Translations under genes and position numbers: made by a program
The notes under the pieces: model-generated
Told to the model about the DNA's origin: nothing
Databases searched by the model: none
What the model saw: only the letters and a program-made list of their open reading frames with translations
In this document: positions 1 to 64,000 of the stretch, piece after piece
Numbering within the stretch: the first letter of the stretch is position 1
How the letters are laid out: each line of letters starts with the position of its first letter
Assembly (NCBI GenBank): GCA_021209525.1
Contig: JAJOIF010000006.1
Span: 14,115 to 78,114 of the forward strand
Length of the DNA: 64,000 nt
Direction of reading: 5' to 3'
From: Minisyncoccota bacterium
Lineage (GTDB): Bacteria; Patescibacteriota; Minisyncoccia; Phycocordibacterales; UBA1006

Positions 1-8
1 TGTCACAT

Positions 9-353
9 ATGCGCTTTGCATTTAGCGCATATCAAAAAATGCTCCGAGAAATCAGTTTGCATACCTATCCGCGTATTTCTGTTCCTGCAGGCGCAGAGCT
101 TGGTGGTATGGGCAAGACAGGTGCGTCAAGTTATCCCGAAGAATATACACATGTGCACATTCAATGTGAGCTCCGCAACAAAGAAGGCCATATTGTATTT
201 CTTGATCCTTTGCGGATACTTACAGGCAAGGAGTATCGTAACCTTACTGCAGATACTCAACATCCAGAAGATTTTCAGGATATCTATCACACGCATCGTG
301 ATCGCATCCACGAGCACAAATTAGAAGCTATTTGGGATATGCCCGCATCATAA
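9..353 (+). CDS. hypothetical protein
   Basis: ORF only; no motif recognised; stop 4 nt before next gene. Confidence 0.3.
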   Translation: MRFAFSAYQKMLREISLHTYPRISVPAGAELGGMGKTGASSYPEEYTHVHIQCELRNKEGHIVFLDPLRILTGKEYRNLTADTQHPEDFQDIYHTHRDRIHEHKLEAIWDMPAS

Positions 354-357
354 TACT

Positions 358-1287
358 ATGCACAGAAAAAAAATTGTTATTACTGGAGGGTCAGGATTTT
401 TAGGCTCATATCTCGTGCCTCTCTTGTTAAGGCAAGGGTATGATGTCGTGATTCTTGATCAAGTACCGCCACGATATCCTTATAAAAAGGATACGCGTAT
501 TTCTTTTGTTAAGGCGCGTCTCACTGAATCTGTGCCACATGATGAGCGACTGCTTGATCCGTATGGATACATTCATCTCGTCGGCAAGAATATCTTTGGC
601 AGATTTACACCAGAACACAAAAAAGAAATCTACGACTCTCGTATTATTGGTACTCATAATCTCATTAATCATCTCAAAGATCCTCGCTATACACCTCGCG
701 TATTCATTGGTGCTTCTGCTGTTGGTATATATGGTGACCAAGGTGATACGCTTTTGTCAGAAGTAAGTGATTATGGAAACACCTTTTTGTCTCAGGTGGT
801 GCGTGACTGGGAGCAGGAAACATTGCGTGCGCGTCTCTATGGTATGCGGACGGTTATCTTTCGCCAAGGGCACATTTTGGGCAAGGGTGGATTTTTAGGT
901 GCACTACAACCTCTGTTTATGTATGGTCTCGGAGGACCGCTCGGTTCTGGGAATCAATGGCTTCCATGGATCAGTGCTCACGATTTAGCTCATCTCTACG
1001 CTGAAGCATTATCGCGGCACGATATTGAGGGTATCTATACGACAGTGACTCCTACCCCTATTCGCTACAAAGAATTTTCTCGTGCATTTGCACGCGCCTT
1101 GCATCGTCCTCATATTCTGCCGACACCTACATGGTTGCTCGCGCTTCGTTTTGGTAAGGAATTTGCTCGTGAAATGACCGTGAGTCAGCGTATTGTGTCA
1201 CATCGCTTGCCACAATTTGATTATCGTCTCCAAGATACGCGCATTGATGTATTTCTTGAAAAACAAGTCGCAGAAATGGATCTCTAA
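358..1287 (+). CDS. NAD-dependent epimerase/dehydratase family protein (YfcH/TIGR01777-like)
   Basis: N-terminal Rossmann motif ITGGSGFLGS; ~300 aa with C-terminal region typical of YfcH-type epimerases. Confidence 0.65.
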   Translation: MHRKKIVITGGSGFLGSYLVPLLLRQGYDVVILDQVPPRYPYKKDTRISFVKARLTESVPHDERLLDPYGYIHLVGKNIFGRFTPEHKKEIYDSRIIGTHNLINHLKDPRYTPRVFIGASAVGIYGDQGDTLLSEVSDYGNTFLSQVVRDWEQETLRARLYGMRTVIFRQGHILGKGGFLGALQPLFMYGLGGPLGSGNQWLPWISAHDLAHLYAEALSRHDIEGIYTTVTPTPIRYKEFSRAFARALHRPHILPTPTWLLALRFGKEFAREMTVSQRIVSHRLPQFDYRLQDTRIDVFLEKQVAEMDL

Positions 1288-1294
1288 TATATAT

Positions 1295-2719
1295 ATGTCT
1301 GTAGATATTCGTCGTGTACAATTAAAAAATAATTACACCTATATCTCTGGTGCTGTTTTGTATTGGATGAATAGAGAGGGGAGGGTTCATGATAATTGGT
1401 CGCTCTTGTATGCCCAAGAACTTGCGGATATGCATCATGTGCCGCTCTATGTGTGCTACAATCTCGCTCTTGGTTTTTTGGGTGGTGGATATCGTCAGCA
1501 TCATTTCAAGCTTGCTGGACTTCGTGAAGTGGAGCGAGAACTTGCCCAGTATCAGATTCCTTTTATGATAGTGATAGGAGACGATAGTGACCCTCTTTCT
1601 GATGTGGTGCGTGATCTTGATATTGGTGTAGTAGTGACTGATTTCTTTCCCCTTACCCAAACACAAGAGTGGGTGCATGACCTTGCTCAAAAAATACATG
1701 TACCACTCTATGAAGTAGATGCGCATAATATTGTGCCGGTGTGGCAGACGAGTACTAAGCAAGAATACGCAGCGCGCACGATTCGTCCTAAATTACACAA
1801 GCTCTTGCCTGAATTCTTGACTCCTTTTCCAAAATTACACAAACAATCCCATGCCGCATCACGTATTCCAGAGATGTACGTTCCGGATTGGGAAGCCCTC
1901 GAAAATACACCTCATATCAACAGAAATATCGAGCCGGTTTCATGGATTGTTCCAGGAGCATCTGCTGCGCATCGCGCGCTTGAGTCTTTCCTGAAAGAGC
2001 GCTTTGGGGATTATGGGGGTGAACGCAATAATCCTTTGGTGCGCGGGCAATCTGACCTCTCTCCATATTTGCACTATGGTCATATCTCTGCGCAAACGAT
2101 TGCACTTGCGGTGCTTGCTGTAACCAAGCTCTCTATTTCTGATATTTTATCTGCGGATCGCAATGGCGCTGCGACAGATAATAGTGCTGCTGCATTTCTC
2201 GAAGAGCTCATTATACGCAAAGAACTCTCTGATAATTTTTGTTACTATCAACCCGCGTATGCAACATCGCTCGCATTTCCTGAATGGGCGCAGAAGACAC
2301 TCCTTGCAGCCGCAGACGATGCGCGTGAGTATGTGTACACGCTCGCAGAATTTGAAGGTGCGCAAACACATGATGATTTATGGAATGCTGCTCAACGAGA
2401 AATGGTGATTACGGGCAAAATGCACGGGTATATGCGTATGTATTGGGCAAAGAAAATTCTTGAATGGACAACAAACCCTGACGAAGCCTTGCGTATTGCC
2501 ATATATCTCAATGATGCTTATGAGCTCGACGGGCGTGACCCTAATGGGTATGCGGGAATTGCGTGGAGTATTGGCGGGGTACATGACCGGCCATGGTTTT
2601 GTCGTCCTGTATTTGGTACCATACGCTATATGGCACGCAGTGGCTGCGCAAAGAAATTTGATGTTGATGCCTATATTGAAAAATGGAGTCAGGGTTCGTC
2701 GCTCTTTACTGCCACTTAA
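1295..2719 (+). CDS. phr: deoxyribodipyrimidine (CPD) photolyase, likely class II
   Basis: DNA photolyase N-terminal alpha/beta domain plus FAD-binding C-terminal region (WNAAQREMVITGKMHGYMRMYWAKK, GGVHDRPW). ATG at 1295 preferred over ORF-track start 1193, which overlaps the upstream gene. Confidence 0.75.
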   Translation: MSVDIRRVQLKNNYTYISGAVLYWMNREGRVHDNWSLLYAQELADMHHVPLYVCYNLALGFLGGGYRQHHFKLAGLREVERELAQYQIPFMIVIGDDSDPLSDVVRDLDIGVVVTDFFPLTQTQEWVHDLAQKIHVPLYEVDAHNIVPVWQTSTKQEYAARTIRPKLHKLLPEFLTPFPKLHKQSHAASRIPEMYVPDWEALENTPHINRNIEPVSWIVPGASAAHRALESFLKERFGDYGGERNNPLVRGQSDLSPYLHYGHISAQTIALAVLAVTKLSISDILSADRNGAATDNSAAAFLEELIIRKELSDNFCYYQPAYATSLAFPEWAQKTLLAAADDAREYVYTLAEFEGAQTHDDLWNAAQREMVITGKMHGYMRMYWAKKILEWTTNPDEALRIAIYLNDAYELDGRDPNGYAGIAWSIGGVHDRPWFCRPVFGTIRYMARSGCAKKFDVDAYIEKWSQGSSLFTAT

Positions 2720-2725
2720 ACAAGT

Positions 2726-3493
2726 ATGTCTTTTTTCCACATTATTATTTTAAGTATCGTTGAAGGTGTTACCGAGTTCTTGCCGGTTTCTTCAACAGGG
2801 CATCTCATGATCGCTGCTCAACTACTCGGTATTGATGCGAGTACTTTTTTGAGCACGCTTATTATCGCTCTGCAATTAGGCGCCATTGGTGCGGTGGTTT
2901 TTTTATATGGCAAGGATCTCCTTACCGATCGCGCCCTTATGCGTCGTCTTATATATGCCACTATTCCTACAGCAATTATCGGCGTCATAGTGTATCCATT
3001 CTTGGGGTATTTGCTTACCCATGCGCTCATTCCTATTATTGCGCTCGGTGTTGGGGGGATTATTATGATTCTCGTTGAAATACATGTCCGTCATATACGC
3101 GCGCGAGATATTGTTCAAGAAATAACCCCTCGCCAATCTATTGCGCTCGGTTTTTTCCAAGCAATTGCATTTATTCCAGGTGTTTCTCGTTCTGCGTCAA
3201 CGATTATCGGAGGACTGCTCGTGGGTGTTGAGCGCGTTACCATTACACGATTTTCATTTCTCATGGCCGTGCCTCTTATGGTTATTGCTACGCTCTATGA
3301 TCTTGCGCATGTGTCATGGAGTTTTTCTGGAAATGAGTGGTCGATGCTTGGTGTAGGTATGCTCATTGCAGGGCTGGTTGCATATGGTGCTATGAAATTA
3401 TTACTTGCTTTTGTAGCGAGATATTCATTTATTCCATTTGGAGTGTATCGAATCATTTTTGCATTATGTATGTTTGTGTTTTGGTATATGTAA
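2726..3493 (+). CDS. uppP: undecaprenyl-diphosphatase
   Basis: BacA/UppP signature VEGVTEFLPVSSTGHL and PGVSRSASTI; ~8 TM helices. Confidence 0.85.
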   Translation: MSFFHIIILSIVEGVTEFLPVSSTGHLMIAAQLLGIDASTFLSTLIIALQLGAIGAVVFLYGKDLLTDRALMRRLIYATIPTAIIGVIVYPFLGYLLTHALIPIIALGVGGIIMILVEIHVRHIRARDIVQEITPRQSIALGFFQAIAFIPGVSRSASTIIGGLLVGVERVTITRFSFLMAVPLMVIATLYDLAHVSWSFSGNEWSMLGVGMLIAGLVAYGAMKLLLAFVARYSFIPFGVYRIIFALCMFVFWYM

Positions 3494-3610
3494 TGAGTGC
3501 AAGGAGCTCTCGGGAGCAGCCGAGAATTACTCTGTAATAGAAAATTCTTACCCTCTCTTTTTATAAATCATGCTATACTATATACATTATTCATAATACA
3601 TTTTTTATCT

Positions 3611-4384
3611 ATGTTTTTTAAAGATCACAATACATCATTACGCACAGCACTCATGGGTGGGGGAGTTGCTCTTTTGGTAAGCTTAACCATACTTGCACTT
3701 GTTGCGACCGTATTACTCATCCTTTCAATCACGAATCGTCCTGATCGTGCTATGACGACTATTACTGTGGAGGGATTAGGTGAAGTGCAAGCATTACCAG
3801 ATATTGCACGTATTTCATTTTCTGTAGAAGAAAGAGGTGAGGATATTGCATCAGCACAACGCGCAGCAACTGAGCGTATGGCAGATGTCCTCGCTCTAGT
3901 AAAGACACATGCCGAAGAACGCGACATTCGTGTCACCGGATATAGCGCGTCACCGCATTATGAATGGACTGATGGGCGTCGTGTGGATAGTGGGTTTATC
4001 GTTACTCAAAATATTGATGTGCGTGTGCGTGACCTTGAAAAGCTTCCTATTCTTGTTGGAGCTCTCGGGCAAGCGAATATTACATCACTCTTTGGTCCGT
4101 CATTTGAAATTGATGATCCAGAAAATTTGAAAAATGATGCTCGCACACAAGCGCTTGAACATGCGCGCCGTCAAGCACAAGAAATTGCTGATAATCTCGG
4201 TGTGCGCCTCGTCCGTGTTGTAGGTTTCTCTGAAGGAGAAGGGTATGGATATCCAATGCCACGCATGGCTGCAAGCCCTGAAATGGGAATGATCAAAACC
4301 GCTGATATGGTTATGGCACCAGAATTACCTCTCGGAGAAAATACGGTTACTGCGCGTGTGCAAGTGACGTACAAGATTAGGTAA
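3611..4384 (+). CDS. SIMPL-domain (DUF541/YggE-like) protein with N-terminal TM anchor
   Basis: TM helix followed by SIMPL-like domain (ITVEGLGEVQALPDIARISFSV ... VTQNIDVRVRDL). Internal ATG 3611 chosen. Confidence 0.55.
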   Translation: MFFKDHNTSLRTALMGGGVALLVSLTILALVATVLLILSITNRPDRAMTTITVEGLGEVQALPDIARISFSVEERGEDIASAQRAATERMADVLALVKTHAEERDIRVTGYSASPHYEWTDGRRVDSGFIVTQNIDVRVRDLEKLPILVGALGQANITSLFGPSFEIDDPENLKNDARTQALEHARRQAQEIADNLGVRLVRVVGFSEGEGYGYPMPRMAASPEMGMIKTADMVMAPELPLGENTVTARVQVTYKIR

Positions 4385-4454
4385 AAGAGAGGGGAAACAT
4401 CAAGTATCAAATTATAAATCCCAAATAAATTCCAAATTACAAATCTTAAAATAC

Positions 4455-4478
4455 AAAAACCGGTTATGCCGGTTTTTT
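4455..4478 (+). terminator. rho-independent terminator (aaaaaccggttatgccggtttttt)
   Basis: GC hairpin ccggttatgccgg followed by T-run, downstream of the SIMPL gene. Confidence 0.7.
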
Positions 4479-4516
4479 GTGTTTTATCCTTGTTTTTGGG
4501 TCTTGGAACTTAGAAT

Positions 4517-4580
4517 TTCTTTGTATCTTGTATCTTGTATCTTGTATCTTGTATCTTGTATCTTGTATCTTGTATCTTGC
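4517..4580. repeat. tandem heptamer array (TCTTGTA, about 8 copies)
   Basis: Perfect 7-bp periodicity seen directly. Track ORFs 4477/4479 translate it as LYLVSCILYLVSC, which is an artefact. Confidence 0.9.
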
Positions 4581-4725
4581 TTTGCTCGCTGCAGTGAAGC
4601 GAAGGCGAGTATCTTTTCAATACCCTGCTCGTCCCAGCAGGTTCAGCGACGCGTTCTCCCTAAAAACTTGCATAAATTTTTATTCATTATATTATGCAAT
4701 AAAGATAACCTTAAAATATGTACAT

Positions 4726-5277
4726 ATGAATCCACACCTTTCTCCTGCAGATAGAAAACAGTTTTCTGTCTACTACAATAACACCTACAAACTTCTCTGT
4801 TCTGTTGCGCATAGATCTTATGCAAATATTTTACTGACTAATGGGCTAGAGGCAGAAGATATTGTTTCAATGACAATGATAAATGCTTTTGAGCACTTTC
4901 ATAATTTCAAAGAGACGACAGGTCCAAAAAATTTTTATACTTGGGTCTGTGTCATTATGAAAAACTTGGCAATTAATTTATTTCGCAAGAAAAAAATTGA
5001 ATACCATTTCGTTGAATGTATGCAGACACATGAACGGATGTGCACACATCCGACACATCAAAAAGACCACCTTGATTATCTTGAAAAAATAGATAGTTAT
5101 AATCAGGCGGCAACAGTACTAGAATGTTTATCTGAGCGTGATAAAAACATTATACTGCTGCGCGCTGACGAGTATTCATATCAAGAGATTATGTCTCTAT
5201 TAGGTCTTAAAGAAAGCGTAGTGAAAACGCGCCTAAATCGTGTGCGCACAAAAATCAAAGAAAAACTCTCCGGATAA
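4726..5277 (+). CDS. ECF-type RNA polymerase sigma-70 family factor
   Basis: Sigma-70 region 2-like segment (YTWVCVIMKNLAINLFRKKK) and region 4 HTH (YSYQEIMSLLGLKESVVKTRLNRVRTKIKEKL). ATG 4726 sits 8 nt after a TAAAAT -10 box. Confidence 0.65.
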   Translation: MNPHLSPADRKQFSVYYNNTYKLLCSVAHRSYANILLTNGLEAEDIVSMTMINAFEHFHNFKETTGPKNFYTWVCVIMKNLAINLFRKKKIEYHFVECMQTHERMCTHPTHQKDHLDYLEKIDSYNQAATVLECLSERDKNIILLRADEYSYQEIMSLLGLKESVVKTRLNRVRTKIKEKLSG

Positions 5278-5438
5278 TGGAGGGTTTTTATATGCGAATA
5301 AGAGGACAGAGAATCCCTTGACATATTCTACAAAAAGAGTACTCTATATACATACCAGAGCCCCACCAAGGGGTTTTAAAATACACGAAATTTATGAATC
5401 TTATACAATATTTTAAAGGAGTTTTTGCAGAAATACCT

Positions 5439-5573
5439 ATGATTACATGGCCAACACGTCGTCAAACAGCGTGGCTCACCGCTATTGTTATTATTATTTC
5501 TGTGATTGCTGGATATTACCTAGGTCTTTTTGACTTTATTTTTGCACGCGTTCTTGAACTTATTATTAGCTAA
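5439..5573 (+). CDS. secE: preprotein translocase subunit SecE (44 aa, below ORF-track cutoff)
   Basis: Single-TM peptide MITWPTRRQTAWLTAIVIIISVIAGYYLGLFDFIFARVLELIIS immediately upstream of nusG, the conserved secE-nusG-rplK order. Confidence 0.6.
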   Translation: MITWPTRRQTAWLTAIVIIISVIAGYYLGLFDFIFARVLELIIS

Positions 5574-5587
5574 TTTTTGTATCATCT

Positions 5588-6133
5588 ATGTCAAAACAAG
5601 AAATTACACAAGAAAGAAATTGGTATGCTATTCACACATACTCAGGATACGAAGAAGCAGTAGCGCGTAACTTGCGTCAACGTGCAGAGTCTCTCGGTAT
5701 GCAAGACAAAATCTTTAATGTGATTGTACCCAAAGAAAAAAGCATCAAGATCAAAGGGGGTAAGCGTGTCGAAGTAGAAGAAAAAATTTACCCAGGATAT
5801 GCACTCGTAGACATGATCGTCACCGATGACTCGTGGTATGTCGTGCGTAACACACCTCGCGTTACAGGTTTTGTGGGCTCAGGAGTACATCCAGTACCTG
5901 TTGAAAAAGCAGAAATTGATAACCTTTTTTCTCGTATGAATGCATCAACCAATACGCATGATATTGGTCTTGAAATCGGAGAATCAGTACAAATTACAGA
6001 TGGTCCATTTAAAGAATTCGAGGGCAAGGTAAGCGACATAGACAATGAGCGAGGAAAAGTACACGTACTCGTTGCTATGTTTGGTCGCGAAACCCCTGTG
6101 GAACTCGACTTCTTGCAAGTTAAGAAAATATAA
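5588..6133 (+). CDS. nusG: transcription termination/antitermination factor NusG
   Basis: NGN domain (WYAIHTYSGYEEAV) and KOW domain (GESVQITDGPFKEFEGKV). Confidence 0.9.
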   Translation: MSKQEITQERNWYAIHTYSGYEEAVARNLRQRAESLGMQDKIFNVIVPKEKSIKIKGGKRVEVEEKIYPGYALVDMIVTDDSWYVVRNTPRVTGFVGSGVHPVPVEKAEIDNLFSRMNASTNTHDIGLEIGESVQITDGPFKEFEGKVSDIDNERGKVHVLVAMFGRETPVELDFLQVKKI

Positions 6134-6209
6134 GTAGTATAGTACCTATCGTACCTGAGACGGTCCCGTCAGACATGCTTCTCACTCAGATACATCACCC
6201 ATTTATCAT

Positions 6210-6635
6210 ATGGCTAAAAAAATCGTTAAAACACTTAAATTACAAATCAAAGGGGGGCAAGCAAATCCAGCTCCACCACTCGGTCCGGCTCTCGGGCAAG
6301 CTGGGGTAAACATCGGAGAATTCGTAAACCAATTCAATGCTGCTACATCAGCTCAAATGGGAGAAACTGTCTCTGTATTACTTGATGTATACGATGACCG
6401 CACCTTCTCATTTGTTATCAAAACAGCTCCTGCGTCAGCGCTTATCAAAAAGGCTGCAGGCATCAAATCAGGTTCTGGTAAAAATGCACAAAAGAAAGCA
6501 GGTTCTATTACTACTGCTCAATTGCGTCAAATTGCCGAAGAAAAACTTCCTGACTTGAATGCTCATGATATTGATGCTGCGATGAAAATCATCGAAGGAT
6601 CAGCTCGCTCAATGGGAGTTCAAATCAAAGACTAA
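6210..6635 (+). CDS. rplK: 50S ribosomal protein L11
   Basis: Canonical L11 sequence [30 protein letters not shown]. Confidence 0.95.
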
Positions 6636-6650
6636 TATCAGTACACAGAT

Positions 6651-6676
6651 AAAAAGCCGCATTGTGCGGCTTTTTT
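6651..6676 (+). terminator. rho-independent terminator after rplK (gccgcattgtgcggc + T6)
   Basis: Hairpin plus T-run; next gene is convergent. Confidence 0.8.
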
Positions 6677-6693
6677 GTGCATGGGTGCATTAA

Positions 6694-7203
6694 TTAATGG
6701 AATCGCGGTTCAATGACAAAAGAAAAATCATTTTCTTTATAAGACACCTTGAGCCATACCTCCTCGACTGCATGATCTCCTTTGTACACAATGCGCACAT
6801 GATCAATCGCCCCTCCGAGTGTTACTGGTTGAAATTTTTCAATACACCCAAAGAGCATAATGTGTATTACGCGCGGAGCAAGTTCCATGCGCGCATTGCT
6901 TGTTTCCATGATCCTGCTAATTTCTTGCGGAGAGAACTCGAGACGCTTCATTCCGGTAATAGGGCCCAGAATAACGCGAGGCTTCTTACCAAAAGACTCA
7001 AGTGCAATAATTGCAAAATCTTTTGTCGCACCAAAGTAATGGGCATGATATGTGTGAATATAACTTGTTTCAAGCATATCATACACATCATTAAGGCTCA
7101 CCACTTCAATACTTTTGCCTTTCTTTTTTTGTGACTTTTGCGCAAAGAGAAAAGCAGGAGAGAGGAGGGTGCATACGAGCACTACGATAAGTATTTTTTT
7201 CAT
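6694..7203 (-). CDS. secreted hypothetical protein
   Basis: N-terminal signal peptide MKKILIVVLVCTLLSPAFLFA; no family recognised. Confidence 0.5.
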   Translation of the reverse strand: MKKILIVVLVCTLLSPAFLFAQKSQKKKGKSIEVVSLNDVYDMLETSYIHTYHAHYFGATKDFAIIALESFGKKPRVILGPITGMKRLEFSPQEISRIMETSNARMELAPRVIHIMLFGCIEKFQPVTLGGAIDHVRIVYKGDHAVEEVWLKVSYKENDFSFVIEPRFH

Positions 7204-7315
7204 GTAGATTAAGTTTTAGATGAACAAATATATAAATTCAAAATAGCATATTTCAGAAATATGTCAAGTTACACGATCTCGAATACTCAGCCTGATTGTA
7301 TGCTATACTCAATAC

Positions 7316-7393
7316 ATGAATAAAGGATTTACAAAATTATGGCTGCTTTTTGGGGTGCTCGTAGTGATTGCTATAGCGCTCTTGCTTGCATAA
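7316..7393 (+). CDS. possible 25-aa single-TM micropeptide
   Basis: ATG lies 6 nt after a TATACT -10 box (same cassette as many genes here); hydrophobic peptide MNKGFTKLWLLFGVLVVIAIALLLA. Confidence 0.3.
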   Translation: MNKGFTKLWLLFGVLVVIAIALLLA

Positions 7394-7882
7394 TTATTTC
7401 TCGAGCATTACAAAACTATAGGCAATGCCGTCAGGAGACACAAAGTCACCCTCTTTTGTTTCTTTGGTAAAGAGGTGTTCGTAAGGAGGGAAAAATGTAT
7501 CAGCCGGCTTGTCTCCGTGAATGAGGGTGAGGTGAAGTGTATCTGCATATGCAAGTCCTTCGGCATATACTGATGATCCGCCAATAATAAAAATTTCCTT
7601 ATCCAGAGACTGTGCATATGCAAGCGCCTCTGGCAATGAAGTGTATACACGCGCACCAGGTGCGTCATAGTGAGCCTGACCACTGAGGACAATATTTTCG
7701 CGATAGGGTAGGGGACGAAATGCATCAGGGAGTGATTCCCAAGTAGCGCGCCCCATAATCACTACTGTGTCTCTGGTTAAGTCGCGAAAGCGCTTCATAT
7801 CAGCAGGAATGTGATAAAGAAGGTCATTTTGGTAGCCAATGCCACGATCCTTTTTTTGAATTGCGGAAATAATGTGTATCAT
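7394..7882 (-). CDS. folA: dihydrofolate reductase
   Basis: DHFR motifs IISAIQKKDRGIGYQNDLLYHIPADMKRFRDLT, VIMGRATWESL, IIGGSSVY; internal Met start chosen. Confidence 0.85.
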   Translation of the reverse strand: MIHIISAIQKKDRGIGYQNDLLYHIPADMKRFRDLTRDTVVIMGRATWESLPDAFRPLPYRENIVLSGQAHYDAPGARVYTSLPEALAYAQSLDKEIFIIGGSSVYAEGLAYADTLHLTLIHGDKPADTFFPPYEHLFTKETKEGDFVSPDGIAYSFVMLEK

Positions 7883-7896
7883 ATATACTTCATTAT

Positions 7897-8397
7897 ATGT
7901 CAGAAACACATGAAAGCAACCATACCCGCCCTTCTTGGGATGAGTATTTTATCGAGATCATGGATGCCGTAGCAAAGCGAGCCACATGTGATCGTGGTCG
8001 CAGTGGATGTGTTATTGCTCGCGACAAGCGTATTGTAGCAACGGGATATGTTGGCGCGCCTGCTGGGTGCGCTCATTGTGATGAAGTGGGTCATGAAATG
8101 CATACAGTAACCCACGAAGATGGAACTCAAACACGTCACTGTATTCGTACCACACATGCTGAACAAAATGCCTTAGCGCATGCTGCGCGTGTTGGCGTTG
8201 CTCTTGAGGGGGCAACGCTGTATTGCAATATGACTCCATGTTATATATGTGCAAAAATGATTATTAATGCAGGTATTGTGCGTGTCGTCGCGCTCAAGGA
8301 TTATCATGCGAGTGCACGGAGTAAAGAGGTGTTTATTGAAGCGGGCGTGCTTTTTGAACTCTTGCACGAAGAAACGCAATCGTATGCAGATCAATAA
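7897..8397 (+). CDS. dCMP deaminase (ComEB-type)
   Basis: CMP/dCMP deaminase zinc motifs HAEQNA ... PCYICAKMI. Confidence 0.85.
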   Translation: MSETHESNHTRPSWDEYFIEIMDAVAKRATCDRGRSGCVIARDKRIVATGYVGAPAGCAHCDEVGHEMHTVTHEDGTQTRHCIRTTHAEQNALAHAARVGVALEGATLYCNMTPCYICAKMIINAGIVRVVALKDYHASARSKEVFIEAGVLFELLHEETQSYADQ

Positions 8398-8399
8398 TT

Positions 8400-8732
8400 A
8401 TGACTATTAACTTACAACAATTACAAAAAGATGTATATCAAAACAAACTTGACAAAGGGTTTAATACCACTGATGTCGCGCTTGAATTTTGTCGCGCTCA
8501 CGAAGAGTTGTCTGAAGCATTTAAAAAACACAATCTTGGTGAAGATGGTGTGGGCGAAGAACTCGCTGATGTGGCAATTTTTCTCTTGGGAATGGCAGAG
8601 ATACTCGGTTTTAATTTAGAGGCAGAGCTTGTACGTAAAATTGAAATTAACAAAAAACGCGTCTATAAAAAAGTTATTAATGCCGATGGTAAAGAGGTGC
8701 TTATTCGTGTTAAAACCGATATTGATCCATAA
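8400..8732 (+). CDS. MazG-like nucleotide pyrophosphohydrolase
   Basis: MazG-domain EEL/E motifs (AHEELSEAFKK ... EELADVAIFLLGMAE). Confidence 0.7.
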   Translation: MTINLQQLQKDVYQNKLDKGFNTTDVALEFCRAHEELSEAFKKHNLGEDGVGEELADVAIFLLGMAEILGFNLEAELVRKIEINKKRVYKKVINADGKEVLIRVKTDIDP

Positions 8733-8733
8733 T

Positions 8734-8758
8734 AAAAACCCTCACACGAGGGTTTTTT
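8734..8758. terminator. bidirectional rho-independent terminator (aaaaaccctcacacgagggtttttt)
   Basis: Hairpin flanked by A-run and T-run between convergent mazG-like and thyA. Confidence 0.8.
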
Positions 8759-8762
8759 ACTA

Positions 8763-9728
8763 TTACACTGCAATAGGTGCTTTGATAGCAGGGTGAGGAT
8801 TATAATCCTCAATACTGATATCATCAAAGGCAAAGTCTTCAAAATTCTTTACTTCTGGGTTCAGTACCAATCGTGGCATAGGGCGCGGGTCACGAGATAA
8901 TTGTTCGCGGGCTTGCTCGAGGTGATTACTGTACAGGTGAATATCACCACCTGTCCAGATAAAGTCACCTACTTCATGATCAGTTACGTGCGCAATCATT
9001 GCAGTCAAGAGTGCATATGATGCAATGTTAAAGGGAACACCCAGGAAAAAGTCAGCGCTTCGTTGGTAGAGCTGGCAAGAAAGCTTTCTCTTTTGAGTAC
9101 CTGGGATTGGTTCTGAATAAAATTGAAAGAGTGCGTGACATGGAGGAAGTCCAGATTTCTGCATTTCTTCAATTTGCCCAACATTCCATGCGGAAACAAT
9201 ATTTCTCCGAGAGTCAGGATTCTTCTTGAGTGTTTCAATAACTTGAGAAACTTGATCGATGTGTTCACCTGTAGGTGTTGGCCATGAGCGCCACTGATAT
9301 CCATACACGGGACCTAATTCGCCATACTGTTTTGCAAAATCAGGGTCTGTTGCAATTTTTTCTTCATATGCTGCGAGTAAGGCATTCCATGCATCACTAT
9401 TGGTTTCAGGAATAGCTTGATCGGTATCTTTCAAATATGCCTTGAAAGGCCATTCACTCCAAATACCGACTTTGTTTTGTATCAAGTATTCAATATTAGT
9501 GCTTCCTTGCAAGAACCAAATGAGCTCATGAGTAATAGAGCGCATAAATACTTTTTTGGTGGTGAGGAGCGGAAAACCTTGTGACAAGTCAAAACGCATT
9601 TGATGTCCAAAGACACTGCGCGTACCTGTTCCTGTGCGGTCGCCTTTGTCGACACCGTGATCAAGAATATGTTGCATTAATGAAAGGTATTCCTGGTCTG
9701 CATGTGAATGTGATGAATATGATTGCAT
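8763..9728 (-). CDS. thyA: thymidylate synthase (long form with ~50-aa insert)
   Basis: TS motifs [43 protein letters not shown]. Confidence 0.95.
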
Positions 9729-10312
9729 AGGAGTAGATTTTAGATAATGAATAAAAAGGACTTTATTTTATTATAGGGTAAGAAAGGAGAGAGGGCAAGG
9801 ATTGTTTGTATTGTAAAAAAATGTATTCATGCTATGCTATGTAAAAAATATGAACTATGAAAAAAATACATACAACGGAAGAATTTACTGATTTCCTAGA
9901 AAGAGGCAGATTCACCAAGGATGACCTGCTATACTGGGTTAAAAAAATTAAAAGCCTATTTAAGCGCCTCCTGCATTAGTTTGCAGGAGTTTTTTTCTTA
10001 CTCCGTCTGACATGGTAACCTATCTATATCTAATTGTACTGTGTCTTTAGAAGAATGAATGACACTTTTTTATTTTTTAAACCGCGCGTGTTTTATACAT
10101 GAGTCAAAATACGTATATTATTTTTTTTAAATCATTTTCAAGGGTTTTTCTTTTTTAGAGTAAAGGTCTATGGATTATGCACGCTGCAATGTTACAGAAA
10201 CATTATGAGTGCTTGACAATAAAACATAAATATGCTAATATATAAATGATTCGAAATCTATGCACGATGCATAGATGGGATGATCGATCATTCACAATAA
10301 AATATATACGTC

Positions 10313-10957
10313 ATGACAAAAGTCGCAGACAAAACCTTAGCACAGTATGTTAAGTTCCAACACGATATGTTGGAGAGAGTCCTTAAAGGATCAGTTGACC
10401 CGATTGCATTAATGAACGCACAACGTCCATTAATCGGTCAAAAGGCTAATCCTTACCTCAGATTAATCTCAGGAGGTGAAACCGTAACGATTTCTACCTG
10501 CAAGGGTGGGAAGAATGCAAACATCTATCACGCCAAGAAAACATTTCCTGGATACATAGATCCTGATTTCAATAATTGCGGAATCAACCTACCTCAACCA
10601 GCAACCGAGAAAACTGATGTTGATGTATACGAAATGTATAACAAAAACGCAGATTTCAGAACATTGTTTGGTTCATTGAGTTCAGACCTAAAAAGTCTTG
10701 CTTTTGAATCTCAAGAGCAGATTGAAACTTTCTGTAAAGAAAACAAGCAGTGGTTACGCACAGACGGTTACGGAACTTTCTTCCTATTTACTGAAGAGGT
10801 AGATGGTGAAGAAAAATTCTTCATTGCGGACGTGGGCTTCAGCTCTGGTGGGCTGATGGTGTACGTGTTCCACTTGTCGAGTGACCGCGTGTGGGCTGCG
10901 AGCGCTGCCCATCGCATTGTGGTACCTGCTACAAAAACCTCGGATACTCAGAACTAG
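10313..10957 (+). CDS. hypothetical protein
   Basis: No family recognised. Lies in a 1.5-kb mostly non-coding gap in the thymidylate cluster; ATG 9 nt after a TAAAAT box. Confidence 0.5.
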   Translation: MTKVADKTLAQYVKFQHDMLERVLKGSVDPIALMNAQRPLIGQKANPYLRLISGGETVTISTCKGGKNANIYHAKKTFPGYIDPDFNNCGINLPQPATEKTDVDVYEMYNKNADFRTLFGSLSSDLKSLAFESQEQIETFCKENKQWLRTDGYGTFFLFTEEVDGEEKFFIADVGFSSGGLMVYVFHLSSDRVWAASAAHRIVVPATKTSDTQN

Positions 10958-11193
10958 ATTCTTAGATCCTTAATACCTTAGACCCTTTCTTTCAAAGAAG
11001 GGTCTTTTTTATTACTCCATCCATCTATGGTCTCGTCCTTGGCACGCTGAGTATCGTTAATCCCATATAACGCGTGCTAACAAGCCGGAGGTGGAGATTT
11101 TTGGGATTTGATGCTCAGGATTTGCTTGCGATGTGGAATTTTTAGCTTGTAATTTTATCATCTTATTGCATCACTCACGATTCAATAGTAAAT

Positions 11194-11230
11194 ATTTGCC
11201 TCACGTTCCTTTTTCCCCTATACTTACCCT
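11194..11230 (+). promoter_or_regulatory. promoter cassette: -35 TTGCCT, 17-nt spacer, -10 TATACT, then 7 nt, abutting the glyA ATG (leaderless)
   Basis: Seen directly; a near-identical 37-bp copy lies upstream of dut at 13912-13948. Confidence 0.55.
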
Positions 11231-12490
11231 ATGTCATATATTAAAGAACAAGATCTTGAAATATATCAAGCAATCCAAGGTGAAGAAAAACGCCAGCGAG
11301 AAGGACTTGAACTCATTCCGTCAGAAAATTATGTATCACGCGCTGTGCTTGAGGCTAATGGCTCAGTATTTACCAATAAATATTCAGAAGGGTATCCAGG
11401 GCGACGTTACTATGGTGGTCAAGAATATACAGATATTATTGAGCAAGTAGCAATAGATCGTGCATGCCAGTTATTCGGTGCCCGTTTTGCAAATGTGCAA
11501 CCACTCTCTGGTGCTCCTGCAAATCTTGCGCTCTATGCAGCACTTTTGGAGCCAGGAGATACGGTGCTTGGTATGGATTTGTCACATGGTGGACACTTGA
11601 CCCATGGACACCCGGTTACTTTCCCTGCAAAGATTTTTAACTTTGTGCGTTATGGCATGAAAAATATCGAGACAGGAGAAATTGACTATGAGGCACTTCG
11701 TGAAGTCGCTCTCCGTGAACAGCCAAAAATTATTCTCGCTGGTTTTTCTGCATATTCTCGTGAATTAGATTACAAAAAATTTGTAGACATTGCCCGCGAA
11801 GTAGGCGCCATTACTGTTGCTGACGTAGCCCATATTGCAGGGCTTATTGCAGGCAAGGCGCTCCGCAATCCATTTGATGATGGTTTTGATATTATGACCA
11901 CCACGACACATAAAACATTACGCGGCCCTCGTGGAGGTATGATTCTCGTGCGCGAAGACGAAGAACTTTTTAAAAAAATCAATAAGGCAGTTTTCCCTGG
12001 GCTGCAAGGCGGCCCCCATATGAATCATATAGCAGCCAAAGCTGTTGCATTTGGTGAAGCGCTCGATCCTTCTTTTCAAAAGTATGCTGCGCAGGTTATT
12101 AAAAATGCAGCTGCGATGGCAGACGTTTTTCACCATGAAGGTATTCGCATGATAGGTGGAGGAACATCAAATCACCTTATCTTGGCTGATGTATATGGGT
12201 CATTAGGTATTACAGGAAAAGAAGCTCAAACACTATTAGATGAAGTAGGAATCACGCTCAATATGAATAGCATTCCTGATGATGAACGCAAACCACTTGA
12301 TCCTTCAGGGATTCGTTTTGGTACACCAGCCATAACTACGCGTGGTTTTACTGAAAAAGAATGCGCGCGTGTGGCAGAGCTCATGATTGCTCTCTTGCGC
12401 AATAAAGATAATGCAGAACTCAAAGAGAGTATTACAGAAGAAGTACGTAATCTCGCAACCACATTTCCTGTGCCAGAGAGGTTTATCTAA
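11231..12490 (+). CDS. glyA: serine hydroxymethyltransferase
   Basis: SHMT motifs LIPSENYVSRAV, PLP-site TTTTHKTLRGPRGGMI. Confidence 0.95.
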   Translation: MSYIKEQDLEIYQAIQGEEKRQREGLELIPSENYVSRAVLEANGSVFTNKYSEGYPGRRYYGGQEYTDIIEQVAIDRACQLFGARFANVQPLSGAPANLALYAALLEPGDTVLGMDLSHGGHLTHGHPVTFPAKIFNFVRYGMKNIETGEIDYEALREVALREQPKIILAGFSAYSRELDYKKFVDIAREVGAITVADVAHIAGLIAGKALRNPFDDGFDIMTTTTHKTLRGPRGGMILVREDEELFKKINKAVFPGLQGGPHMNHIAAKAVAFGEALDPSFQKYAAQVIKNAAAMADVFHHEGIRMIGGGTSNHLILADVYGSLGITGKEAQTLLDEVGITLNMNSIPDDERKPLDPSGIRFGTPAITTRGFTEKECARVAELMIALLRNKDNAELKESITEEVRNLATTFPVPERFI

Positions 12491-12498
12491 GTCGTGCT

Positions 12499-12891
12499 AT
12501 GAAAATTGTTATTACACATGCAACCACATTTCCTTTTGAGCAAGAGCTCTATGCTCCACTGATGGCTGCTGATTTTTTTTCCGAACATGAATTTCTCTTG
12601 CCACAGCGCACGGGACTTGCGCAACAAATTACCGAAGATATGATTCGCACAGCAGATGTGGTCATTTGCGAAGTGTCATTACCTTCAACAGGGCAAGGGA
12701 TTGAAATAGGGTGGGCGACCGCACATAAAACACCTTGTGTGTGTATACACAAAAAAGACGCTCATATTTCAGGTGCACTACAGTATGTGTGCGATGTTAT
12801 TATTCCATATAGAGATACGCAGGATATGGTAGAGCAGGTGAGGAGGGTGTGTGGGGCAAGCACCAAGCACCAAACTCCAAATAACAAGTAA
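12499..12891 (+). CDS. nucleoside 2-deoxyribosyltransferase / DNPH1-like protein (putative)
   Basis: Short flavodoxin-like layout with ADVVICEVS...GQGIEIGWA resembling the NDT/Rcl fold; context is a thymidylate cluster. The last ~11 codons overlap a repeat-element TIR. Confidence 0.4.
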   Translation: MKIVITHATTFPFEQELYAPLMAADFFSEHEFLLPQRTGLAQQITEDMIRTADVVICEVSLPSTGQGIEIGWATAHKTPCVCIHKKDAHISGALQYVCDVIIPYRDTQDMVEQVRRVCGASTKHQTPNNK

Positions 12892-13139
12892 CCACCTCTT
12901 CTCCCTTCGTCCGCCGTAGCCTTGGCGAAGGCGGAGTGTTTCTTGTAAATGAGCTATTGGCATACGTACCACAAAGTCTGTAAGCGGTACCACAGCCGCG
13001 AGATCCCGGAATTTGTTCGCATGCTCACAAATTCCGGGAATGAGTGGTTGTTCGTATTTTCCGGGAAGGAGTGGTTATTTGTAATTTGCCTGCCTCGTTA
13101 TACGGGGTTGTATCTTGTTATTTGGCGCTTGGTGCTTAT
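12857..13139. mobile_element. MITE-like non-autonomous element (~283 bp) bounded by ~30-bp imperfect terminal inverted repeats (CAAGCACCAAGCACCAAA..AAATAACAAG)
   Basis: Left TIR 12857-12893 and right TIR 13105-13139 are reverse complements. Interior carries AATTCCGGGAA(T/G)GAGTGGTT direct repeats and the CCGTAGCCTTGGCGAAGGCGGAG module shared with other copies. Confidence 0.6.
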
Positions 13140-13185
13140 AACTTACATTCTACAAAAACAACCATATACATGCTATACTAAATCC

Positions 13186-13881
13186 ATGCAAGGAAAACTC
13201 ATAGTTATTGACGGCACCGATGGATCAGGCAAAGCAACACAGGTCGCCCACCTCAAAGAGCGATTAGTTGCCGAAGGGTATCAAGTCGCATCGCTTGATT
13301 TTCCACGATACGAAGACAACTTTTTTGGATCATTTATTGGTGAATGTTTGCGTGGTGATCATGGTGATTGGGCAGGACTCAGTCCACGTATCGCATCTGT
13401 GGTATATGCCGCCGATCGTTTTGAATCTGCAGAAACTATTCGCGCATGGCTCGCTGAGGGCAGGGTAGTCATCTTGGATCGCTATGTTTCTTCTAATCAA
13501 ATTCATCAAGGAGGTAAAATTACTGAGACCCATGAGCGCAAGGCATTTCTCACATGGCTCGATACTATGGAGCATGACATTTTTAAAATACCGAGACCAG
13601 ATATTATTATATATCTTGATGTACCACTTGCGGTGAGTCAGGCATTACTTTCCCAAAAAAATACACAAGATACCAAGACATATCTCGCTGGCAAAAAAGA
13701 TCAGCATGAAAATGACCTCGAACATCTCACTGCTGCCAAAGAAGCAGGACTTGCCCTTATTGCAGAAATGAATAATTGGCATCGTATTAACTGTGCACCT
13801 GAGGGCGAGCTTTTGTCTATAGAAGAGGTGCATGAGATGGTGTACGGGGTGTTAAGTGAAGGAGGGTATCTTGTCTCTTAG
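13186..13881 (+). CDS. tmk: thymidylate kinase
   Basis: P-loop IVIDGTDGSGKATQ, DRY motif (VILDRYVSSN). Internal ATG 13186 chosen; upstream part of the track ORF is repeat-element sequence. Confidence 0.9.
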   Translation: MQGKLIVIDGTDGSGKATQVAHLKERLVAEGYQVASLDFPRYEDNFFGSFIGECLRGDHGDWAGLSPRIASVVYAADRFESAETIRAWLAEGRVVILDRYVSSNQIHQGGKITETHERKAFLTWLDTMEHDIFKIPRPDIIIYLDVPLAVSQALLSQKNTQDTKTYLAGKKDQHENDLEHLTAAKEAGLALIAEMNNWHRINCAPEGELLSIEEVHEMVYGVLSEGGYLVS

Positions 13882-13911
13882 AAGTTACTTGTCCCGACCA
13901 GCGGAGCTCTC

Positions 13912-13948
13912 ATTTGCCTCACGCTTCTTTTTCCCCTATACTTACCCT
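13912..13948 (+). promoter_or_regulatory. promoter cassette (TTGCCT-17-TATACT-7-ATG) abutting the dut start; near-identical to the glyA copy
   Basis: 35 of 37 nt identical to 11194-11230. Confidence 0.55.
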
Positions 13949-14371
13949 ATGAAATTTCTTATCAAAAAATTACATCCTGATGCAAAGATGCCCACCTATG
14001 CCCATACTACTGATGCTGGCTTAGATATGTATGCATGCGAACGCGTCATTGTGCCGCCACATGGTCGCATGCGTATATATCACGGCTTTGCGCTCCTTAT
14101 TCCTCCGGGATATGCAGGCATTGTCAAAGACAAGAGTTCTGTGAGCAATGCGGGACTGCACCAAATTGGTGGCGTATTTGATGCGGGCTTTACTGGTGAA
14201 TATAATACACAGCTTGTTAATCTCACTGATACTGAATATGTTTTTGAAAAAGGCGACAAAGTCTCTCAGCTCGTCATTATTCCAATTGCGCAACCAGAAT
14301 TTGAGCATGTTGAGGTATTTCCTGAAACTGAAAGAGGGGAGGGTTCTTTTGGTTCAACGGGTAAGCAATAA
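13949..14371 (+). CDS. dut: dUTP diphosphatase
   Basis: dUTPase motifs AGLDMYA, RSS-like KSSVSN, GVFDAGFTGE; internal ATG 13949. Confidence 0.9.
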   Translation: MKFLIKKLHPDAKMPTYAHTTDAGLDMYACERVIVPPHGRMRIYHGFALLIPPGYAGIVKDKSSVSNAGLHQIGGVFDAGFTGEYNTQLVNLTDTEYVFEKGDKVSQLVIIPIAQPEFEHVEVFPETERGEGSFGSTGKQ

Positions 14372-14410
14372 TCATTGGCATAATGTATTTTTTTATGTAG
14401 TATAGTGATT

Positions 14411-16108
14411 ATGTATATTCATCATACCTTACAACGCTACATTGCGACAGCGCTCCGTGATTTTGATGTGCGTGAGCACGACATACACCTCGAGCATCCA
14501 GCTGATTTCATGCACGGCGATTATGCAATCAATAGCGCACTCATATATGCACGTAATAGAGGTATTGCTCCGCGCGAACTCGCTGAACAATTTGTACAAG
14601 AACTTACCAAAGATATGCCGGCATATCTTGAGCGTATTGAAATTGCAGGTCCTGGATTTATTAACCTTTTCCTCGCGCGTCCTTTTTTGCAATCAACCCT
14701 CGCTGATATTATTGCAGACAGTGTGCATTATGGACGCGGATCATTGCTCTCGGGCAAGCGCGTGCTCATTGAACACTCGAGCCCTAATCTCTTCAAGCCA
14801 TTTCATATTGGGCATATGATGAATAATGCTATTGGTGAATCATTAGTGCGCACTGCTGAATATGTAGGCGGCGATGTTATTGCGCTCTCGTATCCATCAG
14901 ATATTTCCCTCGGTATTGGCAAGGCAATTTGGTTTCTCTTGAGTAATGGTGGCAAGGAGGCACTTGCTGAGCGGGCGACACTCCATGAACAAATACTCTT
15001 GCTCGGTTCATGTTATGTGCAAGGAGTACGCGCATTTGATGACACGCCAGAGATTCAATCTGATGTCCGCGAAATTACGCGTCAGATTTTTGAACAAGAA
15101 CCAACTCCCGCATATGAGCTCTATACGCTCTGCAAGCAATTAAACATTGATTACTTTATTGCCATCACCAAGAGACTCGGTTCTCATTTCGCTGATTTTA
15201 TTTTTGAAAGTGAAGCAGGTGTGAGAGGGCAAGACATGGTACGCGCACATACACCGAGTGTCTTTCGGGTAAGTAATGGTGCACATATTTACGAAGGCGA
15301 ACAAGATGGGCTCCATACGCGTGTTTTCATTAATGCCGAAGGATATCCTACGTATGAAGCCAAAGATATTGGTCTTCTGGCCATAAAGTTTGAACGCTAT
15401 CAGCCTGATATTTCAGTACTCATTACCGACCATGAACAAAAAGAATACTATAAAGTCGTTTTAGCAGCTGCTGGAAATATTGCACCGGTGTGGCGTGATT
15501 GTTCTGTTCATGTGACACATGGACGCATGACGCTCCTTGGTCAAAAAATGTCATCACGCTTGGGCGGTGTACCAACAGCGGTTGAGCTGCTTGATACATT
15601 ACGCAGCGATGTATATGAAAAAAATACTGACGCATCAGATGATCTCGCTGATGCTATTGCACTTGCAGCAATAAAATTTACCATCCTCAAAACACAAGCA
15701 GGTAAAAATATTAATTTTGATCCTGATCAATCACTTTCTTTTGAAGGTGATTCTGGTCCATATCTACAATATACACATGCGCGCATTCAATCACTCCTCA
15801 CCAAAGGAGAGGGGATGGGTATACATCCGCGTATTGATGGAGCATTAAGCGAAGAAGTATTGCTCGAGCGTATGCTCTATAGATTTCCGCACATACTTGA
15901 GCGTGTCATTAAAGATTATTCGCCGCACCATCTCGCACACTATGCGTTGGAGGTAGCACGCGTCTTTAATAGTTGGTATGGTGGTACAAAAATTCTTGAC
16001 CCTGAAAATCCTCACGCTCCGTATTATCTTGGCTTGGCTCAAGCGACAGGTATTATTCTTGAGCGCAGTTTATACCTTTTAGGTATTCACGCACCAGAGA
16101 GGATGTAA
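14411..16108 (+). CDS. argS: arginine--tRNA ligase
   Basis: Class I HIGH motif (PFHIGHMMNNAIGE), DALR anticodon-binding C-terminus. ATG 14411 (7 nt after a TAGTAT box) preferred over GTG 14405. Confidence 0.9.
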   Translation: MYIHHTLQRYIATALRDFDVREHDIHLEHPADFMHGDYAINSALIYARNRGIAPRELAEQFVQELTKDMPAYLERIEIAGPGFINLFLARPFLQSTLADIIADSVHYGRGSLLSGKRVLIEHSSPNLFKPFHIGHMMNNAIGESLVRTAEYVGGDVIALSYPSDISLGIGKAIWFLLSNGGKEALAERATLHEQILLLGSCYVQGVRAFDDTPEIQSDVREITRQIFEQEPTPAYELYTLCKQLNIDYFIAITKRLGSHFADFIFESEAGVRGQDMVRAHTPSVFRVSNGAHIYEGEQDGLHTRVFINAEGYPTYEAKDIGLLAIKFERYQPDISVLITDHEQKEYYKVVLAAAGNIAPVWRDCSVHVTHGRMTLLGQKMSSRLGGVPTAVELLDTLRSDVYEKNTDASDDLADAIALAAIKFTILKTQAGKNINFDPDQSLSFEGDSGPYLQYTHARIQSLLTKGEGMGIHPRIDGALSEEVLLERMLYRFPHILERVIKDYSPHHLAHYALEVARVFNSWYGGTKILDPENPHAPYYLGLAQATGIILERSLYLLGIHAPERM

Positions 16109-16244
16109 GCGCAGAAAGTATCAAACATCAAATTTCTCTCTGTGGTTTCGCGATGAGCGGGTGTCTTGTAATATATGATTGGATGCTTGGAATTTTATCT
16201 TCCCCTTACCAAAACCAAAAAAATGTGTATAATACTCTCTACAT

Positions 16245-17311
16245 ATGATAGAATTCTTAATACTCACTTTTGCCGTTATTATCGCATCAGGCATTTTTTC
16301 TGGAATTGAGGCCGCTCTCTTTTCAGTGTCACAAGCCCGTGCTCTCGTACTCAAAGAGCAGGGTATTGCCGGAGCAGACGCTCTCGTTACCCTCAAAACA
16401 AACCTCCAACAAGCAATTATCGTTATTGTTATTGGAAATAATATTGTAAATATTGCTGGATCTCTTTTTGTTGGGGTTGTGGCGGTGCGGCTTTTTGGAG
16501 ACCCGCTCATTGGACTCATTTCAGCCCTTTTAACACTTCTTATCATTATTTTTGGAGAAATCTTGCCAAAAACTATTGGTGAAAATAATGCAGAAAAATC
16601 AGCCTCGCTATTTCACGCCCGCTCACTGGACTTATCTTTATACTGAAGCCGCTCGTTATGTTGCTCGAGCAACTCACCAAGCGTTTTTCTACAGTACGCA
16701 AAATGGTTTCCGAAGAAGAGCTCTCTTTACTCTCAGAACTCGGACACCTCGAGGGAAGTATTGAAGAAGATGAGCGCGACATTATTCAGCGCGTCTTTAC
16801 GTTGAATGACATCACTGCATATGACATTATGACACCGCGCACTATGATGGTAGGGATTCACAAAGATACCGTGCTCGGTCACGCACGTGAAGAAATTTTT
16901 GAAATGTCTAATTCGCGTCTTCCGGTATATGGAGAAGATTATGATGACATTGTGGGTATGTGCTATATGCGCGATCTCTTGATTGCGCTCGCTCGTGATG
17001 AACACCAAAAGACTGTTTCTGATTATAGGAAAGACGTTCTCTATGTATCCGAAGATATGCGTGTTGATGATTTGCTCAGGTTATTCTTGTCTCGCCGAGG
17101 ACATATGGCTATTGTTAAAGATGAATTTGAAGGAACGAGTGGTCTCGTTACTCTTGAAGATGTCCTTGAACAACTCGTGGGAGAAATTGTTGATGAAACT
17201 GATGAGGTTGTAGATACACGCGAAGAAGCGAAACGCGAAGCCGAAGAGTCTGATTTGATTATTGAAGAATCAGAGGATAGGGAGGAAGAGGAAATTTCAA
17301 GTATCAAATAA
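16245..17311 (+). pseudogene. CNNM/CorC-HlyC family (DUF21 + 2xCBS + CorC_HlyC) transporter gene interrupted by a 1-nt frameshift near 16618-16625
   Basis: ORF 16245-16646 (DUF21 TM part) and ORF 16658-17311 (CBS pair + CorC_HlyC) read as one protein (..FHA-RPLTGLIFILKPLVMLLEQLTK..) if one base is restored in the CCC run at ~16619. Confidence 0.7.
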
Positions 17312-17354
17312 CAAATTCCAAGCCCATCAAACAGGGTGAGTGAGTAATAAATCC

Positions 17355-17866
17355 CAAGCACCAAATAACAAGATACAAACAAATTCCAATATAAAAAATA
17401 CAAAAATTACTCGACCTTCTTTATAATAGCAGAGAGAATGCGTCTAAGCGCTAAAGATTCCTCTTTCAGAGAATTGAGGAGTGCGCTGTTTCCTCCAGGA
17501 TCAACATGCAACAAAGAAAGCCAGTACTCTGTTTCGCGTGCTTCTCTGCGAGAGATTTTCATATATTTTTACATATCTTTTTTACTCAATCCTTCATTTG
17601 CTTCAATATAATTAGCCCCAATAGATGAGGATGAGCGAAGTAATTGCACATAGTATACTTTGTTAATAAATGTATTTTTGTTGGTAAAACATAATTACGA
17701 ACGTCTATTGCAAATCTTTGTGTGCGATCGATAAGGTCATATGTCATATGTGATCTAATATACACAAATTATATGAATATTAGATAAATTCAGTTTTGAG
17801 ATTCATATATTGATTCTTGGTATTTGTTTGGTATTTGTTATTTGGTGCTTGGTGCTTTTAAATTCC
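17355..17866. mobile_element. TIR-bounded element (~510 bp) of the CAAGCACCAAATAACAAG family carrying a decayed four-helix-bundle protein gene
   Basis: Left TIR 17355-17390 and inverted right TIR 17814-17866; an additional partial TIR at 17298-17324 overlaps the stop of the upstream gene. Confidence 0.55.
17407..17694 (-). pseudogene. four-helix-bundle (23S rRNA intervening-sequence type) protein, fragmented
   Basis: Minus-strand frames give ..VYYVQLLRSSSSIGANYIEANEGLSKKDM* followed by MKISRREARETEYWLSLLHVDPG.. (EYWL motif). Two frames, an internal stop and no N-terminal Met. Confidence 0.5.
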
Positions 17867-17956
17867 ATTTCCTTACTTCATGTATCTTTTTGCATATGCG
17901 CATATAACTTCCCACAAACAAAAAAACCACCCAGAGGGGTGATTTTTGAAAAGACA

Positions 17957-18304
17957 TTATTTTTTAGCTTCAGATACGATATTTTCGAATGCTTGCGGAT
18001 TATGTTCTGCAATATCAGCAAGTACTTTGCGATCGAGGGTGATATCTTTCTTTTTAAGCATATCAATAAAGCGACTATATGAAAGACCAAATGCGCGTAC
18101 TGCGGCATTGATTTTGATAGTCCATAAACGACGGAAATCTCCTTTTTTGTCTTTGCGGTGAGCAAAGGCGTGATTTCCTGCATGCAAGATTGCTTCTTTT
18201 GCTTGTCTGAATTTCTTTGAGCGACCAAAACGATATCCTTTAGCGAGCTTGAGGACATTTTTACGTCGTTTATTTGCGATGGTTCCTCGTTTTACACGTG
18301 ACAT
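17957..18304 (-). CDS. rplT: 50S ribosomal protein L20
   Basis: Canonical L20 sequence [28 protein letters not shown]. Confidence 0.95.
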
Positions 18305-18339
18305 ATAAATTTCTGTTCATTAATAAATCCTAATAAAAA

Positions 18340-18540
18340 CTATGCGTGGGGAAGGTTGAGATTCTTTACCTTTACTGAAAGGGTAATTGATCGCCCTCGC
18401 GCGCGCGCGAGTTGTTTTGATCGACTTTCTTTTGCGTTAAAGTGATTTCTACCAGCCTTGCGAACAAGGATTTTTCCGGTGCGAGTCAATTTGAGACGCT
18501 TGGTGTATGATTTGTTTGTTTTTTGACTACTCATATGCAA
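18340..18540 (-). CDS. rpmI: 50S ribosomal protein L35
   Basis: Small basic protein KTNKSYTKRLKLTRTGKILVRKAGRNH, between infC and rplT. Confidence 0.9.
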   Translation of the reverse strand: MHMSSQKTNKSYTKRLKLTRTGKILVRKAGRNHFNAKESRSKQLARARGRSITLSVKVKNLNLPHA

Positions 18541-18576
18541 GTACTAAAAATGATTAATGTCTCTACTTGTGGCACG

Positions 18577-19125
18577 TTATTCAGTCTCGTCTTCTTTTTT
18601 GCGTGGACTTTTGTCTCGCTCAATGAGAAGATAAATACCTTTTGGGCTTTGTCTGAGATCTTCGACAATCTTATATGGTTCTGAAATAAAATCAAGTATC
18701 CGCTGCAAGCGTTCCTTTTGAAAGTCTTTGTCGGTGTATTTTGATCGTCCTCGCAAAAAGAGTTCAATTTTCACACGATTACCTTCTTGGAGCCACTTGG
18801 TTGCATTTTTTGCTTTGAGAGAAATATCATTTTCTCCCGTACCAATTTTGACTTGGAGGCTTTTGACTTCACCGCCGGTGCTTGTATTTGCTTTGATTTC
18901 TTTTTGTTTTTTCTTTTGATCGTATTGGAATTTTCCGTAGTCAATAATTTTTGCAACGGGTGGATTTGCATCCGGTGAAATTTCAATAAGGTCAAGACCG
19001 CGTTCTTGTGCGGCGGCGAGAGCGTCGCTCAGTGAGAGAACACCAAGGTTGCCTTCGTCGGAAATAACACGAAGTTCTCGTGCGCGAATACCTTCATTTA
19101 TTCTGATGTCTGTTTTCTTTGCCAA
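18577..19125 (-). CDS. infC: translation initiation factor IF-3
   Basis: IF3 N- and C-domains (INEGIRARELRVI..GLDLIEISPDANPPVAKIIDYGKFQY; conserved infC-rpmI-rplT order). Confidence 0.95.
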   Translation of the reverse strand: MAKKTDIRINEGIRARELRVISDEGNLGVLSLSDALAAAQERGLDLIEISPDANPPVAKIIDYGKFQYDQKKKQKEIKANTSTGGEVKSLQVKIGTGENDISLKAKNATKWLQEGNRVKIELFLRGRSKYTDKDFQKERLQRILDFISEPYKIVEDLRQSPKGIYLLIERDKSPRKKEDETE

Positions 19126-19777
19126 AGTATTGTTGTGTTTTTATGCTTAAAATCTTTAAAAACGTTATTGAGTATACTGATTTTCATTAAAAAAGCAAGT
19201 CGTTGGGTGCATATATGCTTATTATTTGCACCGCCAACCCAATCTGACCCCGTCTGACGATATTGATGGGGTAAGCGAGGCAGATTCGTATTTTCTGGAA
19301 ATAAGTGGTTTTTCTAAGCCTTTTTCTTTTTTAAGCAAAAAAGAAAAACAAAAGCTTCTCGAGGAACGCATTTTCTCTTAAAAATATTGCTCGTATTCTG
19401 TAATAGCAAGACTCGCTAGCGCTCAAACAGTTGCTATTACGACGAATACTCGCGTCATTTTTATATCTAAAATACGTGACCTCGAGGATGAAACATAGCG
19501 TCTATGTTTTTATGGTAAATACAAAATTTGTGTCTTGTATCTTGTTTTGCCTCGTCTGATGAGGCTTTGCTCGACTCGACACGCTCACTCCACTAAGCGG
19601 GGTTCAGCGTGTTGTAGCGAAGTGAAGGAGAGTATCTTGCTTGCCATGTTTGACGCGGTATCTTGTCATTTGCGCGCCTCTTATCATATTGCCAAGCTTG
19701 GCATATGAGGTACAAGGAAACGTGCGGGTGAGCCATGCACCTTGCATTTATGCCTCTTGCTGCGTAGGATAAGACAT

Positions 19778-20521
19778 ATGGAAATACGGCCTCTCATTAT
19801 CTACAAATATGCAGGAGAGACTCTAGCTCTCTTTTTAGAGAGGGTTCGACGTGAATTACCTCATCTTGCTCATGAAAAAATAACCTATGCAGGGCGACTT
19901 GATCCCATGGCAGAGGGGGTGATGATCTTGCTGGTGGGTGACGATGTCCATGCTAAAGAAGACTTTTTGGGTCTGGATAAGGTCTATCATATTGATGTGC
20001 TTTTAGGGGTTCAAACTGATACGGGTGATATTCTCGGCATTATTTCAGATCACCAAACAGTGACTGATGTTGATAGTGGAACCTTACCCGCACTTACTGC
20101 TCAATTAGAGGGCAAGCGTAGGCAAATATATCCCCTCTATTCATCGCGTACTGTGGGCGGCGTTCCTTTGTGGAAACATGCACGTGACGGAGTTGCTATA
20201 GATACACCACCAGATCATGCTATTGAAATTATGAGTATACAGCCAAGAGGAGTGCGCACCTGCGGGGGCGATGATTTGGTGCGCGCAGCTACACAGCGGA
20301 TTCGTCGTGTGAAAGGAGATTTTAGACAAGATGAATGTGCAGCAAGCTGGTCTCAGTATATACATTCTGAACATATGTATACGATTATTTCTTTTGAGGT
20401 ACATACATCAAGCGGTGCGTATATGCGTGTTCTTGCAGAAGAAATCGGAAAGCTCGTGCATGTGCCAGCATGCGCATGGCGGATCAAGCGCGTGCAGGTG
20501 GGGGAGTACAAGGGTATGTGA
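19778..20521 (+). CDS. truB: tRNA pseudouridine(55) synthase TruB-like
   Basis: Catalytic motif AGRLDPMAEGVMILLVG; ATG 19778 lies 7 nt after TAGGAT with TTGCAT 17 nt further upstream. Confidence 0.75.
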   Translation: MEIRPLIIYKYAGETLALFLERVRRELPHLAHEKITYAGRLDPMAEGVMILLVGDDVHAKEDFLGLDKVYHIDVLLGVQTDTGDILGIISDHQTVTDVDSGTLPALTAQLEGKRRQIYPLYSSRTVGGVPLWKHARDGVAIDTPPDHAIEIMSIQPRGVRTCGGDDLVRAATQRIRRVKGDFRQDECAASWSQYIHSEHMYTIISFEVHTSSGAYMRVLAEEIGKLVHVPACAWRIKRVQVGEYKGM

Positions 20522-20572
20522 AACATTACGAACGCTTGACAAATGATATAAAAAATGCTATTATATACATGT

Positions 20573-21820
20573 ATGAAAATAACATCATTCAACACATTTG
20601 TCACAACAAGCATCATTATGAGCACCGCATTTTTTGGGGTTATTGCACATGCTGCACAACCATCAGTAGTTACAGCGCCCGCTACAGAAATTAGCGAAAC
20701 GTCTGCAACATTGCATGCAATATATCATTCAGGAAATACCCAAGGTGTTTTAATTGATCCTCCTTCTGTATACTTTATTTACGGAACATCAATCAGTGAA
20801 TTGTATCAAGGAACACAACCTTTCCCAAAACCATTGATTAACCACCGTCACGTGCACACTATTGAAAATCTCGTGCCTGGTCAATCATATTTTTACCGCG
20901 CTGTGATGAATTACCAAGGAACAACTTCAATGGGAGACATCATGCGTTTTACAACACTTGCACCAGCGCCGGCTCCAGTTCCAGTAACGAATACGCCAGC
21001 ACCGGTTAATCCTCCGGCGAATACACCAACTACACCTTCTTCTGGTACTGGAACCACAAACACTAATACAAACACTCCGGCACCTGTAACAAATATTGTG
21101 AATGAGTCAATTACTGGCCAGACTGCTGACCCAGCGCCTGTAGCGACAAATACTGCACCAGCACAAACAACATCTACTGTATCTACTGCACCGGCACGAA
21201 ATACTGCATCTGCAGCAACAACAGCAACAACAGCAACAACAGCAATATCAGGTAATGGTGGGGTGACACTCAGTATTACTAATAACACAGACACACTCCG
21301 TGTGGGGGAAGTAGTCGAATACGTAGTGACTGTACGCAACACTGGTTCAACAGCTATTACAAACACTATTCTCTTTGTGGATATGCCGGCAGAATTGATC
21401 ATTGATCGTGTGTCTGGAAATAATGCAAATGTACAAAATAACAGCATTACAGTAAATCTAGGAACTATTGCACGTAATGATTCAGAAGTAATTCGTGTGG
21501 TAACTCGTGTAAATCAAGCGCCTCGCGGAAATAATCAAATCATCGCGCGCGCTCAAGTAGTCTCAAACAGAAGTACTGTGCAATCAACAAATTCTGCATT
21601 TGATACTGATACTTTGACTACTCAACAAGGATTCCTCGGACTCACTGCTTCTGCAGGAACCGCAGGTACATCACCATTTGGATTTCTTGGTTGGTTTATG
21701 ATCGGACTCTTTGCAATCTTGATTGTGGTAGGAGTACGCTACTATCGTAAAAAAGAAAAAGAACCGTATCAAGGAGAATACTATCAAGATGCAGATGGAC
21801 GCATTCGTATGAATGCATAA
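20573..21820 (+). CDS. cell-surface protein: signal peptide, FN3-like N-domain, Pro/Thr-rich linker, DUF11-like domain, C-terminal TM anchor
   Basis: Domain order read from sequence; tail LGWFMIGLFAILIVVGVRYYRKKEKE; paralogue of the next gene. Confidence 0.6.
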   Translation: MKITSFNTFVTTSIIMSTAFFGVIAHAAQPSVVTAPATEISETSATLHAIYHSGNTQGVLIDPPSVYFIYGTSISELYQGTQPFPKPLINHRHVHTIENLVPGQSYFYRAVMNYQGTTSMGDIMRFTTLAPAPAPVPVTNTPAPVNPPANTPTTPSSGTGTTNTNTNTPAPVTNIVNESITGQTADPAPVATNTAPAQTTSTVSTAPARNTASAATTATTATTAISGNGGVTLSITNNTDTLRVGEVVEYVVTVRNTGSTAITNTILFVDMPAELIIDRVSGNNANVQNNSITVNLGTIARNDSEVIRVVTRVNQAPRGNNQIIARAQVVSNRSTVQSTNSAFDTDTLTTQQGFLGLTASAGTAGTSPFGFLGWFMIGLFAILIVVGVRYYRKKEKEPYQGEYYQDADGRIRMNA

Positions 21821-21917
21821 TATGATATGCACTCATCAAAACCCTCGTCAGTATATGGCGAGGGTTTTGTGTATAAGGTATCTTTATTTTTTACAAATAT
21901 GATATGATAAGGGGTAT

Positions 21918-23024
21918 ATGATTTCCACATTTCGTCACACCGCCATATCATTTTTTATCGGAGTCGCTCTATGTGTACCTATGTTGGTATTGGGGCAAAC
22001 AACAGGTCCTCGTGCTATCACTGCGCCGGCTACAGACATTACACCAACCACTGCAACACTCAATGCTACCTATAGCTCTGGTGGTTTTTCAGATCTTGCA
22101 AACCCACCTCAAGTATTTTTCCATTTTGCAACAACATCAGCAGGGCTTAATGACCCTTCTGTGCGACGAGGTACACAACCCTTTGCAAAACCTTTTTCTG
22201 AGCACCGTATTGTTGAGCCTATTTCAGGACTTACTCCCGGGCAACGCTATTTCTTTCGCGCGGTGACACGCTATACAAATGAAAATAATCAGCAAATTGA
22301 AGTCTTTGGAGGAGAAGAATCTTTTATCGCAAGCGGAGGGCAAGCAATTACTGCTCCAACACCAGCGCCCGCTCCGACGCCGACGCCGAACCCTGCGCCA
22401 GCACCAACACCTGCTCCAACACCTGCTCCAACACCAGCGCCCGCTCCAACAAATCGTATTACCGCAACGAGTGAAGATATCTCTTTCATGATGAGCAATG
22501 GCATCGAGACTATTTCATTAGGTGAAGTTTTCGACTATGTTATATCGATCACGAATAATCGTACAACACCACTGACTGTCATGACACTGTATGTTGATTT
22601 GCCTACAGAAATGCAAATTATGCGTATTACAGGAGCTCAGGCAAATACCGAAGGGAATGAATCAAGTGTCTCAATGCAATTAGGATCACTGCAGCCAAAT
22701 GATACACGTATTATTCGCATATCAGCGCGCGTTCGCACTGTTCCTCGCGATGCAACACTTACAGCGCGTGCACAATTACTCTACACACGATCTAATCAAC
22801 AGTATATTGGGTCTGCATTTGATAGCGATATGTATGGTGGCGGTATTATGCAAACAGAGCGCACATCGCCGGTGCGCATGCTTGGATGGATCATTATTTT
22901 TGGATTCCTTATCTTACTCATTTTTATTATCTTGTACTATCGCAAGAAATCAAAAGAAAAAGCATATCCATCATTATATCAAGATCCCTCAGGGCGCATT
23001 ACCCTAGAAAGACGAGACGAATAA
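21918..23024 (+). CDS. cell-surface protein, tandem paralogue of 20573-21820 with a (PAPT)n linker
   Basis: Same architecture and same C-terminal tail (LGWIIIFGFLILLIFIILYYRKKSKEK ... YQDPSGRIT). Confidence 0.6.
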   Translation: MISTFRHTAISFFIGVALCVPMLVLGQTTGPRAITAPATDITPTTATLNATYSSGGFSDLANPPQVFFHFATTSAGLNDPSVRRGTQPFAKPFSEHRIVEPISGLTPGQRYFFRAVTRYTNENNQQIEVFGGEESFIASGGQAITAPTPAPAPTPTPNPAPAPTPAPTPAPTPAPAPTNRITATSEDISFMMSNGIETISLGEVFDYVISITNNRTTPLTVMTLYVDLPTEMQIMRITGAQANTEGNESSVSMQLGSLQPNDTRIIRISARVRTVPRDATLTARAQLLYTRSNQQYIGSAFDSDMYGGGIMQTERTSPVRMLGWIIIFGFLILLIFIILYYRKKSKEKAYPSLYQDPSGRITLERRDE

Positions 23025-23091
23025 GGTATATTACCTTGGCTCAAAACACCTCAGTATTGCTGAGGTGTTTTGATACAGGTGGTAAGGAGTA

Positions 23092-23349
23092 TTATAAGCA
23101 TGCTGAGCAATTATCGTCTGCAAGTATTTCAATAATTTTGTTTTGATTACGGTGTCCTTTGATGATACGGAGTCTTCCGCGCTCAATACCGAGGTGATTG
23201 CTCATATGTATACATACCGCTTCATTTGCTGCATTATCGCGCGCAGGCGCTTGCGTATACACCATAAAAGAATCAGGAGAACGCTCTACGATCTTGGTGT
23301 GTTTGAAGTCGGGGAATACTTTTATCTTGATATATTTCACTATTTGCAT
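23092..23349 (-). CDS. DUF167 (YggU family) protein
   Basis: YTQAPARDNAANEAV...IIKGHRNQNKIIEI matches the YggU core (APPvdGkAN...sGetSR.K). Confidence 0.55.
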   Translation of the reverse strand: MQIVKYIKIKVFPDFKHTKIVERSPDSFMVYTQAPARDNAANEAVCIHMSNHLGIERGRLRIIKGHRNQNKIIEILADDNCSACL

Positions 23350-23549
23350 TTTATCATTTTTCTGATACTATATCAGTACATTTCTCAGCAGGGAAATGTG
23401 CCTTAAAAACATTCCGATATTTATTCAGCGGTGGAGGTGAAAAGCGAATGCAAGCTTTTCACGGCTGTGACATATTACGAACGACAGTGAGTAATATGCA
23501 GACAGTTGCATATATGTTTCCATTGGTGAATATACTCGGAGAACACTAT

Positions 23550-23621
23550 TCCGGTGTAGCTCAGCGGTAGAGCAACTGGCTGTTAACCAGTGGGTCGCAG
23601 GTTCGAATCCTGCCGCCGGAG
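23550..23621 (+). tRNA. tRNA-Asn (anticodon GTT)
   Basis: Cloverleaf folded by hand: acceptor TCCGGTG/CGCCGGA, D-stem GCTC/GAGC, anticodon stem ACTGG/CCAGT with loop CTGTTAA, T-arm GCAGG-TTCGAAT-CCTGC. Confidence 0.9.
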
Positions 23622-23656
23622 CACCAAAAAAGCACCCGAGACAGTGCGCCCATACA

Positions 23657-23686
23657 AAAACTGCTTATTTTAATAAGCAGTTTTTT
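23657..23686 (+). terminator. rho-independent terminator (aaaactgcttatt ttaa taagcagtttttt)
   Basis: Perfect hairpin plus T-run after the tRNA. Confidence 0.8.
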
Positions 23687-23696
23687 AGATTTCTCA

Positions 23697-24128
23697 TTAC
23701 TCTATATGCACTCCTTCCGGCAACATATATCCTAATTCCTCGCGGGCAAAGGATGTGGTGTAGATGGATATATTGAATTTATCAATATGCATAATCATGA
23801 TTGGTTTAGGTCTTTCTCCAAGTATTACCCCGAACATGAGCCACTGTTTTTCTTTATATAGATTTACAAAAAATTCATCCATCCGCTCAAGTCCTCTCCG
23901 GATCTGTTTGTCCGCATTGTCGTGTTCAGCAATACACGTTTGCCTGCAATCAGAAGGCGAAAAAATTCCCACAAGACGCAATCTGATGCGTACACGAGAA
24001 TCAGGTGTTCTTTGTACGGTGCCAGTGCAATCCAGGTGTTCTATGAGTTGGTTTCTGAGTATAGCCCATTCAGCAGGAGTGCTTTCGAGTACTATCTCTT
24101 GAGTAATAGGTAGTTTTCCTTTTTTCAT
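23697..24128 (-). CDS. hypothetical protein
   Basis: No family recognised; adjacent to tRNA-Asn. Confidence 0.45.
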   Translation of the reverse strand: MKKGKLPITQEIVLESTPAEWAILRNQLIEHLDCTGTVQRTPDSRVRIRLRLVGIFSPSDCRQTCIAEHDNADKQIRRGLERMDEFFVNLYKEKQWLMFGVILGERPKPIMIMHIDKFNISIYTTSFAREELGYMLPEGVHIE

Positions 24129-24343
24129 AAAGTACTATTTTTTGTTTATGTGTATATTACATGCATTTATTAATTTGTCAATAGTCGTAATGCGTACACA
24201 CATATGGCAGATTGAGCAGAGTAACTAAATAGTTTTTACAATGAATATAAACACGCAACAAGAGAGTTGTTCTTAATAAAGCAAATATGAACAAAGAATG
24301 TCTAGTGTTTCTTTTTACAAAATAAGGTATATAATACGCATAT

Positions 24344-25240
24344 ATGAATTTTGAAGACACTATCCTCAATAAAATTGATCGGCAAAGATTTCAAAAAAAT
24401 ATCTTAGAAAATAGCGAAATGCGCAGTCGCTATTTGACGATGAAAAGAGAAAAAGTTGATGCCTTTAGACCTTCTATGGATGATTTTGTAGATACTATTC
24501 CCGGCGGCCAAGAAGAAATAGATCAAGATAAAAGAGAGGTCGCCTTACGCAAGCGTGAATTTGCTGCGGCATGTGAGGGCGATGTAGAGATGCAGGCAGT
24601 GCATGAAATTGCAGAGATCTACGAAGGTGTCCTTATTGATCAAATTGAAAAAAGTGAATGGTTTGGATCGCGCTGCACCATACAAGTGACCTCTGAATAT
24701 GATGATATCAAGCACGGTATTGATGGTGTGGGTATTTTTAAAAATGAAGATGCGGCCAGTGATTATATTGGTTTTGGAATCGATGTTACTTTTGCATCTG
24801 ATATCAAGATCCTTACTAAAAAACTAGAAAGCATTAAAGCTGTCGTGCGAGAAAAGAAATTACCTTTTGTTAAATATTTTACAGACGAAGACGATAATCA
24901 TATATCAATACAAGTACCTAAAGTTATTGTAGGTGCGCGTCTTGCTTCTGCTGAGCAGCTGATTCACTTGTGGGCATCCCAAGACAAAGACAAGAGAGAA
25001 AAACTCGCCACGCACCCTATGCAGTCAAAACTCATCATGGAGTCATTGTGGCAATTGAGGTACTTTTATGAATATGCAACACAGGTAGATAATGAAGAAG
25101 CCGCATATGCATATGGTAAATTGTACAATACCTTTTATGATATTTTTCTTGAAAAAGAAGAGCTCATCCATGAACATTGGGTAGATATTCAAGACGACAG
25201 TGTTTTTCAAGCTATCAAAGAATACACAGGAAATGCATAA
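24344..25240 (+). CDS. hypothetical protein
   Basis: No family recognised; acidic, no TM. Confidence 0.45.
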   Translation: MNFEDTILNKIDRQRFQKNILENSEMRSRYLTMKREKVDAFRPSMDDFVDTIPGGQEEIDQDKREVALRKREFAAACEGDVEMQAVHEIAEIYEGVLIDQIEKSEWFGSRCTIQVTSEYDDIKHGIDGVGIFKNEDAASDYIGFGIDVTFASDIKILTKKLESIKAVVREKKLPFVKYFTDEDDNHISIQVPKVIVGARLASAEQLIHLWASQDKDKREKLATHPMQSKLIMESLWQLRYFYEYATQVDNEEAAYAYGKLYNTFYDIFLEKEELIHEHWVDIQDDSVFQAIKEYTGNA

Positions 25241-25411
25241 TGGAAAATTATGAGCTTGTGAGATCCATCGTTTCTTGGAGATTCTTTAAGGGCATTGCTC
25301 TGCTATATATTGTTTTAATTGATCGCATTGTATTATATTTCTGTGTATAATGTATAAATAGTGTGTTATATTATATGAACCTATTATTATTTTATATGCA
25401 CAATTATACAT

Positions 25412-26977
25412 ATGTCTACATATCAATTTTATAAACTTATACATCATTTTTCATTTAAATTAGTAATACTATCTCTTACAATACTAACCATGTTTATGGT
25501 TGGAGTTCCGAACACTCAAGCAAATGGAGACATTGAAATTTCTACATGTGCTGAATTACAACTTATTGGTTCTGATCCTGTCGAGTACCCTCTGAGCGGT
25601 AATTATGTGCTCACTGCAGATATTGACTGCTCAGATTCTTCTTCATGGAATGGAGGTGCTGGTTTTATTCCTATTGGAAATGAGGCAAATAAATTTACGG
25701 GTACATTTGATGGTGCGGGTTTTATAATTCATCAGCTCACTATTGATCGTCCTGCAACTGATTTTGTGGGGCTATTTGGTTATGCGGATAATGGGGTAGA
25801 CATATTTCGCGTTTATCTTACCGAAAGTTTTGTGCGAGGAAGAACCAATGTAGGATCTATTGTTGGTCGATTGGGGGAAAATAACGGCGATGCCGAAGCA
25901 ATGCTTACACAATCATTTGCTGTAGGAACCGTTATTTCAACAAACAATACTGTAGGAGGATTAGTCGGTCTAGCTCACAATGGCCGCATAACGGATACAT
26001 TTTTTAGGGGGGCGGTAACTTCAAACTCTTGGGATGCAGGAGGTCTAACGGGGTATGTGGAGGCATCTATAATTCAAAATTCATATGTTGCCGCTACTGT
26101 TGTTTCTAGTACCGCAACTCCATATGGTATCGTAGGGTGGCTTGCTGGAGCGAGCACCATTGTATCTTCTTTTTGGGATTTTGATGTGAGCGGCGTTGCT
26201 TCTGGATCAAATGGAACGGGCGCAACAGGAAGGCGCACTACCGTAGAAATGAAGACACAATCAGTATTTGAAGATGCGGGATGGAATTTTGATACGCTTT
26301 GGGGTGTTGATCCAGATATCAATGATGGATATCCATTCTTTGGACAATCCGCTGTAGTCATTGAGCCAATAGAAGTAACAGCGCCTGTTGCGATGAACAT
26401 AACGACTACTTCTGCCGATCTAGAAGCAGAGATTACGTCTGGAGTTGTGCGTGAGTATGGATTTTTCTGGGGCCTCACGAGTCATGCTGATGAGAATGTG
26501 ATTGTTTCCGAAGAAACACTCTTTGAAGATATGAGTGCGTTGTATGAAAATACAAACGGTCAAACTGATGATGACCCTGTAGCGATTCCTTTTGTATATA
26601 TTACAGAAGCTCAAGATTTGACATGTAATACTACTTATTATGCGCGTGCAATTGTGCTTGATTCTCAAGGGGAGGGAGCTATCAATCAATATGCATTCAG
26701 TGAAGAAATTACTTTTACAACTTTGCCTTGTGTACCTCCTCAAAATGCGCCGCGACCAAGATCTTCTTCGGGGGGAATTCGTTTATCATCAGCGCAGCTT
26801 GCTGAAATGGGTGTAACCATCAATCCTCAGTCGACGTCAGAAGCTCCAGATCCTTCTTTGGATAGAACTACTCGTATTCTTGCTTTACTTACTACTCTTG
26901 AAAAAGACGATCAGGGCAAGATTACCCAAGCTGGATTTATTCAATTTATTATGGGACTTATATCTATACTTAGATAA
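25412..26977 (+). CDS. secreted GLUG-motif adhesin-like protein
   Basis: Signal peptide; N-terminal pattern (ISTCAELQLIG...YVLTADIDCS...GFIPIG...FTGTFDGAGFIIHQLTI) and repeated GGLVG/GGLTG units typical of GLUG-repeat proteins; KTQSVFEDAGWNFDTLWGV..YPFF segment. Confidence 0.5.
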   Translation: MSTYQFYKLIHHFSFKLVILSLTILTMFMVGVPNTQANGDIEISTCAELQLIGSDPVEYPLSGNYVLTADIDCSDSSSWNGGAGFIPIGNEANKFTGTFDGAGFIIHQLTIDRPATDFVGLFGYADNGVDIFRVYLTESFVRGRTNVGSIVGRLGENNGDAEAMLTQSFAVGTVISTNNTVGGLVGLAHNGRITDTFFRGAVTSNSWDAGGLTGYVEASIIQNSYVAATVVSSTATPYGIVGWLAGASTIVSSFWDFDVSGVASGSNGTGATGRRTTVEMKTQSVFEDAGWNFDTLWGVDPDINDGYPFFGQSAVVIEPIEVTAPVAMNITTTSADLEAEITSGVVREYGFFWGLTSHADENVIVSEETLFEDMSALYENTNGQTDDDPVAIPFVYITEAQDLTCNTTYYARAIVLDSQGEGAINQYAFSEEITFTTLPCVPPQNAPRPRSSSGGIRLSSAQLAEMGVTINPQSTSEAPDPSLDRTTRILALLTTLEKDDQGKITQAGFIQFIMGLISILR

Positions 26978-27245
26978 AAAAGAAGACACACAAAAACCAC
27001 TCATATGAGTGGTTTTTGTGTGTATGATCTATATATGATTTGCAAAGAGTATTTTTCTGTGATAGTATGTATATACAACTGAATATGATTATAAAGATGT
27101 AGCAAGAGTACTGGCTCTATGACCTACAGGCAACCCTCATTATGAGAAGGTGCCCCATCCAGCCAACACAGTAATGTGTATGGAAAGATAAGAATAGTCC
27201 TTCTGTCTTTCTCATTATTATGAGATTTTTTTTATTATATTTTCT

Positions 27246-28199
27246 ATGAAATATAGAACTGCTGAATGTGTTTCGCCTATGCATCCTGACAAAATATGTG
27301 ATCGCATAGCCGACGCGCTTCTTGACGCATATCTTGCTCAAGACCCAGAGAGTCGTATTGCTCTTGAGGTTATGGGTGGACACGGGTCCTTGATTATTAA
27401 TGGAGAGGTAACCTCTACTGCACAGGTCGATATTGAAAAAGTTGCTCGTACATATATCGATAAAGATACTACCATTATTTCGCATATTGTTCCTCAAAGC
27501 ACAGAAATTGCGCGTGGCGTAGATGATGGCGGGGCTGGAGATCAAGGTATTATGGTGGGGTACGCAACCGCAGAAACACCAGAGCTTTTGCCTTTAGAAT
27601 ATGTGCTTGCTCGTTCACTCTGTCAAGCGGTATACGAAGTGTATCCATATGACGGCAAAACACAAGTCACTATAATAGACGGACGAGTCGCTACGGTTGT
27701 GGTAAGTTTTCAAAATGCGCCTCATGATGCGCTCTATGCACTGGTACGCAATCATATAGACGCAGATGAGTATATTATTAATCCTGCAGGGGATTGGTCG
27801 CTCGGCGGTTTTGATGCGGACACAGGACTGTCGGGGCGCAAAATAGTTGTTGATCATTATGGGCCACATATTCCTGTCGGGGGAGGATCATTTTCGGGTA
27901 AGGATTACACTAAAGTAGATCGTTCTGGTGCTTATATGGCTCGTCGCATTGCATGCGATTTACTTGAACAGCACCACGCTCAAGAGGTGTACGTATACCT
28001 TGTATATGCTATAGGCAAAAAAGATCCGATTATGGCTCGCGCAATAATAGATGGTACAGAGTGTGCTATTACTGGATATCATCTTGCTCCACGAGACATT
28101 GCTCAATCGCTTTCATTAAAAACATGTTCTTTTTTAGAGACGGCTTCCTGGGGACATTTTGGAAGAGGTTTTCAGTGGGATGCTCCGCAACATTCATAA
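27246..28199 (+). CDS. metK: S-adenosylmethionine synthetase (unusually short, 317 aa)
   Basis: MetK motifs HPDKICDRIADALLDAY, GAGDQGIMVGYA, GGGSFSGKDYTKVDRSGAYMARRIA. Confidence 0.85.
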   Translation: MKYRTAECVSPMHPDKICDRIADALLDAYLAQDPESRIALEVMGGHGSLIINGEVTSTAQVDIEKVARTYIDKDTTIISHIVPQSTEIARGVDDGGAGDQGIMVGYATAETPELLPLEYVLARSLCQAVYEVYPYDGKTQVTIIDGRVATVVVSFQNAPHDALYALVRNHIDADEYIINPAGDWSLGGFDADTGLSGRKIVVDHYGPHIPVGGGSFSGKDYTKVDRSGAYMARRIACDLLEQHHAQEVYVYLVYAIGKKDPIMARAIIDGTECAITGYHLAPRDIAQSLSLKTCSFLETASWGHFGRGFQWDAPQHS

Positions 28200-28232
28200 A
28201 TTATTACTATAACGTCACATAACTTTTCTCTT

Positions 28233-28580
28233 ATGAAATATACTATACACACACCTCAAGATATTACCCGTTATTTTACCGTGGCCGATCATCGTTTGCC
28301 ACATGAAGTATTCTTGTCATTTTCAGCTCAAGCCCAAGCAGAAAATCTGTCTTTGGATGAGGTTATTGATAGGGCCTATATGCGCGGCGAACTCAAAGAG
28401 CGTGATCCGTATGATTATCGTAACTTTGAAACCACTGGTTCATTTTATAATGGCATCGACAGCAGATGTTCTCTGGTGATGATGCATGCAATTACCACAT
28501 TACAACAAACAAAAAATTATTCATTCCAAGAGGCGTACCGCAAATTATTGATCGGCGGCGCAATAATACCTATTGTATAA
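28233..28580 (+). CDS. hypothetical protein
   Basis: ORF with downstream terminator; no family recognised. Confidence 0.45.
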   Translation: MKYTIHTPQDITRYFTVADHRLPHEVFLSFSAQAQAENLSLDEVIDRAYMRGELKERDPYDYRNFETTGSFYNGIDSRCSLVMMHAITTLQQTKNYSFQEAYRKLLIGGAIIPIV

Positions 28581-28595
28581 AATTGCCTCTTTATA

Positions 28596-28622
28596 AAAAG
28601 CCTCGCATAGCGAGGCTTTTTG
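28596..28622. terminator. bidirectional terminator (aaaaagcctcgcatagcgaggcttttt)
   Basis: Hairpin flanked by A-run and T-run between convergent genes. Confidence 0.8.
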
Positions 28623-28635
28623 TTGGAGGCATTTT

Positions 28636-29016
28636 CTAAGATACTTTCTTTCGAGATTCTTGTAGTGCGAGCATCTCTTTAATGAGATGCTCTACAATTA
28701 CTTGCTGCGCTTTTTGGCACATGTCATGGTCAAGATGGAGGCGTGTTTCATTGATGAATGTGGGGTACCACGTCTCTTCAATTTTCTTTGCAATCCAAGG
28801 AGAGAGCGCTTCTGGTGTTGGTTCAATAATGAGCATTTTGACTTCGATGCGTTTCAAGCACCATGTCACAAAAGCTTCTTGGATTTTTTCCAGATCTTTT
28901 TCTCTTGCATGTGCTCGCATACAAGCTGCAATGAATGATTGTGCAAGCCATACAAGGGCTGCAACGGTGATGATGAGCACAAATCCTGTGCCAATCATAA
29001 GCGGAATAATTTTCAT
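28636..29016 (-). CDS. hypothetical membrane-anchored protein
   Basis: N-terminal TM helix; no family recognised. Confidence 0.45.
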   Translation of the reverse strand: MKIIPLMIGTGFVLIITVAALVWLAQSFIAACMRAHAREKDLEKIQEAFVTWCLKRIEVKMLIIEPTPEALSPWIAKKIEETWYPTFINETRLHLDHDMCQKAQQVIVEHLIKEMLALQESRKKVS

Positions 29017-29093
29017 GGTTTGTATTTTTAAGGTGTGTATTAAAAATAATAGTACATTCTTTTGAAAATATTGTCAAATACTTGGAGCGCGCA

Positions 29094-30833
29094 CTATTGC
29101 TGTTCATTCCACAGAGAATAGTACAAACCTTTGTGTTCTACGAGCTCGCTGTGCGATCCTGTTTCTACAATTTCTCCTTTGCGGAGCACATAGAGAGTAT
29201 CCGCATGTTCTACTGTTGAGAGGCGGTGAGCAATCATAATCGTAATGAGATGCGGATGGTCGTCTCTCAGACGTTGTATGGTTTCTGTAATTTCTTTTTC
29301 TGTAATTGAATCAAGGCTTGATGTTGCTTCGTCAAAAATAAGAATATCAGGTTTGCGAATGAGTGCACGGGCAAGCGCAATACGCTGTCTCTCGCCACCA
29401 GATATTTTGATGCCATTTTCACCAATGCGCGTATCGAGCCCTGCGGTGCTGCGCTCAAGAATACCATGTGCTTGTGCTTGGGTGAGCGCTTCTATGCAAT
29501 CCTCATCTGTCGCATGCGGTGCTGCAAAAAGGAGATTTTCTCGCAATGTACCCGCAAATACTTGAGTGTCTTGGGGAACATAGCCAATGCGTGCACGCAA
29601 TGTATGCATAGCAATCGTATTATGCGGATGATGATTATAGGTAAGGGTTCCTTGTGTTGGTTCATAGAGACCAAGGATAAGTTTAATAAGTGTTGATTTG
29701 CCGGCGCCGCTCGGTCCTACACATGCATAGGTTTTGCCTGATTCGAATGAGCAGGTCACGCCTGAGAGAGAAGGGAGGAGACCTTGCCCATATTCAAAAG
29801 AAACATTTTCAAGGGAAATACGACGTACTGGTTCATCAAACACAGGTCGTGTTATTTCATGGCGCGCGGGTGTATAATCACGATAGAGTGCTTCAATAAT
29901 TTCAAAACTTGCCCGTGCTTCTTGATAGCTTCGCACCATATCAGCAATTTGCCCCAGTGGTCCAAATACAAAAAAACCATAGAACCAAAGTGCTAAAAAT
30001 TCTCCCAAAGTAATGTGTCCCTGGAAAATGAGTATGAGTGATACAAATACAATGAGTGTGCTGGCGATATTAATGAGTGTTCCTTGAGTAAAGCTCAGTG
30101 TGCGGAGCATGACTACTTTTTTGAGTTCAAGATCTAAAATATCATGATGTACTTTTTCTAGGCGTTCTATTTCTTGGTTTTCAAGACCGAGCGCTTTGAC
30201 GAGTCCTACATTATGTAGTGTCTCTGTGGTTGATGCAGCAAGGTCTGCGCTTCGGCGCACAATGAGTTCTTGGGCTTGTTTGATGCGTGTACCTGTGACA
30301 TACACAATACCACCAATGAGCGGCAAGGAGAGCAAGAATACGAGCCCAATGAGCCAGTGTACGGTAAAGGCATATACATACACAAAAATAATACCGACCA
30401 ATGAAAAGAATCCAATACTAATCATTTCTTGGATAAGTTTTTTGGTGCGATCGCGCGCCTGCTGTAATTTTTGCAAGAGAGATCCTGACTGCTCGTCCTC
30501 AAAGAGCGCAAAGGGGAGTTTGAAAATATGAGCAAGGGTGTCATTGTAGAGTGATGTACCAATGCGTTCTGAAATAACATTAACATAGTAATCCTGAAAT
30601 GCCTTACCGGTGCGCGATATGAGTGCAACGAGAATATAGAGTCCGAGAATGAGCGCAATGCCGCGTATAAATTCAGGTCGTGTGAATTCTGTATAAGCGG
30701 TTGCATAGCGATCAATAGCGATGCGAAATACTTGTGTATTCAAGAGCGAAAATATTTGATTAATAGCAGCAAATACGAGTGCTACAACCAGAATGGGAAT
30801 ATGTTTTTTAATATAGGTTAAGAATAAGTGCAT
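29094..30833 (-). CDS. ABC exporter, fused permease/ATPase (MsbA-like)
   Basis: 6-TM domain then Walker A GPSGAGKST, signature ISGGERQRIALARAL, Walker B ILIFDEATSSLD. ATG lies 8 nt after a TATACT box. Confidence 0.9.
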   Translation of the reverse strand: MHLFLTYIKKHIPILVVALVFAAINQIFSLLNTQVFRIAIDRYATAYTEFTRPEFIRGIALILGLYILVALISRTGKAFQDYYVNVISERIGTSLYNDTLAHIFKLPFALFEDEQSGSLLQKLQQARDRTKKLIQEMISIGFFSLVGIIFVYVYAFTVHWLIGLVFLLSLPLIGGIVYVTGTRIKQAQELIVRRSADLAASTTETLHNVGLVKALGLENQEIERLEKVHHDILDLELKKVVMLRTLSFTQGTLINIASTLIVFVSLILIFQGHITLGEFLALWFYGFFVFGPLGQIADMVRSYQEARASFEIIEALYRDYTPARHEITRPVFDEPVRRISLENVSFEYGQGLLPSLSGVTCSFESGKTYACVGPSGAGKSTLIKLILGLYEPTQGTLTYNHHPHNTIAMHTLRARIGYVPQDTQVFAGTLRENLLFAAPHATDEDCIEALTQAQAHGILERSTAGLDTRIGENGIKISGGERQRIALARALIRKPDILIFDEATSSLDSITEKEITETIQRLRDDHPHLITIMIAHRLSTVEHADTLYVLRKGEIVETGSHSELVEHKGLYYSLWNEQQ

Positions 30834-30909
30834 AGATGATGAGTATACATTATTTTATTAAAAAATCATTATATGGATTATTTCAAATGATTATGTATAC
30901 TATACACAT

Positions 30910-31137
30910 ATGGAAAAATGGCCTCCGCGCAAAGAAAAACCATCCCTACTTGAAGCATATGATATCAGTACGCGGCTCTTTATGTTTTTTAAAAATTCAC
31001 TAAAAGTAGAAACTATTGATGATCTTGTTCGGTATTCATACACAGACATTACAACACATCCACACTGGCAACATGCGTATACTCGCGAATTAAATACATT
31101 CTTGGCAGAACAGGTACATATTATCCTCAAAAAATAA
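30910..31137 (+). CDS. hypothetical small protein
   Basis: ORF only. Confidence 0.35.
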   Translation: MEKWPPRKEKPSLLEAYDISTRLFMFFKNSLKVETIDDLVRYSYTDITTHPHWQHAYTRELNTFLAEQVHIILKK

Positions 31138-31138
31138 T

Positions 31139-31160
31139 CCTCTCGCATGAGAGGACTATG
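31139..31160 (-). terminator. terminator of the pirin gene (cctctcatgcgagagg + T-run on minus strand)
   Basis: Hairpin with T6 on minus strand, A6 on plus strand. Confidence 0.7.
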
Positions 31161-31180
31161 TGCATATGCCGTGCGTCTGT

Positions 31181-31876
31181 TTAGGGGGTTGTGGTGCGCA
31201 CTTCTATGATTACTCCCTTGCCCTGTGTGCCGGCATAGACAAGAGTTGTTTCATCGGTAATACGCGCTTGATCGCCCTCTTGGAATGTTTCACCATTGAT
31301 GGTGAGCGAGCCTTCGGTGACATATACCAAATGACCCCATCCCGCATCTGGTGACATATTCCATATCGCGCTCCCGTCAAGGGTATATTGCCATATGCGT
31401 GCATCTGCCCGCAGTGTTAATCCTTCGCCGCCTTCTGGACTTGCCAAAAGGGTAAGAGGTCCTTCTGTTGAAGGGGTAATATCCATTTCCTCATAGTCTG
31501 CTTGTGTTGTAGTATTTGGATGAAACCATAATTGATAGAGATGCACTGGTTCGTCATGTTTATTAAATTCCGAATGCACAATACCTGCCCCTGCGGACAT
31601 TCGCTGTATTTGTCCTGCGGTGATGGTTGCTTCATTACCTATACTATCGGTGTGTGTGAGCACTCCTGACAAGATAATGGTCACTATTTCCATAGTGTCA
31701 TGTGGGTGATCTGGAAAACCAGAGTGTGGCATGACTATGTCGTCATTAAAAACGCGTAATACACCAAAACCCATATTTGTAGGATCGTAATAATTACCAA
31801 ATGAAAAGAGCCAATGTGTTTTGAGCCAACCATGATCCCCTTGGTGGCGTTCGGCTGCATGTATTTTTTGTATCAT
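31181..31876 (-). CDS. pirin family (cupin) protein
   Basis: Pirin N-terminal cupin motifs HQGDHGWLKTHWLFSFGNYYDP, GFPDHPHDTMEIVTIILSG. Confidence 0.8.
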   Translation of the reverse strand: MIQKIHAAERHQGDHGWLKTHWLFSFGNYYDPTNMGFGVLRVFNDDIVMPHSGFPDHPHDTMEIVTIILSGVLTHTDSIGNEATITAGQIQRMSAGAGIVHSEFNKHDEPVHLYQLWFHPNTTTQADYEEMDITPSTEGPLTLLASPEGGEGLTLRADARIWQYTLDGSAIWNMSPDAGWGHLVYVTEGSLTINGETFQEGDQARITDETTLVYAGTQGKGVIIEVRTTTP

Positions 31877-31988
31877 AGAAGAACAGTATACCTGCAGGAT
31901 GGGAGGATGTGCAAGTATCCGTAATTCTTTACTTTTTTATAAAATAGGATACACTGCGATTAATACTTCACCTTAACATATATACAAT

Positions 31989-32696
31989 ATGACTATGCTT
32001 TCTTCTGCGTCAGACTGTGCACGCAAACCCATTCTTTTTGTGGATTGTGATGGATTTTTATTCAACACAATACCTGCGCATGTGCGCTATTTTCATGACC
32101 GCTATGGTGTGACCATTTCAGAATCTGAATTTCTTGCACATCCAGATTTGATTGAATTATTGAGAATGCATGATCCGGCACTGTGCGATATTCCCGGTTC
32201 ACAAATTTTTGATGCTCTGAATTATGAATTTATGAATTCATGGGAATACCATCAAGGTGTTGAGCCCATGCCTGACATGCCACACTATCTGAAGCTTTTA
32301 GATGCGTATTTTGAAATACGTATCGTGACGCTGCGGAGTAGTATTGGCAAACCTGTTATGTACAAGCTCATAGAAAAATACATACCAGGTATTATCTCAG
32401 AGATTCATTGCGTACATATACTTGATACAGAAAACCGTCTGTCAGTGATCTCCAAGAGAGAATATATCTCGAATCACAAAGTTGTCGGTAGTGCATTTGG
32501 CGATGATTCGCTTCATCAGATTGAAACAACACATGATATTGTTCCGTCTATACTGTACGATCCGTATGGTGCGCATAATAATAATCCAGTGGTACGCACC
32601 GGAGAAATTACGCGCGCTCGTTCATGGCAAGGCCTGTACGATTTCTTTATGAAGCAATTACCTGCAGAAACGCAAAAAACCTCTTATGAATCATAA
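31989..32696 (+). CDS. HAD-superfamily hydrolase-like protein (possibly deoxyribonucleotidase-like)
   Basis: N-terminal DxDG-type motif ILFVDCDGFLFNT; otherwise unrecognised. Confidence 0.3.
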   Translation: MTMLSSASDCARKPILFVDCDGFLFNTIPAHVRYFHDRYGVTISESEFLAHPDLIELLRMHDPALCDIPGSQIFDALNYEFMNSWEYHQGVEPMPDMPHYLKLLDAYFEIRIVTLRSSIGKPVMYKLIEKYIPGIISEIHCVHILDTENRLSVISKREYISNHKVVGSAFGDDSLHQIETTHDIVPSILYDPYGAHNNNPVVRTGEITRARSWQGLYDFFMKQLPAETQKTSYES

Positions 32697-32753
32697 GGGG
32701 TTTTGACTTTTTATTTAAAATGATGTATTTTAATTTCAAATAAAAGCACTTAT

Positions 32754-33302
32754 ATGAAAACAAAAATAATTACTCATTTCTCGGGAAAGTATGCTTTTTT
32801 GAGAAATTCGTATAGTGCGCGTATTCCCGGGCAAGATAATTATATGTACCCTTCAGTACATCATGCATATCTTGCGGTACGCACGGATGATATGTCAGTG
32901 CGTGCACGCTTGCGCACATGTTCTATTACCGAGGCGCTGCAGATTGAATCTTCAATACCGTGTCGCAATATTCAGGATACAAATACTCACAAAGAGATTA
33001 TGCGATCATTATTGATGTGTAAATTTTCTTGTCATCCGAAATTGCTCAAAAAATTATTGAGCACCAAGGGGTATGTCATTCAAGCGCCTGCTTCTGAATA
33101 TGGTATGTTTTGGGGAAGTGCACCCTGTGGCGGAGAGAATCATCTGGGTATATTGCTGACCGAAATCCGTGATGCGCTCATTCAAGAGTATCAGATGGTT
33201 CTTGAATCCGCAGAAGAGGGTATGCCGGGATCATGTATTGCGCGGAGCATCTTGTATCCACAACACAAAATGGATATCTATCAGGTTCCGCCATATCCAT
33301 AA
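32754..33302 (+). CDS. NADAR/YbiA (DUF1768) family protein
   Basis: C-terminal GYVIQAPASEYGMFWGSAPCGGENHLGILLTEIRDAL matches the YbiA/NADAR core (LvE.sp.D.iWG.G..G.N.LG.iLm.vR). Confidence 0.55.
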   Translation: MKTKIITHFSGKYAFLRNSYSARIPGQDNYMYPSVHHAYLAVRTDDMSVRARLRTCSITEALQIESSIPCRNIQDTNTHKEIMRSLLMCKFSCHPKLLKKLLSTKGYVIQAPASEYGMFWGSAPCGGENHLGILLTEIRDALIQEYQMVLESAEEGMPGSCIARSILYPQHKMDIYQVPPYP

Positions 33303-33387
33303 CCAAAGACACCTCGTCTCATTTTTAAAAGCCTTTGCAAGAGTAGCAAGGGCTTTTTTCTTTACTTACGCGCATACATGATGTACC

Positions 33388-34851
33388 ATGCTCTCTATGT
33401 CAGGAAATAATACTCTCGTCCGCTTTGAGGATGTCACCTTTTTTTATGCAGAAAACAAACCACTCATCCTTGAGGGTAATTTTGCATTGCGCCGTGGTGC
33501 CAAGTGTACGCTCATGGGACAAAATGGTGCCGGCAAGAGTACACTTTTTAAACTCTTGACTGGAGAGCTCAAACCCGAAGAGGGAAGGGTGATTATTCAT
33601 CAAGGTACGACAGTTGCTCTTTCTCGCCAAGTAGTTCCGCGTGATCAGCTCGCGTGGACGGTGCGAGAATTTTTCCAAGGTGTCTTTGCAGATACGGTAT
33701 ATGATATTGATCGTCGTATTGATGAAGTATTGCCGATCGTTGATTTTGCTCTTGATGATTATGACAAAAAAATGAATACATTTTCTGGTGGGCAACAGGC
33801 GCGCCTCTTGCTTGCATCTGCGCTTATCCAAAAACCTGACCTCTTGCTCCTTGATGAGCCAACGAATAATCTCGACCATGCAGGCATTGAACATCTCACA
33901 CAATTTCTCAAGGACTATAACAAGACAGTTATTGTTATTTCTCATGATGCTGATTTTTTGAATTCTTTTACCGAGAGCGTTCTCTATTTAGATGTGTACT
34001 CACGCACGATTGAGCAATATGTAGGGAACTATTACAAAGTACTCGATCAAGTAGCTGCGCGTGTTGAAAAAGAAAAAAGTCAAAATGCACGGCTTGAAAA
34101 AAGTATTCAAGAGAAAAAAGACAAGGCAAACTTTTTTGCCAACAAAGGAGGACGCTTGCGCGCTGTAGCAAAGCGTATGCGTGAAGTAGCAGCAGAAGCC
34201 GAAGAAAATAAAGTTGATGTACGCAAAGAAGACAAAACAATTCGCGCATTTACCATTCCTGTGCAAGAACCGCTCGCTGGTGAAATCATTACTATTACAT
34301 CATTCACACGCCTCGTGCAGGGCAAAGAGCAAACAAAAAAAGTAGAGATTACGCTGCGCAAAGGGCAGCGACTCCTCCTCAAGGGGCCTAATGGTATTGG
34401 CAAGAGTACGCTCCTTGAGCGTCTCGCGTCGGGAACTGCAGCAGGGGCGCGCATTGGCGAAGGTGTGCGCGTCGGGTATTATCGCCAAGATTTTTCAACA
34501 CTCAATTTTGATCATACGGTTTTTGAATCACTTGCGGAGGTTATGGATCGTGTAGATGAGCAGGTATTGCGCGCTACGGCGGCGAGTTTTCTTATTACCG
34601 GAGAACTCATTCATAACAAAATTGGCACATTGTCTGAAGGTCAAAAAGGACTCGTTTCATTTGCGCGTCTCGTATTGCAAAAACCAGGACTGCTCATTTT
34701 AGATGAACCAACAAATCATATTAACTTTCGTCACATTCCGGTTATTGCCCAAGCGCTTGATGCATACGAAGGCGCCCTCATTCTCATTTCTCACGTTCCT
34801 GAATTCGTGGCATCTGTGCATATTGATGAGGTGTTGGATTTGGCCAAGTAG
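33388..34851 (+). CDS. ABC-F family ATPase (tandem ABC domains, no TM)
   Basis: Two Walker A sites (GQNGAGKST; GPNGIGKST), two signature motifs (FSGGQQARLLLASAL; LSEGQKGLVSFARLV), charged inter-domain linker. Confidence 0.9.
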   Translation: MLSMSGNNTLVRFEDVTFFYAENKPLILEGNFALRRGAKCTLMGQNGAGKSTLFKLLTGELKPEEGRVIIHQGTTVALSRQVVPRDQLAWTVREFFQGVFADTVYDIDRRIDEVLPIVDFALDDYDKKMNTFSGGQQARLLLASALIQKPDLLLLDEPTNNLDHAGIEHLTQFLKDYNKTVIVISHDADFLNSFTESVLYLDVYSRTIEQYVGNYYKVLDQVAARVEKEKSQNARLEKSIQEKKDKANFFANKGGRLRAVAKRMREVAAEAEENKVDVRKEDKTIRAFTIPVQEPLAGEIITITSFTRLVQGKEQTKKVEITLRKGQRLLLKGPNGIGKSTLLERLASGTAAGARIGEGVRVGYYRQDFSTLNFDHTVFESLAEVMDRVDEQVLRATAASFLITGELIHNKIGTLSEGQKGLVSFARLVLQKPGLLILDEPTNHINFRHIPVIAQALDAYEGALILISHVPEFVASVHIDEVLDLAK

Positions 34852-35067
34852 AGAGGTGTCGCGCTTGGTGTGACATAGAACACAAGAGACAAGAGGTAAA
34901 CAAATAACACATTACATATTAAAAATACTCACTCATGAGTGAGTATTTTTATATACAGCGACTTATATCTTGGGTCTCGAAGCTTGTTTATTTCTCTTGC
35001 TTAACAAAGATACTTGTGGGTGTACTTGATCTATATGATGGAGGGTCTTGGAATGTATGATTGTTTT

Positions 35068-36765
35068 CTATATAAACAACAAGCCAAGACGAATTTCTTC
35101 GTACGTCATATCATTACCCACAATACGATGATACGCGCTCAGGCGAATAGTTCCTTGTGTGCCCAAGTCTTCGGGATTATTAGATTCTTGAATCATGCGC
35201 CGCGCACTGCGTAATTGCGATAATTTTTTAGATGACGGCTGGAGATATGATATATCAATTTCATAATCATGCTCGGCAATGTATTCAATATGGGCGAGAA
35301 TAGTTCCCGGAGTGAGTCCGCGTTCATGTGCCATATCTTCAATAGATTTTTGATCACGAATGAGCGCCTTTGTTTTGTCATAAGTGCTCTCTTTGGCTGT
35401 GCTCATTTTTGGGTATGGAGACGATGATTCTGGTGTTTTATTGATGCGTCCTCCTGCGCGCATAATCCACTCATGGTGCATTTTTTCATGCTCATGATCA
35501 GGGGTTTCTGTGACAGTTCGCTGCCAGATTTCGGCGTCATTGCGTATATCTACATCACGCGCGAGCACATGAGGATCTACAATGAGAGCAGTTTCATTGA
35601 GACCCATGAGGCGCAATCCTTCAAGAGAAGTGATACGCGAGAGGGCGACATATCCTTGTCCGGGTTCAAATGCTTGCGAGAGATCAATTTCTGCTGCATC
35701 AAGAGTCATACCCTGAGACTTGTGGATAGTAATAGCCCATGCGAGACGCAAGGGTATTTGTTTGAGTGTAGCGCGTGGTTTACCATCCTCATTTTCAACA
35801 ACCCATTCTTCGCGATCAGCTTTGATTTTCTTGCCTGTCCGTGTTTCTACAATAGGGATACCGAAATGATCAAAATCAATAATGGTGCCGAGGGTGCCAT
35901 TGATATATCCCTTTTCATAATTATTTTTTATAAAGAATACGAGTGCGCCTTTTTTGAGTTCCAGTCTTTTGGCGACGAGAGAATTATTGAGTATGCGATC
36001 AATCCATTTTTGTTGCCCCATAATAATGGCGTCATGCACAATAGTGGGCGCGTCAATTTTTGCAAGCTCTTGGAGATTGAGATGATCTACATCTTTGTTG
36101 TGGGTATAGAGTTTGGTGACAGGTGTATCGTGGGTAAGGGTGCTCTCATAACGACTGCGTAAGGTGTTCATACTCGCCGGAGACACTGATCCAGTGCGTA
36201 TGTCCTGCAATACCGTGAGGAGGTTTGTGTCTTGGTGGCGATAGGATGTATCAAGATAGCAGGGAATACACTCTAATTCTTGCCAGACAGTAGTATCAAA
36301 AATAAACCTCTTTGCAGATGAGGATCGTGATATAGGGGGTAATTGAAAAAAATCACCGACGAGTATAACTTGAATACCACCAAAGGGTTCTTGGGAAAAC
36401 TTGAGGGTGCGAATGAGTCTGTCTATTGATTCAAAGAGTGCCGGCGAGAGCATAGAAACCTCATCAATGACAAGTACTTTGAGATTCTTGATGCGATCCC
36501 AGATATATTTTTTCTCGCTCATCATCTCTATATCCCACGGTGTTAATTCGTCTTTGATGCCCGTGCCGAAAAAACTTTGTATGGTCACGCCGCCAATATG
36601 ACTCGCCGCAATACCTGTCGGCGCAGTGACAGCAGCAACAATGTGATGATCGCGGAGATAAGCAAGATACGTATTGAGGGTATGCGTTTTGCCTGTACCT
36701 GGGGCGCCGGTCAAAAAAATATTGCGCCCTGTTTTCATAAGGGTAAGTGCGCTTTCTTGGTTCAT
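35068..36765 (-). CDS. PIF1/RecD-family ATP-dependent DNA helicase
   Basis: Walker A GAPGTGKTH, motif II VLVIDEVSM, VILVGDFFQLPPI; C-terminal HhH-like tail. Confidence 0.75.
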   Translation of the reverse strand: MNQESALTLMKTGRNIFLTGAPGTGKTHTLNTYLAYLRDHHIVAAVTAPTGIAASHIGGVTIQSFFGTGIKDELTPWDIEMMSEKKYIWDRIKNLKVLVIDEVSMLSPALFESIDRLIRTLKFSQEPFGGIQVILVGDFFQLPPISRSSSAKRFIFDTTVWQELECIPCYLDTSYRHQDTNLLTVLQDIRTGSVSPASMNTLRSRYESTLTHDTPVTKLYTHNKDVDHLNLQELAKIDAPTIVHDAIIMGQQKWIDRILNNSLVAKRLELKKGALVFFIKNNYEKGYINGTLGTIIDFDHFGIPIVETRTGKKIKADREEWVVENEDGKPRATLKQIPLRLAWAITIHKSQGMTLDAAEIDLSQAFEPGQGYVALSRITSLEGLRLMGLNETALIVDPHVLARDVDIRNDAEIWQRTVTETPDHEHEKMHHEWIMRAGGRINKTPESSSPYPKMSTAKESTYDKTKALIRDQKSIEDMAHERGLTPGTILAHIEYIAEHDYEIDISYLQPSSKKLSQLRSARRMIQESNNPEDLGTQGTIRLSAYHRIVGNDMTYEEIRLGLLFI

Positions 36766-36832
36766 GTATTCATTGTAACATAGAGATATCAAGAATACCT
36801 CTATTTTCTAGAGTGTGATACACTAAAATTCT

Positions 36833-37570
36833 ATGCATAACAAAGATCGTTCTGTAAATATAGAAAAAAGGAGACAGGGAACATTATATATGCTTGGTAT
36901 CGGCCTCTTGTTTATTATTACTGCGGGCGTACTCCTCTTTGTTCGTGACTATACTGCTACACGTTATCCCGAAGTAGATAATATATTAATCGCTACAGAT
37001 GAAAACGATAACGGAGGCGAGGAGGGCGTAGTGCGTGATGTGTCTGACAATACAGACACAGGCCCTATCCAAAATATTGACAGAGAAATATCTTTGGCAG
37101 AGATATTGCTAGAGCATGCAGGTAGCGTTGATTCAATTTTTGAACCAACACATCGCATCGTGCGTATTGTAGACGGAGACACTATGGTGGTGCGGACGAG
37201 TGCAGGCAGAGAGGAGCGCATCCGCGTCATTGGTATTGATACACCAGAAACGGTTCATCCTAATAGAGATATCGCATGTTTCGGCATCGAAGCAACAGCA
37301 TTTGCACGCACATTGTTCACAAATCAAGACATTATTATTACTACTGACCCAACACAAGGAGACAGAGACCGCTATGGGCGTATGCTCGGATACATAACAT
37401 TGCCTGACGGTCGCGATTTCGGGCATACTATGATTCACCAAGGATATGCTTTTGAATATACGTTTCGTATTCCTTATCAAAAACAGTCTCTGTATAAAGA
37501 TGCAGAGCGTGATGCGCGCATGCACAAAAGGGGGATGTGGGCAGATGATGCATGCCCAGCATACGAATAA
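36833..37570 (+). CDS. membrane-anchored thermonuclease (SNase-like)
   Basis: TM helix then SNase core VRIVDGDTMVV...RVIGIDTPE...YGRMLGYI. Confidence 0.8.
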   Translation: MHNKDRSVNIEKRRQGTLYMLGIGLLFIITAGVLLFVRDYTATRYPEVDNILIATDENDNGGEEGVVRDVSDNTDTGPIQNIDREISLAEILLEHAGSVDSIFEPTHRIVRIVDGDTMVVRTSAGREERIRVIGIDTPETVHPNRDIACFGIEATAFARTLFTNQDIIITTDPTQGDRDRYGRMLGYITLPDGRDFGHTMIHQGYAFEYTFRIPYQKQSLYKDAERDARMHKRGMWADDACPAYE

Positions 37571-37641
37571 GAGAATACTTGACGCGCTGTGAGTTTTGTA
37601 ATACTGTTTATATAAATTAACATTAAAAACTACAAACCCAT

Positions 37642-38163
37642 ATGAAATTAGAAGAAATTATTTCAGCATGCAGTAATGAGCTTGCGCGTATTGCCTCTGC
37701 ATTTACTCCTGTTCCATGCACTCCTCAAGGTGTTTGGAATTATCAATGCGGTGTTTTTAATACGGACACCAAGACACGGATAATCTATAATAAAGCAGCT
37801 CTTGGTTTTGCGTACACAGAAGGAGTGCCTTTATTGGTGTCTATGAAAAACATGTCTATTCAAAAATGCCTGACGCAGGTGGATATGAAATATCATTATG
37901 ATACACACATCTTTACAGGTCTTGAGTATATTGCGTATATGCGCAGCCCAAAAGCAAAGATTCATGATGTCGTGCTGTCGTCATTGCATGACGGAATGCG
38001 TATCATTATTGGTGGGGCGCATATTTACAGAACAGGTAGCGCAGGAATATCTCTGGTGCCATCTTTGGTTTTGGATACGCAAACGCACAAAATTATCTGT
38101 GAATATGTGCATTCAAATAGCTGCGCCAAAGATACTGACGCTGTGCTCTTTTTCAAACCTTAG
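37642..38163 (+). CDS. hypothetical protein
   Basis: ORF only. Confidence 0.45.
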   Translation: MKLEEIISACSNELARIASAFTPVPCTPQGVWNYQCGVFNTDTKTRIIYNKAALGFAYTEGVPLLVSMKNMSIQKCLTQVDMKYHYDTHIFTGLEYIAYMRSPKAKIHDVVLSSLHDGMRIIIGGAHIYRTGSAGISLVPSLVLDTQTHKIICEYVHSNSCAKDTDAVLFFKP

Positions 38164-38244
38164 TATCACCATGGTGGTGATTGTAAACCCGATTATATAG
38201 TCGGGTTTATTTTTATTTTATCGCTCGTCTGTATACTGCGCTCT

Positions 38245-39795
38245 ATGCATCTCACCAAAGAACAGGAGCGCATTATCGCAACACAAACACATATCAAAGT
38301 GCAAGCCATTGCAGGCGCAGGCAAGACATCTACAATTATTGCATATGCCGAATCGCGACCCGCTCATGCAAAAATTTTATATATTGTCTTTAATGCATCA
38401 GCAAAACAAGAAGCCCAAGAGAAATTCAAACAGAGAAACTTGACCAATGTGACCGTAACTACTGCGCATGCGCTCGCATATCAGTATATGATTACTGATG
38501 CAGGATATACGGTGCGGTCTACAGAATATGCTCTGGATGATTTGGTGTACATGCTTGATATATCGGGCAGCAGATCACATACTATGCGCATAGCACATCA
38601 TGTCAAAAAATATATGGCGCTCTATTGTAATAGCATTGAAACAGATATGGATCGTATTGCTTATGCATCATATCTCACCGATGCTGAAACATTAGATTTT
38701 TTTACTACGCACAGTGCATGCATTATAGAAAAAGCAAAGCTCTGGTTTACGTTCATGGATACACAGCAATGTGACAGTACTCATGATTTTTATCTTAAAA
38801 AATTTCATCTCTGTATTCCTGATTTGGGATATGACTATGTCCTCTTTGATGAAGCTCAGGATGCTTCTGGTGCTATGCTCGGTATTTTTCTTGCCCAAAA
38901 AGACAGCGTCAAGGTAATGGTGGGAGATACGCATCAGCAAATTTATAGTTGGCGCTATGCGGTGAATTCTCTGGAATATGTAGATTTTCCAGAATATCGC
39001 TTGTCGGCGAGTTTTCGTTTCCATGCAGATATTGCCGATCTCGCTACGCGTATTTTGTCTTTGAAAAAATATGTCACCACATATGATACGATAACCATTA
39101 CGGGCAAGGGGGCATATAGAGATATGCCGCGCACGTATGCAACAATTGCGCGTACGAACTTAGGACTTTTGCGTATGGTGCTTGCATATCTTGAGATGTG
39201 TACAGATGATGTGCCGCGCCTTTATTTTGAAGGGACGCTGCGCTCCTATATGTATGGGGTTATGGATGGGGCGCTTCATGATATTTTTGCATTGTACACA
39301 GGGGCGTATCATGATATGCGAGATCCTTTTTTGAAAACATTTACTTCATACGAAGCATTAGAAACATATGCGCTCTCGGTGCACGATGTATCGCTCGGGC
39401 TCATGATAGATATGGTCAAGCGCTACCGCGAAGAATTGCCTGCAGTTATTGCAACGATACAGTCATATCATGTTGATGATCGATCAACAGCGCAGCATAT
39501 TTTTTCTACAGTACACAAATGCAAGGGCATGGAATATGATCATATTACTCTTGCTGATGATTTTATTACAGAACAGGCGCTCGTGAATATAGATACGAAC
39601 ACAGCGCATCCCCAAGATATTGCAAAAGCCATAGAAGAAATTAATCTCTTGTATGTTGCCGTAACGCGCGCTCATGGATATGTCGTATTGCCGGCGCGCT
39701 ATAGAACAGAATCGCTCGATGTGGATTCGCCGTATATACAATGGGTTGATGAAGCAGAGGAGGGGTATCGCGCATATAAAAAACCTGTGTCATAG
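38245..39795 (+). CDS. UvrD/Rep-type superfamily-1 DNA helicase (short form)
   Basis: Walker A AGAGKTS, motif II FDEAQDAS, YSWRYA (motif III-like), C-terminal HKCKGMEYDHI and LLYVAVTRA. Confidence 0.7.
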   Translation: MHLTKEQERIIATQTHIKVQAIAGAGKTSTIIAYAESRPAHAKILYIVFNASAKQEAQEKFKQRNLTNVTVTTAHALAYQYMITDAGYTVRSTEYALDDLVYMLDISGSRSHTMRIAHHVKKYMALYCNSIETDMDRIAYASYLTDAETLDFFTTHSACIIEKAKLWFTFMDTQQCDSTHDFYLKKFHLCIPDLGYDYVLFDEAQDASGAMLGIFLAQKDSVKVMVGDTHQQIYSWRYAVNSLEYVDFPEYRLSASFRFHADIADLATRILSLKKYVTTYDTITITGKGAYRDMPRTYATIARTNLGLLRMVLAYLEMCTDDVPRLYFEGTLRSYMYGVMDGALHDIFALYTGAYHDMRDPFLKTFTSYEALETYALSVHDVSLGLMIDMVKRYREELPAVIATIQSYHVDDRSTAQHIFSTVHKCKGMEYDHITLADDFITEQALVNIDTNTAHPQDIAKAIEEINLLYVAVTRAHGYVVLPARYRTESLDVDSPYIQWVDEAEEGYRAYKKPVS

Positions 39796-39824
39796 CACAG
39801 GTCTTTGATAGTATAGTACACTCT

Positions 39825-40403
39825 TTACTTTTGGGTTTGTAAAAAGAGTGATGCCCCTATAATGTATCCATAGTCTTTGGTTTCTGGATTATAGAGAGGC
39901 GCATTCCATAAGGTGAAATTCTTGAATGGTATATCAACGCGCGGCCCGATGCCTGCAAATCGTTGTGCGTGGATGCCGGTTTTAATAATGGATTTGAGTT
40001 CATATAATGTTGTATGGAGATACCAATATCCGGTATTTCCGTACTCTATCAATGAGACACTTGACCATCGTTCGCCAAAATAAGTCACACCCACCAGTGC
40101 GCGCAAGGGAATACCTTGAGTCACTTGTTCGTAACCGAATAATGTTTTGAGTGTGAGTCCTGTCTTCGGAGTATAGGTTGGTCCCGCGAGGACTTCTGCC
40201 CATGATGGTGTCATAACCACCAAGCTACTTAAACCAAACTTTTCCCCAAAAGAATGCTCTGGGTTTACTACAAAAAATGGCTTATATCCATCGCGTGTAA
40301 AAACGCTTTGCTTTTGCAAGAAAAGAGTAGTGCTTTGAGACAAAGAAAAAGTGTGCATGAGCACTATGAAGGTTACCATGCGTATGCGCAAGATTTTTTC
40401 CAT
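39825..40403 (-). CDS. secreted hypothetical protein
   Basis: Signal peptide; Gly/Tyr-rich beta-type composition. Confidence 0.45.
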   Translation of the reverse strand: MEKILRIRMVTFIVLMHTFSLSQSTTLFLQKQSVFTRDGYKPFFVVNPEHSFGEKFGLSSLVVMTPSWAEVLAGPTYTPKTGLTLKTLFGYEQVTQGIPLRALVGVTYFGERWSSVSLIEYGNTGYWYLHTTLYELKSIIKTGIHAQRFAGIGPRVDIPFKNFTLWNAPLYNPETKDYGYIIGASLFLQTQK

Positions 40404-40635
40404 AGAATGAGATTGAGTTGTTAAGGTTTACAAATATATTGCCATGGTAATATAAAAAATATACACTGTCAAATATAGAATTTGACTTCCTAATCACTTT
40501 ATAGTATCATATACCCATGCTTTTGAAACTCGTGTAGGGCTCACTAGCTGCAGATGTGATTATTTCTTCGTATTTGCTTTATTTATCACCTGCACAGCCC
40601 TGAAATACTTCAGTATTTCACTTATCTCATTTATT

Positions 40636-41937
40636 ATGAATACAAAAAACACACAACGCCGCTCGGGCGTTAATTCCGGGCGTCCTTTATCAGGTAACAA
40701 GGCGCGTCGTCCATTTCGTGACAGCAAAGGATCAAGCAAGTCTCGCACATCATCACGCCGACCACATTCAGGCGGTGGACGATCTGGTGGCGCAAAGAGA
40801 GGGGGAGGGCGCAAAATGCCAACATTTAATCCCGCTCAATTTATCAACAAAAACCCACGACAAATAGAAGAAGTTGCCTTTGTTGCAAAAAACACATTTG
40901 CTGACTTTGGACTTGATGCGCGTATTTTAGAAATCTTGGCGCCGATGGGAATTCACTCACCGTCTCCTATTCAAGATCAAATTATTCCGCATGCAATGCA
41001 AGGATCTGATGTTGTTGGTCTTGCTGAAACGGGAACAGGAAAGACTGCAGCATTTTTGTTGCCACTTATCCAAAAAACAATCAATGAACCAAAACGAGAA
41101 CACATGACACTCATTTTGGCGCCGACACGTGAACTCGCGCTACAAATTCAAGATGAATTGCGCAAGCTCTCAAAAGGACTACGCCTCTTTTCTACTGTTT
41201 GTGTAGGAGGTATGCCACTTCGTCCGCAATTGCAGTCTTTGGCACGTCTCAATCACTTTGTTATTGGAACACCAGGGCGCGTGATGGATCTCATTAAGCG
41301 TGGTGCCATCAAACCAGAGCGCCTCACCACAGCAGTACTCGACGAAGCTGACCGTATGCTTGATATGGGATTCATTCATGATATGAAAACCATTCTCTCT
41401 CAATTGCCAAAAGACCGTCACACACTGTTTTTCTCAGCGACCATGGCAAAAGAAACAGAAAAGCTGGTGCATGATTTCCTTAAAAATCCTGTGGTTATTT
41501 CGGTCAAGAAAAAAGATGTTTCTCAAAGTATTGAGCAAGACATTGTGCCGTATGCAGCACATGACAAATTCAACAAACTCTGCACATTGCTCTCGCAAGA
41601 TGGCTTCAAGCGTGTGATTATCTTTGGTGAAATGAAACACAGCGTGCAAAAACTCGCCGAAGAATTATTTGCTCATGGTATTCCTGCAGAATCAATTCAC
41701 GGCAACAAGAGCCATGCGCAACGCCAACGAGCGCTCAAGCGTCTCAAGGATGGTAATGTGCGTGTACTCGTTGCAACAGATGTGGCGGCTCGCGGTATTC
41801 ACGTTGATGATGTGACTCATGTAATCAACTACGATCTTCCACAAACATTTGATGACTATGTCCACCGTATTGGTCGTACTGGTCGTGGTGACAAATTTGG
41901 TAAGGCGCTCACTTTTGTGCCAGAATCACTTTTGTAA
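40636..41937 (+). CDS. DEAD-box RNA helicase with Arg/Gly/Ser-rich N-terminal tail
   Basis: Q-motif FADFGL...SPSPIQ, AETGTGKT, PTRELA, DEAD (VLDEADRMLDMGF), SAT, HRIGRTGRG. Confidence 0.9.
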   Translation: MNTKNTQRRSGVNSGRPLSGNKARRPFRDSKGSSKSRTSSRRPHSGGGRSGGAKRGGGRKMPTFNPAQFINKNPRQIEEVAFVAKNTFADFGLDARILEILAPMGIHSPSPIQDQIIPHAMQGSDVVGLAETGTGKTAAFLLPLIQKTINEPKREHMTLILAPTRELALQIQDELRKLSKGLRLFSTVCVGGMPLRPQLQSLARLNHFVIGTPGRVMDLIKRGAIKPERLTTAVLDEADRMLDMGFIHDMKTILSQLPKDRHTLFFSATMAKETEKLVHDFLKNPVVISVKKKDVSQSIEQDIVPYAAHDKFNKLCTLLSQDGFKRVIIFGEMKHSVQKLAEELFAHGIPAESIHGNKSHAQRQRALKRLKDGNVRVLVATDVAARGIHVDDVTHVINYDLPQTFDDYVHRIGRTGRGDKFGKALTFVPESLL

Positions 41938-42034
41938 TACCAAGGCGTCTCTTCAAAAAACAAAAAAGGACTCTATGTAATAGCATATAACAAAAAACTC
42001 ACACGAATCGTGTGAGTTTTTTGTATCGGCATAA

Positions 42035-42235
42035 TTATGCGCGACGTACATTTACTGCATTTACTCCTTTTTGTGTTTCTTCAGTATCAAATGATACTGC
42101 TTCTCCTTCGCGAAGATCATCATACATGACATCTTGCAAAGAACTCGCGTGAAAGAAAATGTCTCCATTTTGTCCTTCAACAGCGATGAAACCGAAACCT
42201 TTGTCAGTAAGACGCTTGATTGTTCCTTGTTGCAT
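42035..42235 (-). CDS. cspA: cold-shock protein
   Basis: GTIKRLTDKGFGFIAVEG...DIFFHAS (RNP1/RNP2); internal Met start. Confidence 0.85.
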   Translation of the reverse strand: MQQGTIKRLTDKGFGFIAVEGQNGDIFFHASSLQDVMYDDLREGEAVSFDTEETQKGVNAVNVRRA

Positions 42236-42633
42236 ATTTTTTTGAAAAAAATTCAATGAGGTTATATGAATAATACTCAAAACATAATATCCTTACTCCT
42301 TCATGAAACATCATTGATCTTTTATGGGTTCGAGAGATAGCTTTGTTCTGATAAGAATAGTATAGCATACTTTATTTATTTCTCAAACAACACACCTTCT
42401 TTCACGCCCTTTCTTGAGGTAATACAGTATCTCTTTCTCTGCGTTCTTCCTATTAGATGCACGTAGGTATCAGGGTATTTCTGGAGTAATGTGAAAAAAC
42501 CTTTAATAATAAGGCTTATTTTCTAGATATGTGGATAAGTGTATGACTTTATAAAAAATTGAGAAATTTAGTATATAATCCTGAGCAAATACCAGTACAC
42601 TCTCTTTATTACTCAGATTAATACATTTTTTAT

Positions 42634-43299
42634 ATGAAAGCACTCATTGTTGAGGACGAGCCAAAAATTGCTCAATTTATTCAAAAAAGCCTACAATCAG
42701 AATATTTTGTCGTTGATTGTGCGCCCGATGGCGAAAAAGGGTCGTATTTAGCGCGCTTGCATGATTATGACATTATTATTCTTGATAATATGTTGCCGTA
42801 CAAAACAGGTCTTGAAGTATGCAAAGAAATTAGAAATTTCGGCAAGAATACACCTATTATTGTATTGTCTGTGCAAACTGAAGTAAATCAACGAATAACA
42901 TTATTAAATGCGGGGGCTGATGATTATCTCATGAAGCCCTTTTCGTTTGAAGAATTACATGCACGCATGCGCGCACTCTTGCGCAGACCTCAGCATGTGA
43001 GTAGCGATGATCTCGTGCTTGATACACTCGTGCTCAATCTTGATGCGCATACAGTACGTAGGGGAGAACACGAAGTACATCTCACACGCAAAGAATTTAT
43101 GCTCTTGTATTATCTCATGAAGCATCGTGGTAATGTATTATCACGCGGGACGATTATGGAGCATGTGTGGGATATGAATGCCGATCCATTTTCAAATACT
43201 ATTGAATCCCATATTTTGTCACTTCGCAAGAAAATTAACATTGAAGGACATCGCAAGCTCATTACTACTGTTTCAGGGAGAGGGTATAAGATTGAGTAG
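42634..43299 (+). CDS. OmpR-family response regulator (no cognate kinase adjacent)
   Basis: Receiver domain (ALIVEDEP...IIILDNMLP...K) plus winged-helix output (RGYKIE end). Confidence 0.85.
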   Translation: MKALIVEDEPKIAQFIQKSLQSEYFVVDCAPDGEKGSYLARLHDYDIIILDNMLPYKTGLEVCKEIRNFGKNTPIIVLSVQTEVNQRITLLNAGADDYLMKPFSFEELHARMRALLRRPQHVSSDDLVLDTLVLNLDAHTVRRGEHEVHLTRKEFMLLYYLMKHRGNVLSRGTIMEHVWDMNADPFSNTIESHILSLRKKINIEGHRKLITTVSGRGYKIE

Positions 43300-43306
43300 A
43301 GGCAGG

Positions 43307-43605
43307 CAAGCACCAAAAACCAAACAAATTACAACCCTGCTCAGCGAGACAAGAAACAAATAACCGCTCATTCCCGGAATACGCGAGGAAACGAGCGTAT
43401 GTCCGGGATCTCGTGTCTTGTTAATGAGTGCGCAACATAAGTGCCACTGAAACGAGACCCCGGACATTTTCTCCGTTAGCACTCCGAAAATTCCGGGGAA
43501 GAGGTGGTGGATCACAAATTCCGGGGAAGAAGTGATGATTCTTGAGATTTGTATTACTCGCCGTAGCGAAGCGAAGGAGAGGAATTTGGAATTTGGTGCT
43601 TGGTC
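43307..43605. mobile_element. MITE-like element (~299 bp), same family as 12857-13139
   Basis: Left end CAAGCACCAAAAACCAAACAAATT, right end reverse complement of GACCAAGCACCAAATTCCAAATTC. Interior has ATTCCGGGAA/AAATTCCGGGGAAGA direct repeats, a 13-bp-stem hairpin (ATGTCCGGGATCTCG...CGAGACCCCGGACAT) and the CCGTAGCGAAGCGAAGGAGAG module. Confidence 0.55.
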
Positions 43606-43666
43606 GGTCACCTCCCATATGCTATACTAAAATCATCACTTATTAGGTATTAACGAGTATTTTTAT

Positions 43667-44233
43667 ATGATTGGACTTTGGATTATTTTAGGTATCGCAG
43701 CGCTCATACTCATTTGGGCAATTGCAACATACAATAGATTTATTATCTTGAAAACACGCGCCGAAGAAGCGTGGGCAGATATTGATGTACAGCTCAAGCG
43801 TCGCTATGACCTTATCCCTAATATTATTGAAACCGTAAAAGGGTATGCAGCTCATGAAAAAGGCGTTCTCGAAGAAGTAACCAAGGCGCGCACTGCGGCG
43901 ATGGCAGCAGAACAATCAGGCGATCCTGCGCGCGCTGCACAAGCAGAAAATGCACTCTCAGGAACACTCAAGACATTATTTGCTGTTGCTGAAAATTATC
44001 CAGACCTCAAAGCAAATGCAAATTTCCTCGAATTGCAACGCGAACTTTCAGATACAGAAAATAAAATTCAATCTGCGCGTCGTTTTTACAATACCAATGT
44101 ACGCGACTTTAATATCAAGACAAAAACATTCCCGAGCACTGTAATTGCGCATCTCTTTCACTTTGACAAGCAAGAATTCTTTACCCTTGCAGATGCTCCA
44201 CAAGAACGTGAAAATATTTCTGTGCGTTTCTAA
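43667..44233 (+). CDS. lemA: LemA family protein
   Basis: N-terminal TM then LemA core YNRFIILKTRAEEAWADIDVQLKRRYDLIPN. Confidence 0.85.
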   Translation: MIGLWIILGIAALILIWAIATYNRFIILKTRAEEAWADIDVQLKRRYDLIPNIIETVKGYAAHEKGVLEEVTKARTAAMAAEQSGDPARAAQAENALSGTLKTLFAVAENYPDLKANANFLELQRELSDTENKIQSARRFYNTNVRDFNIKTKTFPSTVIAHLFHFDKQEFFTLADAPQERENISVRF

Positions 44234-44245
44234 TCTTACCTATCT

Positions 44246-44851
44246 ATGTCTCACACTAAACGTCTCATGCTCGGTCTTGTTCTACTTGCTCTCATAGTTG
44301 GGGGATTTTTGGGTATGCGTGCACTTATGCGATCATCATCTGATACAGGTGCACCACGCAATCCACGCGCCGTAGAGATATTTTACCAAGAAAATATTGA
44401 TACGCTCTTTGCAGAAAAATCTGCTCTCAAGCAAAATCCATGGGTGAATCCTCTCATTACCGAAACGCGTGATGTGAATGGTGATGGGGTACTCGATATG
44501 ATTATTGCTACCGGACAAGGTGGTGTCTATATGAATGAATTTGAAGTATGGACATATCTTGATGATGTATTCGTACCTCTGGAAATGCGCTATTTATCTG
44601 GACGCATTGATACAGTGCGCCTAAGTGAAGGGTCTTCTGTATTTTATAATATGGGATATGAATTCTTGCCGCAGATACAAGGCTTTCTCCAATTCCAAGA
44701 AGATTTTCATGAGCGCGCCGATGAGAATGGCAGATGTTTTGTTGCGCTCTATACATGGTCTTTGGATCGCGCTTATTTTGTGCCAACAACACCTGATAGC
44801 GCTGGAGTGACTCATGAGATTTTTGATAGGTGTACGCTGAGTACTGTATAA
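44246..44851 (+). CDS. membrane-anchored hypothetical protein (between lemA and htpX)
   Basis: N-terminal TM; no family recognised. Confidence 0.45.
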   Translation: MSHTKRLMLGLVLLALIVGGFLGMRALMRSSSDTGAPRNPRAVEIFYQENIDTLFAEKSALKQNPWVNPLITETRDVNGDGVLDMIIATGQGGVYMNEFEVWTYLDDVFVPLEMRYLSGRIDTVRLSEGSSVFYNMGYEFLPQIQGFLQFQEDFHERADENGRCFVALYTWSLDRAYFVPTTPDSAGVTHEIFDRCTLSTV

Positions 44852-44875
44852 GAGTGCGCATGCACATAGTTTCGT

Positions 44876-45760
44876 ATGAATATCTATACACATCAATCAG
44901 AAAATATCAGAAATACATGGATACTTATGACTACTTTTTTGATAGTAGTTATTGGTTTAGGATGGTTGTTTTCTCTCTATTTTGGTAATCCAGTCATTTT
45001 GTATGGAGTGCTTGCTTTTGCATTTTTTCAAGCATTGGTAAGTTATTGGTTTTCAGATCGTATTGTCTTGTCACTCTCTGGTGCGCGAGAAATATCTCGC
45101 GATACACACAGAGAATTATGGAATATTACCGAAAATCTCTGCATGGCAACAGGTCTCACTATGCCACGCCTCTATATCATTCAAGACCCAGCACCTAATG
45201 CATTTGCAACAGGTCGTAATCAAAAACACGGCATTGTTGCGGTGACTACAGGGCTCCTTGATCGTCTCGATCGATCAGAAATAGAAGGAGTTATTGCTCA
45301 TGAGCTTGCCCATATTGGAAATCGCGACATGCTCATTATGACGATGACTGTAGTCTTGGTTGGTTTCATTACATTGCTCGCTGATGTTTTCCTTCGTGCG
45401 ACATTGTGGGGCGGAGGAAATAGACGTGAAGGAGGGCAAGTGCAAGTCGTACTCATGATTATTGGTTTTGCGCTCATGATCTTGTCTCCAATCATTGCGA
45501 CACTCATTCGCATGGCCGTCTCACGCAAGCGCGAATATTTAGCTGATGCAACAGCAGCGCTCATGACGCGCTATCCAGAAGGGCTTGCTTCTGCACTTGA
45601 AAAAATTTCATCATATCCACGCACTATGGAGCGTGCGAATCATGCCACAGCCCATCTTTTTATTTCAAATCCTTTCAAGGACAAGAAAGGTGCATGGAGC
45701 AATATGTGGTCTACGCATCCACCGGTAGAGGAGAGGATTAAGAGATTGAGAGGGATGTAG
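44876..45760 (+). CDS. htpX: zinc metalloprotease HtpX (M48)
   Basis: HEXXH (HELAHIGNRD), 4 TM, typical length. Confidence 0.85.
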   Translation: MNIYTHQSENIRNTWILMTTFLIVVIGLGWLFSLYFGNPVILYGVLAFAFFQALVSYWFSDRIVLSLSGAREISRDTHRELWNITENLCMATGLTMPRLYIIQDPAPNAFATGRNQKHGIVAVTTGLLDRLDRSEIEGVIAHELAHIGNRDMLIMTMTVVLVGFITLLADVFLRATLWGGGNRREGGQVQVVLMIIGFALMILSPIIATLIRMAVSRKREYLADATAALMTRYPEGLASALEKISSYPRTMERANHATAHLFISNPFKDKKGAWSNMWSTHPPVEERIKRLRGM

Positions 45761-45831
45761 AAGTATAAAAAGAAAAATCAAACTTAATTACAAAAAACAA
45801 CCCGTCAGGGTTGTTTTTACTTACATCTATT

Positions 45832-47628
45832 TTACCCCTTACGATTCACTTTTTTGCGATCGCTTTCTTTGAGGAATTCTTTGCGGAGGCGAATCGCATC
45901 AGGAGTTACTTCCAAATATTCATCATCGCCCATCATACCGAGACCGCGTTCCAGAGTCATTTCATATGGCGGCAAGAGGCGAATTGCTTCGTCAGTTCCA
46001 GAGGCGCGCATATTGGTGAGTTGTTTTCCTTTGGTTGGATTCACCATCATTTCATCTCCTTTTGATGAGTAACCAATCACTTGCCCTTCATACACTTCAG
46101 TATTCGGCTCAATATAGAGTACGCCGCGTTTTTGGAGACCTCCCAAAGCAAAAGCAAGTGCTTTGCCAGTAGCCATAGAAATCATAGAACCAAATTCACT
46201 TTTTTCAATAGCACCTACATAAGGCATGAATGAGTGAAATACGCTCGTCAAAATTCCTTCACCTTTGGTGTCAATAATAAATTCATTACGATATCCCATG
46301 AGTCCGCGTGTAGGTACATGGAATACAAGACGCACGCCAGCTTGATCGGGTTTCATTTCTTGCATCATTCCTTTGCGGCGACTCAATTTATCAATAACCG
46401 TTCCAGAAAATTCATCAGGTACGAGAATGGTGACTTCTTCAAATGGTTCAGATTTCACACCATCAATGTCTTTAACGATAACTTCTGGTTGTGAGACAGC
46501 TACTTCAAAACCTTCACGGCGCATATTTTCAAGAAGCACGGCAAGGTGCAATTCACCGCGTCCGTAAATTTTGAATTTTGCTTGATCAGAAAAATCAATA
46601 CGGAGCCCTACGTTTACTTCGAGTTCTTTTTCAAGACGTTCGCGAATTTGTCGTGAGGTGAGCAATTTTCCAACACGTCCCGCAAATGGTGAGTCATTGA
46701 CGAACATAGAGAGGGAAATAGTGGGTTCATCAATAGTAATTTCAGGCAAGACATCTACAGCGTCATTGGTGCTCACGGTTTGACCGATGTAAATATCAGG
46801 GAGGCCAGAAATCATCACAATATCACCTGCATGTGCCGTGTCTACAGCGATGCGACTCAGTCCTTCAAAGGTGAAGAGTTTGGTAATTTTCCCAGTAAAT
46901 GTTTCATGGGTGTGACTGCGCACGGTAACAGTTTGCCCGTCTTTGATGCTTCCTTGGTAGATGCGCATAATACCGAGACGCCCCAAGAAATTATCATATG
47001 CCAAGTTGAATACTTGTGCTTGGAGGTTTTCTGGCTCAGTGCTCGCATGTGCTGCATTAGGAGTATGTTCTAAAATGAGATCAAGGAGCGGATCTAGATT
47101 TTTCATATTTCCAATTTCATTTTTGTCTCGTGTTGCAGTTCCGGCAAGTCCAATAGCATAGACAATAGGGAAGTCGAGCTGTTCGTCATTTGCGCCGAGA
47201 TCAAAAAAGAGTTCATAAATTGCAGATTCAGTAGCATCAAGATCTGCTGCTGGTTTGTCAATTTTATTCATCACCACCATAGGGCGTAGTCCGAGCTCGA
47301 GAGATTTCTTGAGTACGAATTTGGTTTGGGGCATAGGACCCTCTGCGGCATCAACAATGAGACACACTGAATCAACAGAGCGCAATACGCGCTCTACTTC
47401 TGATCCAAAGTCGGCGTGACCTGGTGTGTCGAGAATATTAATTTTGGTGCCCTTGTACAAAACGCTTGTATTTTTTGCATAAATGGTAATACCTCGTTCT
47501 TTTTCAAGATCATTAGAGTCCATAGAGACTCCTTTGGTTACCATTCCTGTTTGTTCAAGGAGTGAGTCGGTTAATGTTGTTTTTCCATGGTCAACATGGG
47601 CAATAATTGCAATATTTCTAATTTCCAT
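45832..47628 (-). CDS. typA: translational GTPase TypA/BipA
   Basis: G1 [10 protein letters not shown]3 DTPGHADF, G4 NKID; EF-G-like domains. Confidence 0.95.
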
Positions 47629-47683
47629 AACGTTCGTACAATACTATATATTAAGCAATAAAGCAAAAGATAAGCAAATAATA

Positions 47684-47712
47684 CGATACCCGGGGCAGAG
47701 CCCCGGGTATCG
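47684..47712. promoter_or_regulatory. perfect 12-bp-stem palindrome (CGATACCCGGGGC-AGA-GCCCCGGGTATCG) in the typA/K-channel divergent region
   Basis: Seen directly; not positioned as a terminator for either flanking gene. Confidence 0.5.
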
Positions 47713-47877
47713 CCTTCACTCAAAAAACGTTCGCACAATACTATGTATTTGCTCACAAAGTAAAAGATGCGTAAGTAGGTGCATTGCCTCGAGGTAAGAT
47801 TCTCAAGGTATTATCCTTACTCAAAAATATTCGCACAATACTATGTATTTGCTCACAAAGTAAAAGATACGTAAGTA
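47713..47877. repeat. two ~64-bp direct repeats (47713-47777 and 47815-47877, ~95 percent identical, period 102 bp)
   Basis: CCTT(C)ACTCAAAAA..TTCGCACAATACTATGTATTTGCTCACAAAGTAAAAGAT(G/A)CGTAAGTA present twice. Confidence 0.85.
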
Positions 47878-48117
47878 ATACATTACCTCAAAGCATATTC
47901 ACCAAACAATCGAACAAGCCATTTATTATTTAACCGACGCAGAGTTCCTGAGAATACATGAATTACACCCGGGCTTTGCACGGGTGTATTACCCTTACTC
48001 AACACAAAGTTCTTATGTGGTAAGGTGTGTGTTTATACTACCAAACACATTGTTGTTATTTATGAGCTATTAGTCAGTATTTGGTTGCTTGCTCTTCATG
48101 ATGTATACTAGAAACAT

Positions 48118-48774
48118 ATGCATACATGGCGAACACGTATTCACGAAACACAACATTCATTTTGGTACGAGATGATATTTGTCATATTGGCGCTTCTCGC
48201 CACGGGTCTTTTTATTACAGAGCTCTCGACATCGCTTGATGCGTCTGTCATTCGTATATTCCATAGTGTTGATATGGTGGTAGTGAGTATATTCATTACT
48301 GATTTTATTATAGGTATCATTGCAGCGCCGCGTGCTCTGCGGTATGTGCGCACACATTGGATGGATATACTTGCTTCTATTCCAGTATCAGGAGGAATTT
48401 TTCAAACATTGCGCATACTGCGTCTCTTTCGTTTGGGGCGAATCTTGGGATATATACAGAGAAAAGTGTTACATACGTCACATGAGCTCACCAATCGCAA
48501 GCGCATTATTTATCTCTCGGTATTTGCATTTTCAGTCGTATTGTTTGGGGCGACGAGTTTCTTTTTAGTAGAAGGGTCGGTGAATCCTACGGTGACATCA
48601 TTCCTTGATGCAGTGTACTGGGCATCAGTGACTGCAACAACAGTTGGGTATGGAGATATATTTGCGATGACTGTATTGGGTAAGTGGATAAGTATTGTGC
48701 TTATGTTTGCAGGGGTCATTCTCTTTGGTTCTATTGCTGGATTTATGGGTTCAATTTTTGTGCAAAGGAAATAA
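48118..48774 (+). CDS. potassium channel (6TM-type with S4-like helix and TVGYGD filter)
   Basis: Selectivity filter ATTVGYGDI; S4-like LRILRLFRLGRILG; ATG 8 nt after a TATACT box. Confidence 0.75.
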   Translation: MHTWRTRIHETQHSFWYEMIFVILALLATGLFITELSTSLDASVIRIFHSVDMVVVSIFITDFIIGIIAAPRALRYVRTHWMDILASIPVSGGIFQTLRILRLFRLGRILGYIQRKVLHTSHELTNRKRIIYLSVFAFSVVLFGATSFFLVEGSVNPTVTSFLDAVYWASVTATTVGYGDIFAMTVLGKWISIVLMFAGVILFGSIAGFMGSIFVQRK

Positions 48775-48777
48775 GTA

Positions 48778-49329
48778 TTACACCTCATCAGTCGGAACAT
48801 TTTTCTCTGTATGATCAATAACACCTCCAGTGACTGCGAAAAAGAATGCAGGCTCTGCTTCGATGTTCATTTTTTCAATGAGGTCATTGTGTACAATAAT
48901 ACATTCTGATTGTATTGAAAATGATGAAGGGATGAGTACGGCGCTATGATCGGCAAGTGCAAATTGAGGAAGTGTTCCATGAATGAGAAAACCTATTTTG
49001 CGCTGACCTTCGCCAGTATGTATCCATACCGGTTCGTGAGAGGTTTTTTTCTTGAGAAAGGGAAGTGCTTCAAAGATAGTCACTACATGTTTTGCAAGAG
49101 GTGCTCGCGTATGCAATACATGATAGATACGATGCATAAGTGTATGATGCGCAATCCATCCAAGTATGCCGAGCACACCAATACCTACGAGAAATGCAGA
49201 AATACCGCTCAGGTTTGGGATGATGCTATCAAAAAAATTACTAATACCGCGCACCATCCACACCACAATAAAAATAGGTAAGAGGAGCAATGATCCGCGA
49301 ACAATGTGTTGCAAAAATGTGTAAAACAT
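48778..49329 (-). CDS. DUF502 family membrane protein
   Basis: 2 TM then the DUF502 core (SAVLIPSSFSIQSECIIVHNDLIEKMNIEAEPAFFFAVTGGV). Confidence 0.55.
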   Translation of the reverse strand: MFYTFLQHIVRGSLLLLPIFIVVWMVRGISNFFDSIIPNLSGISAFLVGIGVLGILGWIAHHTLMHRIYHVLHTRAPLAKHVVTIFEALPFLKKKTSHEPVWIHTGEGQRKIGFLIHGTLPQFALADHSAVLIPSSFSIQSECIIVHNDLIEKMNIEAEPAFFFAVTGGVIDHTEKNVPTDEV

Positions 49330-49656
49330 ATAAAAGATTATAATATACTCCGTACATTATATACAATATTATTATGTCGCTTCGCATGTGATTAGAGTAG
49401 CTATATCACTGCTCTGGCGAGCTTCCATTTTTTCGGCAGATTTTCCCCGAACTGCATTCGTTGCGGAGATGACAGGATTCGGCCACCCTCATGGCTCTCA
49501 TTTCGTGCTGGCGCACTCATTACGAGCTCATTCGCTCGGCCCCGCCGTTCGCGCCGTACTCGCTTTGCTCCGTGCGGCATTGCTCACTTTTTTCGAATCC
49601 CGTCATCTCTCGCTCGCATACAAAAACCAAAGCATCCGCTTTGGTTTTCTGGCTCG

Positions 49657-49741
49657 CGGAGATGACAGGATTCGAACCTGCGAGAGATTGCTCTCTACAC
49701 GCTTTCCAAGCGTGCGCTTTCAACCACTCAGCCACATCTCC
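49657..49741 (-). tRNA. tRNA-Ser (anticodon GGA), long variable arm
   Basis: Reverse complement folds as GGAGATG..GCTG-AGTGGTTGAAAGC..CACGC-TTGGAAA-GCGTG..variable arm TAGAGAGCAATCTCTCGC..CAGGTTCGAATCCTGTC..ATCTCCG. Confidence 0.85.
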
Positions 49742-49804
49742 AATACGGCGCATTATAGCATATCATGTGCATATGTTGATATAATGTGGTATGCTAGTAC
49801 GTGT

Positions 49805-50308
49805 ATGAAAAATCTTTCACCCAAAATCATTCTGTTAATCATTATTGCACTTATTGCAGGAATTATTCTTGTGCGCAGTAATCAATCAGTTGATATAGAA
49901 AATAACACATCTACAGATCAAGAAGTTGATGAAGTCTATCCGCTCGCATCATGTGTGACTATTACATCACCTCAAGCTGGCGCAGAAGTTATTCTGCCGC
50001 TCACCATTTCTGGAACATTTACCGATATAGGATGTTGGAAAATTTTTGAAGGAGAAGCAGGTTTTGTAACACTTGAGCAAGCAGGTGCTATTATCGCAGG
50101 TGGAACAGTAGATCAAGGGCTCATTACCGTGTCTGGTGACTTTTATGACCAAGCGAGTTACCCGCTTGCATTTTCAGCAACTATCACTGAACTTGCTACC
50201 CCAGCGACGGGACCTATTGATATGGTGCTCACCGAACGAGCTGATCTCGGCGAAGACGGCATGATGTATATTCCACAAGTAGTAGTTATGCCTATTATTT
50301 TAGAATAA
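49805..50308 (+). CDS. membrane-anchored Gmad2-like immunoglobulin-fold protein
   Basis: TM then ITSPQAGAEVILPLTISGTFTDIGCWKIFEGEAGFVTLEQ resembling the Gmad2 Ig-like domain. The upstream part of track ORF 49388 is translated tRNA and spurious. Confidence 0.45.
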   Translation: MKNLSPKIILLIIIALIAGIILVRSNQSVDIENNTSTDQEVDEVYPLASCVTITSPQAGAEVILPLTISGTFTDIGCWKIFEGEAGFVTLEQAGAIIAGGTVDQGLITVSGDFYDQASYPLAFSATITELATPATGPIDMVLTERADLGEDGMMYIPQVVVMPIILE

Positions 50309-50327
50309 GGGGACATCTTATCCAAGG

Positions 50328-50360
50328 CAAAAAACACAGGCGCGCCCTGTGTTTTTTTTT
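50328..50360 (+). terminator. rho-independent terminator (aaaaaacacagggcgcgccctgtgttttttttt)
   Basis: Perfect hairpin plus T9. Confidence 0.85.
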
Positions 50361-50400
50361 GTTCATGAAAAATAATTGAGGAATTATTTTGATGATGCAT

Positions 50401-50799
50401 CTATGCTTCGGCACTCTCTATTTCTCGTTCATCTGCGATAAAGTGGTGTCGCACGACAAAGAGGAGGGCAAGAGAAATCACTGCGAGCATTACCCCAATA
50501 AAATCTCCGTCAATAAGGAGCATCTTGCGCGCAATAATAAATACAGCGAGCTCTATGATGGTATTCAAGTTATAGCTAAAGAGCATACGAGCAAGCTCAA
50601 CCCCAATAGCGAGTTGGAGAATAATTTTGAGGCTTTCCATAAAAATATCCATCTGCGACCAATCTGCTTGGGCGAGGTGAATAATTTGAAATACAGTCAC
50701 CACAGCAACCGCAATGAGCGCGAGTGCCCCAAGTGTAATTTCAAACCAATGTAATATGTACTCACCTTTGGTTTTAATGCGTTGTGTTTTTGCTGACAT
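50401..50799 (-). CDS. PsiE-like small membrane protein (4 TM)
   Basis: Size and TM layout resemble the phosphate-starvation-inducible PsiE family; weak. Confidence 0.35.
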   Translation of the reverse strand: MSAKTQRIKTKGEYILHWFEITLGALALIAVAVVTVFQIIHLAQADWSQMDIFMESLKIILQLAIGVELARMLFSYNLNTIIELAVFIIARKMLLIDGDFIGVMLAVISLALLFVVRHHFIADEREIESAEA

Positions 50800-50860
50800 A
50801 CATATTCAGTATAGCATAACTATGTGCACCTAATATATTTTTGTATTATACTAGAAACAT

Positions 50861-51088
50861 ATGATTGGATATATAGGATTAGGATTATTACTCGTTGCAT
50901 ACATGACTTTACTCACTCACAAAAGCTGGCTTTTTGCATTTATGAATAGCGTGGCAAGTATTCTGTTGACGGCGCATGCTTTTCTCCTTGGGGATATTCC
51001 ATTTATTATCGTGAATGCATTAGTGGCTAGTATGTTAATTGTCAAAATTTTTCAAGACAAATTGTGGCGCCATATAGTCTGCATATAA
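50861..51088 (+). CDS. small 2-TM membrane protein
   Basis: ORF preceded by the same 17-mer TATACTAGAAACATATG as the K-channel gene. Confidence 0.4.
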   Translation: MIGYIGLGLLLVAYMTLLTHKSWLFAFMNSVASILLTAHAFLLGDIPFIIVNALVASMLIVKIFQDKLWRHIVCI

Positions 51089-51097
51089 GCTCTGTAT

Positions 51098-51861
51098 ATG
51101 ATTATTCTTTTTATTGGTGTACTTATATATATGACACTAGGATACGCTCTTGCGCAAATAGTGCGTCGCAATGATATTGCAGATACTTTATGGGGTATTG
51201 GTTTTGTTCTATTGTCATGGGGTGCGGTATATCTTTCAGGGAATACATCGTGGGATATGATCGTGCTTGCAAGTATGGTGACGCTATGGGGTGTGCGTCT
51301 CGCTCTGCATATTGGTTCTCGATCATGGGGTAAGGGTGAAGATTTTCGTTACCATGCATGGCGTCAGTCATGGATGCTTCGTGGTGTGTGGTACTATCGT
51401 ATCCGCGCATATGCGCAAGTATTTTTACTGCAGGTGTGCTCATGTATCTCATCGCAAGTCCATTTCTTATGTATGCATATGTGCGCACATCGGCAATGAT
51501 GTGGGCGATGGTGATAGGAGTCTGTATGTGGAGTATCGGATTCTTTTTTGAAGCGATTGGAGATTTTCAGTTGCGTGTATTTTTGAAAAACAAAAACGCA
51601 TCTATTATGACGACGGGGTTATGGAGTCTCACGCGACACCCTAATTATTTTGGAGAAATTATGATGTGGTGGGGTATAGGTATCTACACGCTCACTGCTC
51701 AATTGCCACTATCACTCATTGCGCTCATTGGCCCCTTGCTCATTACGTATTTACTCCTCTATGTGTCAGGTATTCCGCTCCTTGAAGAAAAATGGCGCGA
51801 CCATCCAGAGTTCCAAGCATATGCACAAAAAACACCAGCACTCTTTCCAAAGATTTTTTAA
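51098..51861 (+). pseudogene. DUF1295 (steroid-5-alpha-reductase/ICMT-like, RHPNYFG motif) membrane protein gene split by a 1-nt frameshift near 51420-51435
   Basis: ORFs 51098-51499 and 51358-51861 overlap in two frames and join into one DUF1295-like protein (..RIRAYAQVFLLQ / AGVLMYLIASPF..LTRHPNYFGEIMMWWGIGI..) across a T5 run. Confidence 0.65.
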
Positions 51862-51950
51862 GAGAAAACATTTGTGGAGAGAGTAGGTATGATCAGTAAT
51901 TGTATGGTATACTTTATTTATTAGCAGATAGACATAAGATATACATATTT

Positions 51951-52214
51951 ATGAAAACAACACAACGTATTGATGGTATTCGTTTAGGTCTCGCGGGAGG
52001 TATTGTTATTGGATTCTCACTTTTCTTTTTGACTATTATTGCGTCAATGTTTGGGTATGGTGTTGAATTGCTCGACATTCTCAAGTTTTATCCTGGATAT
52101 GATATAACTCCGGGTGGCGCAGCGCTCGGTTTTGTATGGGGATTTGTTGATGGATTTATTTTCTTTGCTCTTTTGGCATGGTTGTATAACCATATTCATC
52201 TCTATCACGGATAA
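51951..52214 (+). CDS. small membrane protein
   Basis: 2 TM, Gly-rich; terminator follows at 52241-52262. Confidence 0.4.
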   Translation: MKTTQRIDGIRLGLAGGIVIGFSLFFLTIIASMFGYGVELLDILKFYPGYDITPGGAALGFVWGFVDGFIFFALLAWLYNHIHLYHG

Positions 52215-52294
52215 AACATACTAAAAGTATACAGAATCGCCTCAGACTGAGGTGGTTTTGTATTGGCGCTTTGTTTTATGATATAGTACTACAT

Positions 52295-52774
52295 ATGCGT
52301 ATACATCTTGCAACAGATCATGCTGGTTTTGAACTCAAAGAACACATCAAAAATCATCTCATAACACATGGGTATGAGGTTATTGATCATGGTGCAACTG
52401 CGTATGATGCGCAGGACGACTTTACGGTGTATGTTGAACGAGCAATGCGATCCATTACTGGTGACGACAGAGGTATTATTTTGGGAGGCTCAGGGCAAGG
52501 AGAAGCTATGCTCGCAAATCGTTTCTCACACATTCGTGCGGGCGTGTACTATGGCGCAGCGGGTACGCAAATTGATGCGTCTGGCGCAGAAATTGATATG
52601 ATAGCATCACTTCGTGAGCACAATGATTGCAATGTTTTGTCTCTCGGGGCGCGTTTTGTAGACCCTGAGCATGTAGGCGCTGTCATTGATACATGGCTCG
52701 CTCTGCCTTTTTCTGGTGCAGAGCGTCATGTGCGTCGCATTCAAGCAATAACCAAAGATTTCTCACAAAACTAA
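52295..52774 (+). CDS. rpiB: ribose-5-phosphate isomerase B
   Basis: RpiB/LacAB motifs MRIHLATDHAGFELKE, ILGGSGQGEAMLANR. Confidence 0.85.
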   Translation: MRIHLATDHAGFELKEHIKNHLITHGYEVIDHGATAYDAQDDFTVYVERAMRSITGDDRGIILGGSGQGEAMLANRFSHIRAGVYYGAAGTQIDASGAEIDMIASLREHNDCNVLSLGARFVDPEHVGAVIDTWLALPFSGAERHVRRIQAITKDFSQN

Positions 52775-52775
52775 T

Positions 52776-53048
52776 ATGAACTGGTACGCTGATATTGACG
52801 AAACAACACAAAGAGAGACCGATGCGGTTACGGATCGTATTTTAGATGAATGGCCGTGGACACAGCATCCAGGGTCGCACATGCAGCGAGAAATGAAAAA
52901 ACTCCAAGACATGTATATTACTATTCGTACGCAACGAGACGCGTCCGTAGACACCGAAGAGCGCGCACACTTACAAGAACAGTGTATGGTGCTTCACAAA
53001 AAAATCAAAGAAATGCAACAAAAATTTTTACAAGAATATTATTCATAG
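52776..53048 (+). CDS. hypothetical protein
   Basis: ORF only, tightly packed between rpiB and rpe. Confidence 0.4.
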   Translation: MNWYADIDETTQRETDAVTDRILDEWPWTQHPGSHMQREMKKLQDMYITIRTQRDASVDTEERAHLQEQCMVLHKKIKEMQQKFLQEYYS

Positions 53049-53059
53049 ATTATCTTTTT

Positions 53060-53764
53060 ATGTCTGACATTATTCCTGCGCTCATGCCGCGCACCTACAC
53101 ACAATTAGAAGAACTCGTCGATGCTGTTGCCGGATACGCACCAGTAGTGCAATTTGATATTATGGACGGTCATTTTGTTACAGGCAAAACATGGCCTTTT
53201 GGCGACATGGAAAGCGAAGAATTTCTCGCCATTGTTCGTGAGCAAGAAGATTTACCGCATGCTGATGCATGTGCATATGAGCTTGATCTCATGGTGCATG
53301 AGCCTGGGGAATATATTAGTCAATGGCAAGCTATGAAACCAGCAAGTATTGTGCTCCATCTTGAGAGTATGCACGACCCAGTAGAAACACTCTTTCTCTT
53401 TCAGCGCTTGCGCGAACATACTGCTATCGGCCTTTCTTTTTCTCGTGATATACGCCCCCAAGATATCTTTGCATATCTTCCGTCTATTGATTTCATTCAA
53501 TGTATGGGTATTGCACATATTGGCAAACAAGGTGAACCTTTTGACGAAACAGTGCTTGAGCAAATAGAAGCATTTCACAAACAGTATCCATCGCTTCCTA
53601 TTTCTGTTGATGGTGCTGTCAGTAGAGAAACATTACCGCGCCTTATAGCTGCAGGTGCGCGCCGGCTCGTGGTAGGGTCAGGTATTTTTGCACACCCTGA
53701 ACCAGTGCATGCATTCATGGAATTGCGTGACCAAGCCACTGCTTTTTCTTTGGGAGGGAATTAA
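53060..53764 (+). CDS. rpe: ribulose-phosphate 3-epimerase
   Basis: TIM-barrel Rpe motifs FDIMDGHFV, LDLMVHEP, SVDGAV..VVGSGIF. Confidence 0.8.
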   Translation: MSDIIPALMPRTYTQLEELVDAVAGYAPVVQFDIMDGHFVTGKTWPFGDMESEEFLAIVREQEDLPHADACAYELDLMVHEPGEYISQWQAMKPASIVLHLESMHDPVETLFLFQRLREHTAIGLSFSRDIRPQDIFAYLPSIDFIQCMGIAHIGKQGEPFDETVLEQIEAFHKQYPSLPISVDGAVSRETLPRLIAAGARRLVVGSGIFAHPEPVHAFMELRDQATAFSLGGN

Positions 53765-53783
53765 TGTGTGGTATACTTATTCT

Positions 53784-54644
53784 ATGCAACTTACCGAAAA
53801 ACAAAAACGTAATCTTGAATTACAAGCCATCGAAGTACGTCAAAGTATTATTGATATGCTCGAAGACGCAGGAAGCGGTCACACTGCTGGGTCTCTCGAT
53901 ATGGCAGATATTTTCACTGCTCTGTATTTTCATGTCGCCAAACATGATCCCAAGAATCCTGAATGGCCAGAGCGTGATCGCATCATTCTTTCAAATGGAC
54001 ACATTGTGCCGGTGCGCTATGCAACGATGGCACATGCTGGGTACTTTCCTATCCAAGAACTAAAAACGCTCCGTACTTTCGGATCTCGCCTCCAAGGACA
54101 TCCAGAACGAACACACTTACCAGGACTTGAAACAACATCAGGACCTCTTGGTTCTGGATTATCTCAAGCTGCAGGGATGGCATATGCTGCAAAAATGGAC
54201 AAGCGTAACCACCACATATTTTGCCTTATGTCTGACGGAGAAATGCAGGCAGGAAATATTTGGGAAGCAGCTATGTTTGCACATGCGCATGCTCTCGATA
54301 ATCTTATCGGTATTGTGGATCGTAATTATATTCAGATTAATGGACGCACCGAAGACGTAATGCCGATCGAGCCTTTTGCAGAAAAGTGGGAATCATTCGG
54401 ATGGCGCGTTATTGAAATCAATGGGCATCGCATGGATGCTATTGTTGAAGCGTGCGAAGCGGCCAAAGCACATACGGGCTCTCCTGTGGTAATTATTGCA
54501 CATACAATTCCGGGCAAGGGCGTGCCTGAAATTGAATTTGATCATGAGTGGCACGGCAAAGCGCCTTCCCAAGAACAACAAGATCGCTGGCTCAAAGATT
54601 TGCGCACACTCAAGGGTAAGATGAGTGCGAGTCACTATGAATAG
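53784..54644 (+). CDS. tktA: transketolase, N-terminal (TPP-binding) subunit
   Basis: SGHTAGSLDMADIF, GHPE, GPLGSGLSQAAGMA, SDGEMQAGNIWEA. Confidence 0.85.
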   Translation: MQLTEKQKRNLELQAIEVRQSIIDMLEDAGSGHTAGSLDMADIFTALYFHVAKHDPKNPEWPERDRIILSNGHIVPVRYATMAHAGYFPIQELKTLRTFGSRLQGHPERTHLPGLETTSGPLGSGLSQAAGMAYAAKMDKRNHHIFCLMSDGEMQAGNIWEAAMFAHAHALDNLIGIVDRNYIQINGRTEDVMPIEPFAEKWESFGWRVIEINGHRMDAIVEACEAAKAHTGSPVVIIAHTIPGKGVPEIEFDHEWHGKAPSQEQQDRWLKDLRTLKGKMSASHYE

Positions 54645-55203
54645 TATGAATCTCTCACGTACATACAAAAAAATAAAAAAGTATGTCGCTACGTACGAGT
54701 ACATAAAATACGCAGTATTAGTGGGAGGAATTATTGTCGCTGTGACGCTCTTGATTATTATGCGTGCGCAGATGAGTGTCTCACAAGCACGCATATTTAC
54801 AAAAAATGAAGTATATACAATTGGGTGGGATAGAGGGCGGGCAATGGAGTTGCGTTTTTGTAAAAAAGAAATGCATCGCGAAAAAATACTCTATGCATTT
54901 GTGCCAAGCGCGTCTTCATGTCTGGTTTCTGATTCAGAATATGTGTATATAAGTAACAGAGAATTACTTGCGCGTCTGGAATCACCCCAAGACATTCTTG
55001 ATTTTCTTGAAATAAATAAAACACATGGAGTAGCGCTGAGTGCATACCCGCAACCACTCCCGAGCGGGCACGTATACATGATTACACCACGCAGTAGTTC
55101 AGCATTTGATCTCCTTCGGGAATATCAGACGCACGGTATCTTTTCCCGTATTCAATTATTTACCCATACATCAGACACATTATCCTACGCTATAACCCAC
55201 TAA
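54625..55203 (+). CDS. membrane-anchored hypothetical protein inserted between the transketolase subunit genes
   Basis: TM helix (YAVLVGGIIVAVTLLII); no family recognised. Confidence 0.4.
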   Translation: MRVTMNSMNLSRTYKKIKKYVATYEYIKYAVLVGGIIVAVTLLIIMRAQMSVSQARIFTKNEVYTIGWDRGRAMELRFCKKEMHREKILYAFVPSASSCLVSDSEYVYISNRELLARLESPQDILDFLEINKTHGVALSAYPQPLPSGHVYMITPRSSSAFDLLREYQTHGIFSRIQLFTHTSDTLSYAITH

Positions 55204-55260
55204 TGATATATGCTTAATCCACAATTATATCTTCATACAGATACATTGCAAGGTGGCGAT

Positions 55261-56202
55261 ATGCCGCGCAAACCTTCACGTGATGGTTTTGGTAAGGGGC
55301 TCGTAGAGCTCGGCAAACGAGATGATCGTGTTGTCGCGCTTTGTGCCGACCTCGCCGAGTCAACACGCATGCTTGAATTTAAAACCATATTTCCAGATCG
55401 TTATGTAGAACTCGGTGTTGCTGAGCAAAATCTCGCCGCAGTTGCCTCAGGTATGGCTGCTGCGGGCAAGATTCCATTTATTGCTAGTTATGCAAGTTTT
55501 TCACCAGGGCGCAATAATGAACAAATTCGTACCACTATTGCACTTAATCATATGCCGGTCAAGATTATTGGAAGCCATGCCGGATTGTCTGTAGGTCCTG
55601 ACGGTGCTACCCATCAAGCGCTCGAAGATGTAGGACTCATGCGCATGCTTCCGCACATGACAGTGGTGCAACCATGTGATGCTGAGCAAGCACGCCTTGC
55701 AACAGAAGCACTCCTTGATGTAGATGGTCCTGCGTATGTGCGTCTCAGTCGTGCAGCGTTTCCTGTATTCACGACAGCAGAAACTCCATTTGAAATAGGT
55801 AAAGCTCAAGAAATGTATGTGACCGAAAATCCTCAGGCGGGTATTATTGCAACAGGGGCGCTTGTGCATACAGCATTACTTGCCGCTCACTCATTACGCG
55901 CCGAAGGTATCGAGGTGTCGGTGATGAATATTCACACCATTAAACCCCTTGATATTCCTGCAGTAGTCGCACTAGCAAAGCGTGCCGGTGCGCTCATTAC
56001 ATGCGAAGAACATCAAGTAGCCGGCGGGCTCGGATCGCTCATTGCGGAAACAGTAGCGGCGCACCACCCTGTACCTATGGAATACATTGGGGTGCATGAT
56101 CAATTTGGTCAATCAGGAGAACCTGATGAGCTCATGAAACATTATGGCCTCGATGTTTCAGATATTGTGCGTGCAGTAAAGAAGGTGATAGAGAGAAAAT
56201 AA
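55261..56202 (+). CDS. tktB: transketolase, C-terminal (pyrimidine-binding) subunit
   Basis: RDGFGKGL, ELGVAEQN, HAGLSVGPDGATHQALEDV. Confidence 0.85.
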   Translation: MPRKPSRDGFGKGLVELGKRDDRVVALCADLAESTRMLEFKTIFPDRYVELGVAEQNLAAVASGMAAAGKIPFIASYASFSPGRNNEQIRTTIALNHMPVKIIGSHAGLSVGPDGATHQALEDVGLMRMLPHMTVVQPCDAEQARLATEALLDVDGPAYVRLSRAAFPVFTTAETPFEIGKAQEMYVTENPQAGIIATGALVHTALLAAHSLRAEGIEVSVMNIHTIKPLDIPAVVALAKRAGALITCEEHQVAGGLGSLIAETVAAHHPVPMEYIGVHDQFGQSGEPDELMKHYGLDVSDIVRAVKKVIERK

Positions 56203-56224
56203 ATCACACCACTTGTCGTATGTA

Positions 56225-56254
56225 AAAATTCCTCGGTAATGCCGAGGAATTTTG
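56225..56254. terminator. bidirectional terminator (aaaaattcctcggtaatgccgaggaatttt)
   Basis: Hairpin between convergent tktB and sodA. Confidence 0.8.
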
Positions 56255-56279
56255 TATAGAGTTGCTTGTTGCCGAATTT

Positions 56280-56858
56280 CTACGCCCGCAATTTTTCAAA
56301 TCGATCGCTGATAGTTTTCCAATTCACTTGATCAAGGTAGTCTTCAATATATGTTGCCTTGCCGCTTGGTTGATAGTCTGCAACATATGCATGCTCCCAC
56401 ATATCAATGCCGAGGATGTATTGATTACTGTTGAGATGTCCTACATGCTGTTCATCAACCCAGTGATGTATGAGCATGTCAGCGTCTTGATCATGTGAGA
56501 GAATTGCCCAGCCAATACCTCGCGTTTTGGCGAGTTGCACGAATGATGCGCGCCATGCATCATATGACCCCCAATTTTTTTCGAGTGCTTGGTAGAGCGC
56601 GCTCGTTGGGTCAAGGGGCGCTGCGCCGCCTTCGAGGGCACGGAAATAGTATTCATGATTTTTCATACCATTAAATTCAAAACTAAAACGACGCGATAGT
56701 TCTGCTTGGTGATATGGATCGAGATCGCCACTACTCAATTGCTCTAAAATATGATTGGTATTCGTAACATATCCTTTATAAAGACCGAGGTGTTCTTCGA
56801 TATTTTGGCGAGAAATACCTCGCAATTCTGGGATAGTGAAATTTTGTAATGTGTACAT
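56280..56858 (-). CDS. sodA: Fe/Mn superoxide dismutase
   Basis: SOD motifs HH..HH, DMWEHAYY-like (GIDMWEHAYVADYQ). Confidence 0.85.
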   Translation of the reverse strand: MYTLQNFTIPELRGISRQNIEEHLGLYKGYVTNTNHILEQLSSGDLDPYHQAELSRRFSFEFNGMKNHEYYFRALEGGAAPLDPTSALYQALEKNWGSYDAWRASFVQLAKTRGIGWAILSHDQDADMLIHHWVDEQHVGHLNSNQYILGIDMWEHAYVADYQPSGKATYIEDYLDQVNWKTISDRFEKLRA

Positions 56859-56966
56859 GAATATATGATGTCAATTATGTTGGATAAGTATACAAAGTAT
56901 AATAGAAAAGAGAAGTATCTACAAGAAGTTTGTACCCTTGTGATTAAATAGGGTATACTACATACC

Positions 56967-57077
56967 ATGAACACTGAACACACGTCTTCTCAAAAATATT
57001 ATTTCATAGCAGGTTTACCTCGTAGTGGTTCAACGCTTCTCTGTAATATCTTGAATCAGAACGCACGATTTATATGA
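56967..57077 (+). pseudogene. N-terminal fragment (36 aa) of a sulfotransferase-family gene; decayed remnants continue to ~57530
   Basis: MNTEHTSSQKYYFIAGLPRSGSTLLCNILNQNARFI* carries the sulfotransferase 5-prime-PSB P-loop (PRSGST) then stops; downstream frames are broken. The ATG still has a TATACT box 7 nt upstream. Confidence 0.4.
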
Positions 57078-57547
57078 AAGGCAGCCCTTTCTTTGCACAC
57101 TCATTCTGAATACTATTATTAATCATTAGTATATAGAATTAAATGAATAAAGGAGCGAAAGCGACTATTATGAATTTATGCAAAGCAAGCGTACGGCAAA
57201 GAAAGGATATCGGGTTTCAGCAGAGATCAAACAACAAATTATCAGTAGAATTAAGACGGTGTTTTTTATGGATAATCCTTGCCTTGATGACTCATATGAC
57301 GTATGATAGTTCGTATGAGCGTTTGAGAGGCTATCATCCTCGAGCTTTGGGAAGAACGTGCAGATTTCTGCATCAGTAGAACCTGACGGTGTCTTGCGTC
57401 CGTTATCGCACAAAGAAGTGTTCTTGGATATTCTTGTCCAAGAAAAACAAGGTGGTACCGCGGGGAAACTCGTCCTTGTAGAGCGCAATGCGCTGTATCA
57501 AGGGCGAGTTTTTTTATTTTTTCTTTATCAGTAATACGTATACTTGT

Positions 57548-60500
57548 ATGTCTATGTCACCAGAATCACTTACCAAAAAATCATCATATGCCGAGCGCGA
57601 AGAGCGTATTCTCGCATTTTGGGAAGATCAAAAAATTTTTCAAAAAACACTTACCAAAAAAGCTCCTTTGGGCGATTTTATATTTTATGAAGGACCGCCT
57701 ACCGCTAATGGGCGGCCAGGTATTCATCACCTTGCATCTCGTGCCTTCAAAGATGCTTTTCCTCGCTACAAAACAATGCGAGGATATTATGTGCGCCGCA
57801 AAGGAGGATGGGATACGCACGGTCTTCCGGTGGAGCTTGAGGTTGAAAAACAACTTGGCCTTGCCTCTAAAAAAGACATTGAATCATATGGCATTGAGGC
57901 ATTTAATCATGCATGTCGTCAGTCAGTATGGACATACCTTAATGAATGGCAAGATTTCACCAAGCGTATTGGGTACTGGCTTGATATGGATCATCCGTAT
58001 ATTACTTATGATGAAAAATATGTAGAATCGCTCTGGTGGGTAATGAAGCAAATTGCTGATAAAAATCTCCTCTACAAAGACTACAAAATTGTGCCATGGT
58101 GCCCTCGTTGTGGTACAGGACTCTCAAGTCATGAACTTGCCCAAGGATATGCTGATGTCAAAGATATTTCTATTATTGCAAAATTCAAAGTCAGCAATCA
58201 CACGTATGATCGTGATACCTATATTCTCGCATGGACAACAACACCATGGACATTACCAGGCAATGTCGCCCTTGCTGTTGGTGCATCTATTACCTATGCG
58301 CGCATTTTGTGTGATGGTGTATATTATGTAGTCGCTCAGGATCTTGTGACCAAAGTATTCCATGGTCGCGAATATGCCGTTGTAGATACATGTATGGGAG
58401 ATGATTTGGCGGGGATGACTTATGAACCACTTTTCCCGTACATGCAATACGCACATGCGCGTGAGCCTATTCCTCATATGGAAAATGCATATGCTGTATA
58501 TGCTGCAGATTTTGTCACTACCGGAGATGGTACAGGGGTGGTGCACACAGCGGTTATGTATGGTCAAGACGACTTTGAATTAGGAAACAAGGTTTCTTTG
58601 CCTAAATTTCACATCATTCATCCAGATGGTGCATTCAAAGAAGATATGGGTGTACTCTCTGGTCGCTTTATCAAAGAAATGATAGATGGCAAACCGACAC
58701 TTGATATTGATATTATCAAACATCTCCAAGAAACCGACACTTTTTTTGCAAAAGAAAAATACGACCACAATTATCCGCATTGTTGGCGCTGTAAAACACC
58801 ACTCGTGTATTATGCGCGAGATTCGTGGTACATCAATATGCAAGATGTCAAAGCCGATCTCATTGCAGAGAATCAATCTATTGCATGGCATCCAGAATAT
58901 GTAGGGCAAGGGCGTTTTGGTGAATGGCTCCAAGAGCTCAAAGACTGGGCTATTTCTCGTGAGCGCTACTGGGGTACACCATTACCGCTCTGGCAATCAC
59001 CAGATGGCGACATGTGGGCTGTTGGTGGTTTTGATGACATCTACCGCCACGCAGAACCATCAGTACTTACCAAAATGATAATCATGCGCCACGCAGAAAG
59101 TGAAAAAAACATAGCTGATGTGTGGGATGCATCTGACGACACGTACCCGCTCACTGCAACAGGGCGCGCTCAAGCACAAGCATGTGCTCAGAAACTGAAA
59201 GATGCAGGTATTGATATTATTGTGGCTTCGCCAGTGCGTCGCACACGAGAAACCGCAGAAATTATTGCGCGCGAAATTGGTGCAACTATGCACATAGAAG
59301 AAGCCTTGCGCGAAATTGATTCGGGTAATTGGGAAGGAAAAACATATGCCGAAGTCAAAGAGAGTCGTGATGCATATAATGCGCTTGATTCAGATGCATT
59401 TCATCACGCAATTCGCGGAGATCATGGCGAGAGTTGGCAAACATTTGATGAGCGTGTGAGTGCGTGGTATCGTGATGTGTGTACGCGTTATGCAGGCAAA
59501 ACTATTTTAGTAGTGAGCCACTTTGCAAATCTTGTATATATTTTCAAGAATTATAAAAATATTTCTCACACCGAAGCATCGCGACTATTCACCAAGCCTG
59601 ATTTTGGTGTATATGTAGTACCAACAACACTCTATATTGATCAGCGCACAGGGTATGCTTTTGACCCGCATCGTCCATTTGTAGATACCATCACCCTTGC
59701 TCGCGAAGGAAAAACATATACGCGTGTGCCAGAAGTCATCGATGTGTGGTTTGACTCGGGTGCTATGCCTTTTGCGCAAGATCATTACATGGGCGAAGGT
59801 AGCTTTAGTTATCCTGCAGATGTCATTGCCGAAGGAATGGATCAAACCCGTGGGTGGTTCTACACCTTGCACGCTATTGGAAACTTGCTTGGATATGGCA
59901 AGGCATATAAAAATGTCATCAGTCTGGGGCTTATTAATGATGCGCAAGGACAAAAAATGTCAAAGTCAAAAGGGAATACCGTCAATCCATGGGATGCCAT
60001 GAATACGTTTGGAGTAGATACCATCCGTTTTTGGATGTATTCAGTGAGCGGCCCTGGTGATGCAAAGAGTTTTGATGAAAAGACAATTCTTGAAACACAA
60101 CGCAAAGTATTTGGTCTCCTTGATAATGTGGTTCATTTTTACGAATTATATCGTGCTTCGTATGATGCATCATATATTCCTCAAGAATCTCCGCATATTC
60201 TCGATCAGTGGATCCTCGCGCGACTTCATTATGTTGTAGCGACTATGACGCATCACATGGATGCATATCGCATCCTTGAATCAACACGGCTCGTGCGTGA
60301 CTTTATTGCAGATCTCTCGCAATGGTATATTCGCCGCAGTCGTGACCGCTTCAAAGAAACAGGTCGTGATATGTACTTTGCTTTGGCGACAACCCAGTAT
60401 GTACTCGATACACTTGCAAGGCTTATGGCACCTTTTGCACCATTCTTTGCCGAAGATATGTACCAACGTATTGAAGGTGCAGAAATATCAGTGCATATGG

Positions 60501-61000
60501 CATCGTGGCCTACTGAAAAACCATATGACCAAGAAGTACTCAAAGACATGGATCGTGTTCGCACACTCATTTCTGAGGCACTTGAATTACGCGCCCAAGC
60601 AAAAATAAAAGTGCGTCAACCACTGCAAGTACTTACCCTTACAGGAGATCCTCTTGATGAGACATACGAAGCACTCATCAAAGACGAAGTAAATGTCAAA
60701 GATATTGCTTATGGTGACACGAATGCACTTGATACGACGATTACTGATGCCTTACGCGCTGAAGGAGATGTGCGCGAATTGGTTAGACATATTCAAAATC
60801 TACGCAAAGACAAGGGGTTGCATCCAGATGATCGCATTCATGTAGTTATTGATACTGATGATGCGGGCAAGGTATTTTTTGATACGCACGCTGCAACGAT
60901 TCAAGGGCTTACTAATATTGCTACGTACGCTTTTGGATCCATCGCTGGCGATGCAATAGAAGTGACACATGGGGTATATCGTATAGGTATTACAGAATAA
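57548..61000 (+). CDS. ileS: isoleucine--tRNA ligase with an in-frame ~190-aa histidine-phosphatase (PGM-like) domain insertion
   Basis: HIGH-region PTANGRPGIHH, editing domain TTPWTLPGN, WISRERYWGTP, DVWFDSG, KMSKS (QKMSKSKGN). Inserted block carries RHAESEKN, SPVRRTRETAEII, EIDSGNWEG, VVSHFANL. Start may be the second ATG at 57554. Confidence 0.85.
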   Translation: MSMSPESLTKKSSYAEREERILAFWEDQKIFQKTLTKKAPLGDFIFYEGPPTANGRPGIHHLASRAFKDAFPRYKTMRGYYVRRKGGWDTHGLPVELEVEKQLGLASKKDIESYGIEAFNHACRQSVWTYLNEWQDFTKRIGYWLDMDHPYITYDEKYVESLWWVMKQIADKNLLYKDYKIVPWCPRCGTGLSSHELAQGYADVKDISIIAKFKVSNHTYDRDTYILAWTTTPWTLPGNVALAVGASITYARILCDGVYYVVAQDLVTKVFHGREYAVVDTCMGDDLAGMTYEPLFPYMQYAHAREPIPHMENAYAVYAADFVTTGDGTGVVHTAVMYGQDDFELGNKVSLPKFHIIHPDGAFKEDMGVLSGRFIKEMIDGKPTLDIDIIKHLQETDTFFAKEKYDHNYPHCWRCKTPLVYYARDSWYINMQDVKADLIAENQSIAWHPEYVGQGRFGEWLQELKDWAISRERYWGTPLPLWQSPDGDMWAVGGFDDIYRHAEPSVLTKMIIMRHAESEKNIADVWDASDDTYPLTATGRAQAQACAQKLKDAGIDIIVASPVRRTRETAEIIAREIGATMHIEEALREIDSGNWEGKTYAEVKESRDAYNALDSDAFHHAIRGDHGESWQTFDERVSAWYRDVCTRYAGKTILVVSHFANLVYIFKNYKNISHTEASRLFTKPDFGVYVVPTTLYIDQRTGYAFDPHRPFVDTITLAREGKTYTRVPEVIDVWFDSGAMPFAQDHYMGEGSFSYPADVIAEGMDQTRGWFYTLHAIGNLLGYGKAYKNVISLGLINDAQGQKMSKSKGNTVNPWDAMNTFGVDTIRFWMYSVSGPGDAKSFDEKTILETQRKVFGLLDNVVHFYELYRASYDASYIPQESPHILDQWILARLHYVVATMTHHMDAYRILESTRLVRDFIADLSQWYIRRSRDRFKETGRDMYFALATTQYVLDTLARLMAPFAPFFAEDMYQRIEGAEISVHMASWPTEKPYDQEVLKDMDRVRTLISEALELRAQAKIKVRQPLQVLTLTGDPLDETYEALIKDEVNVKDIAYGDTNALDTTITDALRAEGDVRELVRHIQNLRKDKGLHPDDRIHVVIDTDDAGKVFFDTHAATIQGLTNIATYAFGSIAGDAIEVTHGVYRIGITE

Positions 61001-61088
61001 GTTTTGATACACCGCTTGAAAAAAACACAGTGAAAACTGTGTTTTTTCTTGCAATACGCATCAAAAAAGCGTATTATCACGTATATAT

Positions 61089-61679
61089 ATGTCGTATACG
61101 CATTACCACACAGAAGCTCTTGTTATAGCCCTTGAAAATCAAGGAGAAGGGAATCGCGTCATTACCTTGCTCACCAAGGATTATGGAGTCATTCGCGCCC
61201 TTGCGCAAAGTGTCCGCGAGACACGCTCAAAACAACGATTTGGACTACAACTCTTTTCATATAGTGAAGTAACCTTGATTTTGGGTCGCGAATATTGGCG
61301 TTTAGCTGGAGTCTCACCAATTACGAATTATGGATTATCGCTCGCTGACCAGTCTCATGTATATGGACTTTTATCGCGTGCTGGAAAATTGGTAACACGC
61401 CTCGTTCAAGGAGAAGAATCAAACCCCGAGCTCTTTGATGAATTTAAAAATGCATGTAATTTTTTAAATGCGCAATCACTTGATGACGAAGCGACGCAAT
61501 ATTTTGAAACATTGTTCATTGTCCGTATCTTGAGTCATCTCGGCTATTGGGCAGATCAAAAAGAAATGCCATGGCTCGTTGATGCTGACTTATCCCAAGA
61601 AATACTCTTGCAAACTGCTGATAATCAGCGAAATCTTATTGAGCGTATCAATACCTCATTGCGTGAGACACAATTGTGA
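61089..61679 (+). CDS. recO: DNA repair protein RecO-like
   Basis: N-terminal OB-fold segment (EALVIALENQGEGNRVITLLTKDYGVIRALAQS) and RecO-like C-terminal helical region (LFIVRILSHLGYW). Confidence 0.5.
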   Translation: MSYTHYHTEALVIALENQGEGNRVITLLTKDYGVIRALAQSVRETRSKQRFGLQLFSYSEVTLILGREYWRLAGVSPITNYGLSLADQSHVYGLLSRAGKLVTRLVQGEESNPELFDEFKNACNFLNAQSLDDEATQYFETLFIVRILSHLGYWADQKEMPWLVDADLSQEILLQTADNQRNLIERINTSLRETQL

Positions 61680-61693
61680 TATACTAATCACAT

Positions 61694-63631
61694 ATGGAAG
61701 AAAAAAAACCAATTGACGGTGTATACAAACCAAAAACAAAAATGGAGCAAGCAAAGTCTCGCTTGGAGAGTAATTTTTATACCCCAAAAGAAAAGCCTCG
61801 TTCTCGTCTCTTGCATCACGAAGACCCTGTATCTCATACATGGGATACCACTCCGCAGAATACACAACCTCAACCTGATCTCTCTATGTCTTCTAAAAAA
61901 CCACGCACTCCTCATTTTTTCAAAAAATTCTTTATAGGCGCACTCATTTTTTGTATAGCAGCACTTCTCATTACATTTTTTTCTTTTTCAAGCGGCCGTT
62001 CTCGTGTATCAAATCGTGCTATTGATATTCATATTCTCACGCGCTCATTTGTAAATGGTGGGGAAGCATTGCAGGTTACTGTTGAGATTGTAAACAGAAA
62101 TCCCGTTCCTCTTGAATTAGCAGACCTTGAGCTTGCCTATCCACGAACTTCGGTGCTCACTCAAGAAATGGCGCGCGAGCGACGGTCTCTAGGCACGATT
62201 CAATCAGGCACATCTGTGCGCCAAGAATTTGAAATCACCCTCTTTGGAGAAGAAGGATCATTGCGATCCCTAGAGGCTTCTTTGGAGTACCGCATACCTA
62301 ATTCAAATGCTATTTTTGTGCGCACTGAAAGTATTGAAGTGATTATTCAATCAACACCCCTCGAACTCCTTATTAATGCTCCGACAACATCACTTCCGAA
62401 TCAGCGCATTTCATTTGATGTAATTGTTAATGCTCAGTCACCGACACCTCTTGAAAATATGCTTGTTGGTGTTGAATATCCTGCAACTTTTACCTTTGAA
62501 GAATCCGTTCCTCCGCCATCATTTGGTCAAAACACATGGGCATTTCCATTTTTGGATGTAGGATCAGAAACAAAAATAACCATCACAGGAACACTTCAAG
62601 GTGATACTGATTCATTACAAGTATTTCGTGCATTTGTGGGAAACCAGAATCCAAGACGCGACAGGGAAATACTTACTGTATTTAATACCGCAATTCATGA
62701 TATTGCGGTACAGTCTTCATTTATTGATCTTGCTCTACGGCTAGGTAATCAGAGTAATACAGCCTTCACCTTGAATAGTGGGCAAAATGGATCTTTTACG
62801 CTTGATTGGGAAAACAGGAGTGGCGAAATTCTGTCTAATATTGAAATTGTTGGGGTAATAGGAGGTAATGCATATACTGCGCAGACCGTTGCTGTGCAGC
62901 GAGGATTCTTTGATTCAAATACAAATCGCATGATATGGGATAGAACCAATGATGCGCGTTTAGGGTCTATAGGTCCGAGTGATCGCGGTAGTGTCACATT
63001 TTCTCTGGCTCCTCGATCGCTGATTGCAGGAAATCAAACACTTGCCCAGCCAGAAATAACTCTTGATTTCAGTATTCGCGCACTTGATGCAACAGGACGT
63101 ATGTTAACTGCTGAGCGCCTAGTGAGTCAGCGTGTGGTGATTAATTCAGATCTGCAATTGCAACAGCGCACTCTGTATTATGGAGGTATTCTCAGCAATA
63201 GCGGGCCATATCCTCCTGTTGTAGGGCAACGCACTGATATGACTATTGTGTGGAATGTTACTAATTCATCAAACACTATTGACGAAGCTGTGGTAACAAC
63301 CACCTTGCCACAATATGTAACATGGAATAATCGTTTTTCTCCTGCTTCAGAAAACATTACCTACAATACCGTGACACGCGAAGTGCGATGGTCATTAGGA
63401 GAAATTGCGCGAGGTACTGGATTTGAGACGCCAGCACGCGAAGTTTCTTTCCAAGTATCATTAACTCCATCAGTAAGTCAGATTGGTCCTCAGCCGGTAC
63501 CACTCACGAGTGACGTGGTGATTCAAGGGCGAGATCGATTCACTAACTCACTCCTGCAAGGGAATAGGCGTGAACATACGACACAATTACTCAATGATGT
63601 ACAGCCAGGATCTGGTACTATTACGCAATAG
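61694..63631 (+). CDS. large membrane-anchored hypothetical protein (Lys/Pro-rich N-tail, one TM, ~530-aa beta-rich ectodomain)
   Basis: TM helix IGALIFCIAALLITFFSF; no family recognised. Confidence 0.5.
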   Translation: MEEKKPIDGVYKPKTKMEQAKSRLESNFYTPKEKPRSRLLHHEDPVSHTWDTTPQNTQPQPDLSMSSKKPRTPHFFKKFFIGALIFCIAALLITFFSFSSGRSRVSNRAIDIHILTRSFVNGGEALQVTVEIVNRNPVPLELADLELAYPRTSVLTQEMARERRSLGTIQSGTSVRQEFEITLFGEEGSLRSLEASLEYRIPNSNAIFVRTESIEVIIQSTPLELLINAPTTSLPNQRISFDVIVNAQSPTPLENMLVGVEYPATFTFEESVPPPSFGQNTWAFPFLDVGSETKITITGTLQGDTDSLQVFRAFVGNQNPRRDREILTVFNTAIHDIAVQSSFIDLALRLGNQSNTAFTLNSGQNGSFTLDWENRSGEILSNIEIVGVIGGNAYTAQTVAVQRGFFDSNTNRMIWDRTNDARLGSIGPSDRGSVTFSLAPRSLIAGNQTLAQPEITLDFSIRALDATGRMLTAERLVSQRVVINSDLQLQQRTLYYGGILSNSGPYPPVVGQRTDMTIVWNVTNSSNTIDEAVVTTTLPQYVTWNNRFSPASENITYNTVTREVRWSLGEIARGTGFETPAREVSFQVSLTPSVSQIGPQPVPLTSDVVIQGRDRFTNSLLQGNRREHTTQLLNDVQPGSGTITQ

Positions 63632-63678
63632 AGGATACATCTCGCGTATACGACCTATTTGTGATAGGATACACCTAT

Positions 63679-64000
63679 ATGGAAAAATATGACCCAGAAC
63701 AACTCTCGCTTGAAACCATCGTTGCCCTCGCCAAGAGGCGCGGTTTCATCTTTCCTGCAAATGAACTCTATGGAGGTCTTGCTGGATTTTACGATTACGG
63801 CCCCCTTGGTTCGCTTTTAAAAAATAATATCAAACAATCATGGCTCAATAAATTTGTGCATAGTCGCACTGATATGCATCTCCTTGATGCCGCTATTGTC
63901 ATGAGCGCAAAACCGCTCACGGCATCAGGTCATGTAGGAGGATTTTCTGATCCATTGGTTGAGTGTGAGAAATGTCACAAACGTTTTCGTGCGGATCAGC
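63679..64000 (+). CDS. glyS: glycine--tRNA ligase (alpha2 type), 5-prime part; runs off the window end
   Basis: N-terminus MEKYDPEQLSLETIVALAKRRGFIFPANELYGGLAGFYDYGPLG is the conserved class-II GlyRS start; not in ORF track because it is truncated. Confidence 0.8.
   Translation, partial: MEKYDPEQLSLETIVALAKRRGFIFPANELYGGLAGFYDYGPLGSLLKNNIKQSWLNKFVHSRTDMHLLDAAIVMSAKPLTASGHVGGFSDPLVECEKCHKRFRADQ

Follow-up and report, generated by a model that had tools for sequence, protein, structure and literature searches.

Directly upstream of the ATG of glyA lies a stretch of 37 bp, ATTTGCCTCACGTTCCTTTTTCCCCTATACTTACCCT, which recurs almost unchanged directly upstream of the ATG of dut as ATTTGCCTCACGCTTCTTTTTCCCCTATACTTACCCT. 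The two genes are not paralogous: one encodes a serine hydroxymethyltransferase (SHMT) and the other a dUTPase, and they share no similarity downstream of the ATG. The locus raises the question of what these twin cassettes do and why they are so alike. An earlier note had taken them for a shared promoter, duplicated or co-regulated, and for part of widespread leaderless translation in the window, by which we mean the whole 64-kb stretch of DNA that was analysed. The features discussed are collected in Table 1.

Table 1. Positions, strands and details of the features discussed in the text.
Feature	Position	Strand	Details
Crossing divergent promoters, folA / dCMP deaminase	7861..7919	both	folA (-): TTGCTT 7919-7914, 16-nt spacer, TATAAT 7897-7892, gap 9 nt, ATG 7882-7880; dCMP deaminase (+): TTGCGG 7861-7866, 17-nt spacer, TATACT 7884-7889, gap 7 nt, ATG 7897
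thyA, thymidylate synthase	8763..9728	-	TAAAAT 8 nt before ATG; no cassette
Predicted glyA core promoter, cassette copy 1	11194..11230	+	-35 TTGCCT 11196-11201; spacer 17 nt 11202-11218; -10 TATACT 11219-11224; discriminator TACCCT 11225-11230
glyA, serine hydroxymethyltransferase, 419 aa	11231..12490	+	Pfam SHMT; N-terminus MS(Y/H/N)I kept in relatives; no in-frame start upstream
Nucleoside 2-deoxyribosyltransferase-like (ndt-like) gene	12499..12891	+	Pfam match just below curated cut-off; 8 nt past glyA stop; no Shine-Dalgarno, no -10
tmk promoter	13171..13185	+	Extended -10 TGcTATACT (TG 13171-13172, TATACT 13174-13179), gap 6 nt; kept in L030
tmk, dTMP kinase, 231 aa	13186..13881	+	True start ATG 13186 (MQGKLIVIDG, same in L030)
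Predicted dut core promoter, cassette copy 2	13912..13948	+	-35 TTGCCT 13914-13919; spacer 17 nt; -10 TATACT 13937-13942; discriminator TACCCT 13943-13948
dut, dUTPase, 140 aa	13949..14371	+	Pfam; N-terminus MK(F/I/C)LI kept in relatives
argS promoter-like site	14375..14410	+	TTGGCA-17-TAGTAT, 7 nt, ATG 14411; occupies the entire 39-nt gap past dut
metK upstream region, counter-example	27086..27245	+	SAM-I riboswitch 27086-27194; terminator hairpin and T8 run 27210-27233; ATG 27246
61-nt intergenic region	50800..50860	both	Two back-to-back TATACT-8-ATG promoters, genes 50401-50799 (-) and 50861-51088 (+)
ileS upstream region, counter-example	57313..57553	+	T-box leader 57313-57480; terminator ~57470-57516; TATACT 57533-57538, 9 nt, ATG 57554

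The twin cassettes and their predicted transcription start

Direct reading gives 35 identical positions out of 37, as the earlier note had it, and 38 of 40 (95%) when the ATG is included (11194-11233 versus 13912-13951). The edges of the repeat are sharp: identity begins at ATTTGCC and ends at the ATG, the flanks being unrelated and showing neither transposon ends nor target duplications. A pattern search allowing up to three mismatches finds exactly these two copies, 2.7 kb apart, with none expected (100 shuffles); even when a fuzzy search tolerates as many as 10 substitutions, the window and about 20 kb of flank (~84 kb in total) contain no further copy. Given that both copies also occur in independent assemblies from the same population (L024 and L025, and the dut copy in L026-L029 as well), an assembly artefact is excluded. 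This population is also present in the runs SRR12390694-700. The exact core has no match in 185,579 GTDB species representatives, and the spacer with the -10 box has none in JGI metagenomes. A degenerate core gave three matches, about the chance number, on unrelated contigs (45-56% GC) before unrelated ORFs, and these were set aside. The cassette is restricted to the source species and one relative, L030, whose GlyA is 90% identical.

At both copies a promoter scan makes the same call as before, a sigma70-like TTGCCT-17-TATACT, which agrees with the consensus at 9 of 12 positions. The spacing to the start codon needs amending: the gap between TATACT and ATG is the 6 nt TACCCT and not 7 nt as previously given, although the A of the ATG is indeed the seventh base past the -10 box. 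In both cassettes this A sits in a T-A-T motif centred 7 bp past the -10 box, and within the discriminator the sole other purine is at position 2. A YRY motif with its centre 7 bp past the -10 box coincides with the transcription start in 93% of cases in E. coli (Kuo et al. 2025, PMC12641261), and the rule from that study, a purine start 7-8 bp past the -10 box flanked by pyrimidines, describes both cassettes. Since the A of the ATG is the seventh base and lies inside the T-A-T motif, an mRNA beginning with 5'-AUG, and hence leaderless, is to be expected, and the ATGs at 11231 and 13949 are the predicted transcription starts.

The geometry is conserved beyond the cassette itself. In relatives at 79-94% identity, TTGnnn-17-TATACT-6-ATG is kept before dut with unrelated spacers; in relatives at 83-90% identity, a -10 box stands 6-9 nt before the glyA ATG, in two cases directly past a terminator. 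A generic -35/-10 scan of the local 3.6 kb shows no enrichment (9 sites seen, 9.2 expected), and the promoter calls thus rest on position relative to the ATG and not on the scan. Several other candidates were rejected. The region 10950-14450 has no Rfam match at the gathering threshold or at E≤1, save for a chance miRNA match, and the cassette as a cis-regulatory RNA was dropped, with fold z-scores of -0.6 and -0.9. No hairpin precedes the T5 run that might have been a terminator tail, and a CCCTAT direct repeat within the cassette (11 bp spacing) is lost in L030 and was taken as coincidence. As for gene starts, the longer tmk ORF from 12949 was rejected in favour of the ATG at 13186, and an in-frame GTG extension of dut from 13856 is not conserved.

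The reading that we favour, at a probability of roughly 0.7, is that the cassettes are sigma-70 core promoters abutting the ATG, that glyA and dut are leaderless, that the paralogous copies have been kept alike, and that they are one case of a window-wide pattern free of Shine-Dalgarno (SD) sequences. Each 37-bp cassette would be a full sigma-70-type core promoter with a 6-bp pyrimidine-rich discriminator, TACCCT. RNA polymerase would begin at the A of the ATG, within the T-A-T start element 7 bp past the -10 box. The mRNAs of glyA, probably co-transcribed with the ndt-like gene behind it, and of dut would then be leaderless, their 5'-terminal AUG being recognised without an SD sequence. The two cassettes would be paralogous copies of a single promoter that arose as a pair before the species and its closest sampled relative split; since then, their likeness would have been maintained through gene conversion or because selection favoured matched output.

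Origin and upkeep of the paired copies

When the intergenic DNA of the window is compared with that of L030, alignment is limited to the ~45 nt immediately upstream of each ATG. Immediately upstream of the -10 box, both L030 copies read CCAT instead of the CCCC of the window, and the L030 glyA copy also differs in its -35 half. The paralogous cassettes are alike at 38 of 40 positions, whereas the orthologues of window and L030 agree at only 30 of 37 (dut) and 27 of 37 (glyA). Judged by this alignment, the pair is older than the split from L030, the closest relative sampled. Given that the paralogues are more alike than the orthologues even though the pair predates the split, an active homogenising force is needed, and the CC-to-AT change shared by both L030 copies points to concerted evolution or to a common binding factor. 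One point against homogenisation by conversion is that tracts of 40 bp are about the shortest on which homologous recombination usually acts.

It is possible, if somewhat doubtful, that the pair reflects neutral reuse, through capture of a promoter or through a putative mobile promoter, in which case the likeness would be due to ancestry and occasional gene conversion and would carry no meaning for the pathway. Thousands of highly similar promoter pairs are known before unrelated prokaryotic genes (PMC3575422), the cassette is confined to the source species and one close relative, and other short promoter look-alikes (TATACTAGAAACATATG and ATGCTATACTnnATnCATG) occur in the window. Such reuse sits poorly, however, with the homogenising force that a pre-split origin demands, with the lack of transposon ends and target duplications at the copies, and with the fact that the genes hit are exactly the two that supply substrates to thymidylate synthase (ThyA). 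Putative mobile promoters (Matus-Garcia, Nijveen & van Passel 2012, PMC3575422) are defined as stretches of 50 nt or more, lying between -150 and -50 relative to two genes of the same genome, that share 80% identity or more. As in that class, the cassette is 95% identical before two non-homologous genes with dissimilar coding parts, but it spans only 40 bp at -37 to +3, too short and too close to the gene for the definition, and its genes share a pathway and lie 2.7 kb apart. The published screen, confined to matches of 50 bp or more between -150 and -50, would have missed core promoters of the leaderless type.

The connection of the two genes with thymidylate synthesis, asserted in the earlier note, is real and closer than was claimed: Dut yields dUMP and GlyA yields 5,10-methylene-THF, both substrates of ThyA, and the two genes lie within a conserved cluster (folA / dCMP deaminase / thyA / glyA / tmk / dut). 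Co-regulation of glyA and dut via the cassette is plausible. A specific form of it, in which the identical spacer and discriminator would be the operator of a putative transcription factor that adjusts dUMP and methylene-THF supply together, seems unlikely to us. It is compatible with leaderless expression and adds regulation to it; the copies would be alike because both must fit one protein. Several observations suit an operator: the near-identity runs through the 17-nt spacer and the discriminator, which RNA polymerase leaves unconstrained, the L030 copies share the same CC-to-AT change, both genes feed ThyA from a conserved dTMP cluster, and the repeat ends exactly at the promoter edges and is not a longer duplicated tract. 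On the other hand, no palindrome, dyad or conserved direct repeat is seen in the window copies or those of L030; the other promoters of the pathway (thyA, folA, dCMP deaminase and tmk) lack the cassette; the spacers of relatives at 79-84% identity are unrelated to it; no third copy exists in the ~84 kb; and the altered -35 half of the glyA copy in L030 fits poorly. Comparison of the window neighbourhood with that of relatives also reveals no conserved regulator gene beside the cassette. The ORF upstream, at 10313-10957 (214 aa), has no Pfam match, its best NCBIfam match being far below threshold (PHB depolymerase-family esterase, E 0.038, 13.5 bits versus a cut-off of 108). It is unrelated to the PaaX-like gene (L032) and the 191-aa genes that occupy the same slot in relatives, and no candidate regulator emerged.

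Promoter boxes next to start codons across the window

The favoured reading, leaderless expression from promoters abutting the ATG, extends to the rest of the window. The 12 other -10/ATG geometries listed in the earlier note are all located as given, and there the gap numbers are true gaps. The enrichment check that it had suggested, run against shuffles on the 64-kb window, is significant: a -10-like TAnnnT lies 6-9 nt before the ATG of 24 of 53 genes that are first in their unit, compared with 9.6±2.7 in 2000 shuffles (maximum 22), and a strict -10 motif before 18 of 53, compared with 0-7 in control windows. Transcription units with this geometry thus make up 34% (strict) to 45% (TAnnnT) of the 53 in the window. 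Counted over all starts, TAnnnT at a gap of 6-9 nt precedes 30 of 71 (42%, the four gaps summed) versus ~7% of other ATGs, with a positional peak at 7-8 nt, and further examples occur in 20 kb of flanks.

Thirty-five start-proximal -10 hexamers could be compared. Their consensus is TATACT/TATAAT with T1, A2 and T6 invariant, and their gaps are distributed as one at 5 nt, six at 6, seven at 7, twelve at 8, seven at 9 and two at 10. As the commonest gap is 8 nt, some transcripts may begin 1-2 nt upstream of the ATG. A -35 TTG at 16-18 nt accompanies 12 of the 35 (34%) versus 7.9% of other such hexamers (p 8e-6), peaking at a spacer of exactly 17 nt, and a TGn extension accompanies 8 (23%) versus 6.8% (p 0.002). 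The base at -1 is a pyrimidine in 33 of the 35, which, along with the T-A-T 7 bp past the -10 box of both cassettes, recalls the Y-1 R+1 Y+2 start element; in the cassettes, unlike that element in general, R+1 and Y+2 are the first two bases of the start codon. T at -1 is found at 73% of all starts and at 13 of 15 operon-internal ones; thus, the signal is not specific to transcription starts, and its reach into operons is left unexplained by the start-element model (PMC12641261). The short promoter look-alikes include two instances of TATACTAGAAACATATG (48118 and 50861) and four of ATGCTATACTnnATnCATG.

SD sequences are lacking, as had been noted. An SD 5-mer precedes none of 70 starts and a 4-mer only two, one of these at a false start and the other within a -10 box; at operon-internal starts the count is 0 of 15, while a Staphylococcus locus used as positive control gives 75%. 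The claim of widespread leaderless translation holds in part: -10-then-ATG without SD is enriched and kept in relatives, but it covers ~35-45% of units, and two of the 14 genes originally listed, metK and ileS, must be taken off. The SAM-I riboswitch of metK and the T-box of ileS entail long leaders, and the hexamers in front of the two start codons can be no more than secondary promoters. The metK TATTAT (27233-27238) lies at the end of the terminator T-tract. The ileS T-box match (E 1.2e-11) is under the Rfam cut-off, yet the GGUGGUACCGCG motif is present, and the true ileS start is the ATG at 57554.

These two genes bear on an improbable alternative, namely that the TAnnnT hexamers are AU-rich non-SD ribosome-binding or standby signals of leadered mRNAs, like those of group B (Bacteroidetes-type) genomes. 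Both are certainly leadered and yet carry a hexamer 7-9 nt before the ATG, T at -1 is common to operon-internal starts, and leadered messages without SD need some other signal. A ribosomal signal, however, has no need of the enriched TTG at 17±1 nt and TGn extension beside the hexamers, nor would it be expected to match the Pribnow box in consensus and invariant positions or, in relatives, to stand directly past an intrinsic terminator. Only 14 nt separate the ATGs of folA and the dCMP deaminase gene, the promoter of each gene lying within its neighbour, and 61 nt those of another divergent pair; each ATG has its own hexamer, and there is no room for leaders.

Start-site switching operates at E. 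coli pyrC and pyrD, and we find it hardly credible that the cassettes are a leaderless analogue, a nucleotide-sensing switch whose output would track the purine/pyrimidine NTP balance through choice of transcription start and without a protein regulator: TACCCT would offer only pyrimidine starts just upstream of the A of the ATG, so that an ATP start at that A would give a translatable 5'-AUG leaderless mRNA and a CTP or UTP start 1-2 nt upstream a short-leadered message, poorly translated by an SD-free, leaderless-type ribosome. Such a switch, if real, would account for a spacer and discriminator held identical at glyA and dut.

Relation to known systems and meaning for the lineage

Promoters abutting start codons are known from the group C genomes of GeneMarkS-2, in 25-50% of whose operons a Pribnow box precedes the gene start by 6-8 nt (PMC6028130). 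Such genomes, among them Mycobacterium tuberculosis, Corynebacterium glutamicum, Streptomyces and Deinococcus deserti, are reported there as common in Actinobacteria and Deinococcus-Thermus. The window resembles them in having a Pribnow box 6-9 nt before the first genes of ~35-45% of units, with the ATG at the predicted start. It differs in lineage (Patescibacteria/CPR, Paceibacteria-like, ~42% GC), in promoters that are often embedded in neighbouring coding sequence, and in the remaining genes, which in group C use SD whereas the window is SD-free even at operon-internal and riboswitch-led genes. Within the same broad lineage, about half of Parcubacteria have no anti-SD motif according to a study of rRNA and ribosomal proteins, which did not settle how translation begins in them (Tsurumaki et al. 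2022, PMC9297842). The SD absence of the window is what anti-SD loss predicts, while the window shows the mRNA side, a promoter abutting the ATG. In the open-access literature we found no relevant report of leaderless expression in CPR, Patescibacteria, Parcubacteria, Saccharibacteria or Peribacteria, and no paper on transcription-start mapping in the source lineage.

Taken together, the window appears to belong to a leaderless, group C-type genome in Patescibacteria with ordinary promoter reuse, a mode that is known though not yet described for this bacterial group. The twin cassette would be one instance of the pattern in a Paceibacteria-type CPR bacterium in which ~35-45% of units are promoter-abutted and SD is absent, as well as a small, clean case of promoter reuse and concerted evolution within one metabolic pathway. 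Where genes lack a 5' UTR, regulation has to take place at the promoter or via the riboswitch-led exceptions. The pattern also matters for gene-start prediction in CPR MAGs, since callers misplace some starts in the window (e.g. the long ORFs from 12949 and 57488), and for designing expression tools to be used in the small number of CPR that can be cultivated. A large part of bacterial diversity belongs to the CPR/Patescibacteria, and how they begin translation is poorly understood; for one lineage, the window offers a testable answer, in which promoters directly adjoin the start codons, first genes would be transcribed as leaderless mRNAs, and SD sites are lacking throughout.

Twin promoter before glyA and dut

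ThyA takes dUMP from Dut (dUTPase) and 5,10-methylene-THF from GlyA (SHMT), and the genes for these two enzymes lie behind copies of one 37-bp cassette. The earlier note had described the copies as near-identical, as indeed they are: 35/37 positions agree (38/40 counting the ATG), with both mismatches in the spacer. Position-by-position comparison shows sharp borders; the likeness starts at ATTTGCC, stops at the ATG, and the flanks outside are unrelated. A pattern search allowing 3 mismatches returned just these two copies and none in 100 shuffles, and no third copy was found at up to 10 substitutions in the window and ~20 kb of adjoining contig.

In both copies, a promoter scan reads TTGCCT, 17 nt and TATACT. 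The start codon had been placed 7 nt after the -10 box; the A of the ATG is the seventh base, within T-A-T, but the true gap is 6 nt (TACCCT), and the sole further purine of this discriminator is at position 2. For E. coli, a Y-R-Y motif whose centre lies 7 bp past the -10 box is reported to coincide with the transcription start in 93% of cases (PMC12641261). Neither a significant RNA fold nor an Rfam match was obtained for the cassette; it shows no dyad symmetry, and no conserved regulator gene was found near it.

Other, independently made assemblies of this population also contain both copies, at 99.9% identity, the level at which the window matches contig JAJOJW010000010.1 of MAG GCA_021208345.1. 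A GlyA record 100% identical to the window's carries the NCBI label 'Candidatus Pacebacteria', and the closest GlyA relatives among GTDB representatives are Patescibacteria (CPR) MAGs (66-75% identity). The cassettes sit in a cluster of folA, dCMP deaminase, a MazG-like gene, thyA, glyA, an ndt-like gene, tmk, dut and argS, which relatives mostly keep (folA, dCMP/dCTP deaminase, thyA, glyA, tmk, argS); the remaining pathway promoters are without the cassette. Conserved N-termini in relatives (GlyA MS(Y/H/N)I, Dut MK(F/I/C)LI) back the start codons, and the upstream in-frame extension of dut is not conserved there.

Between the two cassettes, the ndt-tmk gap is filled by one of several intergenic elements of ~270-500 nt bounded by inverted arms, CCAAGCACCAAA..ACAAG and CTTGT..TTTGGTGCTTGG. 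Internal GAGATCCCGGA / AAATTCCGGG hairpin motifs are common to two of these elements, and the elements are possibly MITE-like repeats or structured RNAs. In the window the ECF sigma gene is whole; in sister assemblies (L024/L045) it is split or shortened. The window and L024 are set apart mainly by 12 small indels over 18 kb, pointing to assembly errors of homopolymer type or to genuine frameshift polymorphism.

Features of the window and their coordinates
Feature	Position	Detail
glyA cassette	11194-11230	ATG 11231
dut cassette	13912-13948	ATG 13949
folA/dCMP deaminase promoters	7861-7919	folA ATG 7882, minus strand; dCMP deaminase ATG 7897, plus strand
Divergent genes	50401-50799 / 50861-51088	two TATACT-8-ATG units between
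Gene next to recO	61694	TGaTATACT-8-ATG
Orphan extended -10 and ORF	7300-7393	TGcTATACT, 6 nt, ATG 7316; 25-codon ORF MNKGFTKLWLLFGVLVVIAIALLLA
Promoter look-alike TATACTAGAAACATATG	48104-48120, 50847-50863	identical before ion-channel gene and 75-aa ORF
Promoter look-alike ATGCTATACTnnATnCAT(G)	3570, 7300, 13170, 43619	four occurrences
(TTGTATC)n	4521-4585, 13857-13875, 19528-19550	~9 copies in the first, before ECF sigma gene
ECF sigma gene	4726-5277	183 aa, regions 2 and 4
infC	18577-19125	minus strand
SAM-I riboswitch	27086-27194	before metK ATG 27246; above Rfam threshold; then terminator ending in T8
metK hexamer TATTAT	27233-27238
T-box leader	57313-57480	before ileS; E 1.2e-11, below curated cut-off; GGUGGUACCGCG box; then terminator
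ileS hexamer	57533-57538
ileS	57554-61000	1148 aa
Inverted-arm elements	12850-13140, 17340-17860, 43295-43612	related ends at 4385-4430, 17287-17321
55-nt repeat	47626-47877	three copies ~100 nt apart, directly upstream of minus-strand gene 45832-47628

Cassette history in relatives

The series TTGnnn, 17 nt, TATACT, 6 nt and ATG is retained in every one of the dut relatives (94%, 80% and 79% identity), while spacer and discriminator are unrelated in the latter two. The glyA relatives at 83-84% have TATAAT or TATACT 6-9 nt before the ATG, and in two glyA loci (L039, L040) the -10 box, with a TGn extension, comes straight after a terminator hairpin. The cassette itself is absent from GTDB representatives, JGI metagenomes and relatives with GlyA identity of 84% or less.

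The closest relative, L030 (GlyA 90% identical), aligns with the window's intergenic DNA only over the ~45 nt immediately preceding the start codons of tmk and dut. Its dut copy matches the window's at 30/37 positions, and its glyA copy retains the downstream half alone (CTTTTTCC-AT-TATACT-TACCCT), the -35 half being swapped for a TATCTTG repeat that gives TTGTAT at 17 nt. The 7-nt tandem repeat (TTGTATC)n, the same as upstream of L030 glyA, also recurs in the window's intergenic DNA. The CCCC of both window copies is CCAT in both L030 copies, and paralogues within one genome are more alike than orthologues across genomes. The pair therefore predates the species split and evolves in concert, either through conversion confined to the 40-bp tract or through selection for fit to one shared partner. 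Near-identical promoters reused before unrelated genes are common (PMC3575422), although this cassette would escape the published screen, which demanded 50 nt or more between -150 and -50. The earlier note had suggested duplication or co-regulation. The most fitting description of the cassette is a leaderless promoter that has been reused and evolves in concert on the two ThyA-feeding genes, with their co-regulation a possibility.

Start codons next to -10 boxes

With ORF starts placed at the first ATG, TAnnnT ends 6-9 nt before 30/71 starts (42%) versus ~7% of 2,945 other ATGs, with gaps peaking at 7-8. Among genes preceded by 45 nt or more of intergenic DNA, the enrichment over shuffled upstream DNA that the earlier note had called for is found in the window (24/53 versus 9.6±2.7 in 2,000 shuffles, maximum 22), and 18 of these 53 genes have the stricter TAnA[ACT]T versus 0-7 in seven control windows farther upstream. 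Start-proximal hexamers have TTG 16-18 nt upstream in 12/35 cases (34%; 7.9% for all such window hexamers, p 8e-6), peaking at exactly 17 nt, TGn in 8/35 (23% versus 6.8%, p 0.002), and a pyrimidine at -1 in 33/35.

The base directly 5' of the start codon is T in 51/70 predicted starts (73%, compared with 29.5% of other ATGs; p 1e-13), operon-internal starts included (13/15); the share is 65% in relatives with 80-90% identical GlyA and 25% in more distant CPR loci. This bias fits the Y-R-Y start motif for leaderless genes but is not accounted for by it at operon-internal genes.

As for the comparison with Shine-Dalgarno (SD) sites, also called for earlier, no SD 5-mer occurs at 70 window starts; two 4-mers do occur, at a false start (12949) and within the TAGGAT -10 box of truB. 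This frequency is at or below background, versus 75% in a Staphylococcus locus analysed identically. Other CPR lineages' loci likewise combine a positional -10 signal with low SD use, with more SD in Saccharibacteria. The anti-SD motif is lost in about half of Parcubacteria (PMC9297842).

At three places, conventional leaders do not fit because of the spacings: 14 nt between the folA and dCMP deaminase ATGs, 61 nt between the genes ending at 50799 and starting at 50861, and a mere 14 nt between recO and gene 61694. At the first, a suitably placed -35/-10 pair for each gene lies within the opposite gene, and RNA polymerase bound at one promoter should exclude binding at the other. The corresponding divergent genes are 2 nt apart in relatives' loci L032 and L034; in L041, the folA partner is a dCTP deaminase-like gene 28 nt away. 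The 25-codon ORF at 7316 is possibly a single-helix membrane micropeptide.

Leadered exceptions and the leaderless reading

The leaderless reading overreaches for metK and ileS, which stand behind a riboswitch and a T-box, each with a terminator, and are therefore leadered, though they too are without SD. The TATTAT assigned to metK lies at the end of the terminator T-tract; the first in-frame ATG of ileS (57488) falls within the terminator, and gene callers and relatives agree on ATG 57554. The -10-like hexamers kept 7-9 nt before both ATGs, 3' of the riboswitch terminator, may be constitutive secondary leaderless promoters bypassing the riboswitch, or chance matches. In the isoleucyl-tRNA synthetase, two parts of the class I catalytic domain are separated by a complete inserted histidine-phosphatase domain (residues 531-699 of the 1170-aa ORF; Pfam His_Phos_1, E 5e-41), as in relatives (L034, 15882-end; L046, 5861-9307); no literature naming both enzyme and domain was found.

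Leaderless translation had been called widespread. The -10 enrichment, SD absence and conserved geometry favour this, but predicted leaderless starts make up roughly 35-45% of transcription units, and metK and ileS are leadered. The ORF of infC, the IF3 gene, has no in-frame ATG in the window, and its longest start is TTG, reminiscent of the unusual autoregulatory infC start codon of other bacteria; the gene is of interest since IF3 in E. coli discriminates against leaderless mRNAs.

Actinobacteria and Deinococcus-Thermus are well known for leaderless genes whose start codon follows a Pribnow box, and such a share falls within that reported for GeneMarkS-2 'group C' genomes (PMC6028130); unlike group C, the other genes here are without SD. 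No paper tying leaderless expression to CPR/Patescibacteria was found in the open-access texts searched. Sequence statistics and comparison give good support to the predicted leaderless expression, which offers a testable account of how translation would start in an SD-free CPR lineage.

Follow-up and report, generated by a model that had tools for sequence, protein, structure and literature searches.

We analyzed a 64-kb stretch of a Candidatus Pacebacteria genome (the window, by which the whole stretch is meant), in which a 283-bp element bounded by inverted repeats lies at the 3' end of an NDT-like gene and upstream of tmk (Table 1). No credible ORF was found inside the element. Our inverted-repeat search gave two arms of 32 nt (12865–12896 and 13106–13137) that are 84% complementary, which bears out the inverted repeats of about 30 bp that an initial annotation had placed at its borders. 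The left-arm string CAAGCACCAAGCACCAAACTCCAAATAACAAGTAACC begins at 12857, and the right-arm string GGTTGTATCTTGTTATTTGGCGCTTGGTGCTTATAAC occupies 13106–13142. A 24-nt arm pattern, searched with up to three mismatches, occurred at three sites in the 64-kb window, whereas it occurred at none in 100 shuffles. The predicted RNA fold of the 296-nt focal stretch (−115 kcal/mol, z = −6.0) pairs the arms with each other. Because a T-run is absent 3' of the focal stem, it is not a canonical intrinsic terminator. All three assemblies of the species carry the element, and a 1-nt indel in the right arm separates two of them.

Table 1. Coordinates of the focal element, its neighbors and related sequences in the window.
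Feature	Position	Strand	Remarks
Cargo-less hairpin	4398–4579		A+C arm, terminator-like small hairpin in the loop, G+T arm
NDT-like gene, 130 aa	12499–12891	+	Codons 120–130 and the TAA stop come from the left arm
Left arm	12858–12896	+	A+C-rich degenerate heptamer array, AAGCACC AAGCACC AAACTCC AAATAAC AAGTAAC C...
Nested small GC hairpin module	12910–12935	+	TCCGCC-loop-GGCGGA
Interior module	12987–13097	+	GTACCAC...CGAGATCCCGGA-loop-TTCCGGGAA palindrome (13004–13039) plus direct repeats (13032–13085)
Right arm	13104–13137	+	G+T-rich, complementary to the heptamer array
TGCTATACT	13171–13179	+	Extended −10-like box of downstream tmk (13186–13881)
Solo array	17294–17335	+	Gives the CNNM/CorC gene its last ~5 codons (ISSIK) and stop
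Sibling element	17354–17857		47-nt inverted repeat, 79%; downstream of rplT
Degenerate interior and GC modules, G+T-type heptamers	19280–19680	+	616-nt gap upstream of infC
Second full-length copy	43305–43604	+	After the response-regulator stop (43299), before LemA (43667)

The interior holds both the direct repeats and the TCCGCC...GGCGGA module that had been noted there. The direct repeats are 27 nt each (13032–13058 and 13059–13085) and 85% identical, and hairpins of the TCCGCC/GGCGGA type are also nested in arrays of other phyla (loci L039, L060, L063 and L096). The interior module is homologous to 43441–43560 and to an arm-less copy at L128:13485–13574, and interior modules were found without arms elsewhere in the same genome. 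The focal element is a mosaic of modules. When the external loci were searched for the focal interior, the matches never exceeded 24 nt, and the interior is thus lineage-specific. We considered TGCTATACT as a possible part of the element and rejected it, since most of its seven occurrences in the window lie just 5' of gene starts on the ORF map. It looks like a host promoter consensus for the same reason, and a box of this type also follows the second full copy, at 43620.

The NDT-like protein scored 27.7 bits against PF05014, just below the cut-off of 28.8, and is identical to a Candidatus Pacebacteria protein (P0001) named nucleoside 2-deoxyribosyltransferase. Its ORF ends in VCGASTKHQTPNNK and a stop; the left arm encodes its final 11 codons together with the TAA, as the initial annotation had read them. 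Among only six homologues, which are at most 61% identical, lack arrays, stand in other gene contexts and are not syntenic, five stop at alignment columns 121–125, about four residues or less from the arm junction, whereas in the sixth the tail is an unrelated one and overlaps a TfoX gene. The CNNM/CorC gene gave a similar result. Here CAAGTATCAAATAA at 17298 supplies the ending ...SSIK and the stop, and the array reported at this site is real. The ending ISSIK was found in none of 24 CNNM/CorC homologues (61–80% identical), the nearest of which ends in ...EESEEREEEKE. We examined the loci of two CNNM/CorC relatives and found plain terminators after the stop and no array; their downstream genes are different. 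Near-identical arm-encoded tails (…NSKHQAPNNK and stop) are borne by unrelated proteins in other phyla. The termini of the homologues, as far as they were compared, show the tails to be non-ancestral. The view that members of the repeat family lie on or beside the 3' ends of genes and can rewrite C-termini is supported, and the pattern recurs in other phyla. The NDT-like tail itself is most likely an incidental by-product.

Related copies were found at several other places in the window. The copy at 43305 is collinear with the focal element over its full length and has the same orientation; the two are about 65–70% identical, as estimated from the alignment. The arms of the 17354 element enclose a frameshifted PF05635 four-helix-bundle gene on the minus strand (about 17407–17747; PF05635 E = 1.4 × 10−12, PDB 2RLD E = 5.6 × 10−11), and the focal loop contains no PF05635 ORF. 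The outer right arm of the 4398 hairpin ends in (TTGTATC)x8.4. Repeat sequence had been noted before at 4398–4461 after a stop and at 43307–43337 after the response-regulator stop, and it is present at both sites. The full copy at 43305, the arm pair at 17354 and the complete extent of the 4398 hairpin had been missed. In about 74 kb examined, we counted two full copies plus fragments.

The arm sequence is not confined to this genome. The arm 21-mer was found in at least 120 loci, against about 10 expected by chance, and its carriers among the matches listed include Bacteroidota, CPR, Omnitrophota, Nitrospirota, Planctomycetota and others; cyanobacteria are absent from the 120 listed. Among viral contigs, the arm pattern is present in only three. 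From the outer end, the arm consensus reads AAATTCC-AAGCACC-AAGCACC-AAATAAC-AAAYAAA. The units are degenerate and not identical, the outer boundary of the array is sharp, and CAA-CAA spacings peak at 7, 14, 21 and 28 nt (465, 318, 188 and 91). Flanking heptamers, which we used as the array criterion, fitted the consensus at 63/119 and 69/120 of the sites listed (0.7% and 2% by chance). Array scores based on A+C content, in-phase AA and k-mers performed poorly, because the arrays are short and their phase slips. A partner arm was detectable at 53 of 105 sites among the matches listed (about 7% in the control), and about half of the arm sites show none. The arrays in the same set adjoin gene 3' ends 71 times and gene 5' ends 26 times, and many begin 0–10 nt past a stop codon. 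The heptamer AAATTCC precedes the 21-mer at 26 of the listed sites, across unrelated phyla. An integron attC-like reading was rejected on sequence inspection, because the units do not match the RYYYAAC/GTTRRRY cores. Rfam 15 gave no match at E ≤ 10 on 12800–13200, and at the gathering score no match overlapped the arrays, whether in the window or in 18 external loci. A full-text literature search with the arm sequence, and with PF05635 or heptamer contexts, did not turn up any account of the arm family, which apparently has neither a published description nor a curated RNA family.

We then related the arms to PF05635. In all seven external cases examined, the PF05635 gene lies between an A+C array on its upstream side and a G+T array on its downstream side: three loci were reached via the arm pattern (L066, L123 and L094), and all four loci picked by the protein alone (L133, L134, L136 and L137) were array-flanked. 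Between the sister species represented by L037 and L066, the arm was kept and the cargo exchanged. The PF05635 cargo is 46–62% identical between CPR and Flavobacteriia. Among the viral contigs, 55 pattern matches were obtained for the PF05635 profile and none was confirmed. Only 3 of the 120 arm sites listed carry PF05635, and therefore the link could be co-location and not common descent, the arms and the gene both favoring one kind of site.

The closest counterparts of these elements are intervening sequences (IVS) of 23S rRNA. In Coxiella, the IVS is closed by a terminal stem of 28 bp, carries an S23p ORF in its loop with tandem heptamers ahead of that ORF, and undergoes cleavage by RNase III; 23S rRNA IVS bearing S23p/PF05635 occur in Coxiella, Leptospira, Brucella and Xanthomonas (PMC4990558). 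The likeness lies in stem-forming inverted repeats, a PF05635 ORF of about 110–120 aa in the loop, tandem heptamers beside the ORF, an ORF that often decays and an origin suspected to be selfish, and this plan is matched exactly by the 17354 element and by the seven external loci. However, the elements described here are intergenic or lie on the 3' ends of protein genes, with one inside a pntAB-pntB operon; the focal copy is ORF-less, and the arms consist of long heptamer arrays whose consensus holds across phyla. The window contains no rRNA, and no element was found in 23S helix 25 or 45.

Mazel and colleagues reportedly described the cyanobacterial STRR heptamer sequences in 1990. Among the array units only AATGACC resembles STRR; we take it to be a phase-shifted reverse complement of STRR2 (TTGGTCA). 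The likeness to STRR otherwise consists in tandem 7-nt units that form hairpins and lie between the genes of one operon or in stable-RNA genes (PMC2670836; Vioque 1997 via PMC2858038). However, STRR are described as repeating a single unit almost perfectly, and from heterocystous cyanobacteria, whereas the present arrays mix degenerate units, have a defined outer end, form inverted pairs with cargo, have a CPR host and occur in many phyla. The Correia/NEMIS elements of Neisseria are small inverted-repeat elements at gene ends that are co-transcribed, have their hairpins cut by RNase III and can alter the 3' ends of ORFs. By analogy, the focal element probably works like Correia/MITE-gene fusions; however, the inverted repeats of Correia elements are fixed at 26 bp, a TA duplication accompanies them and they are limited to one genus, whereas here we find no duplication, array ends and many phyla. 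Ogata and colleagues are said to have shown in 2000 that Rickettsia palindromic elements become coding sequence without destroying the host protein; those elements lie in frame within genes and are wholly translated, whereas only the first arm heptamers are translated here, as a short C-terminal tail. TAACTGA heptamer repeats occur in Beggiatoaceae, Cyanobacteria and Bacteroidetes, mostly in intergenic regions and in some cases over an upstream stop codon; like the present arrays, they are found in distant lineages and horizontal spread is suspected (PMC4679880). However, they have another unit, form direct and not inverted arrays, lie just 5' of start codons and have no cargo. BIME/REP and REPINs are intergenic mosaics of small palindromic modules, as is the focal interior, but REPINs are tied to RAYT transposases and species-specific REP (PMC3116915).

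The initial annotation called the focal element MITE-like. As a classical MITE, it would descend by deletion from a DNA transposon, be non-autonomous and rely in trans on a transposase that binds the ~30-bp terminal inverted repeats, and its fusion to the gene end would be an accident of insertion. The part of this that stands is the small size, the terminal inverted repeats and the lack of an ORF; the intergenic position and the presence of at least two full copies plus fragments within 64 kb also agree with it. However, a target-site duplication was found at none of four copies: the 12-nt outer flanks of the focal copy and of the 4398 hairpin have no common word, those of the 43305 copy have only GT in common, and the TAAAT word at the PF05635 element is itself part of array-type sequence. 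Next to the arms, neither a transposase nor a longer element with such ends was seen in the window or in the inspected external loci, and the sole recurrent cargo between arms is the four-helix-bundle protein of 110–120 aa. In addition, the supposed terminal repeats are variable heptamer arrays, common to elements of differing content and to genomes of many phyla, and not fixed ends, the interior modules are independent of the arms, and the identity between the two full copies is low by our estimate. We therefore consider a classical MITE unlikely; in architecture, the element comes closest to a hairpin cassette of the IVS-like or STRR-like kind, and not to a transposase-mobilised MITE. It might also be supposed that nothing here is mobile, and that STRR-like arrays grew in place by slippage as host structures that stabilise or terminate transcripts, their likeness across phyla being convergence on an unstructured A/C-rich strand that pairs with a G/U-rich one. 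The strong bias to gene 3' ends, the perfect (TTGTATC)x8.4 run, which resembles slippage, the right-arm indel between two assemblies and the STRR hairpins between co-transcribed cyanobacterial genes, for which a role in transcript stability has been proposed (PMC2670836), are in line with this idea. The cross-phylum identity of a low-complexity, A+C-rich 21-mer could indeed be partly convergence under a shared constraint. However, the recurrence of one 21-mer, of the preceding AAATTCC and of the outer boundary in unrelated phyla is hard to obtain by independent slippage, discrete cargos, including the conserved PF05635 gene, do not suit a host structure, and the nearest CNNM/CorC relatives have ordinary terminators. 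An origin in the host alone thus seems improbable.

We also considered that the conserved interior (GTGCCAC...CGAGAYCCCGGA...TTCCGGGRA) is the functional part, as a structured non-coding RNA or a cis-regulatory RNA for tmk and LemA, with the arms only closing the structure. The fold z-scores of the two copies (−6.0 and −4.7) agree with this explanation, as does a conserved CCCGGA/TCCGGG helix found round a variable loop in three copies, with two pairs changed on both sides; both full copies also lie upstream of a gene with its own promoter. Nevertheless, the explanation is very improbable: Rfam gave no match, the RNAalifold covariation term is only −1.1 kcal/mol for three sequences, the downstream genes (tmk, LemA and a peptidase) are unrelated, and the module is shuffled between copies, the GCCGTAGC...GCGAAGG unit being at the left of one copy but at the right of the other. 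Related GC-rich double-hairpin repeats are also present in unrelated metagenome contigs. When metagenomes were scanned with the interior two-block pattern, most of what matched was GC-rich coding DNA hit by chance, along with one recurrent gut gene; the double-hairpin plan appeared only in a small subset of the matches, whose number was too low and whose diversity was too high to test for covariation.

Our preferred reading, which we hold to be probable, is that the focal feature is an ORF-less, mosaic member of an IVS-like family of hairpin cassettes. The arms of such cassettes are inverted arrays of degenerate 7-nt units, which in the full form bracket a PF05635 four-helix-bundle gene. The PF05635 cassettes share the protein family and the stem-plus-ORF plan of 23S rRNA IVS but are intergenic, beside gene 3' ends, and in the focal loop small GC-rich hairpin modules take the place of the gene. 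By an insertion or recombination event that we infer, the left arm probably came to lie at the stop codon of the NDT-like gene or took its place; translation therefore enters the array for 11 codons and halts at its TAA. When transcribed, the arms could pair into a stem of roughly 32–39 bp. By analogy with rRNA intervening sequences and the Neisseria Correia elements, this stem may serve as a substrate for RNase III or as a structure at the transcript end that keeps the upstream message apart from tmk, a gene with a promoter of its own. A further proposal, which we regard as speculative and rather unlikely, is that the arrays and PF05635 (Avd-like, pentameric) form one selfish system that has spread horizontally across bacterial phyla. 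The protein would recognise the 7-nt arrays, with each unit plausibly bound by one subunit, and would promote the upkeep or copying of the cassettes, and the far commoner ORF-less hairpins, the focal element included, would be non-autonomous derivatives.

Non-coding sequence that is recognisable across phyla is rare outside rRNA, tRNA and riboswitches, and the arms are such a case. They tie together the ORF-bearing IVS of 23S rRNA, the STRR heptamers and the abundant, functionless genes annotated as "four helix bundle protein". They also append short, near-identical tails (…KHQAPNNK) to unrelated proteins and cause spurious or extended ORF calls in the annotation of MAGs. Several carriers are flavobacteria available in culture, such as Flagellimonas halotolerans (L037), Aequorivita todarodis (L123) and Flavobacterium sp. 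DGU11 (L022), and both the RNase III hypothesis and the protein-binding one are therefore directly testable. If the selfish-system proposal is true, it would unite 23S IVS, STRR and 3'-end hairpins as one kind of element, and would give a function to PF05635, a family that has been without one since the 1990s.

Every string that the initial annotation quoted for the 283-bp element was found where it had been placed, and the NDT-like ORF (nucleoside 2-deoxyribosyltransferase-like) does end in …RRVCGASTKHQTPNNK, with its last 11 codons and TAA stop within the left arm. A repeat search placed the arms at 12865-12896 and 13106-13137 (32 nt, 84% complementary, spacing 209 nt) and found two 27-nt direct repeats and an 18+18-nt palindrome (13004-13039) in the interior. 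When up to 3 mismatches were allowed, the 24-nt arm pattern matched 3 sites in the window and 0 in 100 shuffles. Folded as RNA, the focal 296 nt reached −115.2 kcal/mol with both arms paired, compared with −84 ± 5 for shuffles (z = −6.0). The element can be split into separable units: its arms, the mini-hairpin TCCGCC…GGCGGA, and a palindrome (CCCGGA/TCCGGG) accompanied by the pair of direct repeats. Because such modules also occur apart, the element is a mosaic: the interior module GTGCCAC…CGAGATCCCGGA…TTCCGGGAATGAG lies without arms about 10 kb outside the window (L128/L129, 13485-13574). Taken by itself, the element is a small repeat in decay. The window holds more related copies than the initial annotation listed.

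Features of the window, with related elements and side observations
Position	Strand	Feature	Remarks
3571, 7301, 9927, 13171, 43620	+	TGCTATACT box	n = 7 in the window over both strands, mostly shortly 5' of gene starts
42359, 50808	-	TGCTATACT box
4398-4579		Cargo-less hairpin of the same class	Right (G+T) arm ends in perfect (TTGTATC)×8.4
4521-4579		(TTGTATC)×8.4 run	Outer portion of that G+T arm; looks like a recent slippage expansion of a single array unit
12499-12891	+	NDT-like gene	130 aa
12857-13139		Focal element	283 bp
12949-13881		Open frame	Starts within the focal element, continues through tmk in its frame; 310 aa vs annotated 231 aa
16245-16646, 16658-17311		CNNM/CorC-family gene	Two ORFs
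17354-17857		Sibling element	Focal-type arms (47 nt, 79% complementary); 405-nt interior
17407-17747	-	PF05635 pseudogene	One frameshift and one in-frame stop
19130-19740		616-nt gap preceding infC	Mosaic built from G+T heptamers, degenerate copies of the interior modules and mini-hairpins of the CCCCGTCTGACGGGG type
19280-19680		Degenerate modules	Within that gap
26986-27023		Perfect 38-nt palindrome	Just 5' of the riboswitch
27086-27194		SAM riboswitch	RF00162, 56.8 bits
34899-34971		74-nt imperfect palindrome	Outside the heptamer family
43305-43604		Collinear homologue of the whole focal element	Same orientation; identity ~65-70% (estimate from alignment); fold z = −4.7; between response-regulator stop and LemA
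47629-47890		Intergenic tandem duplication	Period roughly 100 nt, 75% identity; outside the heptamer family

The arms are arrays of degenerate heptamers (e.g., CAAGCAC·CAAGCAC·CAAATAA·CAAGATA·CAAACAA…), not one fixed terminal sequence. A scan with the 21-mer AAGCACCAARNNCCAAATAAC over GTDB species, each represented by one genome, gave at least 120 loci, against an estimated ~10 chance matches. Among the matches listed, approximate counts from record titles were ~45 Bacteroidota, including cultured Flavobacteriia, ~30 CPR (Saccharibacteria, Taylorbacteria, others), 9 Omnitrophota, 5 Nitrospirota, 6 Planctomycetota/PVC, 3 Aminicenantes, ~10 Desulfobacterota, Myxococcota or Bdellovibrionota, 2 archaeal MAGs, and one each of several further groups. 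About five listed matches (Weissella rplX, Sporosarcina, Shewanella, Rhodospirillales) look like plain coding hits, which is near chance expectation. CAA-CAA spacing peaked at 7, 14, 21, and 28. Among the matches listed, the array consensus was matched by the upstream heptamer at 63/119 sites (chance 0.7%) and by the downstream one at 69/120 (chance 2%); the heptamer directly 5' of the 21-mer was AAATTCC in 26 sites. Conservation among these matches drops sharply 7 nt 5' of the 21-mer, and the arrays therefore have a defined outer end. A complementary G+T-rich arm was found at 53/105 sites, compared with ~7% in the control, with loops of ~20 to ~460 nt. Like the focal element, arrays in several phyla have small GC hairpins (TCCGCC-loop-GGCGGA type) nested within them.

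Variants of this plan were also seen. Seven loci (L026, L061, L098, L099 in Omnitrophota; L034, L074, L077 in Saccharibacteria) carry lineage-specific small hairpins or leader blocks between host stop and first heptamer, such as CTCAACTTTGGC…GCCAAAGTTGAG, which suggests that individual genomes have composite forms of the element of their own. In Planktosalinus lacus (L088, ~4640-4720), the full 21-nt unit AAGCACCAAATTCCAAATAAC stands in at least 4 tandem copies, a higher-order 21-nt period. The arm-less interior copy adjoins a (GCGTGC)n/(GT)n microsatellite (L128/L129, 13400-13470) between proS and a peptidase M16 gene. Five metagenome contigs (L205, L221, L225, L235, L245) hold a GC-rich repeat, GAGAGCCGGGATCTCGATCAGG…CGAGAYCCCGGATAGCCGC…TTCCGGGRAGCGG, twice on one of them, with a double-hairpin plan like the focal interior; small palindromic repeats of this kind may form a broader family.

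The arrays are associated with gene ends. Among the matches listed, a same-strand ORF of ≥100 aa adjoins the A+C arm with its 3' end 71 times and with its 5' end 26 times. Stops cluster just 5' of the 21-mer, often 0-10 nt ahead of the first heptamer (e.g., taa|ATTCC|AAGCACC). At no fewer than eight of the listed loci, the host ORF enters the array and terminates inside it, giving the endings …NSKHQAPNNK, …NSKHQAPNSK, …KSQAPSTK, …ENSKIQAPKSK, …EVPNNK, and …NSKHQAPNNKQITSTKIQTI; the focal …ASTKHQTPNNK is a further instance. These proteins are mutually unrelated, and their hosts are Omnitrophota, Saccharibacteria, Flavobacteriia, and Saprospiraceae. The initial annotation was therefore right in its general statement that this repeat class preferentially sits at or on gene 3' ends and can rewrite C-termini, and the pattern extends far outside the focal genome.

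We compared the termini of homologues. The NDT-like protein has only six (37-56% identity); five stop at alignment columns 121-125, no more than about 4 residues from …RRVCG|ASTK…, and the sixth, P0002, has an unrelated tail from overlap with a downstream TfoX-like gene. No array follows the stop at the P0002 or P0003 locus. CNNM/CorC homologues are abundant, and none of the 24 examined (61-80% identical) has the …ISSIK ending; the closest end in …EESEEREEEKE or …EESEDREQE. An ordinary hairpin plus T-run terminator follows the CNNM/CorC stop in both relatives' loci examined. Thus, both tails are array-encoded and, among the homologues compared, unique to this lineage. Judged from these homologues, which lie at non-syntenic loci and whose C-termini differ in any case, the comparison shows the tails to be non-ancestral.

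The interior of the sibling element is a frameshifted minus-strand gene for a PF05635 "23S rRNA-intervening sequence protein" (E = 1.4 × 10−12), which also matches PDB 2RLD. In the Coxiella 23S rRNA intervening sequence (IVS; 428-444 nt), terminal inverted repeats pair into a 28-bp stem whose loop holds an S23p (PF05635) ORF, with tandem heptamers just 5' of that ORF; the IVS is excised by RNase III and has long been suspected of descending from a mobile element (PMC4990558). The decay of the window gene resembles that reported for the S23p ORF of Coxiella. PF05635 also shares homology with Avd, which serves diversity-generating retroelements as their accessory protein (PMC10053308).

PF05635 is associated with the arms elsewhere. 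Among the matches listed, three of 120 arm sites (L066, L123, L094) enclose a PF05635 ORF that starts 30-110 nt within the A+C arm and ends just ahead of the G+T arm; these cargos are 59-62% identical mutually and 46-50% identical to the window pseudogene. The protein has 92 homologues at E < 1 × 10−10, named "four helix bundle protein" wherever the source gives a name. We chose four loci via the protein, with flanks not known beforehand (three Bacteroidota-like contigs and one Microgenomates genome), and all four had an A+C heptamer array directly upstream and a complementary G+T array directly downstream. Three lie between pntAB and pntB of the transhydrogenase operon (L133, L136, L137, Bacteroidota-like, ~1140-1660 in each; cargos 67-73% identical). 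The cassette ORF runs in the direction of the upstream host gene in 7/7 external cases; the window cassette is downstream of rplT. In the sister flavobacteria L037 and L066, flanks are ~95% identical by eye, and the left arm and arm-encoded tail are identical; one has PF05635 and the right arm, and the other ~170 nt of unrelated DNA. The arm is kept while the cargo is exchangeable.

Other heptamer arrays have been reported. [quoted passage not shown] Beggiatoaceae, Cyanobacteria, and Bacteroidetes share TAACTGA arrays, some of which extend over the stop codon of the preceding ORF (PMC4679880). A full-text search found neither our arm sequence nor PF05635 cassettes with such arms outside rRNA, and no Rfam family covers the arms in the window or in 18 external loci.

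The window (G+C 41.9%) matches MAGs of Candidatus Pacebacteria bacterium (CPR/Patescibacteria). Its NDT-like product is identical to P0001 in GCA_021208345.1 (160-kb contig) and GCA_021209085.1, and the downstream part of the contig is also present in GCA_021208725.1. The gene order is glyA, NDT-like, tmk, dut, argS, and CNNM/CorC-family, then rplT and infC on the opposite strand. The CNNM/CorC-family protein is intact (P0101, 355 aa) in another assembly of the species, so a frameshift or else an assembly variant accounts for its two-ORF state. TGCTATACT is probably the extended −10 promoter consensus of the host. Its tmk copy ends ~7 nt ahead of the ATG, which would leave the mRNA with little or no leader. 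The open frame at 12949-13881 could lead gene callers to start tmk too early, inside the focal element, and the Logan annotation places an 86-aa minus-strand ORF across it (L003, L004).

The observation in the initial annotation is confirmed, and its interpretation as MITE-like is partly supported. Against a classical MITE, the ends are variable arrays, no target-site duplication was seen at the element, no transposase partner turned up in the window or in the external loci inspected around the arm, and the interior modules can be separated, as the arm-less copy shows. Slippage clearly acts on the arrays, as in the (TTGTATC)×8.4 run and in a 1-nt indel of the right arm between assemblies, but purely in-place evolution by slippage is argued against by the same 21-mer, boundary, and cargo recurring across phyla. 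A discrete structured RNA in the focal interior is a weak candidate. With moderate confidence, we favor the view that the focal feature derives from an IVS-like hairpin cassette and is a mosaic that lacks an ORF. It would have joined the NDT-like gene at, or just 5' of, the native stop, with the C-terminal tail as an incidental by-product. In the transcript, the arms would pair into a long stem, which may be cleaved by RNase III or otherwise set the 3' end of the upstream message, and the downstream gene has a TGCTATACT box of its own as its probable promoter. The family membership and the PF05635 association are shown by the data, whereas this RNA processing, the way the family spreads, and a role for the PF05635 protein are inferred. 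The arms reveal a family of which we found no description in the literature: a conserved cross-phylum hairpin family linked to IVS/Avd-like four-helix-bundle genes.

Follow-up and report, generated by a model that had tools for sequence, protein, structure and literature searches.

Intervening sequences (IVSs) of rRNA genes, with or without an ORF, are known from experiments to be excised by RNase III. The four-helix-bundle (4HB) protein that some of them encode is of a pentameric, nucleic-acid-binding type, and its homologue in DGRs, Avd, is a partner of the reverse transcriptase. In Coxiella, the IVS consists of an inverted-repeat stem and an S23p ORF with signs of decay, carries heptamers upstream of this ORF, and is excised by RNase III (PMC4990558). 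Insertions in the 16S and 23S rRNA genes of CPR bacteria contain 23S_rRNA_IVP ORFs (PMC11270868), and Avd, a DGR accessory protein, is required for retrohoming (PMC10053308). Where rRNA IVSs come from, how mobile they are and what their 4HB ORF does have been open questions since the early 1990s (PMC4990558).

Here, we describe an insert of similar design in a 64-kb stretch of DNA, which as a whole is referred to as the window. The window derives from a Candidatus Paceibacterota (CPR) genome; the L20, IF3 and CBS proteins that it encodes are identical to those of MAGs bearing this name. No rRNA was found in these 64 kb, and the element sits between a CNNM/CBS transporter gene and rplT. We interpret it as a dead and fixed palindromic cassette of the IVS type located outside rRNA, which would belong to a family whose inserts are tolerated through processing of the duplex formed by their arms. 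We assign this reading a probability of roughly 55%.

Anatomy of the element and its pseudogene

An inverted-repeat search identified two arms of 47 nt each, at positions 17354-17400 and 17806-17852, which are 79% complementary and bracket about 500 bp. An inverted repeat around ~500 bp, with a shorter left arm of ~36 bp, had been reported in an earlier note made from this sequence. By eye, heptamers prolong both arms outward to 17349 and 17866. The result is a palindromic insert of ~520 nt, bordered on one side by the 3′ end of the CNNM/CBS gene (plus strand, stop codon at 17309-17311) and on the other by the terminator of the infC-rpmI-rplT operon, which is encoded on the minus strand. A terminator scan placed the rplT terminator hairpin at 17947-17922 and returned no intrinsic terminator (short GC-rich stem plus U tract) that matches the arms. 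Likewise, no Rfam family was found on the arms in the window, either at the gathering threshold or at E ≤ 1, or on those of 20 related loci.

The arms of the window are runs of degenerate 7-nt units (AAGCACC AAGCACC AAATAAC AAATACC AAACAAATACC). The arm located 5′ of the pseudogene in gene orientation (17806-17866) reads AAAAGCACC AAGCACC AAATAAC AAATACC AAACAAATACC AAGAATC on the minus strand; it is part of the inverted repeat, contains an exact 18-mer core at 17835-17852, is matched by nhmmer with E = 2e-5, and follows the same outer-to-inner plan as the metagenome arm consensus given below. The arm 3′ of the pseudogene (17349-17400), defined by the inverted repeat, the core count and nhmmer, reads AAATCCC AAGCACC AAATAAC AAGATAC AAACAAATTCC AAT... 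on the plus strand and is like an arm from another locus, L114 (AAATCCCAAGCACCAAATAACAAACAAATTCCAAT), save for one extra heptamer. The arm core CCAAGCACCAAATAACAA is present without mismatch in both arms of the 4HB element. Allowing up to three mismatches, we counted eight occurrences in the window compared to 0.09 expected, and none of 100 shuffled sequences reached eight. An nhmmer profile of the arm recovered seven window arms with E values of 6e-6 to 2e-4 and the eighth weakly, indicating that the arm similarity lies well above chance. In the predicted fold of the element, the arms pair with each other on both strands (z = -3.4 and -5.8). About 60 nt separate the upstream arm from the ATG, more than in most intact cassettes, and this spacer contains a small palindrome with 12-nt arms (17753-17785, from the inverted-repeat search). 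The AATGACC end of the arm persists in the window copy only as a degenerate trace.

Between the arms, profile matches and an alignment with homologues delimit a 4HB pseudogene (PF05635/TIGR02436) at 17407-17747 on the minus strand. Its start codon, an ATG at 17747-17745, is present and codes MTYDLIDRTQRFAIDVRNYV in a third frame, so that the N-terminal Met described as missing in the earlier note does exist. The pseudogene is translated in three pieces: MTYDLIDRTQRFAIDVRNYVLPTK is followed by a frameshift in an A5/T5 run near 17675-17680, NKNTFINKVYYVQLLRSSSSIGANYIEANEGLSKKDM by an in-frame TAA at 17569-17571, and KYMKISRREARETEYWLSLLHVDPGGNSALLNSLKEESLALRRILSAIIKKVE by the natural stop codon at 17407-17409. 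The repaired translation exceeds the cut-offs of both families, with 48.9 bits for PF05635 (cut-off 33.8) and 62.8 bits for TIGR02436 (cut-off 24), in agreement with the assignment of the minus-strand fragments to the 4HB type. It aligns over 94-100% of its length to homologues of 109-125 amino acids with 50-54% identity, and its closest solved relative is PDB 2RLD (residues 13-117 aligned, E = 3.6e-10), an entry with five chains. No protein matches beyond PF05635/TIGR02436 were obtained for the repaired translation, and tblastn revealed no further 4HB sequence in the window. A link to anti-phage defence was also considered and dropped, as PADLOC gave only a noise match of 13.5 bits.

The internal stop and the frameshift, on which the earlier note had based its verdict of a dead gene, occur identically in seven other assemblies of this population, that is, in eight in all. 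Other homopolymers do vary among these assemblies, as seen in the T run of the rplT terminator and in the CNNM gene, where an indel of 1 nt occurs. The frameshift therefore does not stem from a sequencing error, and the pseudogene is both real and fixed in the population. No recognisable promoter was found for the window 4HB copy. As it also lies beyond an intrinsic terminator, transcription may hardly reach it. Lying just past the rplT terminator, this copy is most likely inert apart from hairpin formation, a dead remnant without apparent effect on the host.

Pfam annotation of the genes within ~4 kb of the element identified IF3, L35, L20, CNNM/CBS, ArgRS, dUTPase and TruB. This gene set bears on the possibility that the element is a DGR remnant and the 4HB gene a decayed Avd accessory gene, which is suggested by the PF05635 proteins, as these are homologous to Avd and form the most frequent family of accessory proteins at DGRs (PMC10053308). 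With no reverse-transcriptase domain among these genes this explanation fails; in addition, the region 17000-18300 contains no direct repeat of more than 30 nt that would resemble a TR/VR pair, and inverted heptamer arms are not a feature of DGRs. We consider a DGR origin highly improbable.

Further arm copies in the window and in metagenomes

The window contains other copies of the arms, at or close to the places where they had been noticed before. The best nhmmer match of all (E = 6e-6) is a solo arm at 17294-17327, also picked up in the repeat search as part of a direct and of an inverted repeat, which covers the last codons and the stop codon of the CNNM/CBS gene. In copy C (4396-4588), the heptamer arms enclose a hairpin that resembles a terminator, CCGGTTATGCCGG plus a T run, and on its right side the copy continues into about eight TGTATCT units. 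In copy A (12856-13139), the arms enclose a GC-rich nested palindrome of ~230 nt, and the left arm codes the last codons of the upstream ORF. Copy B (43305-43610) has a core homologous to that of copy A and in the same orientation. The predicted folds of copies A and B have z-scores of -6.0 and -5.3, respectively, and both copies are followed by promoter-like TGCTATACT boxes.

None of the three gene-less copies gave a tblastn signal for 4HB remnants. The cores of copies A and B match only each other and are unrelated to the 4HB gene, so a simple deletion does not account for these two copies. The left arm of the 4HB element has an 18-mer, CCAAATAACAAGATACAA, in common with the right arm of copy A, which makes arms from different loci as alike as the two partner arms of a single locus.

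The 18-mer arm core of the window was also found in at least 120 metagenome contigs that show no further nucleotide similarity to the window and whose hosts include Thermodesulfobacteriota/Desulfobacterales. Conservation reaches beyond the core by ~13 nt outward and 25-30 nt inward, resulting in an arm consensus of ~50 nt with a sharp outer edge: (T)AAGCACC AAATYCC AAGCACC AAATAAC AAAYAARYTCC AATGACC MAAAC. The arms are of simple composition, and short matches come easily in AT-rich genomes, so one might suspect a chance likeness of A/C-rich and T/G-rich low-complexity intergenic DNA around an unrelated pseudogene. The core count and nhmmer values given above, the 18-mer common to arms of different loci, the consensus of ~50 nt in more than 100 unrelated contigs, and an association with 4HB genes that beats controls of the same geometry (see below) all contradict this explanation and leave it with a negligible probability.

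Among the matches listed, 7 of 121 arm sites adjoin a 4HB gene, while 57 have an inverted partner within 150 nt inward and represent gene-less hairpins of ~120-200 nt; a further eight sites have a distant partner, 44 no scorable partner, and nine are cut by the end of the contig. Gene-less arms are thus the majority form among the matches listed.

One of the gene-less copies resides in rRNA. Locus L150 is a bacterial 16S rRNA gene (RF00177, 1183 bits) into which a family hairpin of 135 nt is inserted at a helix tip, flanked by GCAACCC... and GGAGGAAGGTGGGGATGACG; by the classical definition, this copy is an intervening sequence. The rRNA context was determined by a motif screen over 80 genome and 120 metagenome loci with subsequent Rfam confirmation, and L150 was the sole locus flagged among the matches listed. 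Copies are more commonly associated with the ends of protein-coding genes: next to 47 of 81 copies, an ORF of at least 80 codons ends between -80 and +19 nt from the copy. The scatter of these ORF ends rules out that the terminus of the element supplies the stop codon of the upstream gene.

The earlier note had called for intact copies between the same arms. Four such cassettes, L107, L112, L166 and L170, carry the same arm core, and in each of them the ATG of the 4HB gene lies inside the innermost arm heptamer, AATGAMC, while its stop codon abuts the inverse arm. In the genome loci, the start context AATGAC was present at 21 of 71 4HB genes compared to 3 of 258 control ORFs. Among the matches listed, AATGA[ACT]C follows inward of the core at 42 of the 121 sites, most of them gene-less, which fits a descent of gene-less copies from gene-bearing cassettes. 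On the simplest reading of these sequences, the gene-less hairpins would be cassettes that lost their ORF by deletion and kept the stub with its start codon. The order of events may also be the reverse, with an ORF recruiting an arm unit as its start codon.

Linkage of arms and gene, and possible traces of mobility

For a family-wide view, we sampled species-representative genomes of many phyla for 4HB genes and obtained 80 loci, 78 of which were scored for inverted arms. To score a locus, the 180 nt preceding the ORF were aligned locally with the reverse complement of the 180 nt following it, and the score of the best alignment was taken; 286 displaced positions of the same geometry served as controls. 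A score of at least 12 was obtained for 62 of the 78 4HB loci but only 5 of the 286 controls, and a score of at least 20 for 23 loci and none of the controls. The physical linkage of arms and 4HB gene as a unit, proposed on the basis of the window copy, is thus seen family-wide.

The arms at these 4HB loci are arrays of heptamers of the form AAATNCN (AAATCCG, AAATTCC, AAATTCT/AAACCCT, AAGCACG and others), and their gene-side end is often AAACAAAT. Both flanks show a 7-nt periodicity, with a lag-7 autocorrelation of 0.38-0.41 compared to 0.26 in the controls. Within the same loci, array density amounts to 0.8 per kb beside 4HB genes and 0.11 per kb elsewhere, an approximately seven-fold difference. 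Where a second 4HB gene is present in a locus, it is accompanied by arrays as well, on both sides in L080 and on one side in L072. The cassettes are also found within operons. Between pntA-4TM and pntB, three Bacteroidota contigs have a 4HB gene flanked by AAATTCC / GGAATTT arrays, and two cistrons of CPR-like type IV secretion operons are separated by a 4HB gene with arms of 58-65 nt starting with AAATCCCAAGCTCCAAGCACCAAATTCC. In the gene-bearing copies examined, the 4HB ORF was the only cargo and no transposase family was matched. Imperfect palindromes at the 3′ end of a cassette are reminiscent of integron attC sites; this candidate was set aside, since neither an integrase nor a cassette array is present and heptamer periodicity is not a trait of attC.

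Each heptamer flavour occurs in several phyla. The flavour follows the similarity of the 4HB proteins, cross-phylum pairs included, with a mean identity of 0.609 compared to 0.579 in a permutation test that ignores relatedness. This is suggestive of a co-variation between heptamer flavour and 4HB protein.

The arms pair at ~77-79%. If they were selected as an RNA stem on one strand, G.U-compatible mismatches should prevail; we counted 136 of these against 143 of the A.C type and found no excess. A strand-specific selection for an RNA stem therefore left no signal, and without a G.U bias the mismatches provide no sequence evidence for a selected RNA stem in either polarity. What is conserved is the heptamer motif together with its inverted arrangement.

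Several of these properties could be expected of hairpins that serve their host by 3′-end protection, termination or insulation of cistrons. Here, the 4HB protein would be the cognate binder, its gene sometimes nested in its own site, and the likeness of arms across phyla would reflect a protein-nucleic acid code instead of mobility. The position of copies near gene 3′ ends (47 of 81), the terminator-like hairpin at the apex of copy C, the promoter-like boxes after copies A and B, conservation in the sequence motif and not in base pairing, and the co-variation of heptamer flavour with the protein are all compatible with such a role, which has more difficulty with a copy inside a helix of 16S rRNA. 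The copies are, moreover, patchy among close relatives, the nearest relatives sampled for this organism lack them, and the 4HB genes decay, both here and in Coxiella (PMC4990558). Patchiness, rRNA insertion and decay of the 4HB gene together form a pattern typical of dispensable inserts, and we regard a host-serving function as unlikely.

Direct comparison of filled and empty sites was possible at one position. At the window locus itself no clean empty site was obtained: around the closest CNNM orthologues (74% identity, L096-L101), the neighbouring genes differ and arm repeats are lacking, and with synteny lost in the nearest relatives an empty-site comparison is precluded there. The pnt operon of Bacteroidota offers three states. 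The full cassette is present in L004, L001 and L003; L222 and L223, with a PntB identity of 98% to L004, retain a solo left arm in a spacer of 57 nt; and L224 and L225, with a PntB identity of 93%, have an unrelated spacer of 69 nt. Presence, solo-arm and absence states thus demonstrate gain or loss at one orthologous site, though with no exact junction. The solo-arm state at this site also explains solo arms such as the one at 17294-17327.

Such states, together with the sharp outer edge of the arms, an arm consensus that is defined across unrelated genomes, the majority of gene-less copies, and the scatter of copies through intergenic DNA of many phyla, would be in line with a DNA transposon, whose terminal inverted repeats (the arms) are recognised by a transposase, with the 4HB copy as parent or passenger carrier and the gene-less copies as MITEs moved in trans. 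This explanation has to contend with the absence of visible target-site duplications: visual inspection of the four window copies and about ten metagenome copies, whose fuzzy ends leave room for one of 1-2 nt, revealed none. No transposase domain was found in the element either, its only encoded protein being a helical bundle of 110 amino acids; its arms are 7-nt arrays with a variable number and order of units, not unique termini; and the pnt intermediate is a solo arm, which looks like decay and not like excision. We therefore regard a conventional transposon as improbable. The proposal of a parent element with MITE derivatives, as put forward in the earlier note, can be upheld only in part: the gene-less majority and the AATGAMC motif retained in gene-less copies agree with it, while the transposon mechanism that it implies is at odds with the variable 7-nt arrays, and neither target-site duplications (by eye) nor a transposase nor a clean empty site were detected.

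Proposed mechanism and comparison with known systems

The reading of the window feature as a fixed IVS-type cassette takes its start from the anatomy of the element, the fixation of the pseudogene, the family-wide linkage, the cross-genome arm consensus and the member in rRNA. Its structure is that of two inverted arms of ~50 nt, made of degenerate 7-nt units, that enclose a 4HB gene (23S-IVS-protein/Avd-like) which has lost its frame. From outside to inside, the arm plan is AAGCACC / AAATYCC / AAATAAC followed by AAACAAAT, with AATGACC as the end in the wider family. This family exists in many phyla and in three forms, namely arms with a 4HB gene, arms alone as the commonest form, and arms around other GC-rich hairpins. 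Its members appear to occupy transcribed spacers, both at gene 3′ ends and within operons between cistrons; at least one is located in a helix of 16S rRNA.

In the transcript, the arms could pair into a long imperfect duplex that would be cut by RNase III, by analogy with rRNA IVSs. Removal or neutralisation of the insert would thereby take place in the RNA, and the insert could be tolerated wherever it lands. We consider it most likely, judging from the described IVSs, that inserts of this type are tolerated in transcribed DNA because their arm duplex is processed. RNase III cleavage of the family arms is extrapolated from the rRNA IVSs of other organisms; a search of the 64-kb window for an RNase III signature gave no match. 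The gene-less hairpins may have arisen from gene-bearing cassettes by internal deletion, and the 4HB protein is the only candidate for a factor encoded by the element.

A further-reaching and more tentative idea is that rRNA IVSs, free-standing 4HB genes and gene-less hairpins belong to a single mobile palindromic family that crosses phyla without a conventional transposase. Inverted arrays of the AAATNCN type and the arm plan of ~50 nt would be its hallmark. The 4HB protein, as an Avd homologue, might act as the family's own sequence-specific nucleic-acid-binding factor for spread or maintenance, and the gene-less copies would be non-autonomous derivatives. We think it possible, yet would not rely on it.

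Some further classes of repeats invite comparison. MITEs, REP/BIME, Correia, RUP and Nezha elements are likewise short, non-coding, rod-folding, multi-copy and intergenic, with conserved inverted ends. In contrast to these, neither target-site duplications nor linked genes for a transposase or RAYT were found here; the same arm consensus extends across phyla, and the 4HB gene is the only one linked to it. The arms also resemble the STRR heptamers of cyanobacteria, which are tandem 7-nt units in intergenic DNA and have been described as direct arrays. To our knowledge, there is no report of STRRs as inverted pairs around a 4HB gene. The openly searchable literature and Rfam contain no description of heptamer arms around 4HB genes that we could find, and a prior description is possible. 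With Avd of DGRs, the encoded protein shares a homologous four-helix-bundle fold and family (PMC10053308), whereas a reverse transcriptase within ~4 kb and template/variable repeats in 17000-18300 are lacking.

The greatest likeness is to ORF-bearing rRNA IVSs as found in Leptospira, Coxiella, Xanthomonas and Brucella and to the 23S_rRNA_IVP insertions of CPR bacteria. These are inserts of ~430-760 nt with an inverted-repeat stem and an S23p ORF of ~110-120 amino acids in the loop; their ORF decays and their distribution is sporadic and looks horizontal (PMC4990558, PMC11270868), and L150 shows the family hairpin in 16S rRNA itself. Unlike these IVSs, the window copy and most of its relatives are located outside rRNA, in spacers between protein-coding genes, and their arms form a conserved heptamer-array family across phyla. 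ORF-less rRNA IVSs, known from Salmonella, Yersinia and Campylobacter, are non-coding hairpins of ~100-200 nt and correspond to the gene-less form including L150; they are defined by their position in rRNA, and the likeness to the gene-less hairpins described here is one of form.

An insert bounded by inverted repeats and containing an S23p ORF has been known since the 1990s. We found no descriptions of an arm family shared across phyla, of its almost universal occurrence with free-standing 4HB genes, of gene-less copies as the predominant form, or of the direct link to rRNA insertions. The value of the window copy is that of an entry point to this family. If the pattern holds, it provides a searchable arm signature with hundreds of copies outside rRNA, some of them in cultured Bacteroidota such as Flagellimonas, Maribacter, Flavobacterium and Taibaiella (loci L019, L032, L045 and L087), by which annotators could recognise a common class of intergenic repeats together with a very abundant family of small “hypothetical” genes. 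The rRNA IVSs described to date would then be one niche of a much larger element family.

Gene-less copies of the arm family in the window

Three arm pairs of the family in the window carry no gene: copy A (12856–13139), copy B (43305–43610) and copy C (4396–4588). The cores of copies A (12889–13105) and B (43336–43575) are homologous to each other; both consist of nested palindromes that are rich in GC and in which TTCCGGGRA-GAGTGG motifs recur. Neither core matched any entry in Rfam or any of the fetched loci; they could be a structured RNA peculiar to this lineage, or else a second, nested repeat.

The window has an extended –10-like box, TGCTATACT, at positions 13171 and 43620 and again at 3571, 7301 and 9927. 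At 13160–13185 and 43612–43637, this box is embedded in a longer common motif, CATATGCTATACTAAA, which lies just beyond the right arm in both copy A and copy B and precedes tmk and lemA. The box resembles a promoter element and may be part of either the repeat element or the host sequence.

The outer right side of copy C (4513–4588) is a run of about eight tandem TGTATCT heptamers. The array is perfect, in contrast to the degenerate units that make up the other arms, and suggests a recent expansion by slippage.

Indel heterogeneity and regulatory RNA matches

The gene for a CNNM/CBS transporter (16245–17311) is read as two ORFs in the window, split by a 1-nt deletion near 16594. The split is common to the window and to loci L010 and L011, and is a deletion relative to L005–L009, in which an intact gene of 355 amino acids is found. 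This indel is due to heterogeneity within the population or, alternatively, to an error in the assembly. The arginyl-tRNA synthetase gene (argS region) is called as two ORFs in L005 and L010, both sister assemblies of the window population, and is intact in the window (567 amino acids); these split calls are a further sign of indel heterogeneity between the assemblies.

Two regulatory RNA models matched elsewhere in the window. At 57313–57480 on the plus strand, immediately 5′ of an ORF of 1170 amino acids (57488–61000), a T-box-leader-like match scored 56.7 bits (E = 1e-9), short of the gathering score, which is 93, and could represent a divergent CPR T-box. A SAM riboswitch at 27086–27194, also on the plus strand, scored 56.8 bits, which exceeds its gathering score, and is located upstream of the ORF at 27246–28199.

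Heptamer hairpins and 4HB cassettes in other loci

In L150, a 16S rRNA gene from a metagenome, a heptamer hairpin of 135 nt is inserted between the regions GCAACCC and GGAGGAAGGTGGGGATGACG (417–576, on the minus strand of this locus). The gene has a further insertion, of about 48 nt, near model position 455.

In L012 (2400–3150) and L014 (2400–3120), a 4HB cassette, that is, a four-helix-bundle protein gene (PF05635/TIGR02436) between inverted heptamer arms, is located within CPR-like type IV secretion operons, exactly between the stop codon that ends a TraC-like ORF and the GTG with which a VirB4 P-loop ORF begins. At this one site the heptamer flavours (variants of the 7-nt unit) differ between the two loci: AAATCCC/AAGCACC versus four copies of GAAATAC.

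Some genomes contain two adjacent 4HB genes (L090, 1429–2251; L080, 2365–2825; L072, 2339–2759). The pair in L090 is arranged in tandem. The second gene of L080 is flanked on either side by heptamer arrays of its own; for that of L072, the only array detected lay on one flank. The arm flavour (A)AACCCT/AAATCCT, found in L030, L029, L080 and other loci, corresponds to the unit of the plant-type telomere repeat CCCTAAA, a match that is probably coincidental.

Follow-up and report, generated by a model that had tools for sequence, protein, structure and literature searches.

Bacterial aminoacyl-tRNA synthetases rarely have catalytic domains beyond editing. A precedent for a bacterial isoleucyl-tRNA synthetase (IleRS) that hosts an unrelated enzymatic domain is family NF040702 (isoleucine--tRNA ligase, N-acetyltransferase domain-containing), although its added domain is a GNAT and not a histidine phosphatase (HP), and the protein described here does not belong to it (313 vs. 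a cutoff of 1999). HP phosphatases joined to nucleic-acid enzymes have precedents in the RNase H/acid phosphatases of the Rv2228c/RnhC type and in the MutT1-HP proteins; these are end-to-end fusions, whereas the phosphatase of the present locus is an internal loop insertion. In 6-phosphofructo-2-kinase/fructose-2,6-bisphosphatase both activities work on the same metabolite pair, whereas no shared substrate is evident for an IleRS and its HP domain. The stand-alone relatives of the domain (19–28% identity), namely PhoE (1h2e/1ebb), the alpha-ribazole phosphatase CobC (6nru, 6e4b, 3hjg), the phosphoserine phosphatase PspA (4ij5) and the riboflavin-pathway HFP (9mmh), are free-standing enzymes, unlike the one reported here, which is nested inside another enzyme. 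Finally, the type-2 IleRS (IleRS2) of Priestia megaterium (P. megaterium; 8c8u/8c8w) and the Thermus thermophilus (T. thermophilus) IleRS (1ile) have a loop of ~10–25 aa where the present protein has a phosphatase domain of 193 aa. That loop belongs to CP3, the connective-peptide subdomain in which IleRS structures vary most (PMC7191050).

The locus lies in a window of 64 kb (the whole stretch of DNA that was analysed) from a bacterium that belongs to the candidate phyla radiation (CPR). Its ileS gene (57548–61000, + strand) encodes, in an ORF without interruption, a type-2 isoleucyl-tRNA synthetase of 1150 aa with a nested histidine-phosphatase domain; the identical NCBI protein (P0001) starts two codons downstream of the ORF start. 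In profile searches the product scores 839.9 bits against the TIGR00392 ileS model (cutoff 621.4) in two stretches split by the insert, and the Pfam order places His_Phos_1 (PF00300) between two tRNA-synt_1 stretches, with Anticodon_1 and DUF5915 also present. The best solved relatives are 8c8w/8c8u and 1ile, residues 11–485 and 704–1054 of the query aligning to residues 7–460 and 485–848 of 8c8w, and both the C-terminal architecture and the overall fold are those of type-2 enzymes (AF2 model of the whole protein: pLDDT 92.3, pTM 0.85). The class I signature has the swapped form GIHH (GXHH replacing HXGH; 57719–57730, + strand; aa 58–61, within PGIHHL), a variant documented for IleRS2 (PMC10485003). 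This signature, the CP1 editing-domain motif WTTTPWTLPGN (58232–58264, + strand; aa 229–239) and the KMSKS loop (59954–59968, + strand; aa 803–807, within QKMSKSKGN) are all invariant or nearly so among 115 homologues, with P57, H60, H61, K803, M804 and K806 strictly invariant. The product is probably the organism's working type-2 IleRS, with GXHH signature, editing site and KMSKS loop intact, and the Ile-specific T-box leader described below lends indirect support to aminoacylation of tRNA(Ile). It falls far short of the models for the MupA/MupB mupirocin-resistance IleRS (NF000257/NF000258; 746–750 bits vs. a cutoff of 1900). The CP3 cysteines that form the T. thermophilus zinc motif are absent from it and retained in 34 of 121 relatives.

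Upstream of ileS there is a T-box leader whose Stem I is ultra-short, together with its intrinsic terminator (57313–57525, + strand). The match to RF00230 (57313–57480, full model 1–219; 56.7 bits, E = 1.4e-11) does not reach the gathering score of 93, the shortfall being due to Stem I, in which 7 nt take the place of 78 model positions. The 7-nt Stem I loop, CUAUCAU, presents AUC, an Ile codon, and then an A, the invariant T-box core GGUGGUACCGCG is present, a terminator helix (ACUCGUCCUUG/CAAGGGCGAGU) with its U-tract lies at 57469–57523, and the leader has an MFE z-score of -4.7. The closest relative (L083) has the same leader upstream of its ileS (loop UUAUCAC, 64.2 bits), the match in L084 being weaker. 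The window has the conserved T-box sequence, alternative terminator and antiterminator folds, and a specifier codon that suits ileS; this AUC with its following A is in the Stem I loop of L083 too. No T-box was detected upstream of ileS in L003, L006, L082 and L012, and the leader is therefore restricted to close relatives of the window.

The inserted branch-1 HP domain occupies 59066–59644 (+ strand; aa 507–699). The initial annotation had marked 59070–59635 (aa 508–696) as a phosphatase inserted in frame into IleRS and not a neighbouring gene, and this was borne out: its motifs are all in place in the uninterrupted ORF, IleS models cover both flanks, and PF00300 matches aa 511–679 with E = 5.1e-41 (140.9 bits in the whole protein and 145.3 bits when the segment is taken alone; cutoff 21.7). 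The insert measures ~193 aa, for a net gain of ~195–204 aa relative to the IleRS2 structures, and its GC content (0.42–0.49) is the same as that of the flanks. It has the alpha/beta fold of the superfamily, the strand 507–514 leading into R514-H515 in the AF2 model. With CP3 boundaries taken from PMC7191050 and PMC7955072, the domain is preceded by the N-terminal half of CP3, a beta-hairpin and short helix (AF2 elements E481–483, E489–491 and H495–501) plus a linker (58988–59065, + strand), and followed by the C-terminal half, FDPHRPFVD and a beta-hairpin (59645–59728, + strand), which returns to the Rossmann fold at PEVIDVWFDSG; both halves align to the T. thermophilus enzyme. Once aa 510–692 are removed, the protein aligns contiguously to residues 419–568 of 1ile (E = 1e-41). 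The insert is thus a cassette nested in a CP3 surface loop and lies outside the catalytic core proper, so that the original placement within the core needs correcting although the insertion itself is real. The spacing from W482 to R514 (median 30, sd 2.9 in 121 sequences) and that from H658 to H708 (median 51, sd 2.7) are nearly constant; linker lengths that vary with an sd of less than 3 residues, together with the pTM of 0.85, suggest that the domain is oriented rigidly and not loosely, a possible hint of functional coupling.

The full set of branch-1 motifs announced by the initial annotation was recovered, and the fold agrees with it. The phosphate-binding arginine and nucleophilic histidine R514-H515 (59087–59092, + strand; MIIMRHAESEKN) are present in 121/121 sequences; the third position of this RHG motif is A in the window's copy and G in 114 of 121 relatives. 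The phosphate-binding R565 of the SPxxR motif (SPVRRTRET; 59240–59242, + strand) and the second active-site histidine H658 (VSHFA; 59519–59521, + strand) are equally invariant (121/121 each), and E589, the predicted general acid/base in the E.D.G.WEG motif (EIDSGNWEG; 59312–59314, + strand), is E in 119 and D in 2 of the 121. R636 is found in 121/121 and N521 in 116/121. The resulting signature RHNRERH (R514/H515/N521/R565/E589/R636/H658) recurs in almost all full-length copies found in the forms with two or at least four phosphatase domains, the exceptions being N521A in one copy of P0121 and R636Q in one copy of P0138. Around these residues the domain evolves faster than any other part of the protein, with a mean pairwise identity of 34% vs. 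67–69% for the synthetase core, and the substrate "cap" is variable (30% identity). Judged by residue conservation, the insert is apparently a complete and catalytically active phosphatase.

This architecture is not peculiar to the genome studied. The initial annotation had proposed looking for the same insertion in related genomes, and PF00300 lies inside IleS in all of the best 120 database homologues (48–100% identity, Parcubacteria), which come from independent NCBI, ENA, JGI and Logan assemblies; this rules out a chimeric assembly. The identical protein was found on two contigs, and orthologues at 66–67% identity have the same architecture. Among the matches listed, the GTDB loci L001–L009, L011 and L013 carry the insert, and a search with the HP domain returned at least 30 IleRS-embedded domains among the best 150 representatives of 50%-identity clusters. 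The fusion is widespread in the CPR, both in Parcubacteria/Paceibacteria and in Peregrinibacteria/Peribacteria. Some lineages have tandem copies, either two or at least four. P0137 and P0274, which the HMM layout suggested as three-copy variants, turned out to have two copies, the first one split by an extra loop. In two-copy forms the first and second copies are 0.28 identical whereas orthologous first copies reach 0.71, so the duplication is old and both copies have remained intact.

CPR IleRS without the domain are also abundant, as found in a second database search and a larger tree; their abundance overturned the single minor secondary loss that a first small tree had indicated. Sister pairs with and without the domain have core identities of 0.80–0.83 and bootstraps of 100%, and in one such pair (P0379 vs. 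P0370, 82% core identity) the difference is a single gap of 204 aa between GSR.EL..K and EI[DN]LHRP. Since a cleanly excised cassette is the sole difference between such sisters, IleRS would work without the phosphatase and the module appears dispensable for aminoacylation. In NJ trees, the only kind computed, with CPR monophyly at a bootstrap of 53%, the Fitch root state was "present" in 89% of bootstraps; parsimony required 9–12 state changes in a free model, which could include re-gains, and 17–26 in a loss-only model. The ancestor of the CPR IleRS2 clade probably had the cassette already, with repeated losses since. HP and core distances correlate with a Spearman coefficient of 0.15, the HP identities being saturated at ~35–40%. 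No partner gene is conserved beside ileS in the loci compared, no HP gene was found beside ileS in the HP-less relatives, and neither a stand-alone PGM nor a second HP gene occurs in the 64-kb window. Within the same loci the domain is found on IleRS only, the other aminoacyl-tRNA synthetase genes having no HP.

Taken on conserved residues and comparative genomics, the protein is probably (at about 0.6) an IleRS2 that carries in CP3 an autonomous, active phosphomonoesterase as an accessory cassette. Following the standard chemistry of the superfamily, H515 would attack the phosphate, giving a phospho-histidine intermediate, while the phosphate would be bound by R514, R565 and H658, and E589 would protonate the leaving group and then activate water. 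The substrate would probably be a small phosphorylated metabolite, and the phosphatase would share with IleRS its polypeptide and its T-box-controlled expression while taking no part in aminoacylation. The domain's rapid evolution, variable copy number and patchy loss also fit a role in conflict or immunity as opposed to housekeeping metabolism.

A first rival, which is unlikely, is that the phosphatase is coupled in cis to its host, where it would clear a translation-linked phospho-substrate as a built-in repair or immunity device and so restore chargeable tRNA or active IleRS. Candidate substrates would be a tRNA CCA end 3'-phosphorylated or pyrophosphorylated by toxins of the toxSAS/CapRel type, or an IleRS residue phosphorylated by a kinase toxin. 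In its favour, pyrophosphorylation of the tRNA 3'-CCA is a genuine means, used by bacteria and in phage defence, of blocking aminoacylation (10.1101/2021.04.30.441581, PMC11559606, PMC9712102). The domain also evolves as if in conflict, being the fastest-changing region around an invariant active site, it has been amplified to two or at least four active-looking copies, and it has been lost recurrently between close relatives. In addition, the linker lengths are rigidly kept, variability of the cap could be accommodated were the IleRS body to provide the binding energy, the best NCBIfam match is to an RNase H/acid-phosphatase HP, and fusions to the nucleic-acid enzymes MutT1 or RNase H occur among other relatives. 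Against this, CP3 is not described as tRNA-contacting in the IleRS structural papers, IleRS is the only synthetase of these loci to have the domain, and the poorly conserved domain surface argues against a conserved macromolecular interface. A PADLOC comparison gave no kinship to known defence proteins, only a match at chance level. We also know of no enzyme of the histidine-phosphatase superfamily that dephosphorylates tRNA 3' ends, which further counts against coupling in cis. In its most specific form, a module fixed in its orientation on CP3 that repairs or protects isoleucine charging by removing a phosphate or pyrophosphate, placed by a toxin or phage defence, from the tRNA 3' end or from IleRS, this reading is a little more doubtful still; an arms race would then explain the fast evolution, the two or at least four copies and the gain and loss between close relatives. 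Coupling of the phosphatase to tRNA or synthetase is not supported, though it keeps a small probability, and the initial suggestion of a link through alarmones, Ap4A or tRNA ends fares no better, given sisters up to 83% identical in the core in which the cassette is cleanly excised.

It is improbable that the insert represents the otherwise missing cofactor-dependent glycolytic mutase (dPGM) of the lineage, or a different essential phosphatase of metabolism (phosphoserine phosphatase, for example), fused into ileS during genome reduction. Of the initial label "phosphoglycerate-mutase-like", the assignment to branch 1 of the histidine phosphatases stands and the PGM part does not, every dPGM model being far below its cutoff: TIGR01258 gives 29.3 vs. 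81.7 and matches no more than the first ~70 residues, NF010713 (PRK14115-type) 26.1 vs. 305 and NF038349 (dPGM_arch) 82 vs. 225. The equivalog cutoffs of CobC (TIGR03162, 104.7 vs. 162.9) and PspA (NF045917, 84.1 vs. 350) are missed as well. In dPGM a C-terminal tail caps the active site. Here the chain exits the HP fold after the strand 693–698 and rejoins CP3 at FDPHRP (aa 705–710), so that this ~193-aa domain, returning to IleRS after its last beta-strand, has no tail of the dPGM type. A clean loss of the cassette in close relatives is moreover unexpected for a sole essential glycolytic enzyme, and the amplification to 2–4 copies would be left unexplained. In sequence the insert is closer to the small phosphatases of the CobC/PhoE/PspA type than to glycolytic phosphoglycerate mutase, its nearest solved sequences being CobC 6nru, PspA 4ij5 and PhoE 1ebb. 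Its best NCBIfam match is PRK07238, a bifunctional RNase H/acid phosphatase (116 bits vs. a family cutoff of 326), and RNase H-HP proteins (P0211, P0230) were among the best 150 representatives of the HP-domain search. Because the insert misses the curated cutoff of every named subfamily, no substrate can be transferred to it from its relatives. Uncharacterised HP proteins occur in phages too, according to PHROGs.

The reading of the segment as an artefact of assembly or frameshift, or as a structural spacer that is catalytically dead, is effectively refuted: the source is a metagenome-assembled genome and the window's copy reads RHA, not RHG, but more than 100 homologues from independent assemblies have the same architecture, the identical protein is on two contigs, composition is even across the junctions with no stops, the catalytic residues are invariant and the fold is predicted confidently.

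No published description of the nested phosphatase was found in the literature, recent papers on IleRS evolution included, in keeping with the initial remark that no described aminoacyl-tRNA synthetase was known to have such a module. The architecture is already in public protein databases, with PF00300 annotated and unremarked, and many of these proteins are named "class I tRNA ligase family protein" by NCBI because of the inserted domain. Metabolic reconstructions of CPR bacteria may have overlooked this phosphatase activity, the domain being hidden in a housekeeping gene. The cassette is also a natural and precisely bounded case of CP3 tolerating an inserted domain, of use in the engineering of aminoacyl-tRNA synthetases. 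A link between the activity and tRNA or the synthetase, if real, would add a new layer of charging control, and if the repair or immunity reading were true, this IleRS would be the first of the aminoacyl-tRNA synthetases to have a phosphatase checkpoint built in. In either case, a second, apparently active enzyme of an unrelated superfamily has been kept within IleRS over a very large radiation of bacteria that are uncultured and genome-reduced.

The ileS gene (57548-61000, + strand) is a 1150-aa ORF without interruption, and the in-frame histidine-phosphatase (HP) block described in the initial annotation was confirmed: Pfam orders the product as tRNA-synt_1, His_Phos_1, tRNA-synt_1, then Anticodon_1 and DUF5915, with His_Phos_1 (PF00300) at aa 511-679 (E = 5e-41) flanked by the IleS domains, while the match to the NCBIfam IleS equivalog TIGR00392, at 839.9 bits, clears its cutoff of 621.4. 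The motifs quoted from the sequence all occur in their places, the span first marked (59070-59635) being aa 508-696, and GC content is even over both insert junctions. Residues 7-460 and 485-848 of IleRS2 from P. megaterium (8c8w) align with aa 11-485 and 704-1054, and in silico deletion of aa 510-692 yields a contiguous alignment to T. thermophilus IleRS 419-568 (E = 1e-41) that leaves just a small gap. The idea of a fusion inside the catalytic core held for the in-frame insertion but not for its location, since by published boundaries of the connective-peptide subdomain CP3 (CaIleRS 473-534, ScIleRS 459-526) the insertion site maps to a loop within CP3, whose topology varies among Candida, Thermus and Staphylococcus IleRS (PMC7191050, PMC7955072).

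The CP3 zinc-knuckle cysteines (CxxC…CxC) are present in T. thermophilus IleRS whereas they are lost in this protein at aa 484 and 719 (nt 58997-58999 and 59702-59704); Cys is kept at these positions in 34 of 121 relatives, thus zinc binding in CP3 varies within the clade. In place of HXGH, the class I signature reads GIHH (57719-57730, + strand, aa 58-61), a GXHH form, with H60 and H61 invariant among 115 homologues from the candidate phyla radiation (CPR). This swapped motif of IleRS2, which Brkic et al. (2023; PMC10485003) link to mupirocin hyper-resistance, appears to be natural to the CPR clade as a whole.

The solved sequences nearest to the insert are CobC (6nru), PspA (4ij5) and PhoE (1ebb/1h2e), at E ~1e-14, and among NCBIfam models the HP half of an RNase H/acid-phosphatase fusion scores best. 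The insert scores well under the curated NCBIfam cutoff of every named HP subfamily, including all models of cofactor-dependent phosphoglycerate mutase (dPGM), and, because the chain goes back into CP3 directly after the last HP strand, it lacks the C-terminal tail of dPGM. It is therefore best classed as a member of the superfamily belonging to no characterised subfamily, and its sequence resembles small phosphatases more than mutases. Free-standing proteins among the 150 best-scoring representatives are of ~200 aa, or ~410 aa in an HP-HP two-domain form, with 28-43% identity. Closely scoring HP domains are also fused to other partners, namely NACHT-HEAT-HP (1123 aa), UPF0004-HP (UPF0004 being a MiaB-like N-terminal domain) and RNase H-HP (P0209, P0213, P0211, P0230), and an uncharacterised phage HP family, phrog_12933, was matched in PHROGs (E = 2e-24).

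In a search of 5.8 billion proteins, PF00300 and the IleS domains occurred together in all of the best 120 matches (48-100% identity), named as Pacebacteria, Paceibacterota, Taylorbacteria, Vogelbacteria and Parcubacteria. These come from NCBI, ENA, JGI and Logan assemblies, which rules out an assembly artefact. NCBI lists an identical protein under the name 'class I tRNA ligase family protein [Candidatus Pacebacteria bacterium]'. The same insertion was also found among the GTDB species representatives listed, in Yanofskybacteria, Spechtbacterales, Paceibacteria, Minisyncoccia, Peregrinibacteria and Peribacteria (NCBI phyla Minisyncoccota and Peregrinibacteriota). In one HP-bearing Peregrinibacteria IleS (locus L008), a lone in-frame TAG (6562-6564) interrupts the CP-core zinc-knuckle region, which may reflect a sequencing error, a pseudogene or stop-codon recoding.

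None of 121 sequences departs from R514, H515, R565, R636 or H658; position 589 holds E in 119 of them and D in the other 2, and position 521 holds N in 116. The HP domain is at the same time the fastest-evolving region of the protein, with a mean pairwise identity of 0.34 compared to 0.67-0.69 in the catalytic halves, 0.59 in the editing domain and 0.48 in the C-terminal domains, a pattern of purifying selection concentrated on the active site. A HMMER search of the whole library with the insert alone revealed IleRS of 1380-1490 aa with two tandem HP domains, of Peribacteria type (for example locus L013, 5887-10302), as well as a truncated protein that has at least four; P0124, P0129, P0142, P0174, P0274 and P0121 are among the multi-copy proteins. 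The R-H-N-R-E-R-H signature is intact in nearly all full-length copies of these multi-copy forms, the exceptions being one copy in P0121, where N521 is replaced, and one in P0138, where R636 is replaced. The duplication is old, with ~28% identity between paralogous copies and clusters of orthologous ones that reach 71-79%.

When the query was instead the IleS of a Patescibacterium (L012) that lacks the HP domain, the search recovered mainly CPR IleRS2 likewise lacking it (Kerfeldbacteria, Komeilibacteria, Nomurabacteria and others); seven HP-bearing sequences were scattered among them. In a neighbor-joining tree of 105 IleRS cores, computed without the HP regions, every deep CPR branch carries the HP domain. 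Most members of one large sub-clade lack it, and HP-bearing tips appear there as their close sisters. Four HP-bearing/HP-less sister pairs have 100% bootstrap and core identities of 0.75-0.83; in the alignment of proteins P0379 and P0370 the difference is one gap of 204 aa, located exactly at the CP3 site. Parsimony gives the CPR root as 'present' in 89% of bootstraps, on a tree where CPR monophyly is weakly supported (53%), at a cost of 9-12 state changes, or 17-26 losses with re-gain disallowed. Whichever the direction of change, IleRS is predicted to function whether or not it contains the cassette, and the phosphatase would therefore not be integral to aminoacylation.

At the loci examined, no partner gene accompanying ileS was found; its neighbours are housekeeping genes (SOD, recO, DUF11/CLIPPER, argS, other aminoacyl-tRNA synthetases, pentose-phosphate genes). 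In the window, transketolase is split between an N-terminal gene (53688-54644) and a C-terminal gene (55210-56202; region 53688-56202, + strand) that lie around a 192-aa ORF without Pfam match (54625-55203), adjoining rpiB (52271-52774) and rpe (52850-53764). Two overlapping + strand ORFs (51098-51499 and 51358-51861) match the N- and C-terminal halves of DUF1295, a steroid-reductase/methyltransferase-like membrane protein, a split likely due to a frameshift or assembly error. The metK gene (27246-28199, + strand), unusually short at 317 aa, is directly preceded by a SAM-I riboswitch (27086-27194, + strand) whose 56.8 bits exceed the gathering score. A dense nucleotide-salvage/thymidylate cluster adjoining argS (7394-16108; DHFR, dCMP deaminase, thyA, SHMT, a nucleoside deoxyribosyltransferase-like gene, tmk and dUTPase) is typical of a salvage-dependent CPR organism.

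We favor, with a probability of about 0.6, a bifunctional polypeptide in which a normal IleRS2 carries an active phosphomonoesterase; the HP domain would act autonomously, through the phospho-histidine chemistry of its superfamily, on a small substrate, and would be made in fixed 1:1 (or n:1) stoichiometry with IleRS. It is unlikely that the phosphatase is instead coupled in cis to translation, for example by stripping 3'-(pyro)phosphate from tRNA: toxins and defence systems are documented to modify tRNA in this way (10.1101/2021.04.30.441581, PMC11559606, PMC9712102), the HP domain evolves in a conflict-like manner and linker lengths are rigidly conserved, but its surface is poorly conserved, there is no report of a tRNA role for CP3 and no precedent is known in the superfamily. 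A 'missing glycolytic PGM', prompted by PGM being undetectable in some Parcubacteria (PMC7304191), is still harder to credit, as the insert falls outside dPGM and recurrent cassette loss fits badly with such a role.

The initial annotation knew of no synthetase with such a module, and likewise no description of an HP domain in IleRS or any aminoacyl-tRNA synthetase was found in the literature, nor any in the most relevant IleRS-evolution papers or a 2026 domain-insertion survey. Automatic Pfam annotation already makes the architecture visible in public databases, and its ingredients are of known kinds, in that synthetases can host accessory or nested domains and HP domains fuse promiscuously.

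Upstream of ileS lies a T-box leader (RF00230, E = 1e-11; 57313-57480, or 57313-57525 with its intrinsic terminator, + strand) that combines the invariant GGUGGUACCGCG core with a terminator/antiterminator switch. Stem I is cut down to a hairpin whose 7-nt loop, CUAUCAU, displays AUC then A, read here as the Ile specifier. The closest relative (L083) has a like arrangement at 2794-2953 (loop UUAUCAC, again AUC then A), and L084 gives a weaker match at 2753-2940; none was found upstream of ileS at the more distant CPR loci L003, L006, L082 and L012. Scores of 56.7 (window) and 64.2 (L083) lie below the Rfam gathering threshold of 93, so automatic annotation would miss the leader. The presence of the leader supports the view that ileS encodes the genuine, charging-regulated IleRS, and the phosphatase would thus be co-induced with IleRS when tRNA(Ile) is uncharged.
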